Below are positions 1 to 44,973 of a stretch of DNA of 44,973 bases, piece by piece. The translations under genes were made by a program, and so were the position numbers. Origin of the DNA: an uncultured bacterium (lineage in GTDB: Bacteria > Planctomycetota > Planctomycetia > Gemmatales > HRBIN36); the NCBI GenBank assembly GCA_937858435.1, contig CALLZJ010000359.1:1-44973 (forward strand), given 5' to 3'. The notes beneath the pieces are model-generated. The model was not told the origin of the DNA, did no database searches, and saw nothing but the letters and a program-made list of their open reading frames with translations. Positions within the stretch are counted from its first letter, which is position 1; every line of letters starts with the position of its first letter.

Positions 1-1
1 C

Positions 2-316
2 ACCGAGCTGCTCCTGGCCGGGCAGCGGGCCGATGGCGGCTTCGGCGGCGACCAGGCCGGCACGTCCGACCTGGAATCGTGCTACCGCATCGTCCGCTTG
101 TTCCATCGGCTGAAGCTGTCGGTCGCGGAGCCGGATCGGTTGCGGGAGTTCATCGCGCGGTGCCGGAATGCCGACGGTGGCTTCGGCATCCAGCCCGGTG
201 CGCCGTCGACGCTGCACGGCACTTACTACGCCACGATCGTTCGCCACTGGCTCGCCGGCGGCGAGGAGCACCCCAAGTCCAACCCCGGCGGAGCGGTGCA
301 GGAGCCACGGAAGTAG
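2..316 (+). CDS. C-terminal fragment (5' end outside window) of a prenyltransferase/squalene-oxidase-repeat (terpenoid-cyclase-like) protein
   Basis: Frame is open from the window edge to TAG at 314-316. Two copies of the repeat signature ADGGFG (QRADGGFGG, RNADGGFGIQPG) lie about 48 aa apart. Confidence 0.5.
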   Translation, partial: TELLLAGQRADGGFGGDQAGTSDLESCYRIVRLFHRLKLSVAEPDRLREFIARCRNADGGFGIQPGAPSTLHGTYYATIVRHWLAGGEEHPKSNPGGAVQEPRK

Positions 317-443
317 GGAACGTAAGGCGACTTCATGCCGCCCCACCCGACCAGCCCATTACCCGTTTAGGCTTGCAATTGGCTATTCCGTGAGCGATTA
401 TTGGATTGATCTTAACAGTCCTCCGGCCGACTGGACGGGTGCG

Positions 444-1010
444 ATGGCCGAGTCTTTCCCCGGGCTGATGGATCGGGCCTGCCGCGATGAGCCGCAGGCC
501 CAAGCTCTCTTGGTCGAGCGCTATAGCCCGATCATCTTGCGCGTGGTCCGACGCCATCTATCGCCCGAATTGCGTCGGTTGTTCGATTCGGTGGACTTGC
601 AGCAGGACGTCTGGCATTCCTTCTTTCGGCAGCTATCGCTGTCTGCCGGGTTGGATACTCCCGAGGCGCTGGCACGCTACTTGAACACCATCGCCAAGAA
701 TCATCTGGTCGATCTGTTTCGCAAGTGGCTCGGCACATCGCGCCGGGCCCTGGCCGGTGAATGTTCCAACCTGGACGAGAACGACATGCAGGCGCGGCTG
801 CGAGACACGCCCGCTACCGCCAGCCAACAGGCGATCGCCGCCGAGACCCGAGCCCGGATTGGCACGCAATTTCCGCCCCACTACCTGCGCATCGTCGAAC
901 TGCGGGAAGCCGGTGAGACTTACGAGGCGATTGCTGAAGCGCTCCAACTGAACGAGCGGACGGTCCGCCGGGTGTTGGAGCGGGTTCAGACCTTCTTGGT
1001 AGGCTCATAG
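444..1010 (+). CDS. ECF-type RNA polymerase sigma-70 family factor (188 aa)
   Basis: Sigma-2 region (LLVERYSPIILRVVRRHL...DLQQDVWHSFF) and sigma-4 HTH (LRIVELREAGETYEAIAEALQLNERTVRRVLERV). ATG at 444 chosen because the longer 168.. ORF overlaps the upstream gene. The stop lies 5 nt before the kinase-like gene. Confidence 0.85.
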   Translation: MAESFPGLMDRACRDEPQAQALLVERYSPIILRVVRRHLSPELRRLFDSVDLQQDVWHSFFRQLSLSAGLDTPEALARYLNTIAKNHLVDLFRKWLGTSRRALAGECSNLDENDMQARLRDTPATASQQAIAAETRARIGTQFPPHYLRIVELREAGETYEAIAEALQLNERTVRRVLERVQTFLVGS

Positions 1011-1015
1011 CTGAA

Positions 1016-3076
1016 ATGTCGGTCGCCGTACCCACCACTGGCAAGAATCTGAACGCCTTGGGGCGTACGGTTCTCCTTGAGTTGGCCTACGAGGAATACC
1101 TCGACCAGGCCGAGGCGGGACAGCCTCCCGAGGTGGCCGACTTCTGCGCGAATTTTCCAGGGCTGGAAGAGTCGCTGGCCAACCTACTCGACCTGCACCA
1201 CCGCCTGAAGTTTCTGGACGAGCCTTCGTCCCGTTCTTGGCCTGTCGAGCTCCCGGCGATCCCTGAGTTCGAGATCGTGCGCTCGGTTGCCGGCGGCTCA
1301 CTGTCGCGTGTCTTCCTGGCCCGGGACCGGCAGGCGGCGATGCGGCCCGTGGTCCTCAAGTTGTCGCGGCTCGGCAACGAGGAAACCTACGTTCAGAGCA
1401 GCCTCGGGCGCCTGCAACACCGGAACATCGCGGGCTTTCTCTATTCTCGGCAGATGGAGGAAGGCTGGACGCTCGCAGTGATGCCCTTCCAAGGGGACCT
1501 CACTCTTGAGAGTTTCCTCCAGCAATGGGCCGGGCAAGGACCACCGGCTAACGTGCTGCAGAGCGCGCTGCAGGCCAGTGCCGCGAGCTGGTCTGACGTA
1601 ACCGGTGCCGAGGCTCCGGAAGTACCGCGGATTGGCTCCTTCCGCAACTGGGTGCTGGCCTGCGCCGAGCAGTTGGCGGATGCCCTGCAGGTGATTCACC
1701 GCGAGTACTCCCACGGCGACATTAAGCCCGCCAAGGTGCTGCTGCCCCCAAGGGGCTGCCCCTTGTTGCGGGTTTTCACCTTGTCCCGCCGCACCAGTGG
1801 CACGACCGTCCGGCCGGGCGGCACCCTGCTGTACATGGCTCCAGAATTGCTGGGAGCCTTGGCCGTGCGTCCTGGCACTTCTCTGCCGGCTGACCAACTG
1901 CTTGACTACTGCCGGGCTGACCAGTTCGCCTTTGGCGTGATGTTCATTCAGTTACTCACGGGCCGGCACCCCTATGCCTTGGCGTCGGACGGTGGCAAGA
2001 CCGTTCTGGAGCTTGTGGGGGAGTTGCAGGCGCGGCTGCGGACTCCTGCCGCCCGAACCTGGGAGCAAGCCAGGGTGCTGGATGGGGGTCTGCGTGAACT
2101 GCTGCGGCGCTGCGTGGCCGCTGATCCGGCGGAGCGCTGGCCGGACTTCGCTGCGATCAGGAACGAACTGCGCGATCGGCGGAGTCGACAGACCCGAGCC
2201 CGCCGGTTCTTCGCTGCCGCGGGCGTGGCGACGGCGTTAGCAGTCGCCACGGGCTGGCCCTTGGTTGCCAATCTGGCCAAGGAACAAGTCACCCCGGCGC
2301 TCGTCCAGCGCGCGCTGGACCAGGGCCGATTTGACCAGGCACTGGAAGCCGCTACCCAATTGGTGATCGCAGCGCCGGAGGACCCCGAAGTCCGCTTCCT
2401 TCGAGTTCTGGCCCTGGAGGGCAAGCAACAATATTCGGCAGCTATAGCCGACTTGAGTTTGAGTTTGCAATGGAAGCCCATGGCGGAGCGGTACGCGCTG
2501 TTGGCGTACTACTATGGGCTGCCCCCGACCAGACAGCCCGATAGCGCGAGAGTCTACGCGGAAAGGGCGCGCGATCTTGGTTGCACGTCGGCCGCAAACC
2601 TAGCCAACCTTGGTTACGCCTACCTGGCCACGGCGTCTCCGACGAGCGCCAAAGCCACCTTGGACCTTGCCATCAGCATGGACCTGCATCTGGCCATGGC
2701 GTATCGCAATCGGGCCAAGTGCTTCTTCGACCGGTTGATGAATTCCCCAACGAAGGACTTCCCAGACTATCCACTCGCCGAGCGCATCGCGGACATTTGC
2801 CGGGCCTTGGAGTCGCTCAGCTCCGGTGACATCCATGCCGACGCCGCCTCCATCTTTGCCCATGCCGCCCGTACCGACGAAACTTGGGGCCCCCGGGCGC
2901 TTGAACAGCTTCGCCTAGCCTTAAGCCAAGGTTGTGACCCGGCTCGCTTTCGTAAAGAGCCTGCATTCATGCCTCTACGGGCGCTGCCGGGCTTCGAGGC
3001 GATCTTGGACACCCCTGCCGCCCCCAATGCCATCTCATTCCTCCCACGCGTGGTCCATCCACTTCGGCCATATTGA
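1016..3076 (+). CDS. Ser/Thr protein kinase-like protein with degenerate catalytic motifs, one TM segment and a C-terminal TPR-like region (686 aa)
   Basis: Kinase fold markers are VVLKL (VAIK Lys), HGDIKPAK (HRDxKPxN-like) and YMAPELL (APE). The DFG position reads VFT. TM segment is FFAAAGVATALAVATGWPLVA, followed by helical repeats. Starts 5 nt after the sigma gene stop. Confidence 0.85.
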   Translation: MSVAVPTTGKNLNALGRTVLLELAYEEYLDQAEAGQPPEVADFCANFPGLEESLANLLDLHHRLKFLDEPSSRSWPVELPAIPEFEIVRSVAGGSLSRVFLARDRQAAMRPVVLKLSRLGNEETYVQSSLGRLQHRNIAGFLYSRQMEEGWTLAVMPFQGDLTLESFLQQWAGQGPPANVLQSALQASAASWSDVTGAEAPEVPRIGSFRNWVLACAEQLADALQVIHREYSHGDIKPAKVLLPPRGCPLLRVFTLSRRTSGTTVRPGGTLLYMAPELLGALAVRPGTSLPADQLLDYCRADQFAFGVMFIQLLTGRHPYALASDGGKTVLELVGELQARLRTPAARTWEQARVLDGGLRELLRRCVAADPAERWPDFAAIRNELRDRRSRQTRARRFFAAAGVATALAVATGWPLVANLAKEQVTPALVQRALDQGRFDQALEAATQLVIAAPEDPEVRFLRVLALEGKQQYSAAIADLSLSLQWKPMAERYALLAYYYGLPPTRQPDSARVYAERARDLGCTSAANLANLGYAYLATASPTSAKATLDLAISMDLHLAMAYRNRAKCFFDRLMNSPTKDFPDYPLAERIADICRALESLSSGDIHADAASIFAHAARTDETWGPRALEQLRLALSQGCDPARFRKEPAFMPLRALPGFEAILDTPAAPNAISFLPRVVHPLRPY

Positions 3077-3195
3077 TTCGGCCAAGAATTCCTGTCCGTT
3101 ATTGACCTGAATCCTCGACATCTGAGGTAGCGGCGAAGTCTGTGCTCCGCGGTGGAGCCAGACTCGACCCTTCGTGCTCAGAGAGCGAGGCTGTC

Positions 3196-3552
3196 ATGAC
3201 TTGGTCGAAGACCAGGCCCGTCCTCCGTCTGGCCCTGGCTTGCGTTGCCCTTCTTGTTGTCGCTGCAGAGGCCCGCCCGTTTCCCCGTCCCGTCGAGTCG
3301 TCCTTCACCAATGTTATCGTCGGGGCAAAAGGTGACATCCTTCTGATGAGCGGTGTCGTCACGGCACCGCCCGGCTGCCGGATCATTGTTACGGGACTTC
3401 CTGGTCACTCCAGCGTGGAGTTGCAGCTTGGTGCGGATGGTACGTTCTCCGGCTCCTTCCCTGTCCCTCCCGGCGCGTCTGGGTCCCTTCAGTTCAACCT
3501 CATTGATCCGTCCGGCGAGTTGCTCGATACCTACATCTCACACTTCGAGTAA
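3196..3552 (+). CDS. small secreted protein (118 aa), unknown function
   Basis: ATG at 3196 followed by a signal-peptide-like RPVLRLALACVALLVVAAEA. Beta-rich remainder. First gene of a tightly packed same-strand cluster. Confidence 0.5.
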   Translation: MTWSKTRPVLRLALACVALLVVAAEARPFPRPVESSFTNVIVGAKGDILLMSGVVTAPPGCRIIVTGLPGHSSVELQLGADGTFSGSFPVPPGASGSLQFNLIDPSGELLDTYISHFE

Positions 3553-3569
3553 CAGCAAAGGGAGTTACC

Positions 3570-3872
3570 ATGTCCACGCCTGAGGAGAAGCGACGGCGGA
3601 ATCTGCGCATTTGGGTCGGCCGGCGCCTTGTCCGACCAGACCCAGGAGCCATGCTGCCCTTTCACAACGTGCTCGATCGGCTTTGGTCGACCTGGCCTCA
3701 TTTGGCGTTGCCAGATGCGAGCTTAGCCAAGGACCAGTTGGCCACCCTGGTGCAGGTCGTTCTGGCCGCCAGGCGGCCGCAGTCGGTGCATCACACTCTG
3801 ATGAGCGTCACGCCGAGTGAAACACTGCCGGCCGGAACGCCCCTGGCTTCCCAGCATCCGGCCACACCCTGA
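3570..3872 (+). CDS. hypothetical protein (100 aa)
   Basis: Strong SD AAAGGGAG 6 nt upstream of the ATG. Lies 17 nt after the preceding stop. No recognisable motif. Confidence 0.45.
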   Translation: MSTPEEKRRRNLRIWVGRRLVRPDPGAMLPFHNVLDRLWSTWPHLALPDASLAKDQLATLVQVVLAARRPQSVHHTLMSVTPSETLPAGTPLASQHPATP

Positions 3873-3906
3873 ACGGCTCCCAAGCCCCATCTTCACTGGA
3901 GTTCCG

Positions 3907-5502
3907 ATGGCCACCCCGCACCAGCACGGCCGCACCCAGTACTTCATCGAGGGTGAAGGACTTGCGTCCAGCGACATGACCTCCCCGCGGTTGAAGCAGT
4001 TGTTTGCCCATCATCTTGCGGCCGCCGCGGCTCCCGTGCCCGCCGTCAACGCCAAGCGGGCGTTTCGTTTCTGTCGAATGTTCCCCGACTTGGCGAAGTT
4101 CCAGCCTGACGACTCTAGCCTGATCGCCCTGGGGCAAGCGCTAAACGATCCGTTCGTGGCGGGAGCGGGAGATTCTGATCTCCCAGCCGGATTCACCTAC
4201 CTGGGACAGTTCGTCGATCACGACATTACGTTCGATCGCACCGACGGGATTCCTGATGGCTCACTCGAACCCAAGGACATCGAGCAGGGGCGGTCGCCAG
4301 CCCTGGAGCTAGATAGCGTTTATGGCCGAGGCCCCAAGCATTCTCCCGAACTCTATGAAGCAGACGGTGTGCGGCTGCGCATCGGCACCACTACCGGAAG
4401 GGCTCTCTTCGGAGTCACCAAGTCCTTTCCTAACGACTTGCCACGGCATCCGGAGAGCGATCCGGCCCATCCGAAGCAAGCGATTATCGGCGACCCGCGC
4501 AACGACGAGAACCTGATCGTTGCCCAAACCCATCTTGCCTTCCTCAAGTTTCACAACGCCGTCGTAGCGCGATTGACGGCCTCAGCGGCCAAGCCCGACA
4601 ACCTGTTCGCGGAGGCCCGCAAGACAGTCGTGCAGCACTACCAGTCGATTGTCCTGCACGACTTCGTGCCGCGGCTGGTCGATCTCGAGGTTTGGCGCGA
4701 CGTGCTTACGAACGGACGGAAGTTCTTCTTCCCCAAGGGCGCGCCATCGGGCAGTCGCCTCGGCATGCCCGTCGAATTCTCCGTGGCCGCCTATCGCATG
4801 GGGCACAGTCTGGTGCGGAATGCCTATCAGTGGAACTCAGTCTTCAGCTCCGACGGCCGGGCTGGGTTCGTTCCCAGGTTGAACCTCTTCTTCGAGTTCT
4901 CCCAGGTGTCGGGCGACTTGGGTGGCTTTCCGACGCTGCCCAGCGACTGGATCGTGGACTGGCGGCGGATGTTCGACTTTAGCGAGCAACCCGGCGGCGG
5001 TCGCCATCCTCAACTCAACTTCGCTCGGCAGATCGATACGAAGCTGGCCAACGACTTGCAACTGTTGCCTGAATTTGCCACGGCCGAACAGGAACACTTG
5101 AAGTCGCTCGCGGTGCGCAACCTCCTTCGCGGCCGCCTGATTGGACTGCCTACGGGCCAGGATGTCGCGGCCAGGCTGGGCGTGCCATCCCTGACGCCGG
5201 CCGAAGTGGCCTCGGGGCCACATGCGGCGGTCATCCTTGCTTCTGGATTCGACACCCAGACGCCCTTGTGGTTCTACATCCTGAAGGAGGCGGAACTGAG
5301 GCAGGGTGGCATGCGCCTGGGCACCGTGGGTAGTCGACTCTTGTGTGAGACCTTCCACGGCCTGATTGAAGGGAGTGATTACTCGATTCTGAAAGAGGCT
5401 GATTGGGAGCCGAGCCTCCCCGCCCATCGGGGCGACCATTTCACCATGAACGACTTGCTGATCTTCGTGAACGACTTGAACCCGCTCGGCAACGGCCACT
5501 AG
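3907..5502 (+). CDS. haem peroxidase of the peroxidase-cyclooxygenase (animal haem peroxidase) superfamily, no signal peptide (531 aa)
   Basis: Distal-site motif GQFVDHDITFD, GDPRNDENLIVAQTHLAFLKFHN, and proximal His motif FSVAAYRMGHSLV. GGAG lies 5 nt upstream of ATG 3907. The longer 3817 start would overlap the upstream ORF. Confidence 0.85.
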   Translation: MATPHQHGRTQYFIEGEGLASSDMTSPRLKQLFAHHLAAAAAPVPAVNAKRAFRFCRMFPDLAKFQPDDSSLIALGQALNDPFVAGAGDSDLPAGFTYLGQFVDHDITFDRTDGIPDGSLEPKDIEQGRSPALELDSVYGRGPKHSPELYEADGVRLRIGTTTGRALFGVTKSFPNDLPRHPESDPAHPKQAIIGDPRNDENLIVAQTHLAFLKFHNAVVARLTASAAKPDNLFAEARKTVVQHYQSIVLHDFVPRLVDLEVWRDVLTNGRKFFFPKGAPSGSRLGMPVEFSVAAYRMGHSLVRNAYQWNSVFSSDGRAGFVPRLNLFFEFSQVSGDLGGFPTLPSDWIVDWRRMFDFSEQPGGGRHPQLNFARQIDTKLANDLQLLPEFATAEQEHLKSLAVRNLLRGRLIGLPTGQDVAARLGVPSLTPAEVASGPHAAVILASGFDTQTPLWFYILKEAELRQGGMRLGTVGSRLLCETFHGLIEGSDYSILKEADWEPSLPAHRGDHFTMNDLLIFVNDLNPLGNGH

Positions 5503-5518
5503 GTGAATGGAGTTTGAA

Positions 5519-7756
5519 ATGGCAATTATCGACCAAGTCAAAGCGGCGTGTGACCGATTGGCCCCGCTCGGTTGGAGGGCGCTCATCCTGGCAGCAACCC
5601 GAGACGTGCTGGACATTGCCGCCCCGACGGCGGCCGAATTGGCCGCCCGCCTCGACAAGGAACTCCTTCCGGCGGATGTGAATCGTTCGGTTGCCGGCTT
5701 CAGCGACTTTGCACAAGCGACCACTCGGGGAGTGTTCCCAGGTTCGCCGGCACGCAGCCTCCTGTACCACGCGTTCGCCAGCCCGGGCGTCGAGCTCGCG
5801 CCGGACGGCTCGGTGCTCGGCGGATTCCCGACCCTCGCCGAAATCGAAGCCCTTGAAAACTACGTGTTCGCCGCCAGACGAGCATCGATTGCGACCTTGC
5901 GAACCCTGGTCGGTGGGGTAGAGCTATCTGTCGTCGTGTTTGCCTGCGAGTACCGGCCGGCCAAGGACACCCCTTCGAAACTGCAGGCCGATCTGACTTT
6001 CTCCCGCACGGGTCTCGCCCGCGTGGGAACGGCTCCGCCCCGGTATGATGGGGCCGCTCGCGGGTTCTGGCCCGAGGACGAAGCCGACCCCTTCGGCATC
6101 CGTGTGTGCCCGGCCCGCTATGTAGCCTACCTGGCAGTCAAAGTCAAAGGCGCGGTGGCCAGGCCCATGCGGCCACAGACGGGTGATGCCGCACGTGACT
6201 TCTGGCAGCCGGTGCACAAGTTGTTCCCCGGCCCCGAGTGTCTAAACGGAGTCAACGTCGATCTCGGCTTCACCGCCGCGCACATCAACGAGAAACTCCG
6301 ACGCATCCACAAGGCCCTCGGTGCGGATGATTCCGAGCGACTGCAAGCTCCGCCCTTCCGCTTCTCGGAGGGGATTGCCAATCTGGCGAGTGGGACCGAC
6401 TTCCCGGCCGGGACCCTCGTGCCGGTCGTTCACCGGCGGCTGGTGGAGCCAGCCCGCGGCGCGGCGGGAGCGTCCGTTTCTTATCGCGTCCCCGCGGATA
6501 ACGGCAGCTTTTTTGCCGCCTATGAGCCTGGTAGCTCGGCGCCGGAATACGTCCATGCCCGGACCGAGGTGGACGGGTCGGGCGGTCTTACCGACCTCAA
6601 CAACCTTACCGATGTCAGAGCGCGCGTGGCGGCTGGCGACTATGACGCGCTCCATTACGTGGACTTCACCGGTGACGGCCAGGTGCAAGCGGTATGTCCA
6701 GCCGTGACCGCCCTCGCCGAGGTCGCGAACAGGACCGTTCCGGCCTATTCCCTGGTGGCCGCGCCAGACTTCTTTCCTTCCGTCGGCCAGCGGGAACTGA
6801 CCGAATGGACCGAAACGGCCATTCCATTAGCGGAGCGCAACAGCATCTGGGCAGTCCCGCCAACCCCACTGTGCGATACGCGCCTGGCCGCCAACCTGCA
6901 ACTTCCGGGCATGACTTTCGATCCGCGGGAGGTGACCGTCACGGCGCTCCTCACTCTGCGTGACGAGCCGCCAGTGGCGGTCGGCCCGCCGAAATCGAAG
7001 GACGCCCGGCGTCACTCGGCCTTGCCGGACGACGGGGCCGGGGTGTTCGCTCCGGGCTGGGACACCGCCCGGGACCGGACGGAGGACGGCGTCGGCCACT
7101 TGGCGGTGTATGGGCTCGGCAGCCCGTTCCCGGAGGATGCCAAATTGTGTGCGGCCTTGAGCACGTTCTGGCCGGCTGTGGCTCCGGACGTCGCCCGCAC
7201 TTTTCTCGACAACCCTGCCACTCGGCGGGGCACGGCCTCTCCTCTCTTCGATGACGAGATCGGGCAGGTGGGCGGGGTGTCGTGGGACGGCATTCCCGGT
7301 CCGCGCGTGGTCGATGTCGGAGGCGTGCAGTTCCTTGAAGGCGCCGATTTCCAGCACGCCGACTATGTGGAAGAGGCCTTGAACGGGCGGTGGTCGATCC
7401 GGATCACGGCGGCGGTCACGACTGCCGAGTACACCAGCCGTACCCGGGCCATGGCTCGCGCCCACCGGGCGCTCCCGGTTGCGAACCGGGACCGGTGGTT
7501 CGTCATTTCGTTCCGGCGGGCGGCTTTGGGGGATCCGGACCTGGTCTCGGCGCAAGGGATGACCAGCGTGGTGCTGGCCGGCCCGGTCTTCCGTATCGAC
7601 CTGTGTCGGTGGGTCTCGGGCTCGTTGATTTCGACGGATGTGCGGCGGGCACGAATGCCGATTAACGACCGGCGGCTGATGTTCGCGTCCGCTGACACGT
7701 CCGCGGTGCTGCTCAGGCCCTTCTCGTCCGCCGTCTGGTCCGCGGTTGCCACGTGA
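5519..7756 (+). CDS. large conserved-looking hypothetical protein (745 aa), no assignable domain
   Basis: Long ORF with high third-position GC. GGAG lies 6 nt upstream of ATG 5519 (alternative ATG at 5507). Starts 16 nt after the peroxidase stop, and its stop overlaps the next start (GTGA). Confidence 0.7.
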   Translation: MAIIDQVKAACDRLAPLGWRALILAATRDVLDIAAPTAAELAARLDKELLPADVNRSVAGFSDFAQATTRGVFPGSPARSLLYHAFASPGVELAPDGSVLGGFPTLAEIEALENYVFAARRASIATLRTLVGGVELSVVVFACEYRPAKDTPSKLQADLTFSRTGLARVGTAPPRYDGAARGFWPEDEADPFGIRVCPARYVAYLAVKVKGAVARPMRPQTGDAARDFWQPVHKLFPGPECLNGVNVDLGFTAAHINEKLRRIHKALGADDSERLQAPPFRFSEGIANLASGTDFPAGTLVPVVHRRLVEPARGAAGASVSYRVPADNGSFFAAYEPGSSAPEYVHARTEVDGSGGLTDLNNLTDVRARVAAGDYDALHYVDFTGDGQVQAVCPAVTALAEVANRTVPAYSLVAAPDFFPSVGQRELTEWTETAIPLAERNSIWAVPPTPLCDTRLAANLQLPGMTFDPREVTVTALLTLRDEPPVAVGPPKSKDARRHSALPDDGAGVFAPGWDTARDRTEDGVGHLAVYGLGSPFPEDAKLCAALSTFWPAVAPDVARTFLDNPATRRGTASPLFDDEIGQVGGVSWDGIPGPRVVDVGGVQFLEGADFQHADYVEEALNGRWSIRITAAVTTAEYTSRTRAMARAHRALPVANRDRWFVISFRRAALGDPDLVSAQGMTSVVLAGPVFRIDLCRWVSGSLISTDVRRARMPINDRRLMFASADTSAVLLRPFSSAVWSAVAT

Positions 7757-8775
7757 TCGACTGCGATGTGCTCGTCATTGGTGCAGGCCCGGCCGGAACC
7801 GCGGCGGCCATTACGGCGGCGCGGGCCGGCCTCAGCACCGTCATCGTCGAGCACCTCCAGTTTCCCCGCCACCGGCCGGGCGAAACGCTGCCGCCGGGCG
7901 TGGAACCGCTCCTCCGTCACCTCGGCGTGTGGGACTCCCTCAACCTGGCGGATTGTGTCAGGCATCCAGGCGTGTCTGTCTGGGAGCACGGTGGCCAGCG
8001 GCTCTCGCTGTACGGTGCCGATGACTACGGGCCATGGCTCGGCTTGCAGGTGCCGCGCGCCGTGCTCGACGACACCCTGCTGACCGCGGCCCGGCGGGCG
8101 AATTGTCGCATACTCCAGCCGCTGCGGGCCGCGACGGCCTGGCGCGAGGGCGAGCGCGTCGGTGGAATCAGGTCGCACTGCGGCCAGAATGTGCGTGCCC
8201 GCTGGACCATCGACGCCAGTGGCGGTGGCCATTGGCTCGCCAACCGGCTCGGCTCTTCCGTCGCCAGGCACAGCATCCCGCTCGCCGTCCGCTATGGCTA
8301 CACGCACCGGACGACGGCAGACGTGAGCACCGTGCCGTTCTTCTGCCGCGAGCCGAACGGTTGGACGTGGATGGCCCAAGTGGGACCTGACCGCTTTCAC
8401 TGGGCCCGCCTCCGTCCGGCCGGGACACCGATCGAACCGCCGGTCGAGTTTGCTTCAGAGATCGCGGCGGACCCCATCCGCGGGGCGGATGTCACCTGGC
8501 GCCTGGTGCCCACTGCCGCGGGAGCGGGCTACTTTCTCGTTGGCGACGCGGTGATGGTGTTCGACCCGGCCGCGGCCAACGGCGTACTCCGGGGCCTACT
8601 CACCGGGATCATGGCCGGGCACGCCGCGGCGCGCATCCACAAGGGCTTGTCGGAGAAGATGGCCATCATCGGTTACTCGCGGTGGGTCAGCGACCTCTTC
8701 GCATCCACGCTCCAGCGGATGTCGGCGGAATTCCCGGAGCTTGCCCGACCGCAAGCGACCGAGGTGAGTCGTTGA
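7753..8775 (+). CDS. FAD-dependent oxidoreductase (geranylgeranyl-reductase/halogenase-like fold, 340 aa)
   Basis: N-terminal dinucleotide motif DVLVIGAGPAGTAAA, a second FAD motif FLVGDAVMVFDPAAANGV, and a GWTWM string. GTG start overlaps the upstream TGA by 4 nt. Confidence 0.8.
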   Translation: MIDCDVLVIGAGPAGTAAAITAARAGLSTVIVEHLQFPRHRPGETLPPGVEPLLRHLGVWDSLNLADCVRHPGVSVWEHGGQRLSLYGADDYGPWLGLQVPRAVLDDTLLTAARRANCRILQPLRAATAWREGERVGGIRSHCGQNVRARWTIDASGGGHWLANRLGSSVARHSIPLAVRYGYTHRTTADVSTVPFFCREPNGWTWMAQVGPDRFHWARLRPAGTPIEPPVEFASEIAADPIRGADVTWRLVPTAAGAGYFLVGDAVMVFDPAAANGVLRGLLTGIMAGHAAARIHKGLSEKMAIIGYSRWVSDLFASTLQRMSAEFPELARPQATEVSR

Positions 8776-8815
8776 GATGGTTGGCTGGGCAGGCCCGAAC
8801 GTGGCTAGGCCGCTA

Positions 8816-9013
8816 TCAGGGCCCGATGTAGTAGGGGCCTAAGCTGGGCGCGTCGGGCTGATCCACTTCCATGATCCAAGGAAAGACCCTGCAGTTTGGT
8901 AGATGCTCCTTCAACTCCTGTAGCCCCGCGTCCATCACCTCTATGGCGATGAGCGAGAGCGATTGCAACCCTTGTTCTCGCGGCGGGTTGGCACGGCGTG
9001 GCAAGTACGCCAC
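8816..9013 (-). pseudogene. possible remnant of the C-terminus of a leucine-rich-repeat protein
   Basis: The translation ends ...LSLIAIEVMDAGLQELKEHLPNCRVF, which resembles the typical LRR C-terminal ending (xTDAGLxELxxALPNCxI). No credible N-terminus or SD. Sits in a 600-nt gene-poor stretch. Confidence 0.25.
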
Positions 9014-9388
9014 ACCGTGGCACGGCCAGCGGCGGGGTCGGGGTTGATGTCACTCACAACCGACGACGCGAACCCACCTCCAAGTTGGTAGGGTGGGGGC
9101 AGGTCGCCGATCTGAAGGTGGAAGGTGCGCCCAAAGGTCCGGTCGGCAGTCAGACTCTGGAACCGGCGGGCGCTTTGGGAGCGAGCGCCGGCGCTTCGCC
9201 AGAGTCGGCCACGAAGTCCGCAGACAGGCCGGCACCGCGGTGAACTGTGCGAAATCACTCGAAAAGTGGCATTCGGAGGCCGCTTGAGAACGCCTGGCAA
9301 CCCCGTGGAGGCCCCCTGGGACCCCCGTGGCGAAGCGTAGCGGACGCGCCCAGACGCGTGGCGAGCAGTCAGGCGCGGCAGAAAGGAG

Positions 9389-9459
9389 CTGGGGAACTAG
9401 GATTCGAACCTAGACTAACTGATCCAGAGTCAGTCGTGCTACCGTTACACCATTCCCCA
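9389..9459 (-). tRNA. tRNA-Gln (anticodon CUG)
   Basis: The reverse complement folds as a cloverleaf: acceptor TGGGGAA/TTCCCCA, D stem GTGT/GCAC, anticodon stem ACTGA/TCAGT with loop CT-CTG-GA, T arm CTAGG-TTCGAAT-CCTAG, discriminator G. CCA is not encoded. Confidence 0.9.
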
Positions 9460-9471
9460 GGAAGCTAGGCC

Positions 9472-9499
9472 ATTTTACCGTCGGCTGGGATTCTGACAA
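9472..9499 (-). promoter_or_regulatory. candidate sigma-70-type promoter for tRNA-Gln
   Basis: Minus strand reads TTGTCA-N16-TAAAAT, ending 12 nt upstream of the mature tRNA 5' end. Located in the 58-nt gap after the ppx stop. Confidence 0.35.
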
Positions 9500-9517
9500 G
9501 CCGGTTTGGCCGGGGGT

Positions 9518-11119
9518 TCACGTGGATCGGCCGGCCAGTTCCGGCTGGGGTTCAGCCGCGTCGGCCGCCTCCGGGCAGGGCGACCAGACCAGTTCGAGCT
9601 TCCGATCAAAGACCCGTTCAAACAGTCGGCCCTTCTGTGTCGCCCCCCAGAGGTCCACCTCGGGCTCGGTGGTACTTTGCACCTCGATGCGCACCGTGCC
9701 GTTGTCCACCTGGGCCTGCACGCCACGGATGCGCTGGGTGTGGGAGCGGTCCAGTCCGTCGGCCACGCGGAGCAGGGCACTCATGCGGCGGACGGCGGCC
9801 TGTTCGGCCGGTGCGAGCCGGCCGTAGGCCGCGTGCTTGCTCTTGGGCTCTGCCTTGCGGTGGTAACGGGCGATGTTGGCGATCAGTTCACGCTGCTGCG
9901 TCGAGATGCCGGTCAGGTTGCCATGCTTGATCAAGTGGTAGCTATGCTGATGGTGCTTTTCATAGTTGATGAGCGACCCGATCTCATGGAGCCAGGCGGC
10001 GGACTCGAGCAGGAACCGCTCCTGGGGCGGCAGGCCGAGCGGCTGCTGAAGCTGGTCGAAGAGCATTCCCGCCAGCCGGGCCACCTGGCCGGCGTGGGCG
10101 GGCTCATAGCGGCAAGCGGCGCCGAACTGCTGAATGACTTCGATCGGGGAGAGCTTGTCGCCGCCCGGGGTGCGGCGGCCGAACTGCTCTTCGATCATGG
10201 CGCGGATGAGCCCGTCGCGGACGCCCTTGTCGTGGACAAGCAAGCGGTTGATGTGAAGCCACTTCATCAGCCGCTCGATGACGGCGACGCCGGCGATGAT
10301 GATATCGGCTCGGTCGGCGTGAAGGCCGGGCACGCTCCGGCGTTCCGCCAAGGGCAGCATCATGAGCAGGTCGAGCACGTGGCGAACTTCGCTGCGATTG
10401 AGGGCGAAGCCGGCTACCGGCCGTTCATCCAGCCCACGCAGCCGCATGACCATGTTGGCCAGGGCGGAGAAGGTGCCGCCGGCCCCGGTCATCAGGTGGG
10501 GCAGGAAGGTAGGTTCGCTGACCTTTTCGGTGTAGAGCTTCTTGACCCGCTTGCGCAGGGCGCGCAGTTCCGACTTGGCGGGAGGATCGGATTGGAGATA
10601 GGCCTCGGTCAGGCGGACCGCACCGGCGGGCAGAGAGACGATCTCCTCGATGTTGCCAAGGGCGGCAAAGACCAGTTCGCAACTGCCGCCCCCCAGGTCG
10701 CAGTGAAGCACGTGCTGATCGTGCAAGTCGTAATGGGCGGCAACGCTGCGGTAGGAGAACTCACCTTCGTCCGTGGCGGAGATGATCTCGATTTCCAGAC
10801 CGGTCTGTTGCTCGACGGCTCGGATGCAGTCGGCGCGATTATCGGCGTCGCGCATGGCACTGGTGGCGATTACGCGGAGCCGGTCGACCTGGTAACCCTG
10901 GACGATGCTCTTCATGCGGCGCAGGGCGTCGATCGTGTGGATGACGGCTTCCTGGGCGAGCTGACCGGTCGTGGCCAGTCCGTGGGCCAGGCGCGTGGTT
11001 TCTTTGTGGTCGTCCAGGATGCGATAGTCGCCCTGGGGGCTGGCCTCGACGACCATGAGGCGCACGGAGTTCGAGCCGATGTCGATGGCGGCAAGGCGTT
11101 TGACCGGTTCAGCGGCCAC
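9518..11119 (-). CDS. ppx: exopolyphosphatase / guanosine pentaphosphate phosphohydrolase (Ppx/GppA family with C-terminal HD domain, 533 aa)
   Basis: N-terminal ASKHA motif LAAIDIGSNSVRLMVVE, DLGGGSCELV, and an HD-domain region (HEIGSLINYEKHHQHSYHLI). GTG start with AGGAG 6 nt upstream. Confidence 0.9.
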   Translation of the reverse strand: MAAEPVKRLAAIDIGSNSVRLMVVEASPQGDYRILDDHKETTRLAHGLATTGQLAQEAVIHTIDALRRMKSIVQGYQVDRLRVIATSAMRDADNRADCIRAVEQQTGLEIEIISATDEGEFSYRSVAAHYDLHDQHVLHCDLGGGSCELVFAALGNIEEIVSLPAGAVRLTEAYLQSDPPAKSELRALRKRVKKLYTEKVSEPTFLPHLMTGAGGTFSALANMVMRLRGLDERPVAGFALNRSEVRHVLDLLMMLPLAERRSVPGLHADRADIIIAGVAVIERLMKWLHINRLLVHDKGVRDGLIRAMIEEQFGRRTPGGDKLSPIEVIQQFGAACRYEPAHAGQVARLAGMLFDQLQQPLGLPPQERFLLESAAWLHEIGSLINYEKHHQHSYHLIKHGNLTGISTQQRELIANIARYHRKAEPKSKHAAYGRLAPAEQAAVRRMSALLRVADGLDRSHTQRIRGVQAQVDNGTVRIEVQSTTEPEVDLWGATQKGRLFERVFDRKLELVWSPCPEAADAAEPQPELAGRST

Positions 11120-11341
11120 GAGATACTCCTGGAGACCGATTCCGTTCTACAGATAGAGTACCTGACCAGCCCGGGGACGGGAATCGGCCACACAGAAACT
11201 TTAAAGAGTGGAGTGCGGGACCCAGCGGCGGCAGACCGCCACAGGCCCGGGCAGTCCATACCCTGAACCAGGATCGGTGCCATTTGTCTTTGGAAGGGAG
11301 GCAAGCCCGTTGTGAGGGCGGCCTCCGAGAGGGTCAAGCCC

Positions 11342-13609
11342 ATGCCGACCGTACGTCTGCCCGATGGTTCCACCCGTTCTTATGCTTCCGGCAGCCGCAT
11401 CCGCGACGTGGCCGCCAGCATCGGCAAGCGCTTGGCCGAGGCGGCGATCGCGGCCAAGGTGGATGGCCAGATTCGCGACCTGGATCGGGAGCTGCCCGAG
11501 ACTGAGGCGCCCGTCGAACTGGCCATTCTCACCGAGCGTGATCGAGACAGCCTGGACGTGCTCCGGCATAGTTGTGCCCATGTCATGGCCCGGGCAGTGA
11601 TGCGGCTCTTTCCCAAGGTCGAACTCGCCTTCGGGCCCACCATCGAGAACGGCTTCTACTACGACATCCGCTCCGACCCACCGATCCGGGAAGACGACTT
11701 CCCCCGGATCGAGGAGGAGATGAAGAAGATCATCGCGGAGGGCGAGCCCTTCGAACGGTTTGAACTGCCCTTCGCCCAGGCGCGGCAGTTGTGCGGCGAC
11801 ATGAGCCAGACCCTGAAGGTCGAGCATCTGGACGAAGGGCTAAAGGACCAGGCGACGCTGAGCTTCTACCGGCAGGGCGAGTTTGTCGACTTGTGCCGGG
11901 GCCCCCACATCCCCCATGCGGGCAAGATCGGGGCGTGCAAGGTGCTGAGCATCGCCGGGGCCTACTGGAAAAACGACGCCCGCCGGCCGCAGCTTCAGCG
12001 GCTCTATGGCACCGCCTTCTTCTCCAAGAAGGAGCTGGACCAGCACCTGGCTCTCATTGAAGAGGCCAAGAAGCGCGATCATCGGCTGCTCGGCAAGCAG
12101 CTCAAGCTCTTCACCATTAACCCGCAGCAGGTCGGCCCGGGGCTCATCCTCTGGATGCCGAAGGGAGCGATCGTACGGGGCCTGCTCGAGACTTTCATCC
12201 GCGACGAGCTGATCAAGCGTGGCTATCAGCCCGTTTACACGCCCCACATCGGCAAGCTGGACCTCTATCGGACCAGCGGCCATTTCCCCTACTACCGGGA
12301 TGCCCAGTATCAGCCGATCTACTTCAATGCCATCGCCGGCGCTCTCGACCTGGCCCAGTATCGCTTCGCGGCCAAGGACTGGGACGAGAAGAAGGAACTC
12401 AAGTTCCTGGAGCTGCTCGACATGGCGGGCTATCAGGTGCCGGGCTACCGGGAAGCTCAGACCGAAGAGCAGCGGCTTGAGGCCGTGCATGCGTCCATCA
12501 GTCATTTGATGCGGGGCGTGGAGTTGGACGTGCCGGGCTATGCCGACGCCCGCTCCTGGGCTGACCGGGCCAAGGCCCTCGGGCAATGGCTCGAGACCAA
12601 GGAAGGCTATCTCCTACGGCCCATGAACTGCCCGCATCACATCCAGATCTACAAGGCCACTCCCCACAGCTACCGGGACCTGCCGCTGCGGCTGGCGGAG
12701 TTCGGCACCGTCTACCGCTTCGAGCAGACTGGCGAGCTCTCGGGCCTGACCCGGGTTCGAGGCTTCACCCAGGATGATGCCCATCTCTTCATGACCCCCG
12801 ATCAGGTCGAAGCGGAACTGATTAGCAATCTCGATCTGGTCGTCTTCGTGCTGCAGAGCCTGGGGCTGGACCATTACCGGGTCCGGGTGGGGCTGCGCGA
12901 TCCGGCGAGCGACAAGTACGTGGGCGATCCGGCCGTCTGGAGCCGGGCCGAGGAGACGCTGCTGGCGACCGTGCAGAAGCTGGGGCTGAATTTCACGGCC
13001 GAGCCAGGCGAGGCGGCCTTCTACGGACCCAAGATCGACTTCGTGGTCCGCGACTGCATCGGCCGGGAGTGGCAGCTTGGCACCGTGCAGCTCGACTACA
13101 ACTTGCCGGAACGCTTTGGGCTGGAGTACATCGGCCCGGACAACGCCGCGCATCGGCCCGTGATGATCCACCGAGCGCCGTTTGGGTCGATGGAGCGGTT
13201 CATCGGCATCCTGATCGAGCACTTCGCCGGGGCCTTCCCGCTCTGGTTGGCGCCGGAGCAGGCCCGCCTGATGCCAGTGAGTGAGCGGTTCTCGGAGTAT
13301 GCCCACCAGGTCGAGGCGGAGTTGCGGGCGGCGGGACTGCGGGTCCAGGGCGACTACCGGCCGGAGAAGATCGGCTACAAGATTCGCGAGGCCCAGCTCG
13401 AGAAGATTCCCTACATGCTCGTCGTGGGGGAAAAGGAGCAAGCGGCCGGCAGCGTGGCGGTGCGCTGCCGGGTGGACGGCGACTTGGGTGCCAAGCCCAT
13501 CGCCGAGGTGATCGACATGTTGCGCGGCGAGGTGGCGGTCCGCCGGATTCGGCAGACCAGCTCGGCCAGCGTCAGCTTCGACGACCAGGGAGCCAAGTTT
13601 TCCGAGTAG
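11342..13609 (+). CDS. thrS: threonine--tRNA ligase (755 aa) with a lineage-specific insertion
   Basis: TGS domain start MPTVRLPDGS, editing-domain HSCAHVMA, class II motifs RPMNCPHH, FTQDDAHLF, FYGPKIDF, MIHRAPFGSMERFIGILIEH, and an anticodon-binding C-terminus. Confidence 0.95.
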   Translation: MPTVRLPDGSTRSYASGSRIRDVAASIGKRLAEAAIAAKVDGQIRDLDRELPETEAPVELAILTERDRDSLDVLRHSCAHVMARAVMRLFPKVELAFGPTIENGFYYDIRSDPPIREDDFPRIEEEMKKIIAEGEPFERFELPFAQARQLCGDMSQTLKVEHLDEGLKDQATLSFYRQGEFVDLCRGPHIPHAGKIGACKVLSIAGAYWKNDARRPQLQRLYGTAFFSKKELDQHLALIEEAKKRDHRLLGKQLKLFTINPQQVGPGLILWMPKGAIVRGLLETFIRDELIKRGYQPVYTPHIGKLDLYRTSGHFPYYRDAQYQPIYFNAIAGALDLAQYRFAAKDWDEKKELKFLELLDMAGYQVPGYREAQTEEQRLEAVHASISHLMRGVELDVPGYADARSWADRAKALGQWLETKEGYLLRPMNCPHHIQIYKATPHSYRDLPLRLAEFGTVYRFEQTGELSGLTRVRGFTQDDAHLFMTPDQVEAELISNLDLVVFVLQSLGLDHYRVRVGLRDPASDKYVGDPAVWSRAEETLLATVQKLGLNFTAEPGEAAFYGPKIDFVVRDCIGREWQLGTVQLDYNLPERFGLEYIGPDNAAHRPVMIHRAPFGSMERFIGILIEHFAGAFPLWLAPEQARLMPVSERFSEYAHQVEAELRAAGLRVQGDYRPEKIGYKIREAQLEKIPYMLVVGEKEQAAGSVAVRCRVDGDLGAKPIAEVIDMLRGEVAVRRIRQTSSASVSFDDQGAKFSE

Positions 13610-13793
13610 GTATTCGTAAGACCGCCCTAGCGATCTCGCCGTCTGTCGGTCGAGACGGCTGCATCCGTGCTTGCGTTCCGTCCGTACAAGACGACAATAG
13701 GACCTAATGCCTAGACGCACGGCATGAAGGCTGCGAGCGCCTCATTCGCGGCTCCTTGGACGTTCCTTCCCCTCATTTGCTCGGAGACTCGCC

Positions 13794-14384
13794 ATGTCCC
13801 AGTCCCCGCCTGTCGCCCCCGCCCCCATGGAGCGGCCCCGCCGTTCGCGCATTGCCTCCGGGGCCAAGGTGCTCTTCATCGTGCTGCTGCTGTTGGCGGC
13901 CGTGTTTCTGATTGGCGGCCTCTTCATTCTGGACGGGAAGTACGACGTGTCCCGCAGTATCACCATCAAGGCTAGCCCCGAGGCCATCCACGAACAGGTG
14001 GGCGACCTGCGCGCCTGGCCCAAGTGGCTTCCCTTCACCAAGCACGACACCTCCGTGGTGACGAAGATCGAACAGCCGACAGGCGTCGGTGCCAAGCAGA
14101 CCTGGACCGGGAAGAGCGGCAATGGCCGACTCGAATTCACGACCAGCAGCGCGGAGTCGGGCATCGAGTTTGACATGGTCTTTGACGAGAAGTACGCCAG
14201 CAAGGGGATGCTGAAGTACAAGGCGGCCGGGGCGGAGACCGAGGTGACGTGGCGCATGCAGGGTCAGAACGATGACCTGGTGGGGAAGTGGTTCGCGGCG
14301 GTCACGCCCTACATGATCGGGCCGATGTTCGAAGAAGGGGTACAGGACCTGAAGAAGCTGGTAGAGGGCGGCGCGACCAAGTGA
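13794..14384 (+). CDS. SRPBCC (polyketide cyclase/START-like) family protein with N-terminal membrane anchor (196 aa)
   Basis: TM segment VLFIVLLLLAAVFLIGGLFIL followed by the typical SRPBCC start (VSRSITIKASPEAIHEQVGDLRAWPKW). Confidence 0.7.
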   Translation: MSQSPPVAPAPMERPRRSRIASGAKVLFIVLLLLAAVFLIGGLFILDGKYDVSRSITIKASPEAIHEQVGDLRAWPKWLPFTKHDTSVVTKIEQPTGVGAKQTWTGKSGNGRLEFTTSSAESGIEFDMVFDEKYASKGMLKYKAAGAETEVTWRMQGQNDDLVGKWFAAVTPYMIGPMFEEGVQDLKKLVEGGATK

Positions 14385-14486
14385 CCCCTCGGTTGATGCG
14401 GTAGCGAGGGTCAGCGTCGAACTTCAGAGGGCGGAGTCCTGGATGAGTAGGGTAGAATGGATGTAGTAGCTCTGAAGGAGGCTGCC

Positions 14487-14729
14487 ATGGCCAGCCGGTT
14501 GGTTGAGGAACTGCGTAGTCACGGCTATCAGGCCGACCCGGAGGCGTTTCGAGAGACGCTGGCCGACGTCATGTTCAATGGGTACGGCAGTTGGACCATC
14601 GATGATCTGCTCTGCCATCCAGAAGACGCATTGGAGTATTGCCGAATGGTGCGTCAATTGACGGGAAGCGATTTGCCCGACGACTTGATTCTGAAGACGT
14701 TGCTCAATCTCCGCAAGCGGGGTTACTAG
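14487..14729 (+). CDS. small hypothetical protein, paralog A (80 aa)
   Basis: SD GAAGGAGG 5 nt upstream of ATG 14487. Shares DDLLCHPxxALxxCxxVR...LILKTLLNLRK with the next ORF. Confidence 0.55.
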   Translation: MASRLVEELRSHGYQADPEAFRETLADVMFNGYGSWTIDDLLCHPEDALEYCRMVRQLTGSDLPDDLILKTLLNLRKRGY

Positions 14730-14750
14730 CACTGCCACAGGGAGCCTGCC

Positions 14751-15083
14751 ATGAACAATCGTCTGTCTCGCGAGCTCTCGGCGCAGGGCTGCAAGCTCGA
14801 TGTGGACGCGTTCCGCGCTGTGCTCCTGGAGGAATTGGGAGACACGACCACGGACGATCTGCTGTGCCATCCCCACGAGGCACTAGCTTTCTGTGACCGC
14901 GTGCGGCGCCGGCTGGATTGCGCTCTGTCGACCACACTGATCCTGAAGACGTTGCTTAATCTGCGCAAGAACCGCCACCTACGGCTGGCACTCGGGGAGC
15001 CTGGCGTCCGAGTCACACCCAAGCCCGGGACCCTGCGGCTGCCCGATGCCTACTTTCCGCTGGTGGAGCCAAGCGGCCGATGA
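14751..15083 (+). CDS. small hypothetical protein, paralog B (110 aa)
   Basis: GGGAG 6 nt upstream of the ATG. About 45 percent identical to paralog A plus a roughly 30-aa tail. Its stop overlaps the next start (ATGA). Confidence 0.55.
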   Translation: MNNRLSRELSAQGCKLDVDAFRAVLLEELGDTTTDDLLCHPHEALAFCDRVRRRLDCALSTTLILKTLLNLRKNRHLRLALGEPGVRVTPKPGTLRLPDAYFPLVEPSGR

Positions 15084-15586
15084 TGTACGAAGTGCCGACT
15101 CCGGACGCCGCCGTGACGCAAGGTGACTTGTTCACCCAGTGCCCGATTGTCGAGGTGCGGGCAGTCGAAGGTGCCGACTCGGAGATCGAAGTGCTCAAGG
15201 GTTTCGGAAGCGTGGTCGAGCTGACCCAGGCTTGCGATCTGGCTCAGGGTAAGGTCACCCATGTCGTGGCGGCTCGGATCGCTGCCGCAGCCCTCCTCGT
15301 CGAGAGCGGCGTGCTCAAGGATCAACAAGTGCGCAATCAGATTCGGCGTCACCAGGTCTATGGTTGGTACTTCCTGCCCGCGGACTCCTGTTTGCCTGCC
15401 TGGCAGGAATCCCTGGTTGATCTGCGAAACCTGATCACCTTGCCGCTTACCATGCTGGGCCACCTGGCTGCGGCGGGTTGCCGTGTCGGACGGCTCTGTT
15501 CGCCGTACCGAGAACACTTATCCAAGCACTTTGCGGACACTTATGCCCGCATTGGGCTGCCTGAACCGTATACCACAGAGCCGTGA
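15080..15586 (+). CDS. hypothetical protein (168 aa), translationally coupled to paralog B
   Basis: ATGA start/stop overlap at 15080-15083. No assignable domain. Contains QGDLFTQCPIVEV, LTQACDLAQGK and RNQIRRH strings. Confidence 0.55.
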   Translation: MMYEVPTPDAAVTQGDLFTQCPIVEVRAVEGADSEIEVLKGFGSVVELTQACDLAQGKVTHVVAARIAAAALLVESGVLKDQQVRNQIRRHQVYGWYFLPADSCLPAWQESLVDLRNLITLPLTMLGHLAAAGCRVGRLCSPYREHLSKHFADTYARIGLPEPYTTEP

Positions 15587-15685
15587 CCCCTCGGTGCCGC
15601 GCGGCGGGACTCGGCGCAAGGACCGGGGTTGGCCAGCGAATCAAGGCGAGAGTGGTCGATCTGGACTCAAGAGGGGAATTGACCC

Positions 15686-17038
15686 ATGAACTGGTTGCGA
15701 AGCGGACTGGCGGTGGTTCTGTGCGGGAGCGGGCTGGCGGCTGCCGCGGCGGACGATTGGCCTCAGTGGCTGGGTCCGCAGCGCGACGGCATCTGGCGTG
15801 AGACCGGCATCCTGGAGAAGTTCCCCCCGGGCGGTCCGAAAGTGAAGTGGCGGGTAGCCATTGCGGGGGGCTATTCGGGCGTGGCGGTGGCCGGCGATCG
15901 GCTCATCCTCATGGATCGGCAGCTCGGCGAAGGGGCCAAGGTACAGGACGAAAAGGCTATCCCCCATCGCCCCCCGGGCAGCATCGCCGGGAATGAACGC
16001 ATTACCTGCTTCAACGCCCACACCGGCGAGCAGCTCTGGCAGCACGTTTACGACTGTCCCTACACGGTCTCCTATCCGGCTGGGCCGCGCTGTACGCCGA
16101 TCGTTGCTGGTGGCAAGGTCTACACCCTCGGCACCGAGGGGCATCTTCACTGCCTGGACCTCGTGAACGGTCGAGTCCTCTGGTCAAAGAACTTCAATAC
16201 CGACTACCAGGCGAAGGCGCCGCTGTGGGGGCATTCGGCCCATCCGCTCCTGGACGGCCAGCGGCTGATCTGCATGGTGGGCGGTCCTGGCTCGGCCGTG
16301 GTCGCTTTCGACAAGGACACCGGCGCGGAACTCTGGCGCAACCTGACGGCGCCGGAAGTAGGCTATTGCCCGCCAACACTCATCGAACTGGATGGCCAGC
16401 GGCAGCTTGTTGTCTGGCATGCCGCCGGCGTGAACGGCCTCGAACCCGAGAGCGGCAAGGAGCTCTGGGGCCATGCCTTCCGCACCTACCAGAACATGGC
16501 CATCGCCACGCCCCGCCTCGTGGGCGACAAGCTCTTCATCACCGGCTACCCGACGACGGCTTTTCTCTTCCGCCTGCAGTCCCAGCCACCCGCGGCCGAG
16601 ATCGTCTGGAAGGGGGACCGCAAGACGGGCTTCTTCAGTTGCTTCGCCACGCCGTTTGAAGTGGACGGCTACCTCTACGGCGGCGACAAGGGTGGTAAAC
16701 TGGTCTGCATCAAACTTGAAACCGGCGAGCGCATGTGGGAGAGCCTGGACTGGGCCGGCGGCCGTTCCCGTAACACCGGCGGCGATCTGTTCCTCACCCG
16801 AGTCGGCGCCTCCAACCGCTTCTTCATGTTCACCGAACTCGGTGATCTCTACATGGTCCGGCTCTCGCCCTCAGGACTGGAGGAGATCGACAAGGCCCAC
16901 CTGCTCGAACCCACGGGAGTCGGGTTCGGCAAGGACGTGGTGTGGAATGCGCCTGCTTACGCCCATCGCTGCATCTACGTCCGAAACGACAAGGAGCTGA
17001 TCTGCTTCTCCCTCGCAGCGGAGGCGGGCTCGGAGTAA
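15686..17038 (+). CDS. secreted PQQ-like beta-propeller repeat protein (450 aa)
   Basis: Signal peptide MNWLRSGLAVVLCGSGLAAAAA, then DDWPQWLGPQRDG. Repeated propeller blades of the form G.V(Y/L)...G.L.C(L/I)D...G..LW. Confidence 0.85.
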   Translation: MNWLRSGLAVVLCGSGLAAAAADDWPQWLGPQRDGIWRETGILEKFPPGGPKVKWRVAIAGGYSGVAVAGDRLILMDRQLGEGAKVQDEKAIPHRPPGSIAGNERITCFNAHTGEQLWQHVYDCPYTVSYPAGPRCTPIVAGGKVYTLGTEGHLHCLDLVNGRVLWSKNFNTDYQAKAPLWGHSAHPLLDGQRLICMVGGPGSAVVAFDKDTGAELWRNLTAPEVGYCPPTLIELDGQRQLVVWHAAGVNGLEPESGKELWGHAFRTYQNMAIATPRLVGDKLFITGYPTTAFLFRLQSQPPAAEIVWKGDRKTGFFSCFATPFEVDGYLYGGDKGGKLVCIKLETGERMWESLDWAGGRSRNTGGDLFLTRVGASNRFFMFTELGDLYMVRLSPSGLEEIDKAHLLEPTGVGFGKDVVWNAPAYAHRCIYVRNDKELICFSLAAEAGSE

Positions 17039-17235
17039 GGAAGCCCGCTGGCGGCGAGCGCGGGCTGCTTGACACCAGCCGGGCCGCCAGGTTGCCAGGC
17101 CTGGTCCGGCCCATCGCCTTTGCATGCTCGGTGCCTTCAGCCAGCCTGCTGAGTTTCATCACTTCTTTATGCGTGCTGGTTTGGGTTTGCCCTAGAGTAC
17201 ACGAGGGTTTCCAGTTCCGTTGGGGAGGCAGAACG

Positions 17236-18225
17236 ATGCCGAGTCAGACGCGGATCGAGCGGGTTCATCGTCGCGGCTTCTTGCAAGCCGCAGCGGGAGC
17301 GACGCTAGGACTGGCGAGCGTCGGGCCGCTGCGGGCCGCCGCTCCGGATCGACAGCGCGTCCTGCGCGTGGCCCACCTCACCGACGTCCACGTGCAGCCG
17401 GAGCGGAAGGCCGACCGGGGCATGATCGCTTGCCTGCATCATGTGCAGGAGAGGCAGCCCAAGCCCGACCTGATCCTGTTTGGCGGCGACTGCGTCATGG
17501 ATGCCTTCGCCGCCCGGCGCGATCGCACGCGCCTGCAGTGGGACATGTGGCAGCGGGTTCTGCGTGCCGAGAATGGCGTGCCCCATCGCGCGGCCATCGG
17601 CAACCACGACATCTGGGGATGGAACCAGGCCAAAAGCGAGGCGACCGGTGCCGAGCCGGACTACGGCAAGAACTGGGCGGTCGAGGCCCTGGCCGTGCCC
17701 CAGCGCTACTACCATTTCACCCAGGCGGGCTGGCATTTCATCGCTCTGGACGGCGTGCAGCCCGGCGAGCGGCCGGGCACCTACTCCGCCTACCTGGATG
17801 AGGAACAACTCGATTGGCTCACCGGCCGGCTCAAGTCCATTCCCGCCCAGGAGCCCATCCTCATCTGGTCCCATATTCCGCTCGTGTCGGTGATGCCCCT
17901 CTTGAGCAAACGGCAGACGCCGACGAGCAAGATGGAAGTGGGAGCCGGTTGGGTCCACACGGATGCGGGCCTGGTGGCCCAGCTTCTGGGCGGCTTCGCC
18001 AACGTCAAGCTCTGCCTCAGCGGCCACCTGCACCTGGTCGATCACTGTTTCGTGCGCGGCGTGAACTACCACTGCAACGGCGCGGTCTCTGGCTCCTGGT
18101 GGAAGGGACCCAACGAGGGCTTCCCCGAAGGCTACGCGGTTGTCGACCTCTACAGCGACGGCACCTACGAACTGGAGTACGTCGCCTACGGTTGGCAGGC
18201 GGAGCCGGAAGAGCCCAAGCGCTAG
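17236..18225 (+). CDS. Tat-signal metallophosphoesterase (329 aa)
   Basis: GGGGAGG SD. Twin-arginine signal HRRGFLQAAAGATLGLA. Calcineurin-like motifs LTDVHV, GGDCVMD, GNHDIWGW, SGHLH. Confidence 0.85.
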   Translation: MPSQTRIERVHRRGFLQAAAGATLGLASVGPLRAAAPDRQRVLRVAHLTDVHVQPERKADRGMIACLHHVQERQPKPDLILFGGDCVMDAFAARRDRTRLQWDMWQRVLRAENGVPHRAAIGNHDIWGWNQAKSEATGAEPDYGKNWAVEALAVPQRYYHFTQAGWHFIALDGVQPGERPGTYSAYLDEEQLDWLTGRLKSIPAQEPILIWSHIPLVSVMPLLSKRQTPTSKMEVGAGWVHTDAGLVAQLLGGFANVKLCLSGHLHLVDHCFVRGVNYHCNGAVSGSWWKGPNEGFPEGYAVVDLYSDGTYELEYVAYGWQAEPEEPKR

Positions 18226-18238
18226 CACTCGGCATCGC

Positions 18239-19198
18239 TCACCGGCGCAGGACCTTGATGTCCGTGTAGACCAGGTAGTGATCGGAGAGCCGCGCCCGGA
18301 AGGCCGCCTCATCGCCCAGGTGATGGGTCTTGAGCGTGGTCTGCTTGGCATCGGCGAAGGCCGGGCGCTGCTCGGGGACGAAGATGCGGTCGAACGGAGC
18401 CGCGGGAAAGTCGCGTGACGCGATCCACGTCAACTGATCTTCCTCATTGAGATGGCGGAAGCCGGCATGGCTGAGTCGGCTCAAGGCCCGTTCGGTGTGC
18501 TTGAGGCAGTTGAAGTCGCCGAGCACAACGATGTCCTCATCGCGGAAGCGCTGCTTGACCGCACCCAGGGCGTGGACCAAGCTGAGCGTCTCGGCATCGC
18601 GGATGGGGGCCGTCGCCTCCGGGCCGCCGCGGTTGGACTTCAGATGCACGACGATCAGGACGAAGGAGTTGGCGTCAGGGCCAGCGGAGAACTGGACGGC
18701 ATAAGGCGGCCGCCGCCACGCCTCGGGCTGGCCTTCAATGCGATAGATCGGAATGGGCCAAGGGCCATCCTGCCGCCGCAGCCGACTCGCATTCCAGGCC
18801 ACGCCGCACAGTTGATCCCGATCGGCACTTCCTTCCCGGGGGAAAAGCACGTGCCGCCACTCCTGGTCCGTACGCTCCTTAACCAGGCGTAGGGCCTCCA
18901 CGAGAGTGTCATTGCCCGGTCCCTCGGTGGTGTCCGTGTTCCAACTGATCTCCATGAGCCCGACGGCATCGCAGCCGCTGTGGATCAGGTAGCGGGCGAG
19001 GTCGTCGGGGGCCTGGGCCAAGCGATTCTCCCGCCGGCCTGGCTGGCCCAGCCATTCGATGTTCCACGAGCCGATGCGGATCGTCTCGGGTTCGGCTGGA
19101 CCTCGGTGGGCCCAGGAAAGCCCGGGGAGGAGGGCTAGCAGGACCGGCAACAGGCCCAGGAAAGCTCGGCGTGACAGTCGGCCCCAATCTCGACTCAT
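18239..19198 (-). CDS. secreted endonuclease/exonuclease/phosphatase (EEP) family protein (319 aa)
   Basis: N-terminal SRRAFLGLLPVLLALLPGLSWA signal, then IRIGSWNIEWLG, VVHLKS, VVLGDFN and a C-terminal SDHYLV motif typical of the EEP fold. Confidence 0.85.
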   Translation of the reverse strand: MSRDWGRLSRRAFLGLLPVLLALLPGLSWAHRGPAEPETIRIGSWNIEWLGQPGRRENRLAQAPDDLARYLIHSGCDAVGLMEISWNTDTTEGPGNDTLVEALRLVKERTDQEWRHVLFPREGSADRDQLCGVAWNASRLRRQDGPWPIPIYRIEGQPEAWRRPPYAVQFSAGPDANSFVLIVVHLKSNRGGPEATAPIRDAETLSLVHALGAVKQRFRDEDIVVLGDFNCLKHTERALSRLSHAGFRHLNEEDQLTWIASRDFPAAPFDRIFVPEQRPAFADAKQTTLKTHHLGDEAAFRARLSDHYLVYTDIKVLRR

Positions 19199-19226
19199 GC
19201 GTCTCTCCCAACGCTACAATGCGGAC

Positions 19227-20072
19227 ATGGAAACCATCGCGAATCTGAACGGCACGATTCTGCCCCTTTCGGAGGCTCGGGTCCCTGTACTTGACCGTGG
19301 CTTCCTCTTCGGCGACGCGGTCTATGAGGGGTTGCACCTGGGCCGGGGGCGAATCCGCTTCCTGGAAGATCACCTGGCTCGCCTCCGCCGCAGCCTGGCG
19401 GAACTGGCCATTACCGGCGTCGACCTCGATCGGCTCCGTGAGCGTCTGGAGGAAACGGTCCAGGCCAGCGGCTGCCAGGAAGCCTTCATCTACATCCAGA
19501 TCAGCCGTGGCGTCGGGCCCCGCCGGTCCCATGCCTTCCCGGACCAGTGTACACCCACCGAGTTAATATTTGTTGAAGAGTTTCGCGATCCCTTCGCCGA
19601 CGCCCGGCAGCATGGCGGCCGCGCCGTCACGTTCGCCGACTGGCGTTGGCGGCGCTGTGATATCAAGACCGTGAATCTACTCGGGAACGTGCTCGCGGCT
19701 CAGTTCGCCCGAGAGCAGGGGGCATTGGAAGCCATCTTGATCCGGGACGATGGCACGGTCACCGAGGGGACCCGCACCAGCGTGTTCGGCGTGGTCGCAG
19801 GGCAAGTCCGCACGTATCCCCAGAGCCCAGCCATTCTGCCGGGCGTGACGCGCGGTTTCGTCCTGCGGCTCGTTCGCGACCTGGGTCTGCCGCTGGAAGA
19901 GCGGCCGCTCCAGCGGGACGAGTTGCCACGACTTGAGGAGTGCTTCTTCACCGGTACGACGGCCGAGGTGTTGCCCATCGTGAGTATTGACGGTCGGCCC
20001 GTGGGTGAAGGCCAGGTGGGCCCGATGACGCGGCGGTTGCAAGCGGAGTTCCGCCGCCGGGTGGACGACTGA
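19227..20072 (+). CDS. class IV (D-amino-acid / branched-chain) aminotransferase (281 aa)
   Basis: METIANLNGTILPLSEARVPVLDRGFLFGDAVYEGL start, CDIKTVNLLGNVLA (PLP Lys region), EGTRTSVF, LPGVTRGFV, FFTGTTAEVLPI. Length matches D-alanine aminotransferases. Confidence 0.85.
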   Translation: METIANLNGTILPLSEARVPVLDRGFLFGDAVYEGLHLGRGRIRFLEDHLARLRRSLAELAITGVDLDRLRERLEETVQASGCQEAFIYIQISRGVGPRRSHAFPDQCTPTELIFVEEFRDPFADARQHGGRAVTFADWRWRRCDIKTVNLLGNVLAAQFAREQGALEAILIRDDGTVTEGTRTSVFGVVAGQVRTYPQSPAILPGVTRGFVLRLVRDLGLPLEERPLQRDELPRLEECFFTGTTAEVLPIVSIDGRPVGEGQVGPMTRRLQAEFRRRVDD

Positions 20073-20149
20073 ACGGGTTCGGCCAGATACTGGGGAGTCA
20101 GACCGGGCCGGAGTCGGACCGGCCACCCCCGGGATAAGCCCATAGAATG

Positions 20150-20251
20150 CTTGGTCAGGGAGCAGGCCCCACGCGCACGGCCCGAGAGCCGTGTCGAGGC
20201 GGTTTGGCCAGTGCTCCTCACGTTTGCCGCCAAGTCTCCAGGAGCCGTGCC
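20150..20251 (+). promoter_or_regulatory. structured 5' leader of metK; candidate riboswitch or translational attenuator (class not assignable by eye)
   Basis: Nested pairings: CTTGG(20150-54)/CCAAG(20230-34), GGAGC(20159-63)/GCTCC(20213-17), hairpin CACGGC(20176-81)/GCCGTG(20188-93). Alternative pairing GCTCCT(20213-18) with the SD AGGAGC(20240-45). Confidence 0.3.
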
Positions 20252-21505
20252 GTGGGCAGTGCCACCCATCTTTTCACGAGTGAATCCGTTAGCGTGGGCC
20301 ATCCCGACAAGGTGGCAGATCAGATCAGCGATGCCATTCTCGACTTCTGCCTCCAGCACGATCCGCTGAGCCGCGTGGCCTGCGAGACCCTGGTGACGAC
20401 AGACTACTGCACCCTGGCGGGCGAGATCACCACCAAGGCGCCGCTGACCCGGGCGGCGGTCGATCGGCTGGTGCGCGAGGTGGTCACCGAGATTGGCTAT
20501 GTCGATCCGCGTATCGGGTTCGCGGCCGATTCCGTGCAGGTCAACAACGTGCTCCACGCCCAATCGCCGCACATTGCCCAGGGCGTGGACACGGGCGGGG
20601 CCGGCGATCAGGGGATGATGTTCGGGTTCGCATGCGATGAGACCCCGACGCTCATGCCGCTGCCGATCGACTTGGCCCATCGGCTGGTCGCCCATCATGC
20701 CAAGCTCCGCCGGGCGGGCCAGCTCAAGTGGCTGCGGCCGGACGCCAAGAGCCAGGTGACCGTCGAGTACCAGGCGGACGGCACGATCCAGCGCATCCAC
20801 ACCGTGGTGCTGAGCACGCAACACGACGAATCAGTGATGACCAAGAAGGATGGCAAGGACTACTTCACGGACGAAGCCCGGCAGTTGGTCATGGATCAGA
20901 TCATCATGCCGGTGCTCAAGGCCGACCGGCCCGATTTGATCAAGGGCAAGCTGGTGATGGTCCGGCCCGGTGAGGCTGGCGCGAAGTTGGCGGATGGGGA
21001 CATCGCCTGCCACATCAATCCGACGGGCTGCTTCCTCGAAGGCGGGCCCCATGGCGACAGCGGCCTGACCGGACGGAAGATTATCGTCGACACCTATGGC
21101 GGACGGGGTCGGCACGGCGGCGGCGCGTTCAGCGGCAAGGACCCGACCAAGGTCGACCGCAGCGCCGCTTACATGGCTCGTTATGTGGCCAAGAACATCG
21201 TGGCGGCCAAGCTCGCTCGGCAATGCGAGGTCCAGGTGAGCTATGCCATCGGCTACCCGGACCCGCTCAACATCTGGGTCAACACGGCCGGGACCACCGC
21301 TCCGGGCGTGACCGAGGAGCAACTGGTCGGACTTATTCGGGAGCACTTCCGCCTGACGCCGCGCGGCATCATCGAAAGTCTGGACCTGCGTCGGCCGATC
21401 TACCGCTTGACGGCGGCGCATGGCCATTTCGGGCGGGAGTTGCCCGAGTTCTCCTGGGAGCGGACCGACAAGGCCGGAGCGCTGGCGGCCGCGGCGAAAC
21501 GGTAA
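20252..21505 (+). CDS. metK: S-adenosylmethionine synthetase (417 aa)
   Basis: [88 protein letters not shown] 20252 chosen because AGGAG lies 7 nt upstream and it gives the canonical N-terminus. Confidence 0.95.
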
Positions 21506-21530
21506 GAGCGGCCGCAGTAGGAAATCAAAG

Positions 21531-21560
21531 GGGCCGGCCTCGACGCACGAGGACCGGCCC
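21531..21560. terminator. GC-rich hairpin between convergent metK and a lipoprotein gene (possible bidirectional terminator)
   Basis: GGGCCGGCCTCG-ACGCA-CGAGGACCGGCCC (12 bp with one bulge), followed by TGGTTCATTT on the plus strand. Confidence 0.4.
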
Positions 21561-21588
21561 TGGTTCATTTACACAGTCGAATGCGGCA

Positions 21589-21741
21589 CTAGTTGCCCGA
21601 GGTCGGGGTCGTGCCAGCCGGCTGGGTCGCCGGCGCGCCGCCGCCACCCGCGCCACCCGTGGGGGTCGTGGGCTTGTTTTCGCAGCCCGCGGCGCCGATG
21701 ACCAAAGACAGACCGACCAGAAGGGCACAGAGCTTCTTCAC
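21589..21741 (-). CDS. small Pro/Thr/Gly-rich lipoprotein (50 aa)
   Basis: GTG start preceded by GGAAGG. Signal and lipobox KKLCALLVGLSLVIGAAG-C, then a low-complexity PTTPTGGAGGGG tail. Confidence 0.5.
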   Translation of the reverse strand: MKKLCALLVGLSLVIGAAGCENKPTTPTGGAGGGGAPATQPAGTTPTSGN

Positions 21742-21820
21742 GATTGGACCTTCCTTCAAGAGAAACCACGAAACAGAACACTCAGGATGCACATGACCCT
21801 GATGTGAAGCACGCGCGAGT

Positions 21821-22144
21821 CTAGCTGGGTTTGGTTGGAGCCGGCGTCGTGGGCGCCGTGGCCGGCGGCGTCGGAGCGGGCGTGGTCTCGGTGGCCGGCG
21901 GGACAGGTGGCGGACCGGCCGGGGCCGGCGCCGTCGTGGTCGGCACGGTGGGCTCAGGCGTCACGCTTGGCATCGTCACCGGCTCTTCGAACGTGGGCCG
22001 CGGCACCGCCCGAGTGGCCTGCGTGGCCGTCGGCGTCGTGGCCTTCGTGCCGGTGGTCGTGGGGATCGGCCGCCGCTGACACGCCAAGCCGGCCAGGCAG
22101 AACCCCAAGATGCACACGCTAAGCAGCCACCGGCGCCACGCCAT
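21821..22144 (-). CDS. Pro/Thr-rich lipoprotein (107 aa)
   Basis: Signal and lipobox MAWRRWLLSVCILGFCLAGLA-C, then a PT-rich low-complexity region. Confidence 0.55.
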   Translation of the reverse strand: MAWRRWLLSVCILGFCLAGLACQRRPIPTTTGTKATTPTATQATRAVPRPTFEEPVTMPSVTPEPTVPTTTAPAPAGPPPVPPATETTPAPTPPATAPTTPAPTKPS

Positions 22145-22354
22145 ACGATTCAGTTCCTAACCAGAAAAGCTTTCGACAATCAGTAAGATGACCGCAGAAG
22201 CGTTTTATTCCCCGGGCCTCGGCTTTCTAGATGGTCGCCGCGAAAATCCCGCGCCTGGCCGGCGAAAAAGGGATAGCAGGCAGTGGCGCGGTTGTCGACG
22301 TTCGCGGCGTGGAATATTCCTCCCCGCCGAGCATCATACAAGGCAGAGGGCATC

Positions 22355-22879
22355 ATGCACCGCCCGGCGTGCACCATCGAGCACCTGGTGACGTCGCACT
22401 ACCAGTCCGTCTACCGCTATGCGGTACGGCTGGCGGGAGTGCCCGGCGATGCCGAGGATCTGACTCAGGAGGCGTACCGCATCGCACACGAGAAGCTGCA
22501 TCAACTGCGGGACGCCGACCGGGCCCGGCCCTGGCTCTTCAGCATTGTGCGCAACCTCTTCCTGCTGGCCGGCCGCCAGCGGCAGCGGGGAGGATGGGTC
22601 TCGCTCGATGACGTGGAAGCGCCTTCCGCACCGCCTCCGCCCCTGGAGGCGGTCGATCCGGCGGAACTCCAGCAGGCGCTCAACGACTTGCCCGAAGAGT
22701 TTCGGACCCCGCTCATCCTGTTCTACTTCGACGAGTGCAGCTACCGGGACATTGCCGACCAGATGCAGGTGCCGCTGGGCACGGTGATGTCGCGGCTGGC
22801 GCGTGGCAAGGCTTACTTGCGCCGGCGCTTGGTTCCACTAGAAGCGGCCCAGACGGGGACGGTGTGCGATGGAATGTGA
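22355..22879 (+). CDS. ECF-type RNA polymerase sigma factor (174 aa)
   Basis: Sigma-2 (YRYAVRLAGVPGDAEDLTQEAYRIAHEKL, PWLFSIVRNLF) and sigma-4 (LILFYFDECSYRDIADQMQVPLGTVMSRLARGKAYLR). Confidence 0.85.
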   Translation: MHRPACTIEHLVTSHYQSVYRYAVRLAGVPGDAEDLTQEAYRIAHEKLHQLRDADRARPWLFSIVRNLFLLAGRQRQRGGWVSLDDVEAPSAPPPPLEAVDPAELQQALNDLPEEFRTPLILFYFDECSYRDIADQMQVPLGTVMSRLARGKAYLRRRLVPLEAAQTGTVCDGM

Positions 22880-23600
22880 AGTCGTCCGGCTGCTCTTGAA
22901 TCTGCGGCCGGGCCAGCAGGACGCCTGGACGGCTCGGGATGAAGCGGTGCTCGATCGGCACCTGGCTGGTTGCACGGACTGTCGGCACTTGGCTCAGGCC
23001 CTGCAGCACGAGCATGAAGTCCTGAGCCGGGCGATGTCGGACGTTCCCATTCCGCCCGACCTGCACGGCAAGCTGCTGCAGACCGTGGCCGCCGCGGAAC
23101 GGGGCTACCGGCGGCGCCGACTGCTCTGGTCGGGAGCGGTGGTCGCTCTGGCCGCCAGTCTCATTTGGGGTGTCATGGTTTTGCGGCCCGGGCCAGCCAC
23201 CCCACCCGTCGACTTGCAGTTCGTGCAGCAGTGGGCCCGGCTCCGCTGGCTGCCCACGACCCCGGCCACGCCGGCCGACGCTCTCCGCTTCATCCGCGAA
23301 GCCATCGGCACGTCGATTCCCCTTCCTCCCGACCTTTACCACCGTTGGGAGTTCGGCCACCTGACGGCCGTCTACTTCGAGTTCTTCGGCTCCCATTGTG
23401 TGCCGGTTATGGAGTTTCGCAACCAGAATTCGCATGCCTTGGTCCTACTGCTGCGGGCCGACCAGTTCGACCCCGATCAGTTGGCAAGCTTCGACTCCCG
23501 TGACGATCGCCGTAGCGGTGTCTTGCAACCGGCCCCGGGCGACCATTACACTGCACTGGTGCTCATGCGGCAGGGGTCGGCCCTCGATCTGCTCAAGTAG
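22869..23600 (+). CDS. zf-HC2 anti-sigma factor, single-pass membrane protein (243 aa)
   Basis: Overlaps the sigma gene by 11 nt. HLAGCTDC (Hx3Cx2C) motif. TM segment LLWSGAVVALAASLIWGVMVL. Confidence 0.75.
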   Translation: MECEVVRLLLNLRPGQQDAWTARDEAVLDRHLAGCTDCRHLAQALQHEHEVLSRAMSDVPIPPDLHGKLLQTVAAAERGYRRRRLLWSGAVVALAASLIWGVMVLRPGPATPPVDLQFVQQWARLRWLPTTPATPADALRFIREAIGTSIPLPPDLYHRWEFGHLTAVYFEFFGSHCVPVMEFRNQNSHALVLLLRADQFDPDQLASFDSRDDRRSGVLQPAPGDHYTALVLMRQGSALDLLK

Positions 23601-23635
23601 GCTGTCCCGCCGCCCCCCGGACTCGGGAGAGTGGT

Positions 23636-24616
23636 ATGCACCGGCGTGGCTTTCTCGGCACCCTGGCGGGCACGGCCGCCCTGGCCTGCACCATGGACCC
23701 GCAGACAGCGGCCGCTGCGGCTCGGCTACCTGAGCCGCCCCCGGCGGGGCCGAGACCTCCGAATCGGATCGGCGTCTCCACCTATTCCTTCTGGCAGTTT
23801 CGGCGGGACGAACTCCGCGACGTCGGCCGCTGCATCGACCTGGCCGCCGACATGGGCTTCGATGCCGTCGAGATCCTCCTCCGCCAGCTCACGGACGAAA
23901 GCCAGGCCGCCTTGCAGCGGATTAAGACCCGGGCCTTTCGCCTCGGCCTCGACCTGTGCGGCTTCTCCACCCACCAGTCCTTCCTGTCGCCCAACCCGGA
24001 TGAACGCAAGAAGAACATCGCGCTGACCAAGCACCAGATCGAACTGGCCTATGCCCTCGGTATTCCCACCATGCGGGTCAACACCGGGCGCTGGGGCACG
24101 AGCAAAGACTTCGATGAGCTGATGAAGAACCGTGGCATTGAGCCGCCCCTGCCCGGGTTCCAGGACGAGGATGGCTTTCCCTGGGTCATCGACAGCCTGA
24201 CGGAGTGCCTGCCCACCGCGGAGCGATGCGGTGTGGTGCTCGGCCTGGAGAACCACTGGGGACTGGGGCGGACGGCGGCGGGCGTGCTCCGGATCGTGCG
24301 GGCCATCAACTCCCCCTGGCTGCGGGTCACGCTCGACACGGGGAACTTTCTCGAAGAGCCCTATGAACAACTCGAGATGCTTGCCGGTGACGCAGTGCTG
24401 GTCCAGGCCAAGACCTACCAGGGGGGCGGCCTCTGGTACTCTCTCGACCTCGATTATCCACGCATCGGCCGCATGCTCCGCCGTCACGGCTACCGTGGCT
24501 ATGTCTCGCTGGAATATGAAGGTAAGGACGATCCGCTGACAGCCATTCCCCAAAGCCTGGCCCTGTTACGTCAGACCTTCGCGGGACCCGAGGGGCTGTG
24601 GCCTGGGCCCGATTGA
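23636..24616 (+). CDS. Tat-signal sugar phosphate isomerase/epimerase (xylose-isomerase-like TIM barrel, 326 aa)
   Basis: MHRRGFLGTLAGTAALA twin-arginine signal. Also GFDAVEI, LGLENHWG, TLDTGNF, YRGYVSLEYEG. Confidence 0.85.
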   Translation: MHRRGFLGTLAGTAALACTMDPQTAAAAARLPEPPPAGPRPPNRIGVSTYSFWQFRRDELRDVGRCIDLAADMGFDAVEILLRQLTDESQAALQRIKTRAFRLGLDLCGFSTHQSFLSPNPDERKKNIALTKHQIELAYALGIPTMRVNTGRWGTSKDFDELMKNRGIEPPLPGFQDEDGFPWVIDSLTECLPTAERCGVVLGLENHWGLGRTAAGVLRIVRAINSPWLRVTLDTGNFLEEPYEQLEMLAGDAVLVQAKTYQGGGLWYSLDLDYPRIGRMLRRHGYRGYVSLEYEGKDDPLTAIPQSLALLRQTFAGPEGLWPGPD

Positions 24617-24795
24617 GTCCGACAGCGGTCCGCAAGATCGTTCCAGCCGGCACCGCAGCGTCAGAAATGAGAGCTGGGGCAGGGGCAAAAACTGCTCGCC
24701 TTCGAAATTTGATTGTTAGTTCAATTCCCACCCGTTAAAGTGGAATGCGATCGTAAACCATTACGCCTAGGTCACGTGCATACGGGGAGGCGGTC

Positions 24796-27183
24796 ATGGC
24801 CGCCGCGAAGTTCGCCTGTCCGGCTTGTCGAGCGGTTCTCCAACTGAGCAAGACGCCGCCGGCCGGGGCCAAGATCCGGTGTCCCAAGTGCAACTCGGTG
24901 TTCACGGTGCGTGTGCCGGCCCGACCGGCCGCCGTGCCCGCCGGGGCTGGAGCCGGAGCTGGGGCCCGTCCTGCCGGGGGTGGTGCGTCGCTCAAGCTCA
25001 AGGAGCCCGGGGGCACGCCGCCGCCGCGTCCCGCCGCCCGGCCCGCGCCGCCGCCGCCTCCGCCACCTGCCCGGGCTTCGTCCGCCAAACTGCGGACCGC
25101 GCCGCCGCCCACCCCAGAACCGCCGGTGGACGAGTATGACGATGAGCCGGCCCCCAGGCCGAAGAAGCCCAAGAAGAAGGCCGCCAGCCGTGAAGCCACG
25201 CTGATCGGCGTCTTCATCGGCCTGGGCGCTTTGCTGCTCGTGATTGTGGTCGTCGTGGTCGTCATTCTCTTCACGGGGGGCGACAAGGGATCGCAGTTCT
25301 CGGTAGACGAAAAGCGCCAGCAGGAGATGGATGAGTTTCTCCGCAACCGGGGAACTGGGAGAGGTTCACCAACGCAGAATCAGCAGGCGCCGCCGAACAA
25401 CAACAACGACGGCAATCCCAGTGGCGGGGGCGGAGGCTTTGGCAATCCTTCGGGCAGCGGCTTCGATGCACCCCAACGCGGCGGTCCGGGCAATCCTCTT
25501 CTCTCGCAAAACAACCCGCCGCGCGGCGTTGCGACCGGCGGCAGTAGCGGCAACCCCTTTAGCAATCTCAACGTGGGCTCCTTGGCTGCGCGCACGCCCC
25601 AAGACCTCGAGGTCTTGAGCCTGCTGCCGCCGGGTGCCGAAGTCTTGCAGTTTCTGGACGTGGCGGCCTTGGGGCAGGCCCCGGCGCTGCGCGACTGGTT
25701 CTGGAACGCACTTGCCGCCGATCAGCTTGTGGGCAAGGACCATCCCATCGCCCGGGTGTTCGCCCAGTTTCCGCCTGACACCATCGACTACATCCTGGAA
25801 GCCACGCGCACGCGCGGCCTGATGGGCGTCTTTTCAAATCCCGCCCAGGCCACCTCGGCCATCGAGTACCAGGCCCGGGTGTTCCACATGAAGCAACGGA
25901 TCGACCGGGACAACCTCTTGGTGGCCGTGCGGGCCGATCCCGGTCCCAATGTCTCGGGGTTCTCTTGCCTGCGGTTGGGCAGCGCGGACCTGGCCGGTAC
26001 GAAGTTTCACTCCTTCTTGCTCTTCCCCGAAGAGGATGATCGCACGGTCATCGTGGCCATTTCCCAGAAGGACGATCCCGGTGCCTTGGTCCGAGGCGGC
26101 TTGACGTCGACGCAGCAGTCGCTCTTGGTCAACGTCGAACCGAGCCACTTCTGGGTGTCCGCCTCGCTGGAAGGGGTCAAGCCACTCCTGTCCATGGCGG
26201 GCATGGCCACCGGCAATATGCCACCCGATTGGGCGGATGACCTCAAGCCCATCCTGGCGGAAATGCCAAGGGCTCAAGGGCTGGTCTTCAGCGTGCGGAT
26301 GCAGAACAACGTCCTTCGGGGCCAGGTGGGGCTGACCTTCGATACGCCCGGTCCTAGTGCCGCGGTGTCGAGCAGCCTGAACTCGCTGTGGAACAGTAAG
26401 CTGCGTTCGTTGGTGCAAAGCGGTGCTGGCGAGAGCCAGATTGCCGGCGCCATCGCCCAGTCGACCCGCATCACCGTCCGCGGGTCGGCCGTCAATGTGA
26501 CCATGCAGGTCAGCAGTTCGGCCATGGCGTCCGACTTCCCAAAGATGGCCCGGGCGTTTGGGGAAGCGGCGGCCAGCATCGGCACGGCGACGGCCGGCAC
26601 CTTCGATCGGCCCGCCGACAGCCCCGCGCCGTCGCCCACCTCCCCGCGGCCGGTCGCCGCCAACGAGGACAACCCGCCGCCCACCGAGAGCTATCGTCCG
26701 GGTGGCGGCGGTCGTAGCCGCAGCAACCCGAACGCGCCCTACGGCCTGGAAGTCAACATGCGGGCTCCGGAACTGGAAGGCGCCGATGCCGACGGCAAGC
26801 GCTTCAAGCTCAGCGACTACCGCGGCAAGGTAGTGGTGCTCGACTTCTGGGGCTACTGGTGCCCCCCGTGCCGCAGCATGATCCCACACGGCCGCGACCT
26901 GGTCGAGCGGCTCAAGGATGCCCCCTTCGCCTTCCTCGGCGTCAACTCCGACCCGCTGCCCGAATACAATCGCTGGAAGCAACAGGAACCCATTACCTGG
27001 CGCTGCTTCATGGACAAGTCCACCCGCGGTCCCCTGACCAAGAAGTACGACATCAGTGCGTTTCCCACGCTCTTCCTGATTGATGGCAATGGGGTCATTC
27101 GCCATAAGTTCGTCGGTGTGCCGCCCAATGCCGTCTTCGACAAGGCGATCAACGATCTGATCGCCGAGTTGATGGGTGGCTAG
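24796..27183 (+). CDS. multidomain membrane protein (795 aa): N-terminal MJ0042-type zinc ribbon, Pro-rich linker, TM, unknown domain of about 450 aa, C-terminal TlpA-like thioredoxin
   Basis: FACPACRAVLQL...IRCPKCNSVFTV; TM LIGVFIGLGALLLVIVVVVVVILF; C-terminal LSDYRGKVVVLDFWGYWCPPCRSMIPH...FLGVNSD...FPTLFLIDGNGVIRHK. Confidence 0.8.
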   Translation: MAAAKFACPACRAVLQLSKTPPAGAKIRCPKCNSVFTVRVPARPAAVPAGAGAGAGARPAGGGASLKLKEPGGTPPPRPAARPAPPPPPPPARASSAKLRTAPPPTPEPPVDEYDDEPAPRPKKPKKKAASREATLIGVFIGLGALLLVIVVVVVVILFTGGDKGSQFSVDEKRQQEMDEFLRNRGTGRGSPTQNQQAPPNNNNDGNPSGGGGGFGNPSGSGFDAPQRGGPGNPLLSQNNPPRGVATGGSSGNPFSNLNVGSLAARTPQDLEVLSLLPPGAEVLQFLDVAALGQAPALRDWFWNALAADQLVGKDHPIARVFAQFPPDTIDYILEATRTRGLMGVFSNPAQATSAIEYQARVFHMKQRIDRDNLLVAVRADPGPNVSGFSCLRLGSADLAGTKFHSFLLFPEEDDRTVIVAISQKDDPGALVRGGLTSTQQSLLVNVEPSHFWVSASLEGVKPLLSMAGMATGNMPPDWADDLKPILAEMPRAQGLVFSVRMQNNVLRGQVGLTFDTPGPSAAVSSSLNSLWNSKLRSLVQSGAGESQIAGAIAQSTRITVRGSAVNVTMQVSSSAMASDFPKMARAFGEAAASIGTATAGTFDRPADSPAPSPTSPRPVAANEDNPPPTESYRPGGGGRSRSNPNAPYGLEVNMRAPELEGADADGKRFKLSDYRGKVVVLDFWGYWCPPCRSMIPHGRDLVERLKDAPFAFLGVNSDPLPEYNRWKQQEPITWRCFMDKSTRGPLTKKYDISAFPTLFLIDGNGVIRHKFVGVPPNAVFDKAINDLIAELMGG

Positions 27184-27259
27184 CCGTTAACCCCGCATCG
27201 TCAGCCCACGGTTGCCTTAGCCGTGGGCTGATTGCTTTCCCCCACCTGATAAGGAACGA

Positions 27260-28780
27260 ATGATGACGTGGCGGCTGCTGGGCGTGATCGCGTTGGCCGC
27301 GCTCGCGGGACTCGCAGGCCAGGGGCCGGCGGCTGACGCGGGCCGAACCCCGGTAAAGGTCGTCTATGAAGCCTGGTGGGACCGCCACGCTCCGAGCGGC
27401 AAGATCGGCTGGGCCCATCACCGCTCGGTGGAGGAGACGGTCGACGGCGTCACGCTCATTCGCACCACCCAGCGCGGTGCCATCAAGTACATCCGCAGCG
27501 GCGACCCCTACAGCGAAGAAGACTCCAACTGGTCGCTCGAACGGTCGGACGGCACCGTGGTTGAACTCGGCTACCGCTCGGCTCTGGGCAAGACGCAGTT
27601 CCTCACCGTCCGGGGGCGACCCGGCAGCGGGGCCATCCTCTTGCGTGTGCTCGGTGCGGATGGCGAAAGCTCAGTCTACTCCGCCGAGAAGCCCTGGGCC
27701 GATGACGCCCTGGGGCTCTATGCCCAAGAGCGGTTCCTCGAAGGCCGGCGCCTCGATCCGGGCAACACCTTCAGCTACCGCTTCTTCCAAGGGTCGCTCA
27801 ACGAGTGTGTTTCGACCACGATCACCGTCCTGGGGCCCCAGAAGACGCTGGTCCGCGGCGTGGAACGGGAATTGATCGCCGCTCGGCAGACCTTCCAGAA
27901 AGAACTCTACTACGACCCCATCACGCTCTACATCGACCCGCTCACCGGACAGACGGTGAAGACCGAGGAAGACTCGGCGACCTTCGGCAAGGTGGTACAA
28001 GAGCTAGTGCCGCGTGACGTGGCCTTGGCCGCCTATGCCGGCGACGTGAAGGACGTCGAGGCACCGATCGAGATCGACAAGCCGCTGAGTTTCCGGCGCG
28101 GGCCACCGCGTGAACTGCGGGTGCGCGTGCAGCACAGCAGCGACGACGACCTGGCCACGCTTTTCCCGCAGGACAGCCGCCAGCGCCTGCTCGGGGTCAC
28201 GGAGGAGGGGGTCGAACTCAAGCTGCTGGCCCGAGCCGACCCGGAGGCTGAGCCGCCAGCCCAGCCGCCGCCCGGCCCCGAGTTCCTGGCCAGTAACTTC
28301 TACATCCGCAGCGACGACGAGCAGGTCATCAAGCATGCCCGTGAAGCGGTCGCCGACACGACCGCGCCGCGCCGGCAGATGCGGCTCATCCGCCAATGGG
28401 TGCGACGCAAGGTGAAGGGCGATTACGAAGTCCCCTTCGCCACTGCGGATGAGGTGGCCCGGACGCTCGAGGGCGACTGTACCGAGATGGGCGTGCTGGC
28501 CGCCGCCATGGGCCGAGCCGTGGGCATTCCCACCCGGGTGGCCTTCGGGCTGGTCTACGATCCGGAGAATCCCGGCTTCGGCGGCCATCTTTGGACCGAA
28601 GCCTTTGTCGAGGGGCGCTGGGAAATCTTCGACGCCACCGGCGTCGTGCATCAGTTGGGAGCGGCCTACCTCAAGATCGGCGATTACAGCATGAAGGACA
28701 TGCTGGGACCGGACGAGGCCGTGGCTGTCCGCCGGGCCTTCGCTGGCCGCATGAAGGTCACCGTCCTCGAAGCCAAGTAG
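27260..28780 (+). CDS. secreted transglutaminase-like protein (506 aa)
   Basis: Signal peptide MMTWRLLGVIALAALAGLAGQG. C-terminal transglutaminase core LEGDCTEMGVLAAAMGRAVGIPTRVAFGLVY...GGHLWTEAFVEGRWEIFDAT (Cys-His-Asp). Confidence 0.8.
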   Translation: MMTWRLLGVIALAALAGLAGQGPAADAGRTPVKVVYEAWWDRHAPSGKIGWAHHRSVEETVDGVTLIRTTQRGAIKYIRSGDPYSEEDSNWSLERSDGTVVELGYRSALGKTQFLTVRGRPGSGAILLRVLGADGESSVYSAEKPWADDALGLYAQERFLEGRRLDPGNTFSYRFFQGSLNECVSTTITVLGPQKTLVRGVERELIAARQTFQKELYYDPITLYIDPLTGQTVKTEEDSATFGKVVQELVPRDVALAAYAGDVKDVEAPIEIDKPLSFRRGPPRELRVRVQHSSDDDLATLFPQDSRQRLLGVTEEGVELKLLARADPEAEPPAQPPPGPEFLASNFYIRSDDEQVIKHAREAVADTTAPRRQMRLIRQWVRRKVKGDYEVPFATADEVARTLEGDCTEMGVLAAAMGRAVGIPTRVAFGLVYDPENPGFGGHLWTEAFVEGRWEIFDATGVVHQLGAAYLKIGDYSMKDMLGPDEAVAVRRAFAGRMKVTVLEAK

Positions 28781-28800
28781 CCACGAGAAAAGGTCAGGTT

Positions 28801-29430
28801 ATGGCCCGCATTTTGCTCGGCGTCACGGGCTCGGTCGCGGCCATGCGGACGCCGTTGCTCGTGGGCGCACTGGCGGAGGCGGGTCATGAGGGCAAGGTGC
28901 TCGCCACCGAGCCGGCCCGCTACTTCTTCGATGCGGCCGAGTTGCCCTCAGGCGTGCTGCACACCGAGGCCGACGAATGGCCCCGCCGGGCGGCCGGAAC
29001 CCCCTTCCAGCGCGAAGACCCGGTGCTCCACATCGAGCTGCGGCGTTGGGCCGAACTCTTGCTAATTGCCCCGCTCGATGCCAACACGCTGGCTAAGCTG
29101 GCGCTGGGGCTCGCGGACAATGCCCTGACCTGCGTCTGGCGGGCCTGGGACCCGGAGCGACCTTGCCTCCTCGCTCCCGCCATGAACACGCTCATGTGGG
29201 ACCACCCGCTCACCCGCTGGCACCTCTGGCTCTTGCTCGAACAGTTTAGATTGCCCAGCCCCCGCTCGGAACTCAGCCCCGAGGAACTGGTCGCGCTCAT
29301 CAACGAGCAGTCGCAGAGGCTGCGCTTCGTGGGCCCGATCGCCAAGCACCTGGCCTGTGGCGACGTGGGCATGGGTGGCATGGCCGAGGTGGCCGACATC
29401 GTGTCCGACGTCACCGCCACACTGGGCTAG
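28801..29430 (+). CDS. coaC: monofunctional phosphopantothenoylcysteine decarboxylase-type flavoprotein (HFCD family, 209 aa)
   Basis: ILLGVTGSVAA, IAPLDANTLAKLALGLADNALT, APAMNTLMWDHPLT (PxMNxxMW), LACGDVGMGGMAEV (substrate clamp Cys). No CoaB domain is attached. Confidence 0.8.
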   Translation: MARILLGVTGSVAAMRTPLLVGALAEAGHEGKVLATEPARYFFDAAELPSGVLHTEADEWPRRAAGTPFQREDPVLHIELRRWAELLLIAPLDANTLAKLALGLADNALTCVWRAWDPERPCLLAPAMNTLMWDHPLTRWHLWLLLEQFRLPSPRSELSPEELVALINEQSQRLRFVGPIAKHLACGDVGMGGMAEVADIVSDVTATLG

Positions 29431-30914
29431 TCGGCCCCAGCTTTCCTGTCCACGCTGCTGTCCGGCCGTACCTGCTTTAGCCACTCATGCCATTCCGCCT
29501 CGATGGCGGGCAGAGGCATCCCCACCAGCGACGTGAACGGGGCGACTTTGTCCGACTCGGTGCCCGCAATCCGGGCATAGCGATCCAGGTCTGCCAGCGG
29601 CGTGGTCCGGTGAATGACCAGCCAGTGGGAGAGGGCCCAGGCGGCCACAAAGTAGCGGTCGGCCCGCAGCGTCTGGGTCAGATGGCCAACCTGGAAAACT
29701 CGCGGGTCGTCTCGGAGGATGGACTCCAGGCTCGGCAGTTCGCCCCGCTTCAGCATCTCCTTAGCAGCCTGGAGGCGCTCTGCATCCAGCTTGCCCCAAC
29801 GCACTGCGCCGGCTTCCAGGACTACCGTCTCGAACATCTGGGCAAGCCCCTCGTTGAGCCAACGTGGGAGAGCGTGGCTTGCCGTGGGATAGACGGCCGT
29901 GTCCACCAAGGCATGGAGCGCTTCATGGAAGAGCACGGCGAAGAAACTCGCCTTCATACGTTCGAACAGGGCTTCGTTCTCCCCCGCCAGGGCGAGCACC
30001 TTCAGACGCTGGTCGCGGGACCGGGCGATGAGGTCGAATGGCACGGAAGAGCCGAAGTGCCGACGAAGCTTCGCTTCATAGTCATCCAGCTCGGCGAGCT
30101 TGGCCTTGTGCCGCTGCTGAACCGTGTTCAGCTCCGCGGCCAGGCGGTCCAACTCGCAGACGGCCACCAGTTCCTTCCGCTGCGGATCGTAACAGGCGGG
30201 ATTGAGGATCCGGAGCCGGCGCCGCCGTTGCCAGGCGGCGTAGTCCTCCCAGCGTGTGAGTACGACGACCTCGATCGGCTTCAGGGCATCGGAGGCCAAC
30301 TCGAATCGGGTGGCGGCGGCCAGGAGCAACTCCTCGAGCCGGACCGCGATCAGCCGCAGCGTCTCCGGCTCGGCATCGGAGGTGATGCGGCAGGTACGGC
30401 CCTCATAGCGTCGGCCGGCCGGCAGACCATCCTGAGCGGGCACGTCGGTCAAGGTGACGGCGGCGACGCGCTCTGCTTCTCGGAGGCCGGCCGTCGCCAA
30501 GCGTTCCAGAAAGGCCGTCGCTTGCTGGCGTTCGGTGAGCGGCAAGCGTTCGATGCGGTCGATCTCTTCGGACTCGTAAGAAGCATCGATGGTCTGCGTG
30601 CGCGCGCCGGGACGGCGGAGGACGATCTTGAAACGGACGAGGCCCGCCGTCTCGGAGACGATCACGCCTTCGAACTCCGTGCCGTCCTTGAGGACGAGGC
30701 GATCGAGCTTGAAGTCGTCGATGGAGGCAAGGGGCGGCGTTGGCGTGGCAGGCTGGTTCGGCGTAGGCGTGGTGGGCGCTGTCGGCGTGGGGGAGCGCGA
30801 GGCCGGCGCCGTCGGCGCGGGCGTCGGTGCTTGGGCAAGCACTTGGGAGAGTGCTGCGAGTCCAACCAGGATGGCCAGACTGGCCAGGGTAAGCCGCTCG
30901 TGCCGCTTGGCCAT
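29427..30914 (-). CDS. secreted DUF1570-like putative metallopeptidase (495 aa)
   Basis: Signal MAKRHERLTLASLAILVGLAALSQVLA, PT-rich linker, HExxH (FHEALHAL) followed by RWLNEGLAQMFE. The stop overlaps the coaC stop (CTAG). Confidence 0.7.
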   Translation of the reverse strand: MAKRHERLTLASLAILVGLAALSQVLAQAPTPAPTAPASRSPTPTAPTTPTPNQPATPTPPLASIDDFKLDRLVLKDGTEFEGVIVSETAGLVRFKIVLRRPGARTQTIDASYESEEIDRIERLPLTERQQATAFLERLATAGLREAERVAAVTLTDVPAQDGLPAGRRYEGRTCRITSDAEPETLRLIAVRLEELLLAAATRFELASDALKPIEVVVLTRWEDYAAWQRRRRLRILNPACYDPQRKELVAVCELDRLAAELNTVQQRHKAKLAELDDYEAKLRRHFGSSVPFDLIARSRDQRLKVLALAGENEALFERMKASFFAVLFHEALHALVDTAVYPTASHALPRWLNEGLAQMFETVVLEAGAVRWGKLDAERLQAAKEMLKRGELPSLESILRDDPRVFQVGHLTQTLRADRYFVAAWALSHWLVIHRTTPLADLDRYARIAGTESDKVAPFTSLVGMPLPAIEAEWHEWLKQVRPDSSVDRKAGAD

Positions 30915-31019
30915 GTTGTGTTCCTCGCCTGCGCCCCGGTCTCTTACCTCCATTGAAACGCAGAGCGCGAGCGGAAGCCAGGGTTAGCGGCGGAAACCGA
31001 AAAAAATGGCGTCTTCGTC

Positions 31020-31047
31020 TTGACCGTTGACGATGTGAAGCTATGTT
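31020..31047 (+). promoter_or_regulatory. candidate sigma-70-type promoter upstream of the secretin gene
   Basis: TTGACC-N16-TATGTT lies in the 307-nt divergent intergenic region, about 175 nt upstream of the GTG start. Confidence 0.2.
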
Positions 31048-31221
31048 CCGCGGCCACGCGCTGGTTTCATGCGCCGCAATCGGCACAGCGGGTGGGCGGC
31101 AAGGAAGCCGCATCCTGCGGATCGAGTACACGCTGGACCGCTTGTCACCGGCCATCCCCGCGGGGGGGACTCGAGGGACGCCGGCGGGGAACAAGACAAC
31201 GGGACGCGAAAGGAGGCTGGG

Positions 31222-34200
31222 GTGAAAAGGGCTTTGTTCGTAGCCTGGCTCAGCGGCATGGGTCTGGTGGGGATTGGCCCCGACCGCCTGGCCGCGCAAT
31301 CGACGGACGCACCGGGCGGCGCTGAAGCCCGGCCCGTCAAGCCGCGCACCGCGCTGGAGATGGGTCGCAACGCCTTCTACAAGGGCGAGTTCGAAATGGC
31401 CGACGTCTACCTGCGCCAGGCGCAGGAAGTGCGGCCCCAGCTCGCGCCGACCGAGCAGTCGGAACTCGACGCGCTCGTGAAGCGCAACGGGGAAGCGCTG
31501 AAGGGTCGGCTCGCCGCCCTCGATCTGATCAAGAAGGCCAGCGATGCGCTGAACGCGGGCCGCACTCGGGAAGCCGAGAGCCTCCTGCGCAGCCTCCAAG
31601 CCAACAAGTTCCTCAACGCCAACGATCGACAGGTCGTGGCCCAGCTCAACGACCAGCTCCGCAAGGGCGGAGCCAAGCCCGCGAGCCCGGTGACCGCGTC
31701 GAATCGGCCCACGCCGCAAAACCCGGACGCGCTGCTCGCCGAAGGCCGCAAGGCCCTCGAAGGCCGCGACTATGACCAGGCTGAAGCCCTGGCAATTCCC
31801 CCCATCCAGGGGGGTTTCTCCGCGGTGGGGCCCGGGAGCGATCCCCCCCAGAAGGTGCCCAAGGCCGTGCCCGCCGCTCGGCCCCGGGCGGCGCGCGCGG
31901 CCCAGGCTCCCGCCACGCCTGCTCCGACGGGTGATGCCCGTTCGACGGTGGCGCGGGAGAAGCTCAAGCAGGCGCATCAGTCGGTGCGGGCCGGCGACAC
32001 CGTGACCGCAGCCCGTCTGGTGCGTGAAGTCGAAGAAATGAAGGTCGCCTTCCTCTGGTCCGAGGAGCTGACCCCCGACAAGCTGAAGAACGAAATCGCC
32101 AAGGTCGAAGCCCGCAACGTCCAGCAGGCTGGCATGGTGCAGCAAGCTCCGTCCCAGCCGGCCGCGCCGCCGGGTGCCGACGCCCGGATGCTGGTCCGCG
32201 AAGCCAAGAAGGCGCTCGACGCCGGCGACCTCGATCGGGCGGAAGAACTGGCCCGCCAGGCCCGGCTCCAGCCGACGAGCTGGAGTCTCTTCGAAGAGAC
32301 CGCTGACGGCATGCTCGCCGAAGTCGCCAAGGCCCGCGAGCAGGTCAACAGCAAGCGCGCCGGTGAACTGCTCACCCAGGCCCGCCGGCTGGTCGAGCAG
32401 GGCATGTTCGACGAAGCCGAGAAGCTGACCTACCAGGCCGAAGCGCTCCGCCGCAGCTACCCGATCTGGTATCGGGGCGAGCGGCCGGACCGCCTCCGGG
32501 CCGAGATCACGACCAAACGCCGCACGACGACCCGGCCGCAACTGCCGCCGCTGCTCGATCCGGCGACGGCCCGTGGCCCGGCTCCGAGCCCGACCAGCCC
32601 GACCACTCCGAATCTGACGGCCACCGCCCAGACTGACCCGCGTCAGGTCCAGGCCGCTGGCATGCTGACTCAGGCCCGCGTCCACCTGAACCGGGGCGAG
32701 TACAAGGCCGCCATCGATCTGGCCCAGCAGGTCCAGGCGATGAACGTCACCCTCGCTGCCGGCAGCGACAGCCCCGATGCCATCATCAAGGCGGTGCAGG
32801 TCTCGATGGGATATGCTCAGCAGCAGGAAAATCCGGCCCAGGGCGAAGTGGCCCGCCGCCAGGCCCTGCAGCTCATCGCCGAGGCCCGGCTGCAGATGCG
32901 GAACGAGAACATCGTTGCCGCCCAGCAGTTGGTCGCCAAGGCCCAGTCCATCGGCGCCTATTTCCAGCCGACGGACGACACCCCCGAGCGGGTGCTGACC
33001 GAACTGCGGCAGAAGGCCGCCGCTCAGGTGAAGACCTACTCCGACGCCGCCCGGACGCTGATCGAGCGCGGCGAAGCCAAGAAGGCCGAAGCCTACATCG
33101 CCTACGTCCAGAAGGTGGGCGGTTCCTTCAGCATCGACACGACGGTGGTCGTGGGCGATCTGCAGCAGAAGTTGTCGGCGACCGTGGTCGCCCAGGTGAC
33201 TCCGCCGCAGGCCCCGACCATGCCATCGGTTTCGGCTCCGCCCGCCCCGGCCGCTCCGGTCGTGGTGAGCGAGGCGCCGGCCGCGCCGCCGGCTCCGCCG
33301 GCCGTGGCTCAGGCCGCACCGTCGACGCCGCCGACTGCGGAACCCGCTCCGGCGGCTCCGAGCAGCCCGGTTGCCAGCAGCGTGCCGACGCCGGCGATGC
33401 CCGAAGCGCCAACGATGCCGGAAGTGCCCACGGCTCCGTCCGTGGCTCCGAGTCCGGTGGCGGTCGCTCAGACCGCGCCCACCGCGCCGCCGGTCGCCGC
33501 TCCGGTCCAGGGTCAGCAGATGCTGGCCGAGGCCCAGGCGGCTCTGGAGCAGGGTAACATGACGCAAGCCCGCAAGCTGGCCGAGGCTGTCTTCATCGGC
33601 AGTCCGGAGCTGAAGGGCGCTGCCAACCAGATGCTGTCCGCGATCGACCTGGCGGAGGAAAAGCAGGCACACGACCGCGCTCGCATGACCTTCGAACAGT
33701 TCGTGCGTGCCTGCCAGCGGCAGGAATTCGAAGTGGCTCTGAGCTATGCTCACACGCTGGACGCCGGCAAGCTGGATCCGGCGAGCCGGGCCCAGTTCCA
33801 GGAACTGATGGCCTCGCGTGAACTGCAGCCGCGGGTGACGCAGGTCCAGGCGACCGAGTCGCATCCGGCCGTGGCCCAGGCCCAGCCTTCGCTTCCCAGC
33901 CCCGGAGTGGGTCAGCCGCCGGTCGACGACGGCATGGGCGAATTCCGGGCCCGGCAGGAAGTCGAGTTCCAGCGCCTCCGTGAAGTCAAGCGGCTGAGCG
34001 AGGTGAAGGCCAACCAGTTGGCGGGCAAGGGCGACCTGGACGGCGCTATCGCCGAACTCAAGGCCGTGCTCGCGGAGATCGACAAGGCCAGCATCGACCC
34101 CGAAATGAGCGCCAAGCTCGAGCGTCAGGTCAACGAGCGGCTGAACCGCTTCAAGATCATGGCCGAGCAGGTGGCCTTCGCCAAGATGCAGGAACGCCAG

Positions 34201-36234
34201 ATCAAGGAAGTGTCGGAGAAGAAGTCGCGCACCGTGTTGGCGCGGCAGCATCAGCAGGAACAGGTGGGCAAGCTCCTCCAGGAGTACGCCAACCTGATGA
34301 AGGAGAACAAGTTCCTGGAAGCCGAGCACATCGCCATGAAGGCGCGTGAGCTCGATCCGGACAACGTTCAGGCCGACGCCGCCGTCTTCCGCGCTCGCAT
34401 GATGCGGAACGTCTCCGACGACAACCGCATCCGCGAAAACCAGGTTCGTGGCAACACCACGGCCCTGATGGACATCCATGCGGCGGCAACGCCGAAGGCG
34501 AATGACGCCAATCCGCTGGTCTATGACCGCCCGATCCTCGACCGGGCCAACGACCGCCGCGACCGCAAGCCCACGCCGGGCCAGTTGCCGGTCCAGCCCA
34601 TCGACCAGCGCGATACCGACACCATGGCGAAGCTCGACGCCACCATCAGCGTCGACTTCAAGAACAAGCCGCTCCGCGAAGTGCTCGATGAGCTTCGGGC
34701 CATGACCGGCGCCAACATCGTGCCCCAGGATCAGTTCCTGGCTCAGGAAAACATCAGCCTGGACTACCCCATCGACCTGCAACTCCAGCAGGTGAAGATG
34801 AAGACCGCGCTGAACCTGATCCTGAACAAGGCGCGGCTGACCTACCTGATTCGCGACGGCGTGGTGCTCGTGACCACGGCGGCGGGCAAACGCCAGGACC
34901 TGGTCACCCGCATCTACCCGATCCGCGACCTGATCCACCCGCGTGACGACATGTCCCAGCATGCCAACCAGTCCCTCGCCCAGTGGGCGGTAGGCAGCGA
35001 CGGTCCCACGCACATGAAGTGGAACAAGTCCGGCGTCGGCGGCTCGATGACCGATGAGCAGCTCAGCGCCTCGGGCGTCGTGGACGGCCGCCGGGCCGGC
35101 GAGACGCTCCACGATCAGCTCCGCGACCTGATCACCCGCACGGTCGAGCCGAGCACCTGGGACCGCCAGGGTGGCTCGGGCCAGATCGAGTACTACCCCA
35201 TCGCGGGCAGCTTGATCGTGACCCAGACGGGTGACATCCAGGAGCAGATCGACTCGCTCCTGGGCCGGCTCCGCGAACTGCAGGAGCTGCAGGTGACCGT
35301 CGAGGTCCGCATCATCCAGCTCTCGGACGACTTCTTCGAGCGGGTGGGCATCGGCTTCGGCATGCAGGGCAGGCCCGCGTCGACGAAGTTCAACAACCAG
35401 TTCGCGACGCAGAACTTCGCGCCGCCCGGCCAGCTCAACACGCCGGGCAACGTCAACACCATCGTGGGCCTGACGCCCACGGAAGTCCCGGGCAACTACT
35501 CGTTCACCAACACGCTGATGGTGCCGGTGAACAACAGTTCGTTCGCGGCGTCCGCGCCGGTCAACTTCCCGCTCTATCAGAATTCGCCGGCGGGGAATGG
35601 CGGCTTGGACATTGGCCTGGCCTTCCTGAGCAACATCCAGGTCTTCCTCTTCATGGAAGCCGCTCAGGGCGAGGTCCGGTCCAACCAGCTCCAGGCACCG
35701 AAGCTGACCATGTTCAATGGTCAGACGGCGACGCTGCTGGTGAACCAGATCGACCTGTTCGTGGTCAGCGTCGACGCCCAGCGTGACTTCTTCACCGGGG
35801 CGATCGTATTCGTGCCCAACACCGTGCCGATCCCGACCGGTCTGACGTTGTCGATCCAGGCGGCCATCACTGCCGATCGCAAGTACGTCCAGCTCTCGCT
35901 GGCGCCGTCGATCACGCAGCTTGGCAACCGGGACCGCACCTTCACGCCGATCCCGGGGCTGACGCTCCAGCAGCCCAGCATCGAGACCTTCTCGCTCAGC
36001 ACCGCGGTCATGGTGCCGGACGGCGGGACGATCCTCCTCGGTGGCATCAAGCGGATGCGCGAAGCGCGGCGCGAGTTCGGCCCGCCCGTGCCTTCAAAGA
36101 CCCCCTACATCAACCGCCTGTTCCGGAACAACTCCTATGCTCGGGAAGCCACCAGCACCCTGCTGATGGTCACGCCGCGCATCATCATTCCGGAAGAGGA
36201 AGAGGAACGGCTCAACCAGACCTTCGCGTTCTAA
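31222..36234 (+). CDS. giant secretin (type II/III secretion system/PilQ family C-terminal domain) with an N-terminal TPR-like repeat region of about 1100 aa (1670 aa)
   Basis: SD AAAGGAGG 5 nt before GTG 31222. Signal-like KRALFVAWLSGMGLVGIG. Secretin N-domain (ISVDFKNKPLREVLDEL...VVLVTT) and secretin core (VTVEVRIIQLSDDFFERVGIGF ... VPDGGTILLGGIKRM ... TPYINRLFRNN ... LLMVTPRII). Confidence 0.9.
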   Translation: MKRALFVAWLSGMGLVGIGPDRLAAQSTDAPGGAEARPVKPRTALEMGRNAFYKGEFEMADVYLRQAQEVRPQLAPTEQSELDALVKRNGEALKGRLAALDLIKKASDALNAGRTREAESLLRSLQANKFLNANDRQVVAQLNDQLRKGGAKPASPVTASNRPTPQNPDALLAEGRKALEGRDYDQAEALAIPPIQGGFSAVGPGSDPPQKVPKAVPAARPRAARAAQAPATPAPTGDARSTVAREKLKQAHQSVRAGDTVTAARLVREVEEMKVAFLWSEELTPDKLKNEIAKVEARNVQQAGMVQQAPSQPAAPPGADARMLVREAKKALDAGDLDRAEELARQARLQPTSWSLFEETADGMLAEVAKAREQVNSKRAGELLTQARRLVEQGMFDEAEKLTYQAEALRRSYPIWYRGERPDRLRAEITTKRRTTTRPQLPPLLDPATARGPAPSPTSPTTPNLTATAQTDPRQVQAAGMLTQARVHLNRGEYKAAIDLAQQVQAMNVTLAAGSDSPDAIIKAVQVSMGYAQQQENPAQGEVARRQALQLIAEARLQMRNENIVAAQQLVAKAQSIGAYFQPTDDTPERVLTELRQKAAAQVKTYSDAARTLIERGEAKKAEAYIAYVQKVGGSFSIDTTVVVGDLQQKLSATVVAQVTPPQAPTMPSVSAPPAPAAPVVVSEAPAAPPAPPAVAQAAPSTPPTAEPAPAAPSSPVASSVPTPAMPEAPTMPEVPTAPSVAPSPVAVAQTAPTAPPVAAPVQGQQMLAEAQAALEQGNMTQARKLAEAVFIGSPELKGAANQMLSAIDLAEEKQAHDRARMTFEQFVRACQRQEFEVALSYAHTLDAGKLDPASRAQFQELMASRELQPRVTQVQATESHPAVAQAQPSLPSPGVGQPPVDDGMGEFRARQEVEFQRLREVKRLSEVKANQLAGKGDLDGAIAELKAVLAEIDKASIDPEMSAKLERQVNERLNRFKIMAEQVAFAKMQERQIKEVSEKKSRTVLARQHQQEQVGKLLQEYANLMKENKFLEAEHIAMKARELDPDNVQADAAVFRARMMRNVSDDNRIRENQVRGNTTALMDIHAAATPKANDANPLVYDRPILDRANDRRDRKPTPGQLPVQPIDQRDTDTMAKLDATISVDFKNKPLREVLDELRAMTGANIVPQDQFLAQENISLDYPIDLQLQQVKMKTALNLILNKARLTYLIRDGVVLVTTAAGKRQDLVTRIYPIRDLIHPRDDMSQHANQSLAQWAVGSDGPTHMKWNKSGVGGSMTDEQLSASGVVDGRRAGETLHDQLRDLITRTVEPSTWDRQGGSGQIEYYPIAGSLIVTQTGDIQEQIDSLLGRLRELQELQVTVEVRIIQLSDDFFERVGIGFGMQGRPASTKFNNQFATQNFAPPGQLNTPGNVNTIVGLTPTEVPGNYSFTNTLMVPVNNSSFAASAPVNFPLYQNSPAGNGGLDIGLAFLSNIQVFLFMEAAQGEVRSNQLQAPKLTMFNGQTATLLVNQIDLFVVSVDAQRDFFTGAIVFVPNTVPIPTGLTLSIQAAITADRKYVQLSLAPSITQLGNRDRTFTPIPGLTLQQPSIETFSLSTAVMVPDGGTILLGGIKRMREARREFGPPVPSKTPYINRLFRNNSYAREATSTLLMVTPRIIIPEEEEERLNQTFAF

Positions 36235-36261
36235 GGCGCGACCGGTTACTCTGACAACGCT

Positions 36262-36297
36262 CCGGCCCGCGGGAACTCCCCGCGGGCCGGTTTCTTG
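36262..36297 (+). terminator. rho-independent terminator after the secretin gene
   Basis: Perfect 12-bp stem CCGGCCCGCGGG/CCCGCGGGCCGG, loop AACTC, followed by TTTCTT. Confidence 0.6.
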
Positions 36298-36301
36298 CGC
36301 G

Positions 36302-37666
36302 CTAGGGGTCAGCCACGAAGACCGAGGACCGCTGGTCCTCAAAGACGAGGCGGAAGCGGGGGTGCAGCCGTAAGAGTTGGCCCAGCGGGCTCTTCTGCTG
36401 CACCAGCAGCACGCGGGCGGACCGCAGCTCGGGCAGGTCCTGCCAGCCCGGCTCGCCACCCCAGGCCTTGAGCGAGGCCTCAATCCGGGCATCGCCGTGC
36501 AGGTTCGTCCGTCCATCCATCGCCACCGGGTATTCGGGCAAGCGCCAGATAAGGTAGCCACCCCAGTCGAAGTGGTTGAAGATCGGCCCCGGGTAGCCCT
36601 GCGCGCGGATGTGGGCGACGGCAGCCACCGGGTAGGACTCCTCTTCCGATGTGACGAACGCGGCCTCCTGCAGGCGCCAGCTCCCGCTGGCCGCCAGTAG
36701 CACCAGGCCGGCGGGCACGGCGAGTTGCGTCCAGCGGGGCCAGGAGGCGGCCGCCGGCAGGGACAGCCAGGTGAAACGCAACTCGCTGAGCACCGCCACC
36801 ACGCCGACCAGGAGATACCACTGGTCGCGCTTGGCCCGCAGTCCGGCGAAGGTGGGCCCCACGATCAGCAGAATCTGGAAGGTCGATAGCCCACGCTGGC
36901 GACCGAGCAGGAACAGGGCCAGCCCCGCCAACCCCACGCAGAGCCAGTCTTCCCGCCGCCGGAAGTTCGGTGCCGTCAGTTCGTAGACATAGGCGAAGGC
37001 CCCCGGCTGCGAGGCATACTCCCAGACCACCTGGTAGATGGAAACGTGGAAGGGGTTCACCAGCGTGCCAGCCGCACACAGGAGGGCGATCAGCAGCAAG
37101 CGCTGCCAGCTTGCCGATCCGAGTTGGGCGGGTTCGTCTTGCTCCCAGCCCAGCCAGCGGTCGAAAAGGGGCGCCAGGACGCCGACCCCCAGCAGGGCCA
37201 GCCCATAGATGAACTGAATGTGCCAGTTGGCCCAGAGGACATAGCCCAGGGGGAGGAGCCAGTGGTGCCAGCGGCGCGAGCCGGCCCGCAAGTCCTGCAT
37301 GACCGCCACGGTCCACATACCCATCATCATGGAAAGCAGCCAGGGCCGCTCGCTGAGGGTCATCAGGAAGAAGCTGAAATAGCCCAGGAGAAAGAGCAGG
37401 GCCGACCAGAGCACGGAGTTGGGGTAGCGGGTCGTGAAGAGCAGCCAGGCCCAGGCCACGAGGAAGCCCTGGACGGCACGGAAGAAGACGATCCCATGCC
37501 AGCCCCAGGTCGCATAGCCATGGTAGAGTGCGAGCTCGTAAAGCCAACTGTAGGCGCGCCAGTCCTGGCCGGTCTCAAGACCATACCGGGAAAAGGGGTC
37601 CTGCCGAGGGACGTCCTGGTGTTCCACGATCCACTGCCCCACGCGCAGGTGCCACCAGGTGTCCAC
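36302..37666 (-). CDS. polytopic integral membrane protein, GT-C-like putative glycosyltransferase (454 aa from GTG; possible 5' extension interrupted by TAG)
   Basis: About 10 or more hydrophobic segments, then a soluble C-terminal domain of about 130 aa. N-terminal DTWWHLRVGQWIVEH...DPFS motif. Divergent from a GT2 gene. See the finding on the in-frame stop. Confidence 0.7.
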   Translation of the reverse strand: MDTWWHLRVGQWIVEHQDVPRQDPFSRYGLETGQDWRAYSWLYELALYHGYATWGWHGIVFFRAVQGFLVAWAWLLFTTRYPNSVLWSALLFLLGYFSFFLMTLSERPWLLSMMMGMWTVAVMQDLRAGSRRWHHWLLPLGYVLWANWHIQFIYGLALLGVGVLAPLFDRWLGWEQDEPAQLGSASWQRLLLIALLCAAGTLVNPFHVSIYQVVWEYASQPGAFAYVYELTAPNFRRREDWLCVGLAGLALFLLGRQRGLSTFQILLIVGPTFAGLRAKRDQWYLLVGVVAVLSELRFTWLSLPAAASWPRWTQLAVPAGLVLLAASGSWRLQEAAFVTSEEESYPVAAVAHIRAQGYPGPIFNHFDWGGYLIWRLPEYPVAMDGRTNLHGDARIEASLKAWGGEPGWQDLPELRSARVLLVQQKSPLGQLLRLHPRFRLVFEDQRSSVFVADP

Positions 37667-37935
37667 GTCGATATGGGTGTGGAAAAGCTGCTGGGAGCCG
37701 AGCAGAATCGCAAAAGCGAAGAGGAGCGGCAGCAGCTAGCGGGGGAAGAGGCCCGGCGCGGCGGGGGCTGGCGAATCCGACAAGGCGGAGGAAGTCATGG
37801 CAGGGGCTCGCCTGAAGTTGCCGCCAGCCGCCCGCCTTCGGACGCCGGCCTTTTCTGCATGATATAATGTGGAGACCGTGTGAACCTGCCGCCGAGCCGG
37901 CGTTTCCCTCAACGACTAGACCACGAGAGTTGGGC

Positions 37936-38757
37936 ATGGACATGCTTGTGGCGGAGCGGCTGCGGCGCGAAGCACCCAGCCTGGCCGACATTCTGGGCCC
38001 CGACGCCCCGCCCCTGCGGCGACGGAGCAAGGTCGTGGCGGTCATGCCGGCCTACAACGCCGCCACCACGCTCCACGCCACCGTGGCCGACGTGCCGCCG
38101 GGCAGCGTCGACAAGATCATCCTCGTCGACGACGGCAGCACCGACGACACCGTGGCCATTGCCCAGGAGATGGGCCTGGAAGTCATCGTCCACGAGCAAA
38201 ATCGGGGCTACGGCGGCAACCAAAAGACCTGCTACCGCCGGGCGCTGGCCGAAGGGGCCGACATCGTCGTCATGATCCACCCAGACTACCAGTACGACAG
38301 CCGGGTGATCGCCGCTGCTGTCAACATCATCGAGCTGGGCATTTGCGACATTGTCCTGGGCAGCCGCATCCGCAGCCGAGCCGAGGCCCTGGCCGGGGGC
38401 ATGCCCCTGTACAAGTACATTGCCAATCGCTTCTTGACCGCGTTCGAAAACATTCTGCTGGGGCAGAATCTGGGCGACTTCCACAGCGGCTTCCGCGTTT
38501 ACCGCCGGGCCGTTCTGGAAACGATCCCCTTTGAGCGCAACTCCGACGATTTCGTCTTTGACACCCAGTTCCTGGTCCAGGCCGTCCATTTCAACTTCCG
38601 TCTGGGTGACATTCCCGTGCCCGTCCGCTACTTTAAAGAGGCAAGCAGCATCAACTTCAAGCGCAGCGTCCGCTACGGCCTGCACACCCTGTGGACCGTG
38701 GCGGAATACTGGCTGCAGCGGTTGGGGCTGCGGCGGTCGTCGCTCTTCTCCTCCTAG
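37936..38757 (+). CDS. family 2 glycosyltransferase (polyprenyl-phosphate sugar synthase-like, 273 aa)
   Basis: [47 protein letters not shown]. Confidence 0.9.
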
Positions 38758-38802
38758 GGAAGCGGCGGCGGGCACGGGCCGGGCAGCCAATCCAGCCCTT
38801 CC

Positions 38803-38891
<89 letters not shown>

Positions 38892-38944
38892 TTGGTGGTT
38901 CGTTAGAGAGGCAGGCGTTCGGCGTCAAATGCGGAGGTGCCCGC

Positions 38945-39316
38945 TTGGACGAAGCCGATGCAATTCAGCGGCTGGTTCGGCTCATCAGCGATGGGTTGCG
39001 GCTGAGTCGCCCCGAGCCGGAGATCGTCGCCCAACTCGTAGCGGCGGGTATCCCAGACGAGAAAGCCCCGGAGCTGTTCGCCGCAGTTAAACAGGCCATC
39101 CAAGCCGGCGTACAGGCGGCGATCACGGAGGGCCTGTCGGCACCCGATGGGCCGCCGGCCGACCCGCTGTTGGCGGCGGCATTCCGGGAGGGGCAGGCGG
39201 CGTTTCGCGGTTCCATCCGCCGAGTCTGGCTGGAGCGGCTGGCTATTCCCTTGGGGCTGGTCTTGCTGCTGACCGTTCTGTTGGTCGGCCGGCTGCTGGG
39301 CTGGTGGGGCCAGTGA
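38945..39316 (+). CDS. hypothetical tail-anchored membrane protein (123 aa)
   Basis: The ORF in the track starts inside the tRNA. The only plausible start is TTG 38945 with GGAGG 7 nt upstream. C-terminal TM segment LAIPLGLVLLLTVLLVGRLLGWW. Confidence 0.4.
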   Translation: MDEADAIQRLVRLISDGLRLSRPEPEIVAQLVAAGIPDEKAPELFAAVKQAIQAGVQAAITEGLSAPDGPPADPLLAAAFREGQAAFRGSIRRVWLERLAIPLGLVLLLTVLLVGRLLGWWGQ

Positions 39317-39366
39317 GGCCGAACCAGCCGTTGCACCTGACCGCGGCGGTGTGCAAGAGGGCGAAC

Positions 39367-39753
39367 ATGACAAGCACCTGGGTTCGACACTTGACCTTGA
39401 TGATCACAATGGCAGCAGCACTTTACTCGGCTGGCTGCTCGTCGAAATCAGAGGCCGAGCGGGATATCGCCGCTGGCAACTTGCGCCTCAAGAAGATCGA
39501 GAGCGAGGAGCCTGGTGTCGCAAAGAACGATCCTGAGTTCGTGGCCTTCGCTGCGCTGCTCAAGGAGAAGTGCGGGGTCGAGGTCGTCTACGTTCTCAAA
39601 CCCACGACGGATGACGAGAAGGCAGAGATCGAACACTACAACAACCGGATGCAGCAAGAGATCGACAAGCGCTTCGGTGCGGGCACACTCGTAAAGTTGC
39701 GAGGAGAGGCAAAGCTGAAAGCAGCGGGTCATGCAGTTGGCACGGGCGAGTAG
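39367..39753 (+). CDS. small lipoprotein (128 aa)
   Basis: Signal and lipobox LTLMITMAAALYSAG-C. Charged helical remainder. Local GC is lower than in flanking genes. Confidence 0.55.
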   Translation: MTSTWVRHLTLMITMAAALYSAGCSSKSEAERDIAAGNLRLKKIESEEPGVAKNDPEFVAFAALLKEKCGVEVVYVLKPTTDDEKAEIEHYNNRMQQEIDKRFGAGTLVKLRGEAKLKAAGHAVGTGE

Positions 39754-40041
39754 GTGCCGAAAAGGCCGCTGAAGGAGACGGAGCCAAAGGGGCAAGCATG
39801 GATTCTTTCGGCAGCGAAGAGGGTAGTCGGGTGGACGTGGTATTCCCGCCCCTACCGGAATCGATCTGGGGAGTCGTCGCTAACCAGGTGCAACAGCAGG
39901 CCGCCGGGGCGCTTGGTGTTTCTGGGTTTCGCTCAGTGCCGTTGGTGGCGTGAGTCCCGGCGGCGGTAGAGCGGGGTCGATCGGCGTCCGAGCATTTCCC
40001 GCAACGTAAAGGCGGGCATTCACAACGAAAGGTCCAATCGC

Positions 40042-40281
40042 ATGAGTAAGCCGATGAGCAATAGATCGCTGAGCAAAAAGTCCACTGCAATCCTCGGAGT
40101 CGGATTGTTGGCCCTTGGCTCGGCGTTGGTCTTTTACACCGCTGTCCAGCTCGACGATTTTGTCAGGATGTTCATGAATCTCCTGGGGGCGGGACTTGTC
40201 GGAATTGGTTTCATGATTGCGACAGTTGCCCAAGCGATGAAGCCCGATGGCAATCAGATTGAATCGCCGACGAAGACGTAA
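40042..40281 (+). CDS. small two-TM membrane protein (79 aa)
   Basis: Two hydrophobic segments (AILGVGLLALGSALVFYTAV; LLGAGLVGIGFMIATVA). Weak GAAAGG SD. Confidence 0.4.
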   Translation: MSKPMSNRSLSKKSTAILGVGLLALGSALVFYTAVQLDDFVRMFMNLLGAGLVGIGFMIATVAQAMKPDGNQIESPTKT

Positions 40282-40530
40282 TCTCGCTTGCAATACCAAG
40301 ACCCTGCCAGAGAAAACGTGGGGACCGTACGCCTGGCGATTCCGAGTTCCAGGCGGCCTCGGCAGCTTGGCCTTTTCGTTCGTGTTGCCATTCCCTGGCC
40401 GCCGAAGTGTCTAGATGGCGCCGTCATTCACCGTCTCAGTCCGTGACACCCGCGGTCCGCCCGCACAGCGCAGGCCCAGGCGGTAGCGCGAGGGCCTTGC
40501 GCTGAGAATGAGCAGCGTGAGCCGCGTGGC

Positions 40531-41046
40531 TCACTTCTTGTCTGGCTTGGAACCGTCTTCCTTGAAGGTGCCCTGTGCGGGCTTGCCATTGATCTCGCCC
40601 AGTGCAGTGCCCTCAAAGTCCGCCACGTTGCCCAACCCCGGATCGGTCCCGACAAAAAGGGTGGCTTTGCCCTCCTTGAGGTCCTTGGGCAAAAGCTTGA
40701 TCGTCAGGGCCGGCACCTCCGTCCCGTCGGCGGTCTTGGTCGGCTTGGTGTGCACGGTGATTTCCTTAGCGGCAACGGCCACGGGCGTCGTCTCGTCGTC
40801 GCCTAGGAAGTAGAGCGTGCACTCGTGCTTGGCATGATCGACGGTGAACTCGGCATGGTAGCGTCCGAGGTCAAACACCACGCCGCCGTGCGGGCCAGGG
40901 CCGTGCACATGCCCGGGGCCGTGCTCCTTCGGATGGACTCCACTCGGTCCCGGAGTGCCTCGGGTCGGATGAGCCTTGTGCTCACAGCCCACTACGAAGA
41001 AGAGAAGCAGCACGCCCACAGCGCCCACCACTTTCGCACAACGCAT
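40531..41046 (-). CDS. His-rich periplasmic lipoprotein, putative metal-binding accessory protein of the RND efflux operon (171 aa)
   Basis: Lipobox LLFFVVG-C followed by EHKAHPTRG...HPKEHGPGHVHGPGPHGG. Lies 41 nt downstream of the RND pump gene on the same strand. Confidence 0.65.
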   Translation of the reverse strand: MRCAKVVGAVGVLLLFFVVGCEHKAHPTRGTPGPSGVHPKEHGPGHVHGPGPHGGVVFDLGRYHAEFTVDHAKHECTLYFLGDDETTPVAVAAKEITVHTKPTKTADGTEVPALTIKLLPKDLKEGKATLFVGTDPGLGNVADFEGTALGEINGKPAQGTFKEDGSKPDKK

Positions 41047-41087
41047 CGGACACGTCCTTTCGAAGAGAAACGAGGTGAAAAGGTCTG

Positions 41088-44000
41088 CTATGCCACGCCC
41101 CGGAGCAACTCCACGTCTTCGTCACCGCTGCGTACCAATTGTTGGGCGTTCCTGCCGGAGAACCTCAAGAACAGGCCCGGGTGAATCAGGAACTCGCAGA
41201 ACGTTGCGGTCATTAGCCCACCCAGGATCACGGTGGCGACCGGATAGAGAATCTCCAGGCCGGGTTTACGGCCCCCCAAGACGATGGGCAAGAGGCCCAT
41301 GCCGGCGGTGAGCGCGGTCATCAGCACGGGCGACAGACGCTCCAGGCTGCCGCGCAACACCATCTGCTCCGTAAATCCCTCGCCTTCGTGCCGCATGAGG
41401 TGGACGTAGTGCGTGACCAGGAGAATGCCGTTGCGCACGGCGATGCCGCCCAGCGAGACGAAGCCGACCAGACTGGCGACGGTGAGCGTCTGCTGAGTCA
41501 GAACCAAGGCCAGCACGCCGCCGATGAAGGCCGTTGGGATCGCGTTCAGGACTTGCAGAGTAATGCGTACCGAAGGGAAAAGCAGCAGGAGCACAAAGAA
41601 GATCCCTCCCAGGGAGGCACCCGCCAGGAGCACGATGAGGAGGGTCGCCGAGCGCTGGGCCTCGAACTGCCCGCCGAACTCGAGGAAATAGCCGGGAGGC
41701 AAGGACACCTGGTCGCGCACGCGCTGCTCGATCTCGGCGGCGACGCTCCCCAGGTCCCGGCCCGCGACGTTGCAGCGCACGGTCTGCCGCCGCCGGGCCT
41801 GCTCGCGGCCAATCGAGTTGGGTCCGCTGGCCGACTCGGGAACGTCGGCCACGTCGCGCAGCCGAATCTGCCCGCGCCCTCCTGGCAGTTCGAGACGCAG
41901 GTCGCCGAGGCGGAAGCGGTCCGAGCGGTAGGGTTCATTCAGTGTGACCACCAGATCGAAACGCCGCTGCCCCTCATGCACCTGGGAGAGAACCGTGCCC
42001 TTGAGCGCGGTCTGTACCCACGCGGCCACGTACTCCCGGCTCAGCCCGTAGAAGGCTAGATCGTCAGGCCGGGGAATGACATGCACTTCATCGACGCGTT
42101 CCTGCGGATCGACGAGCGGCGGGGGGACCCCCGCGATGGGGGCGATGGCATCCTGAATGCGCAGCGCCAGATCGCGGAGCTTGTCCAGGTCGTCGCCATA
42201 CACCTTGACGGCGATCTGGGCCGTCACGCCGGACAACATGTGGCTGATGAGGTGCGACAGGGGTTGCTCGGCCTCGAACTCCACGCCAGGTACCTCGGCA
42301 CGGAGCTGAGCCAGCAAGGTGCGGATAAACTCGTCGCGGCGATACCGGGCACGCGGATTCATGGTCAGAATGTACTCGCTGCGACTGACCGGCTCGGCAT
42401 GTTCGTCGCGTTCAGCCCTGCCGGTTCGGCGAATGAAGTGCAGGATCGGTTCGCCGGGTTTCTCTGGAGTACACTGCAGGGCCTTGAGCCGAGCGTCGAT
42501 CAGGGCCGCGACGTCATTGGAGGCCTTGAGGGACGAGCCGCTCGGCAAGGTGACGTTGATCTGCGTACTACCTTCATCGAACTTGGGCAGGAAATCAGCC
42601 CCCAGCCGCGTGAGTTGCCAGACACTCCAAGCGGCGACGATCCAGGTGGTCAACAGCAGCCAGGGAGCGAAGCGCAGACTGAAACGAATCAGCGGCGTGG
42701 CCAGCGTCTTAAGTACGCGGAGGAGGACGCTATCACCGGTGTGAGATTTCCGGCTACTAGGCAACAGGTAGTAGGAGAGCACCGGGGTGACGGTCAAGGA
42801 GACGGCCAGCGAGGCCAGGATGGAGGTGATATAGGCCAGTCCCAGCGGCACGAAGAGCCGGCCTTCGACGCCGGTCAGGGCAAACAATGGGGCGAACGCC
42901 AGGATCACGACGGCCGTGCCGAACACGATGGCCGAGCGAATCTCGACGCTGGCCTGGTAGACGACGACGATGGCCGGCTTGGGCAGGGCACTGCTGGCAT
43001 TCTCACCCAGCCGGCGATGGATGTTCTCGACGTCGACAATCGCATCGTCCACCAACTCGCCCATGGCCACGGCCAGCCCACCCAGCGTCATGACGTTAAT
43101 GGATAACGGGGTCCCCGTCAGCATCTCGATGAGGCGAAACACGAGCGTGGTCGTCAGCAGCGAGAGCGGAATGGCCGTCAGCGTGATGAAGGTGGTACGG
43201 AGGTTGAAGAGGAATAGGAACAAGACGGCCACGACTAGCCCGGCTCCGATGAGCAGCGCTTCTTCGACGTAGTAGATGCCCAGGTCGATGAACTTGCGAA
43301 GCTGGAACAGTTCGGTGTTGATGACGAGATCGGCCGGCAGCCCGGAGGCGGTGCTGGCAAGTACTTGCGTGACTGCCGCCGTGACGCGCCGGGTGTCCGC
43401 GTGCGGTTGTTTGACGATGGTGAGGACCACGCCCGGATGGCTGTTTACGCCGGCGTCGCCGCGCTTCGGCGCGGGCCCGACCGTCACCTCAGCGACCTGA
43501 GCGAGCAGCACGGCGCGGGCGGGTCCCACCTTCACCGGAATCTGCCGCAGGTCGTCGATCGCCTTGTCCGCCTGCGGGCCCAGGCGCGCCAGCACGCGCA
43601 CGGGCCGCTCGGTTTGATCTTCCACGATTATGCCGCCGCTGGCATTCAGATTGTTCGCCCGAATGGCCTCTTCCACCTCGTGCAGCGTGACGCCGAACTC
43701 CTGCAGCTGCTCCGGATTGACGCGGACCTGAAATTGCTTGCGATCGCCGCCCATGACGATCACTTCCGCCACGCCGGGCAACTGCAACAGACGGGGCCGG
43801 ATTAGCCAGTCGGCCAGGGCATGCAGTTCCATGCGTTCGGCCAACGGATCGAGAAACTGCACACGGAACGTCTGCCCGGCATGGATGAAGGTCGCGGCAT
43901 GGCTGGCACCAGCGACCTGCCAGTCAACCTTATCGGCGGGCACCCGGTCCCCCCGCCGCAGGGCGGCTCCGGGCCGCGGCCGCCAGAGAGTCAGCGTGGG

Positions 44001-44513
44001 CTGATTCGCCGCCAGGGTCAGTTCGGCGAGCAGGTCCGTCTGGGCGACGGCAGTGAGCTGGCCGCCCTGCGGGCCCAGGCGACGATGCAGCCCCACGTGC
44101 ATGATCTGACCCATGATCGAAGCAGGCGGCGTCAGCAAGGGATGGATGTCCGGCGGCATCGGCACCGTCGCCAACCGTTCCATCACCAACTGTCGGGCGT
44201 GTCGGCTGTCGGTCTGCCAGTCGAACTCGATCGTAATGACGCTCAGGCCCTGGCTCGACTGGCTGCGGACCGTCTGCACGCCGGAGGCGCCGAGCAAGGC
44301 CGATTCAATGGGCCAGGAGACCAGTGTTTCCACTTCTTCGGACGACAGGCCGTGACATTCGGTGAGAATGACCACGCGGGGCCGATCGAGGTCAGGGAAG
44401 ACATCGATGGGCAGCGTCGTCGTCAGGAAGCTGCCGTAGACCAGGACCAAAATACTGGCGGCGAGGACGAGCGCGCGATGCGTGAGCGCGAAGCGGATCA
44501 AGGCGTTGAGCAT
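41088..44513 (-). CDS. heavy-metal efflux RND permease, CusA/CzcA family (1141 aa)
   Basis: N-terminus [48 protein letters not shown]. TM4 [26 protein letters not shown]. Twelve-TM RND architecture throughout. Confidence 0.95.
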   Translation of the reverse strand: [1141 protein letters not shown]

Positions 44514-44522
44514 GGCGGCCGC

Positions 44523-44973
44523 CTAGTTCTCTGGGTCGTCATTCTTGTGGAGCGTGCCGTCGGCATGCATGTGGTAACCCTTGGGGACGCCGGTCGCCCC
44601 CGCGCTGGCAATCCGCTGCAACTGGGCGCCCCCATTCTGGACGACGAACATCCCGGGCAGCAGCGTACCGTCGTGGGCGAGCACGGCGTGCCAGCGGTCC
44701 AGGGCCAGCATCCGAACCGCCCTCCGCTCGAAGGTGTTTTCGTTCTGGATGAACACATAGGCGTCGGCGCCATCGCGGACCACGGCCTGAGCGGGCAAGA
44801 CAAACACGCCTTCCCAGGCCTCGACGCGCACCCGGACTCGGACGCGCTGCCCCGGACGGAAACGCCAGAGCAGTTGCGTACGGCCCGCTTCCGAGACCAC
44901 CCGTGCTTCGTTGTCCAAGGGGATCTGGAAGGCAAACGTGCGGCTGACCGGATCGATGGTGTTGGCCAGGTAG
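44523..44973 (-). CDS. efflux RND periplasmic adaptor (CusB/CzcB-like MFP), C-terminal part (5' end outside window)
   Basis: Frame is open to the window edge (...YLANTIDPVSRTFAFQIPLDNE...VLPAQAVVRDGADAYVFIQ...). The stop lies 9 nt upstream of the RND pump ATG. Confidence 0.8.
   Translation of the reverse strand, partial: YLANTIDPVSRTFAFQIPLDNEARVVSEAGRTQLLWRFRPGQRVRVRVRVEAWEGVFVLPAQAVVRDGADAYVFIQNENTFERRAVRMLALDRWHAVLAHDGTLLPGMFVVQNGGAQLQRIASAGATGVPKGYHMHADGTLHKNDDPEN

Follow-up and report, generated by a model that had tools for sequence, protein, structure and literature searches.

What chemistry is encoded where a haem peroxidase, a large protein of no recognised family and a flavoprotein lie one behind the other? 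The window, by which we mean the whole 44,973-nt stretch of DNA analysed, contains all five same-strand open reading frames (ORFs) that a sequence-only reading had proposed as one operon: a 118-aa ORF with a signal-peptide-like N-terminus (3196–3552), a 100-aa ORF with a good Shine–Dalgarno sequence (3570–3872; AAGGGAG, 7 nt 5′ of the ATG), a 531-aa short bacterial haem peroxidase of the peroxidase-cyclooxygenase superfamily (3907–5502), a 745-aa protein without a signal peptide (5519–7756), and a 340-aa FAD protein (7753–8775), all on the + strand. The intergenic spacings of 17, 34, and 16 nt and the GTGA start/stop overlap at 7753–7756, in which GTG is the flavoprotein start, are as that reading gave them. 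The cluster begins 119 nt after the stop, at 3076, of the second of two + strand neighbours assigned by family match, an ECF-type sigma factor (444–1010) and a Ser/Thr kinase with TPR repeats (1016–3076). For the 745-aa gene, the start at 5519 was preferred over the ATG at 5507 because the N-termini of homologues (MxLID...) agree with it. Codon-position GC indicates that all five ORFs are coding-like, the signal being weakest in the two small ones (GC3 of 0.68 for the 118-aa ORF and 0.72 for the 100-aa ORF vs. 0.76–0.83 for the three large genes). Terminator-like and sigma-70 promoter-like sites are not in excess inside the cluster, which is compatible with the single transcript that we infer.

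The best explanation of the locus, and in our view a probable one, is a LodA/GoxA-like cysteine-tryptophylquinone (CTQ) oxidase with its flavoprotein maturase, accompanied by a peroxidase that consumes the H2O2 of the oxidase. The 745-aa protein has at least 1098 homologues (1086 clusters at 50% identity), every one labelled ‘hypothetical’ and none with a Pfam domain. Searches of the protein against Pfam, NCBIfam, and PDB sequences gave no match even at E ≤ 10, 48 family members gave none at E ≤ 10 to Pfam LodA_N/LodA_C or any NCBIfam model, and HMM searches of PDB sequences found neither LodA nor GoxA. At this level its earlier description as an orphan of no family stands, but profile comparisons show that it is most likely a deeply divergent, so far unannotated relative within the LodA/GoxA superfamily. 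The whole family profile matches the LodA/GoxA profile with P = 7.5e-5, and three separate segments match it in hhalign with P = 2.4e-4, 8.9e-7, and 0.028, as against P = 0.09–0.73 for reversed-profile decoys; by our own arithmetic, the Fisher combination of the three is ~2e-9. In the reverse direction, the matches of six LodA segments fall in perfectly colinear order on the 745-aa family. One segment, FSRTGLARVGT (residues 161–171; 5999–6031, + strand), corresponds to the N-terminal motif IGiARVGN in LodA_N (hhalign P = 2.4e-4, reciprocal P = 6.7e-4, best reversed-decoy P = 0.09), and its R163 and G170 are invariant in 116/116 family members. Another, HYVDFTGDGQVQAV...AYSLVAAPDFFPSVG (residues 379–423; 6653–6787, + strand), is the counterpart of GoxA WFDDICDGRVTAVV...AWVATTPPDYAPQ (hhalign P = 8.9e-7, probability 91%, reciprocal P = 7.1e-6).

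The remaining segment holds the predicted cofactor site, LGSPFPED540AKLC544AALSTFW551PAVAPD (7115–7195, + strand). In the profile alignment, D540 (7136–7138), the counterpart of the catalytic or biogenesis Asp, and C544 and W551 (7148–7150 and 7169–7171), the predicted cysteine-tryptophylquinone pair, are in register with D678, C682, and W697 of GoxA (PWQSD678AASC682...W697), and the site also aligns with the family motif MGiPWQxDaaSC...WWPAxvP. By itself, this segment reaches P = 0.028 in hhalign (reciprocal P = 0.0097). Among 116 diverse members sharing 30–78% identity, 115 retain all three of D, C, and W, which the sole exception has lost together. Given a Cys–Trp spacing of 7 residues here vs. 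15–16 in GoxA-type proteins and 65 in LodA, the geometry of the cofactor may differ from that in GoxA and LodA. The structure prediction and Foldseek search that the sequence-only reading had proposed for 5519–7756 pointed the same way: for an AF2 model with pLDDT 95.5 and pTM 0.94, the top PDB match among 350,542 chains was LodA (2ymw, E = 1.6e-3, probability 0.77), with GoxA chains at ranks 2, 3, 5, 6, and 9. The match to LodA is borderline and the global TM-scores are only 0.15, so the domain arrangement must differ considerably from that of LodA/GoxA.

Judged by its sequence, the 340-aa flavoprotein is most likely of the LodB/GoxB/QhpG maturase type and is a predicted peptidyl-tryptophan hydroxylase of the protein encoded upstream. 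Its best NCBIfam matches are QhpG (5e-22), GoxB (5e-21), and LodB (3.5e-14), none of which reaches its equivalog cut-off (75 bits for the GoxB model, cut-off 400). Six partner flavoproteins taken from five phyla have these three top matches too, QhpG being the best for each. It is 30% identical over 335 aa to a LodB-like protein in Azospirillum pAB510e, which is the partner of an annotated LodA/GoxA oxidase; there too the two genes come in this order and overlap by 4 nt. In the PDB, the flavoprotein is related to CmlS and Bmp2-type enzymes and to QhpG, with Bmp2 and CmlS, both halogenases, outscoring QhpG in single-sequence matches; the same CmlS/Bmp2-type structural neighbourhood has been reported for QhpG and GoxB (PMC7876137). 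The near absence of Lys noted earlier is real but extends less far than the first ~310 residues: Lys occurs only at 297 and 302 of 340, so that the first 296 residues contain none. The protein lacks the halogenase Lys, in agreement with the earlier exclusion of a halogenase.

Comparison across genomes shows that the conserved core is the pair 5519–7756 and 7753–8775. Of 80 genome loci of the 745-aa family, 77 have room for a downstream gene, and in all 77 the flavoprotein gene lies directly 3′ of the 745-aa gene, in a distribution that spans at least 10 phyla. The five-gene operon thus does not hold as a conserved module, only the pair being universal; likewise, in a count of the proposed triplet the pair was found at 77/77 loci, but a peroxidase (animal-type or DyP) at only 13/80. 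Conservation around the pair does not extend to further tailoring, carrier, transporter, or immunity genes. With the 745-aa protein as a LodA/GoxA homologue and its partner as a LodB/GoxB/QhpG-type flavoprotein, the core thus belongs to a type of two-gene system that is already known. The earlier statement that no described system has this composition gives way, for the core pair, to a resemblance to lodA/lodB (goxA/goxB), of which kind of enzyme–maturase system the pair appears to be a large, undescribed branch.

On this basis, the two genes would encode a translationally coupled enzyme–maturase pair of the lodA/lodB (goxA/goxB) kind. The CTQ cofactor is predicted to be made from the 745-aa protein's own C544 and W551, with D540 close by; like LodB, GoxB, and QhpG, the FAD protein would hydroxylate W551 in the folded precursor and so complete the quinone. 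The mature enzyme, which we infer to have oxidase rather than dehydrogenase chemistry, would use O2 to oxidise a primary amine or amino acid to a carbonyl product, ammonium, and H2O2. Since the window protein has no export signal, H2O2 release would be cytoplasmic, and the co-oriented peroxidase encoded 16 nt upstream most likely consumes it, for protection or for oxidation of a second substrate; this coupling of oxidase and peroxidase through H2O2 is itself a prediction. The scheme agrees with the earlier view of the cluster as oxidative, probably oxidant-producing, and not a plain detoxification enzyme.

The peroxidase (Pfam An_peroxidase, PF03098, E = 2.7e-23) carries the motifs GQFVDHDITFD, GDPRNDENL, and AAYRMGHS and, as noted earlier, has no signal peptide. 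Nine pair-linked peroxidases all share Q101, the distal H105, R198, E201, and the proximal H300, and in the window peroxidase the Glu and Asp positions used for haem ester links in halide-oxidising animal peroxidases are retained. Rather than a fixed module member, the peroxidase is a frequent but optional partner of the pair: an animal-type or DyP peroxidase adjoins the pair in 13/80 genome loci, and a peroxidase also does so in relatives L005–L010, while 67/80 have none within 8 kb. Loci without an adjacent peroxidase include most from Nitrospira and nearly all cyanobacterial ones, and the flavoprotein is always kept. The adjacent peroxidases belong to two unrelated folds, exchanged between close relatives or sister lineages. 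Both the window and 11 of the 13 genome loci with a peroxidase have it directly upstream of the pair and on the same strand. The 80 metagenomic sequences most closely related to the window peroxidase all lie away from such a pair, and its clade is otherwise mostly stand-alone.

Other accounts of these genes were weighed against the CTQ oxidase. It is quite improbable that the 745-aa protein is no quinoprotein at all but an unrelated partner (scaffold, carrier, or other enzyme) of a small-molecule monooxygenase or halogenase-like flavoprotein, its LodA/GoxA motif matches then being convergent or due to chance. Such an account would fit the silence of Pfam, NCBIfam, and PDB sequences, the low TM-scores, and a flavoprotein that falls under every equivalog cut-off and matches Bmp2/CmlS better than QhpG in the PDB. 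It is opposed by three colinear profile matches far better than decoys, the six colinear reciprocal matches, LodA and GoxA as the top structural hits, a D, C, and W conserved and lost together, the missing halogenase Lys, and a universal coupling with the order and overlap of lodAB. The peroxidase, for its part, might be a second maturation factor that completes the tryptophylquinone by peroxide-driven oxidation instead of consuming H2O2, by analogy with the di-haem MauG and the tryptophan tryptophylquinone of methylamine dehydrogenase. Tryptophylquinone maturases that depend on haem (MauG) and others that depend on flavin (LodB, GoxB, QhpG) are known (PMC7876137), and the recurrent upstream, same-strand position would suit this role, but the 67 loci that keep the flavoprotein with no adjacent peroxidase, the interchange of two unrelated folds, and the mostly stand-alone clade make it very improbable. 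A biosynthetic or antimicrobial cascade, in which a reactive imine or aldehyde made by the quinoprotein, and H2O2, would both feed coupling, cross-linking, or halogenation by the peroxidase, perhaps in the manner of VioA/VioB (amino-acid oxidase and haem enzyme) or of peroxidase-generated hypohalite, is unlikely. Repeated recruitment of two peroxidase families beside the pair and the retained haem-ester Glu and Asp speak for it. So does a PF12902 ‘Ferritin-like’ domain, which we take to be of VioB/RebD type and which occurs in a neighbour of the pair in L008/L009 and fused to family member P0371. LodA-like operons of group ID also hold tyrosinases and multicopper oxidases (PMC4417212). Against a cascade stand the lack of conserved tailoring, carrier, transporter, or immunity genes and the many loci with no peroxidase.

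We also give only a low probability to all five ORFs acting as a unit in one ECF-sigma-controlled operon. The short gaps, single strand, and lack of an internal terminator excess favour it. So do L006/L007, where the DyP-linked pair has both an ECF sigma factor and a Ser/Thr kinase nearby, and L008/L009, with kinases close by. However, tblastn found the sigma factor and the kinase at 0/80 related loci each, the kinase showing only generic kinase-domain similarity elsewhere (24–26%), and found both small ORFs at 0/80 genome loci and 0/80 peroxidase loci and not in L005, the 78%-identical relative. Genomes of Planctomycetota and Acidobacteriota are very rich in ECF and kinase genes. The ECF control thought probable from adjacency is thus not supported by conservation. 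The 118-aa and 100-aa ORFs, which have no match in Pfam or NCBIfam, are not conserved parts of the system, and their status as genes is uncertain.

The CTQ oxidase and maturase reading can be set beside several known systems. LodA/LodB, the L-lysine epsilon-oxidase and flavoprotein maturase of Marinomonas mediterranea (PDB 2YMW, 3WEU), shares with the window pair a similar size (726 aa for LodA), the order of oxidase and then flavoprotein gene, the motifs ARVG, DGxVxA...APD[FY]xP, and PxxxDAxxC...WPAxxP in the same sequence, and an oxidase without a classical signal peptide. Unlike LodA, the 745-aa protein has ~155 extra N-terminal residues before the ARVG motif, a Cys–Trp spacing of 7 vs. 65, a TM-score of only 0.15, and no significant pairwise or HMM sequence match, Pfam LodA_N and LodA_C being silent. 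With GoxA/GoxB, the CTQ-dependent glycine oxidase and its maturase (PDB 6BYW, 6UC1), the window pair shares a D-x3-C...W cofactor motif that aligns in register with that of GoxA, though the Cys–Trp loop is 8 residues shorter here. Only one family, QhpG, matches the window flavoprotein better than GoxB does. Many members of the 745-aa family bear twin-arginine signal peptides, as GoxA-group proteins do (PMC4417212), whereas the window protein has no Tat signal. The quinohaemoprotein amine dehydrogenase (QHNDH) system includes the peptidyl-tryptophan dihydroxylase QhpG, which the window flavoprotein and every partner flavoprotein examined match best in NCBIfam. The short Cys–Trp spacing (7 here) resembles that of Cys37 and Trp43 in QhpC. 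The Trp43 numbering is given in PMC7876137. QhpC, unlike the window protein, is a small subunit with multiple cross-links, and it depends on a radical-SAM enzyme, a protease, and an exporter, all of which are missing at the window pair. QHNDH has haem c subunits and acts as a dehydrogenase rather than an oxidase. Among known LodA-like proteins, fusions to a catalase-like haem domain are frequent (Campillo-Brocal et al. 2015, PMC4417212), as in WP_012978545 of Azospirillum sp. B510. At the window the haem protein is instead encoded by a separate gene, found in only about one locus in six, and has the animal-peroxidase fold (DyP in relatives), but the fusions likewise couple, physically in their case, a CTQ-type oxidase to a haem protein of peroxide-handling fold.

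The conserved unit in this cluster is most likely a two-gene enzyme–maturase pair of the lodAB/goxAB kind, consisting of the gene for the 745-aa protein (5519–7756) and the flavoprotein gene (7753–8775), and it belongs to a large branch missed by current family models. A pattern scan detected relatives of the 745-aa protein in 392 of 185,579 species-representative genomes, a lower bound. Of 80 loci from this set, 77 have a flavoprotein homologue as the next gene downstream in the same orientation; the contigs of the other three stop short of that position, giving 77 of 77 loci with room for it. In the window the two genes overlap by 4 nt. Apart from the flavoprotein, no neighbour is universal among the 80 loci.

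The five same-strand ORFs (3196–3552, 3570–3872, 3907–5502, 5519–7756, and 7753–8775), their gaps of 17, 34, and 16 nt, and the GTGA overlap are as the sequence-only reading described, and the cluster starts 119 nt, instead of 120 nt, after the kinase gene. Terminator-like and sigma-70 promoter-like sites show no excess within the cluster; the promoter scan addressed sigma-70 sites only. The cluster may be co-transcribed and under ECF control, as had been proposed, but conserved linkage does not support the latter, since the sigma factor (444–1010) and the Ser/Thr kinase (1016–3076) each have counterparts in none of the 80 related loci. The 118-aa and 100-aa ORFs likewise have counterparts in none of these loci, and both are absent from the 78%-identical relative (locus L005). 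We therefore discount all four as conserved components. An anti-phage defense system was also considered and rejected, with PADLOC returning nothing for any of the five proteins and only generic kinase matches for the neighboring kinase. The best PADLOC and NCBIfam matches of the latter are the defense-associated kinases PD-T4-6, MkoA, and MADS6, covering the generic kinase domain alone.

Pfam confirms the assignment of the 340-aa product as a GxGxxG flavoprotein, with matches to FAD_binding_3, FAD_oxidored, and the N-terminus of Trp_halogenase (residues 5–63 only). Its best NCBIfam matches are QhpG (5e-22) and GoxB (5e-21), followed lower down by LodB (3.5e-14), all below the equivalog cut-offs (78 bits vs. 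240, 75 vs. 400, and 53 vs. 400, respectively). QhpG, GoxB, and LodB are flavoenzymes that generate cysteine tryptophylquinone (CTQ) by hydroxylating a tryptophan within their partner proteins. These three families rank at the top for the window flavoprotein and for partner flavoproteins of five other phyla; those from Pseudomonas, Nitrospira, Scytonema, and Pyrinomonadaceae match QhpG best, then GoxB, LodB, and CmlS. A genuine LodB-like partner from Azospirillum, with which the window flavoprotein shares 30% identity over 335 aa (E = 9e-15), likewise falls under all three cut-offs. The PDB relatives of the flavoprotein are CmlS, Bmp2-type halogenases, and QhpG, and the closest resemblance reported for QhpG and GoxB is to CmlS (PMC7876137). 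The window protein has the FAD-binding GxGxxG Rossmann fold of this CmlS-like class and is encoded beside its putative protein substrate. A halogenase reading was rejected, because the halogenase-family match is N-terminal only and no Lys precedes residue 297, which speaks against halogenase-like chemistry. The near-absence of Lys noted from the sequence thus holds, with the only lysines at 297 and 302, and the Lys-free stretch is shorter than the roughly 310 residues first given.

The 745-aa protein, which the sequence-only reading could place in no family, is indeed unmatched in Pfam, NCBIfam, and PDB sequences, even at E ≤ 10. PDB sequence searches by phmmer and by hmmsearch with 48- and 110-sequence profiles were empty, and neither LodA_N (PF17990), LodA_C (PF18417), nor the NCBIfam models matched the window protein or 48 family members at E ≤ 10; a distant paralogue gave a sub-threshold LodA_N match (E = 0.029). 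Its homologues number at least 1098, share about 50% identity with it, and come from Planctomycetota, Nitrospira, Acidobacteriota, cyanobacteria, and Pseudomonas; every one is labeled hypothetical and lacks a Pfam domain. An exhaustive profile search returned 1086 clusters (50% identity) at E ≤ 1e-3, and 560 at E ≤ 1e-30. The family spans Nitrospira, cyanobacteria, Acidobacteriota, Planctomycetota, Verrucomicrobiota, Proteobacteria, Actinobacteria, and Firmicutes, and a non-exhaustive search of the accessible literature yielded no existing description of it.

LodA and GoxA are oxidases of ~700–800 aa, each encoded immediately before its maturase (PMC4417212). From this gene order and the maturase matches of the flavoprotein, the apparent orphan was suspected to be a hidden LodA-like protein. 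Azospirillum plasmid pAB510e (NC_013859) supplied the seed, a genuine LodA/GoxA oxidase with its LodB-like partner, a pair with the same gene order as in the window and likewise a 4-nt overlap; the GoxA sequence was taken from its PDB alignment, and two diverse sets of LodA/GoxA proteins were collected. Homology of the 745-aa protein to the LodA/GoxA family is detectable by profile–profile comparison, the family profile (110 sequences) aligning with the LodA/GoxA profile (53 sequences) over the whole protein in hhalign with P = 7.5e-5. When the family profile was split into seven consecutive segments, three found their best match at the expected LodA/GoxA places: FSRTGLARVGT against the N-terminal IGiARVGN (P = 2.4e-4), DFTGDGQVQAV...AYSLVAAPDFFP against DDICDGxVTA...AWVxxAPPxYAP (P = 8.9e-7, probability 91%), and LGSPFPEDAKLC...FWPAVAPD against MGIPWQxDAASC...WWPAxxP (P = 0.028). 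By our own arithmetic, Fisher combination of these three values gives ~2e-9; reversed-profile decoys gave P = 0.09–0.73. In the reciprocal search, six LodA segments fell at family positions 161–176, 395–437, 429–447, 513–529, 544–568, and 644–664, in perfectly colinear order. A match of residues 4–96 to LodA 266–335 (P = 0.004) had raised a circular permutation, which was dropped once the reciprocal search placed the LodA segment colinearly at 429–447.

All LodA-like proteins possess the CTQ-forming Cys and Trp (PMC4417212). In the 745-aa protein, D540, C544, and W551 are in register with GoxA D678, C682, and W697, the Asp and the CTQ-forming Cys and Trp, with a Cys–Trp loop that is 8 residues shorter than in GoxA. 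All three residues are present in 115 of 116 diverse members (30–78% identity); the sole exception, P0364, lacks all three and may be a cofactor-less pseudo-enzyme. A second cysteine, C241 (window 6239–6241), part of a KLFxGxEC motif, occurs in all 116 members and has no mappable LodA/GoxA counterpart.

Structure prediction is supportive, not conclusive. A first AF2 model from 48 close homologues had a pLDDT below 50 at the cofactor motif, and Foldseek found GoxA only (E = 0.84). The model from the 116 diverse sequences reached a pLDDT of 95.5 and a pTM of 0.94, and its search against 350,542 PDB chains ranked LodA (2ymw) first (E = 1.6e-3, probability 0.77, 353 columns), with GoxA chains at ranks 2, 3, 5, 6, and 9 and no match in the list reaching E ≤ 0.001. 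The low TM-scores (0.10–0.16) indicate that the overall architecture differs from LodA/GoxA; relative to these enzymes, the 745-aa protein carries ~155 extra residues before its ARVG motif, and its linkers are shorter.

Many family members begin with Tat (twin-arginine) signal peptides, such as MNRRNFMKS and MDRRRFIQQAG (members P0252, P0269, P0274, P0283, P0288, P0299, P0301, P0304, P0326, and P0341), and the window protein has no Tat signal, so the family includes both exported and cytoplasmic members. Tat signal peptides have also been described for GoxA-group proteins (PMC4417212), and their occurrence here is consistent with enzymes that mature in the cytoplasm and are then exported. N-terminal fusions in the family include a subtilase (Peptidase_S8, twice), a peptidoglycan-binding domain, and the PF12902 "Ferritin-like" domain (P0260, P0282, P0266, P0371), and in Pyrinomonadaceae a separate PF12902 gene stands between a DyP peroxidase and the pair (L008:6665–7969). 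In Pseudomonas frederiksbergensis (GCA_021390215.1, L010:994–7803), a second, very divergent paralogue (777 aa, 31% identity) retains the D-x3-C-x6-W motif, has a GoxA-like DDICDGYVTA motif, and is preceded by its own flavoprotein gene, a reversed gene order. It is divergent from the peroxidase–pair cluster and adjoins genes for a 555-aa protein and a DUF8225 protein, a couple found again near the pair in loci L028, L031, L075, and L082. Conflict-type genes flank the pair in several loci (L002, L004, L010), encoding nSTAND and AAA_35 NTPases, a HigB toxin, and Lamassu LmuB_C, and a UvrA-like gene adjoins the pair in nine Nitrospira loci; in such gene-rich taxa these associations may be coincidental.

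The product of 3907–5502 (531 aa) is an animal-type heme peroxidase, as had been recognized by motif (PF03098, E = 2.7e-23, 82.8 bits vs. a cut-off of 25). Q101, distal H105, R198, E201, and proximal H300 are invariant in nine pair-linked animal-type peroxidases, and these sequence features place the protein in the peroxidase-cyclooxygenase (animal heme peroxidase) superfamily. The peroxidase had been counted among three core genes, but a heme peroxidase adjoins the pair in only 13 of the 80 genome loci. In six of these the peroxidase is animal-type (immediately upstream and co-oriented in five, divergent in one) and in seven DyP-type (six upstream, one downstream); the same peroxidase–pair arrangement is seen in loci L005–L010. 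When mapped onto a tree of the large proteins, animal-type and DyP peroxidases are intermingled, with DyP-linked L006 sister to the window and L005, both animal-type, and one animal-type case nested within peroxidase-less Nitrospira, implying repeated gain, loss, and swapping. This pattern fits a need for some heme peroxidase, and a parallel is offered by the many known LodA-like proteins that carry a fused catalase-like domain (PMC4417212). The 80 nearest metagenomic relatives of the window peroxidase (37–53% identity) have no conserved neighbor in common, and none has the pair nearby. A dedicated partnership was rejected on these counts, and the peroxidase is retained as a facultative partner.

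In the most likely mechanism, the flavoprotein would complete a CTQ cofactor out of C544 and W551, and the resulting quinoprotein would oxidize an amine or amino acid, yielding H2O2 that the heme peroxidase, where present, would use or remove. A wider reading, which we regard as improbable, would make the family, with its at least 1000 sequence clusters, a sister group of the CTQ oxidases, in which the compact C-x6-W site perhaps holds a cofactor or chemistry distinct from that of LodA/GoxA, and which together with an interchangeable heme peroxidase would constitute a self-contained cascade in the cytoplasm, making and then using H2O2, rather than a simple amino-acid oxidase. Such a cascade might serve oxidative coupling or halogenation of the amine-derived product, or act as a conflict or cell-death effector.

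To our knowledge, few enzymes carry a protein-derived tryptophylquinone, and the LodA-type activities characterized are limited to two, lysine epsilon-oxidase and glycine oxidase. If the proposed assignment is true, more than 1000 clusters of "hypothetical protein" would become candidate quinoprotein oxidases, every one accompanied by its own maturase and by a cofactor site predicted with precision. Nitrospira, Nitrosospira, heterocystous cyanobacteria, and soil Acidobacteriota are among the environmentally important groups that contain them. The very short Cys–Trp spacing and the extra N-terminal domain would broaden the range of sequences and structures associated with CTQ biogenesis, the family could supply new oxidases for biosensing, and the presence, absence, or swapping of the peroxidase would be a natural experiment on the handling of an intracellular H2O2-producing enzyme.

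Downstream, the cluster is bounded by an oppositely oriented tRNA-Gln(CTG) (9388–9459, minus strand), 612 nt past the end of the flavoprotein gene, and the spacer (8776–9387) contains no ORF of ≥120 aa on either strand. Beyond it, long ORFs at 9506–11266 (plus strand, 586 aa) and 9518–11119 (minus strand, 533 aa) overlap; the former lacks a Pfam or NCBIfam match, and its GC content by codon position is odd (0.82/0.44/0.71), so the latter may be the real gene. A tRNA-Ser(GGA) lies at 38803–38891 (plus strand). Two very long ORFs, at 30403–35112 (minus strand, 1569 aa) and 31069–36234 (plus strand, 1721 aa), also overlap on opposite strands, in a stretch of 69–70% GC with strong AT skew.

What the first reader, a model, noticed from the sequence alone, without database searches (positions are those of the whole stretch)
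14487..15586. Three-gene cassette: two tandem paralogous small proteins with a conserved CHP..C motif, coupled to an unassignable 168-aa protein
ORFs of 80 and 110 aa are clear paralogs, about 45 percent identical. Both carry AFR, DDLLCHPxxALxxCxxVR and LILKTLLNLRK. A 33-nt stretch is 29/33 identical (14685-14717 versus 14937-14969), and even the SD context is repeated (GGAGGCTGCCATG versus GGAGCCTGCCATG). The conserved Cys-His-x7-Cys could be a metal or redox site. Paralog B ends in an ATGA overlap with a 168-aa ORF (QGDLFTQCPIVEV, LTQACDLAQGK, FLPADSC, SPYREHLSKHFADTYARIGLPEP) that matches nothing I recognise. That ORF contains RNQIRRH, which fits the minimal HEPN Rx4-6H string, but a string that short can occur by chance. 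The cassette sits between housekeeping and envelope genes, and its GC looks lower than the surroundings. Small duplicated partners tightly coupled to a larger effector-like protein is typical of toxin-antitoxin, immunity or defence modules, though nothing here matches a named family.
Basis: partly seen in the sequence, partly recalled or inferred. Interest (0 to 1): 0.7.

Follow-up and report, generated by a model that had tools for sequence, protein, structure and literature searches.

The report
Three-gene MazF-like toxin-antitoxin module
The three small genes look like a self-contained toxin-antitoxin operon: its 168-aa protein is an unannotated, Planctomycetes-wide relative (by predicted fold) of the MazF toxin, and its antitoxin carries an undescribed helical domain that is also encoded alone by an extra upstream gene, so this is a new variant of a familiar kind of system.

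Summary
Genes A (14487-14729, 80 aa), B (14751-15083, 110 aa) and C (15080-15586, 168 aa) are real and co-directional. A and B are 48% identical, and B and C share an ATGA overlap. None has a Pfam, NCBIfam, PADLOC or PHROG match.

C belongs to a family of at least 368 protein clusters, almost all from Planctomycetota. Its AlphaFold model (pLDDT 92) matches only MazF/Kid/PemK toxins in the PDB.

In 65 of 86 loci, C homologues follow a small gene with two parts. The N-terminal domain is interchangeable (XRE HTH, ParD-like, FitA-like RHH and others). The C-terminal tail is conserved and proline-rich. This is the classic modular type II antitoxin layout.

B carries the second half of that tail, predicted disordered, on a five-helix domain with no structural analogue. 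A is that domain alone.

The A-B-C triad recurs in four unrelated neighbourhoods. The domain has 486 relatives, some tandem, some fused to or next to DNA methyltransferases.

The proposed Cys-His-Cys metal site and the HEPN motif are not conserved.

Verdict: a MazEF-like toxin-antitoxin module with a new antitoxin domain and a third, paralogous component. Toxicity, biochemical activity and the role of A are inferred, not shown.

The parts
14453..14460 (+). -10-like box TAGAATGG, 26 nt upstream of the A start codon; candidate operon promoter
   Evidence: TA(G/T)AATGG lies at the same distance (22-26 nt) upstream of the A-type gene in the window, L085 and L088. It is absent from L100. The strict sigma-70 scan found no full promoter. 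Weak evidence.
14487..14729 (+). Gene A: 80-aa protein made only of the helical A/B domain, with no toxin-binding tail
   Evidence: ORF. Called as a gene in public assemblies (P0272). 48% identical to the B N-domain. 56-65% identical to the A-type proteins of other triads. An 80-aa A-type gene precedes B in L087-89 and L100-102; in L085/L086 only N- and C-terminal fragments of the A-type gene are readable, separated by an N-run.
14751..14990 (+). Gene B, N-terminal A/B domain (residues 1-80): predicted five-helix domain
   Evidence: AlphaFold model: helices 3-11, 18-29, 34-39, 41-55 and 61-80, pLDDT 81-93 over residues 1-70 and 70 for the 71-80 block. 486 homologues of the domain. No Pfam or PHROG family. 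No Foldseek analogue in PDB or BFVD.
14991..15083 (+). Gene B, C-terminal tail (residues 81-110, LALGEPGVRVTPKPGTLRLPDAYFPLVEPSGR) plus stop codon: predicted toxin-neutralising segment
   Evidence: Predicted disordered, pLDDT 49-57. It matches the second half (profile positions 26-46) of the tail profile built from antitoxins of other C-family loci, E=6e-5. tblastn hits lie immediately upstream of C homologues in L030, L056 and L084. The same tail is present in P0149, P0153 and P0159.
15080..15586 (+). Gene C: 168-aa MazF/Kid-fold toxin-like protein, member of an unannotated Planctomycetota-wide family
   Evidence: 368 homologues; 128 genome loci. AlphaFold pLDDT 92.4, pTM 0.85. The top 50 Foldseek PDB hits are all MazF/Kid/PemK; best E=1e-4, prob 1.0, TM (target-normalised) mostly 0.57-0.75. 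Invariant residues: Q50, C52, D53, R89, Y97, F98, E110.
14381..14393 (.). Left copy of a perfect 13-nt direct repeat GTGACCCCTCGGT, overlapping the stop codon of the upstream SRPBCC gene
   Evidence: the repeat finder family D12. There are only two copies in the 45-kb window. The meaning is unresolved; it may be an insertion or deletion scar.
15583..15595 (.). Right copy of the same 13-nt direct repeat, overlapping the stop codon of gene C
   Evidence: The two copies bracket the cassette exactly, 1202 nt apart.

Best explanation
A-B-C is a three-gene type II toxin-antitoxin-like operon of the MazEF kind.

C is the toxin. It is a divergent, enlarged MazF/Kid-fold protein from a family that is spread through Planctomycetota, often in several copies per genome.

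B is its antitoxin. A disordered, proline-rich C-terminal tail (about residues 81-110, ...PGTLRLPDAYFPLVE) binds and neutralises C, as the MazE tail does with MazF. The N-terminal five-helix domain takes the place that RHH, ParD-like or HTH DNA-binding/dimerisation domains hold in the antitoxins of other family members.

A is a tail-less copy of that domain. Many homologues carry two such domains in one chain, so the domain probably works as a pair. A most likely pairs with B, or binds the same operator. That would make it a co-regulator that sets how many neutralising tails each repressor unit carries.

What is shown here:
- the gene structure;
- the paralogy of A and B;
- recurrence of the triad;
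- the predicted folds;
- the modular partners of C with a shared tail.

What is inferred:
- that C is toxic;
- that C is an RNase;
- that the tail neutralises C;
- that the A/B domain binds DNA or dimerises;
- the role of A.
For: 1. Fold. The C model is confident (pLDDT 92.4). All 50 best PDB matches are MazF/Kid/PemK toxins (best E=1e-4, prob 1.0). The order of secondary-structure elements fits MazF with an extra helical insert at about residues 70-90.

2. Genetic architecture across the family. In 65 of 86 loci a conserved tail (consensus RLPDPPFLTEEISAPFDLPRPGTGEPVKARPGSKRLPDP) is encoded directly upstream of C, usually with a 4-nt overlap.

3. The N-terminal halves of those partners are interchangeable:
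- XRE HTH, above the Pfam threshold;
- ParD-like, TIGR02606 E=2e-6 and 3e-5;
- FitA-like RHH, E=5e-4, below the gathering score;
- at least three further unassigned types.

4. The B tail matches the second half of that shared tail and is predicted disordered.

5. All four B-type proteins found (B, P0149, P0153, P0159) sit in an A-B-C triad with a B/C overlap. The four neighbourhoods differ: SRPBCC/PQQ, thrS, PilZ, and Rieske oxygenase.

6. Six MAGs hold at least two C-family loci. The cassette is GC-poor and GC3-poor relative to its host. Both are typical of toxin-antitoxin modules.

7. Many of the best-scoring A/B-domain homologues are two-domain proteins of about 170-250 aa. This supports a paired functional unit.

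8. A is more conserved between triads (56-65%) than the B N-domain (41-54%). C is 57-59% identical between triads.
Against: - No sequence method links C to MazF. No Pfam PemK_toxin hit in any of 42 members, no PDB sequence hit, and hhalign against three MazF/Kid sequences is insignificant.
- The invariant residues of the family (Q14, D16, C21, T49-Q50-x-C52-D53, K58, R89, GWYFLP, E110, R144-E145-H146, H150) are not the MazF catalytic set, so the activity may differ.
- The window's C lacks two residues that most of the family keeps: S44 where 75/83 have Arg, and A68 where 61/83 have His. By strand register and the weak hhalign these fall near MazF R29 and T52. This copy could therefore be attenuated.
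- B has only half of the consensus tail.
- The A/B domain also occurs outside toxin-antitoxin contexts, next to or fused with N6_N4 DNA methyltransferases in phage-like contigs. Its function is not defined by this module.
- Nothing shows DNA binding by the domain, and no convincing operator or full promoter was found.
- No experiment exists.
Confidence: 0.6

Rival explanations
1. A is the dedicated transcriptional regulator of the operon and B is only the antitoxin. This would be a true three-component system like omega-epsilon-zeta or paaR-paaA-parE, with no A-B pairing.
For: The gene order regulator-antitoxin-toxin matches those systems (background in PMC7167474). A is the most conserved of the three. 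A is closest (62%) to the generic form of the domain found elsewhere, for example on the methyltransferase fusion P0139.
Against: In the known three-component systems the antitoxin lacks the regulator's domain. Here B keeps a full copy of it. Frequent two-domain homologues argue that the domain acts in pairs. DNA binding is untested for either protein.
Confidence: 0.25
2. The triad is an anti-phage (abortive infection) system. The A/B domain, which is shared with proteins encoded beside phage-like DNA methyltransferases, senses a phage product or is a target of phage mimicry. C is released as the effector.
For: A/B-domain genes directly follow or are fused to N6_N4_Mtase genes in contigs with phage-like content (Phage_P22_Y8K6, many small ORFs, DNA pol III beta, DHFR). 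Many type II toxin-antitoxin modules are now known to defend against phages (PMC10440598, listed).
Against: PADLOC finds nothing. The flanks of all four triads are metabolic or housekeeping genes, not defence genes. Neither C nor the A/B domain was found in IMG/VR, GenBank phages or plasmids. This reading is compatible with the main explanation rather than exclusive of it.
Confidence: 0.15
3. C is not a toxin. It is a MazF-fold protein with another role, for example a metal-dependent or Cys-dependent enzyme, or a binding protein that acts on or with the conserved proline-rich tail of its partner.
For: The invariant residues differ from the MazF catalytic residues. They include four potential metal ligands or a Cys/His pair: C21, C52, H146 and H150, the last two in an HxxxH spacing. 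The fold superfamily also contains the non-enzymatic gyrase poison CcdB (general knowledge). The window copy lacks the family's R44 and H68 yet keeps every other invariant residue.
Against: The strict pairing with partners that carry known antitoxin-type N-domains (ParD-like, FitA-like, XRE) is the signature of toxin-antitoxin pairs. So are the gene overlap, the multiple copies per genome and the variable neighbourhoods.
Confidence: 0.12
4. C is a HEPN-type RNase acting through RNQIRRH, and A/B are metal- or redox-sensing partners acting through Cys-His-x7-Cys.
For: The strings are present in the window proteins.
Against: H91 is present in only 45/83 homologues, and 33 have Gly. The C model is beta-rich and MazF-like, not an all-alpha HEPN fold. 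In 40 A/B-domain homologues the first Cys is present in 20 and the His in 21.
Confidence: 0.02
5. The small ORFs are spurious and the antisense 150-aa ORF (14424-14876) is the real gene.
For: The antisense ORF exists.
Against: A and B have hundreds of homologues in their own frames. Differences from relatives are dominated by third codon positions. Recurrence of the triad preserves the sense genes. Long antisense ORFs are expected at 65% GC.
Confidence: 0.01

Closest known systems
MazE-MazF / Kis-Kid / PemI-PemK type II toxin-antitoxin systems
   Same: The predicted toxin fold is the same; all top 50 PDB matches are MazF/Kid/PemK. The antitoxin is encoded upstream with gene overlap. The antitoxin is built from an N-terminal dimerisation/DNA-binding-type domain plus an extended, disordered C-terminal tail. 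In the solved complexes that matched here, an antitoxin fragment is bound to the toxin (8zws, 5cqy, 7du4).
   Different: There is no detectable sequence similarity. The toxin is about 50 residues longer, with a helical insert. It has a different set of invariant residues (TQxCD, GWYFLP, REHxxxH). Its tail motif is proline-rich and family-specific. The antitoxin domain in this locus is a five-helix domain, not AbrB or RHH. A third gene is present. RNase activity is untested.
Three-component toxin-antitoxin systems (paaR-paaA-parE, omega-epsilon-zeta, HipBST)
   Same: Three co-directional genes in which an extra small protein precedes the antitoxin and toxin (PMC7167474; PMC8630535 and PMC10627512, listed). 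The triad order is conserved in four loci.
   Different: In those systems the third component is an unrelated regulator, or in HipBST a split-off piece of the toxin. Here the third component is a paralogue of the antitoxin's own N-terminal domain. I know of no described precedent for that. This rests on my own knowledge plus three literature searches, not an exhaustive review.
Combinatorial (domain-swapping) antitoxin networks, as mapped by NetFlax
   Same: One toxin family is partnered with antitoxins that share a neutralising element but swap other domains. This is the general principle described in PMC10440598 (listed). Here at least six N-domain types sit on one conserved tail.
   Different: In this family the conserved element is a short linear tail, not a globular promiscuous antitoxin domain. 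I did not check whether this toxin family is among the NetFlax clusters.

Membership tests
Type II toxin-antitoxin module (generic) | Two adjacent, co-directional small genes with a short gap or overlap, antitoxin first | tested here: met
   B and C overlap as ATGA. The same overlap or a gap under 20 nt is seen in most of the 86 family loci.
Type II toxin-antitoxin module (generic) | The antitoxin combines a DNA-binding/dimerisation domain with a toxin-binding region | tested here: inconclusive
   Met for other family members: XRE HTH above the Pfam threshold, ParD-like E=2e-6, and FitA-like RHH below threshold, each with a conserved tail. For B itself the tail is present (E=6e-5), but the N-domain has no known function or structural analogue.
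Type II toxin-antitoxin module (generic) | Patchy, multi-copy distribution in varying genomic neighbourhoods | tested here: met
   128 loci in GTDB genomes, six MAGs with at least two copies, and unrelated flanks. The four triads lie in four different neighbourhoods.
Type II toxin-antitoxin module (generic) | The toxin arrests growth and the cognate antitoxin neutralises it by direct binding | not testable with these tools
   Needs expression and interaction experiments.
MazF/PemK/Kid toxin family | Sequence match to the family profile (Pfam PemK_toxin) or to solved members | tested here: not met
   No Pfam hit at E<=10 in any of 42 members. No PDB sequence hit to MazF. hhalign probability 0.13%.
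MazF/PemK/Kid toxin family | SH3-like beta-barrel fold of MazF/Kid/CcdB | tested here: met
   Predicted only. Model pLDDT 92.4. All top 50 Foldseek hits are MazF/Kid/PemK, E down to 1e-4, prob 1.0, TM 0.51-0.75 (mostly 0.57 or above) normalised to the target.
MazF/PemK/Kid toxin family | Catalytic Arg/Thr pair (E. coli MazF R29/T52) and sequence-specific ssRNA cleavage | tested here: inconclusive
   No coordinates were available for a residue-level superposition. By strand register and a weak hhalign, the family's R44 (75/83) and H68 (61/83) fall near those positions, but the window's C has S44 and A68. Activity cannot be tested here.
HEPN RNase | Conserved Rx4-6H motif in an all-alpha fold | tested here: not met
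   H91 is present in 45/83 homologues and Gly in 33/83. The model is predominantly beta.
Three-component toxin-antitoxin system with dedicated regulator (paaR-paaA-parE, omega-epsilon-zeta) | The third gene encodes a regulator unrelated to the antitoxin, and the antitoxin lacks a DNA-binding domain | tested here: not met
   A is 48% identical to the B N-domain, and B keeps the full domain. The conserved three-gene order itself is met.
   In 40 homologues the first Cys is present in 20, the His in 21 and the second Cys in 36. Pro (39/40) and N-x-R-K are the conserved positions.
Known anti-phage defence systems (PADLOC-DB) | Match to a defence-system protein model | tested here: not met
   No PADLOC hit for A, B or C at E<=1.

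The most novel reading that the evidence does not exclude
Two linked possibilities remain open.

(i) The C family may use the MazF scaffold for a different chemistry or target. It keeps four potential metal ligands (C21, C52, H146, H150) nearly or fully invariant, plus the TQxCD and GWYFLP motifs, while the MazF-type catalytic positions are dispensable in this copy.

(ii) The A/B domain may be a new nucleic-acid-binding or sensor fold shared between antitoxins and phage-type DNA-methyltransferase-associated proteins. The tail-less paralogue A would then tune, or trigger, toxin release. That would be a toxin-antitoxin module regulated by a decoy copy of its own antitoxin domain.
Probability: 0.2. 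Interest if true: 0.7.

Novelty: new variant of a known kind. Interest (0 to 1): 0.48.

Why it matters
This work assigns a fold and a likely role to a protein family with no annotation: at least 368 clusters, and 128 loci in GTDB species genomes. The family appears largely confined to Planctomycetota, a phylum whose toxin-antitoxin repertoire is little studied.

The family is also a clean natural example of antitoxin modularity. One short linear tail sits on at least six different N-terminal domains.

The locus adds two things that can be tested:
- a roughly 80-residue helical domain with 486 relatives and no Pfam family or structural analogue, which also travels with DNA methyltransferases;
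- a conserved three-gene layout in which the extra component is a paralogue of the antitoxin's own domain.

If the toxin's distinct invariant residues reflect a new activity on the MazF scaffold, the known range of this toxin superfamily would widen.

Tried and rejected
- Family searches. Pfam, NCBIfam, PADLOC and PHROGs on A, B and C gave nothing. Pfam on 42 C homologues and on 40 A/B-domain homologues gave no consistent family; there were only stray sub-threshold hits, including PF20007 on two HTH-fusion proteins.
- Sequence links to MazF. A C-family profile against PDB sequences gave no meaningful hit.
- Homologues of B. The word-indexed homology search with B returned only B itself. That looked like an orphan, but the exhaustive profile search overturned it with 486 hits.
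- Structural analogues of the B model. Foldseek against PDB and BFVD found none.
- Other collections. A metagenome scan with B-type proteins gave only the already known JRYK contig and one unrelated single-domain gene. IMG/VR scans for C and for the A/B domain found nothing, and one alignment was too diverse to scan. GenBank plasmids (C) and phages (A) gave no match.
- Stop-codon read-through joining A to B. A and B are in frame in the window and in L086. I rejected the idea because L087 has two in-frame stops and in L100 the genes are out of frame.
- Gene conversion as the cause of the 29/32-nt stretch. It is not needed. The stretch encodes the most conserved motif (LILKTLLNLRK), and 8 of 11 identical codons is unremarkable at this GC3.
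- Terminators and structured RNA. No Rfam hit in the cassette. Hairpins after the SRPBCC gene and after C fold no better than shuffled sequence. No full sigma-70 promoter was found.
- Empty-site search. A look-up with the exact SRPBCC protein returned only the same contig arrangement.
Full report
**1. The observation**

- A and B are paralogues: 37/77 identical, E=3e-20.
- The strongest DNA-level repeat is 14686-14717 versus 14938-14969, 29/32 identical. The sequences before the two start codons differ at one base in 13.
- B's TGA overlaps C's ATG.
- The cassette is compositionally atypical. GC is 0.609 against 0.653 for the window, in the lowest 3.2% of 1100-nt windows. GC3 is 0.70-0.75 against 0.81-0.87 in thrS, the SRPBCC gene and the PQQ-propeller gene around it.

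The sense frames are the real ones.
- A and B are called genes in public assemblies.
- The shared domain has hundreds of homologues.
- Differences from related loci pile up at third codon positions.
- The antisense 150-aa ORF is a high-GC artefact.
- No Rfam family or tRNA lies in the region.

The window is part of GCA_035327725.1, contig DAOLCU010000003.1.

**2. Gene C**

No Pfam, NCBIfam, PADLOC or PHROG model matches C, and no model matches any of 42 homologues. C is nevertheless far from an orphan.
- 368 protein clusters match it at E<=1e-3. Nearly all are 162-177 aa, about 50% identical, and are named only 'hypothetical protein' from Gemmataceae or Planctomycetes.
- A scan of one genome per GTDB species found 128 loci. 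Almost all are in Planctomycetota MAGs (Gemmatales, Pirellulales, Isosphaerales, Planctomycetales, one Kuenenia). Six MAGs hold two copies among the 80 loci kept. A few short contigs carry other taxon labels and may be mis-binned.
- None was found in IMG/VR or in GenBank plasmids.

An AlphaFold model built on a 42-sequence alignment is confident: pLDDT 92.4, pTM 0.85. Its 50 best PDB matches are all MazF/Kid/PemK toxins, with E down to 1e-4, probability 1.0, TM mostly 0.57-0.75 normalised to the target, and 7-18% identity.

The order of strands and helices follows MazF, with an added helical segment at about residues 70-90. The C-terminal half (ESLVDLRxLxTxP...G.R..RL..P.REHL..HF) loosely recalls the MazF pattern. 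Sequence methods alone do not detect the relationship.

Over 83 family members:
- Q50, C52, D53, R89, Y97, F98 and E110 are invariant.
- Q14, D16, C21, T49, K58, R85, G95, W96, P100, R144, E145, H146, H150 and R157 are nearly invariant.
Together with the beta-rich fold, this rules out HEPN.

**3. The partners of C**

In other loci the gene just upstream of C is a small ORF of 85-125 aa, often overlapping by 4 nt. These partners have two parts.

The C-terminal half is conserved across the family. Its consensus is RLPDPPFLTEEISAPFDLPRPGTGEPVKARPGSKRLPDP followed by acidic residues. A profile of it hits directly upstream of C in 65 of 86 loci.

The N-terminal half is interchangeable:
- an XRE-type HTH, above the Pfam thresholds;
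- ParD-like, TIGR02606 E=2e-6 and 3e-5 over the N-terminal 35-40 residues, and Pfam ParD_antitoxin below threshold;
- a FitA-like RHH, E=5e-4, below threshold;
- the common 'MPTLVIENVP..LYERIQ' type, which looks like an RHH but had no hit;
- a 'GVLRPDG.IEL...LP.G.V.V' type that I recall as resembling AF2212/DUF104 antitoxins (memory only, no hit here);
- a 'MKYEVDFP' type;
- a 'MSISLADALE.VELE.GR.Y.C.V' type with a variant tail.

One toxin-like protein with a shared linear binding element on swappable DNA-binding domains is the standard anatomy of a type II toxin-antitoxin family. In particular it matches MazE-type antitoxins, whose extended C-terminal tail lies on the MazF dimer. Antitoxin-fragment complexes (8zws, 5cqy, 7du4) are among the matches.

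**4. Genes B and A**

B fits this scheme.
- Its last 30 residues (LALGEPGVRVTPKPGTLRLPDAYFPLVEPSGR) match the second half of the family tail, profile positions 26-46, E=6e-5.
- tblastn hits to these residues fall immediately upstream of C homologues in L030, L056 and L084.
- The tail is predicted disordered (pLDDT 49-57), while residues 1-80 form five helices (pLDDT 81-93 over residues 1-70, 70 for the 71-80 block).

That helical domain has no Pfam or PHROG family and no Foldseek analogue in PDB or BFVD; the best E-values are 3.5 and 1.5.

A word-indexed search made B look unique. The exhaustive profile search found 486 relatives, 139 of them at E<=1e-10. They comprise:
- single domains of about 80-100 aa;
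- many two-domain proteins of about 170-180 aa;
- proteins of about 245-250 aa with an N-terminal HTH-like region (PHROG transcriptional repressor, E=1e-4) followed by two copies of the domain;
- an N6_N4 DNA methyltransferase with the domain at its C-terminus, P0139.

In phage-like contigs, the single or double domain is encoded directly after an N6_N4_Mtase gene.

Across 40 homologues the conserved positions are L9, F21, P41, A44, the second Cys (36/40) and the I-L-x-x-L-x-N-x-R-K helix. The first Cys (20/40) and the His (21/40) of 'CHP' are not conserved. This removes the proposed metal or redox site.

**5. The triad recurs**

Every tail-bearing B-type protein I could find lies in the same three-gene arrangement: an A-type gene (80 aa where it is complete), then B (110-113 aa), then a C-family gene overlapping B by 4 nt. 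There are four different neighbourhoods:
- the window (SRPBCC | ABC | PQQ propeller);
- L085/L086 (directly after thrS; the A-type gene is interrupted by an N-run);
- L087-89 (next to a PilZ gene);
- L100-103 (after a Rieske oxygenase).

A-type proteins are 56-65% identical to each other. B N-domains are 41-54% identical and the C proteins 57-59%. So the A/B duplication predates these lineages, and A is somewhat more constrained than the B N-domain.

None of the 80 other genome loci with C homologues contains the A/B domain. The triad is therefore a rare sub-type of the family.

**6. Most likely mechanism**

Transcription probably starts upstream of A. A TA(G/T)AATGG box sits 22-26 nt before the A start codon in three of the four triads. 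The strict promoter scan found nothing, so this is weak evidence.

C is the toxin and B neutralises it through its tail. The A/B domain supplies what RHH, HTH or ParD-type domains supply elsewhere, namely dimerisation and probably operator binding.

The domain is so often duplicated within one chain that it probably functions as a pair. A would then pair with B, or compete with B2, and so set the number of tails per repressor unit and tune autoregulation.

All biochemical steps here are inferred. I put about 0.6 on the toxin-antitoxin reading as a whole and about 0.3-0.4 on the specific role proposed for A. The main alternative for A is a dedicated regulator, as in omega-epsilon-zeta or paaR-paaA-parE (PMC7167474).

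**7. Caveats and loose ends**

- C fails the sequence test for MazF membership, and its invariant residues are different. I therefore call it MazF-fold, not MazF.
- The window's C has S44 and A68 where the family has Arg (75/83) and His (61/83). By strand register and a weak hhalign these fall near MazF R29 and T52. The L085 and L087 triads also lack them, but the L100 triad has both. Either these residues are not essential or some triad toxins are attenuated.
- C21, C52, H146 and H150 are nearly or fully invariant and could form a metal site. I had no coordinates to check this.
- A perfect 13-nt direct repeat (GTGACCCCTCGGT) overlaps the stop codons of the SRPBCC gene and of C, and so brackets the cassette exactly. 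Together with the low GC3 this suggests an insertion or a deletion-prone site, but no empty site was found.

**8. Novelty and score**

This is a new variant of a known kind: a MazEF-like type II module. It has an unannotated, phylum-restricted toxin family, a new antitoxin N-domain, and a conserved third gene that is a paralogue of that domain.

A toxin-antitoxin specialist would find it useful and moderately surprising. It does not overturn anything. Interest is about 0.48.

Noticed in passing
window 14381-14393 and 15583-15595: A perfect 13-nt direct repeat GTGACCCCTCGGT, present only twice in the 45-kb window. Each copy overlaps a stop codon (of the SRPBCC gene and of gene C), so the pair brackets the A-B-C cassette exactly, 1202 nt apart. 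It could be an insertion scar or a substrate for precise deletion.
   Followed up: partly
L085 1-400 (JRYK01114601.1) versus window 13460-14500: In a related organism (thrS 3' end about 79% identical in DNA) the A-B-C triad follows thrS directly, with no SRPBCC gene between. Either the SRPBCC gene or the cassette has moved relative to thrS.
   Followed up: partly
window 14422-14429 and 14470-14477: An 8-nt perfect inverted repeat CTTCAGAG / CTCTGAAG flanks the -10-like box upstream of gene A. It is a possible operator, but it is not conserved in L085 and could be chance.
   Followed up: partly
L094 3503-5528; L095 3725-5279; protein P0139: The A/B helical domain is encoded immediately after, and overlapping, N6_N4 DNA methyltransferase genes in phage-like contigs. 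In P0139 it is fused to the C-terminus of such a methyltransferase. This suggests a nucleic-acid-related or regulatory role outside toxin-antitoxin modules.
   Followed up: partly
window 15080-15586 (protein C residues 21, 52, 146, 150): C21, C52, H146 and H150 (the last two in an HxxxH spacing) are nearly or fully invariant across 83 family members and could be a Cys2His2 metal site on the MazF-like scaffold.
   Followed up: no
window 15209-15211 and 15281-15283 (protein C residues 44 and 68): The window's C has Ser and Ala where 75/83 and 61/83 family members have Arg and His. The triad toxins in L085 and L087 also lack both, but the one in L100 has both.
   Followed up: partly
proteins P0126 (residues 79-126) and P0130 (residues 70-119): Two HTH-plus-double-domain relatives give sub-threshold Pfam hits to PF20007, an FtsH ternary system-associated peptide (E=6e-4 to 2e-3, below the gathering score), spanning the linker and the N-terminal part of the first A/B domain. 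Only 1 of 40 single-domain homologues shows it.
   Followed up: partly
window 14727-14753; L086 1-90; L087 262-295; L100 3975-4004: A and B are in the same reading frame, separated by a single stop codon, in the window and in L086. L087 has two in-frame stops, and in L100 the genes are out of frame. Read-through fusion is therefore unlikely. The layout may be a relic of a split two-domain gene.
   Followed up: yes
window 9388-9459 (-) and 38803-38891 (+): tRNA-Gln(CTG) and tRNA-Ser(GGA) genes. Neither is adjacent to the cassette, so there is no tRNA-linked integration site.
   Followed up: yes
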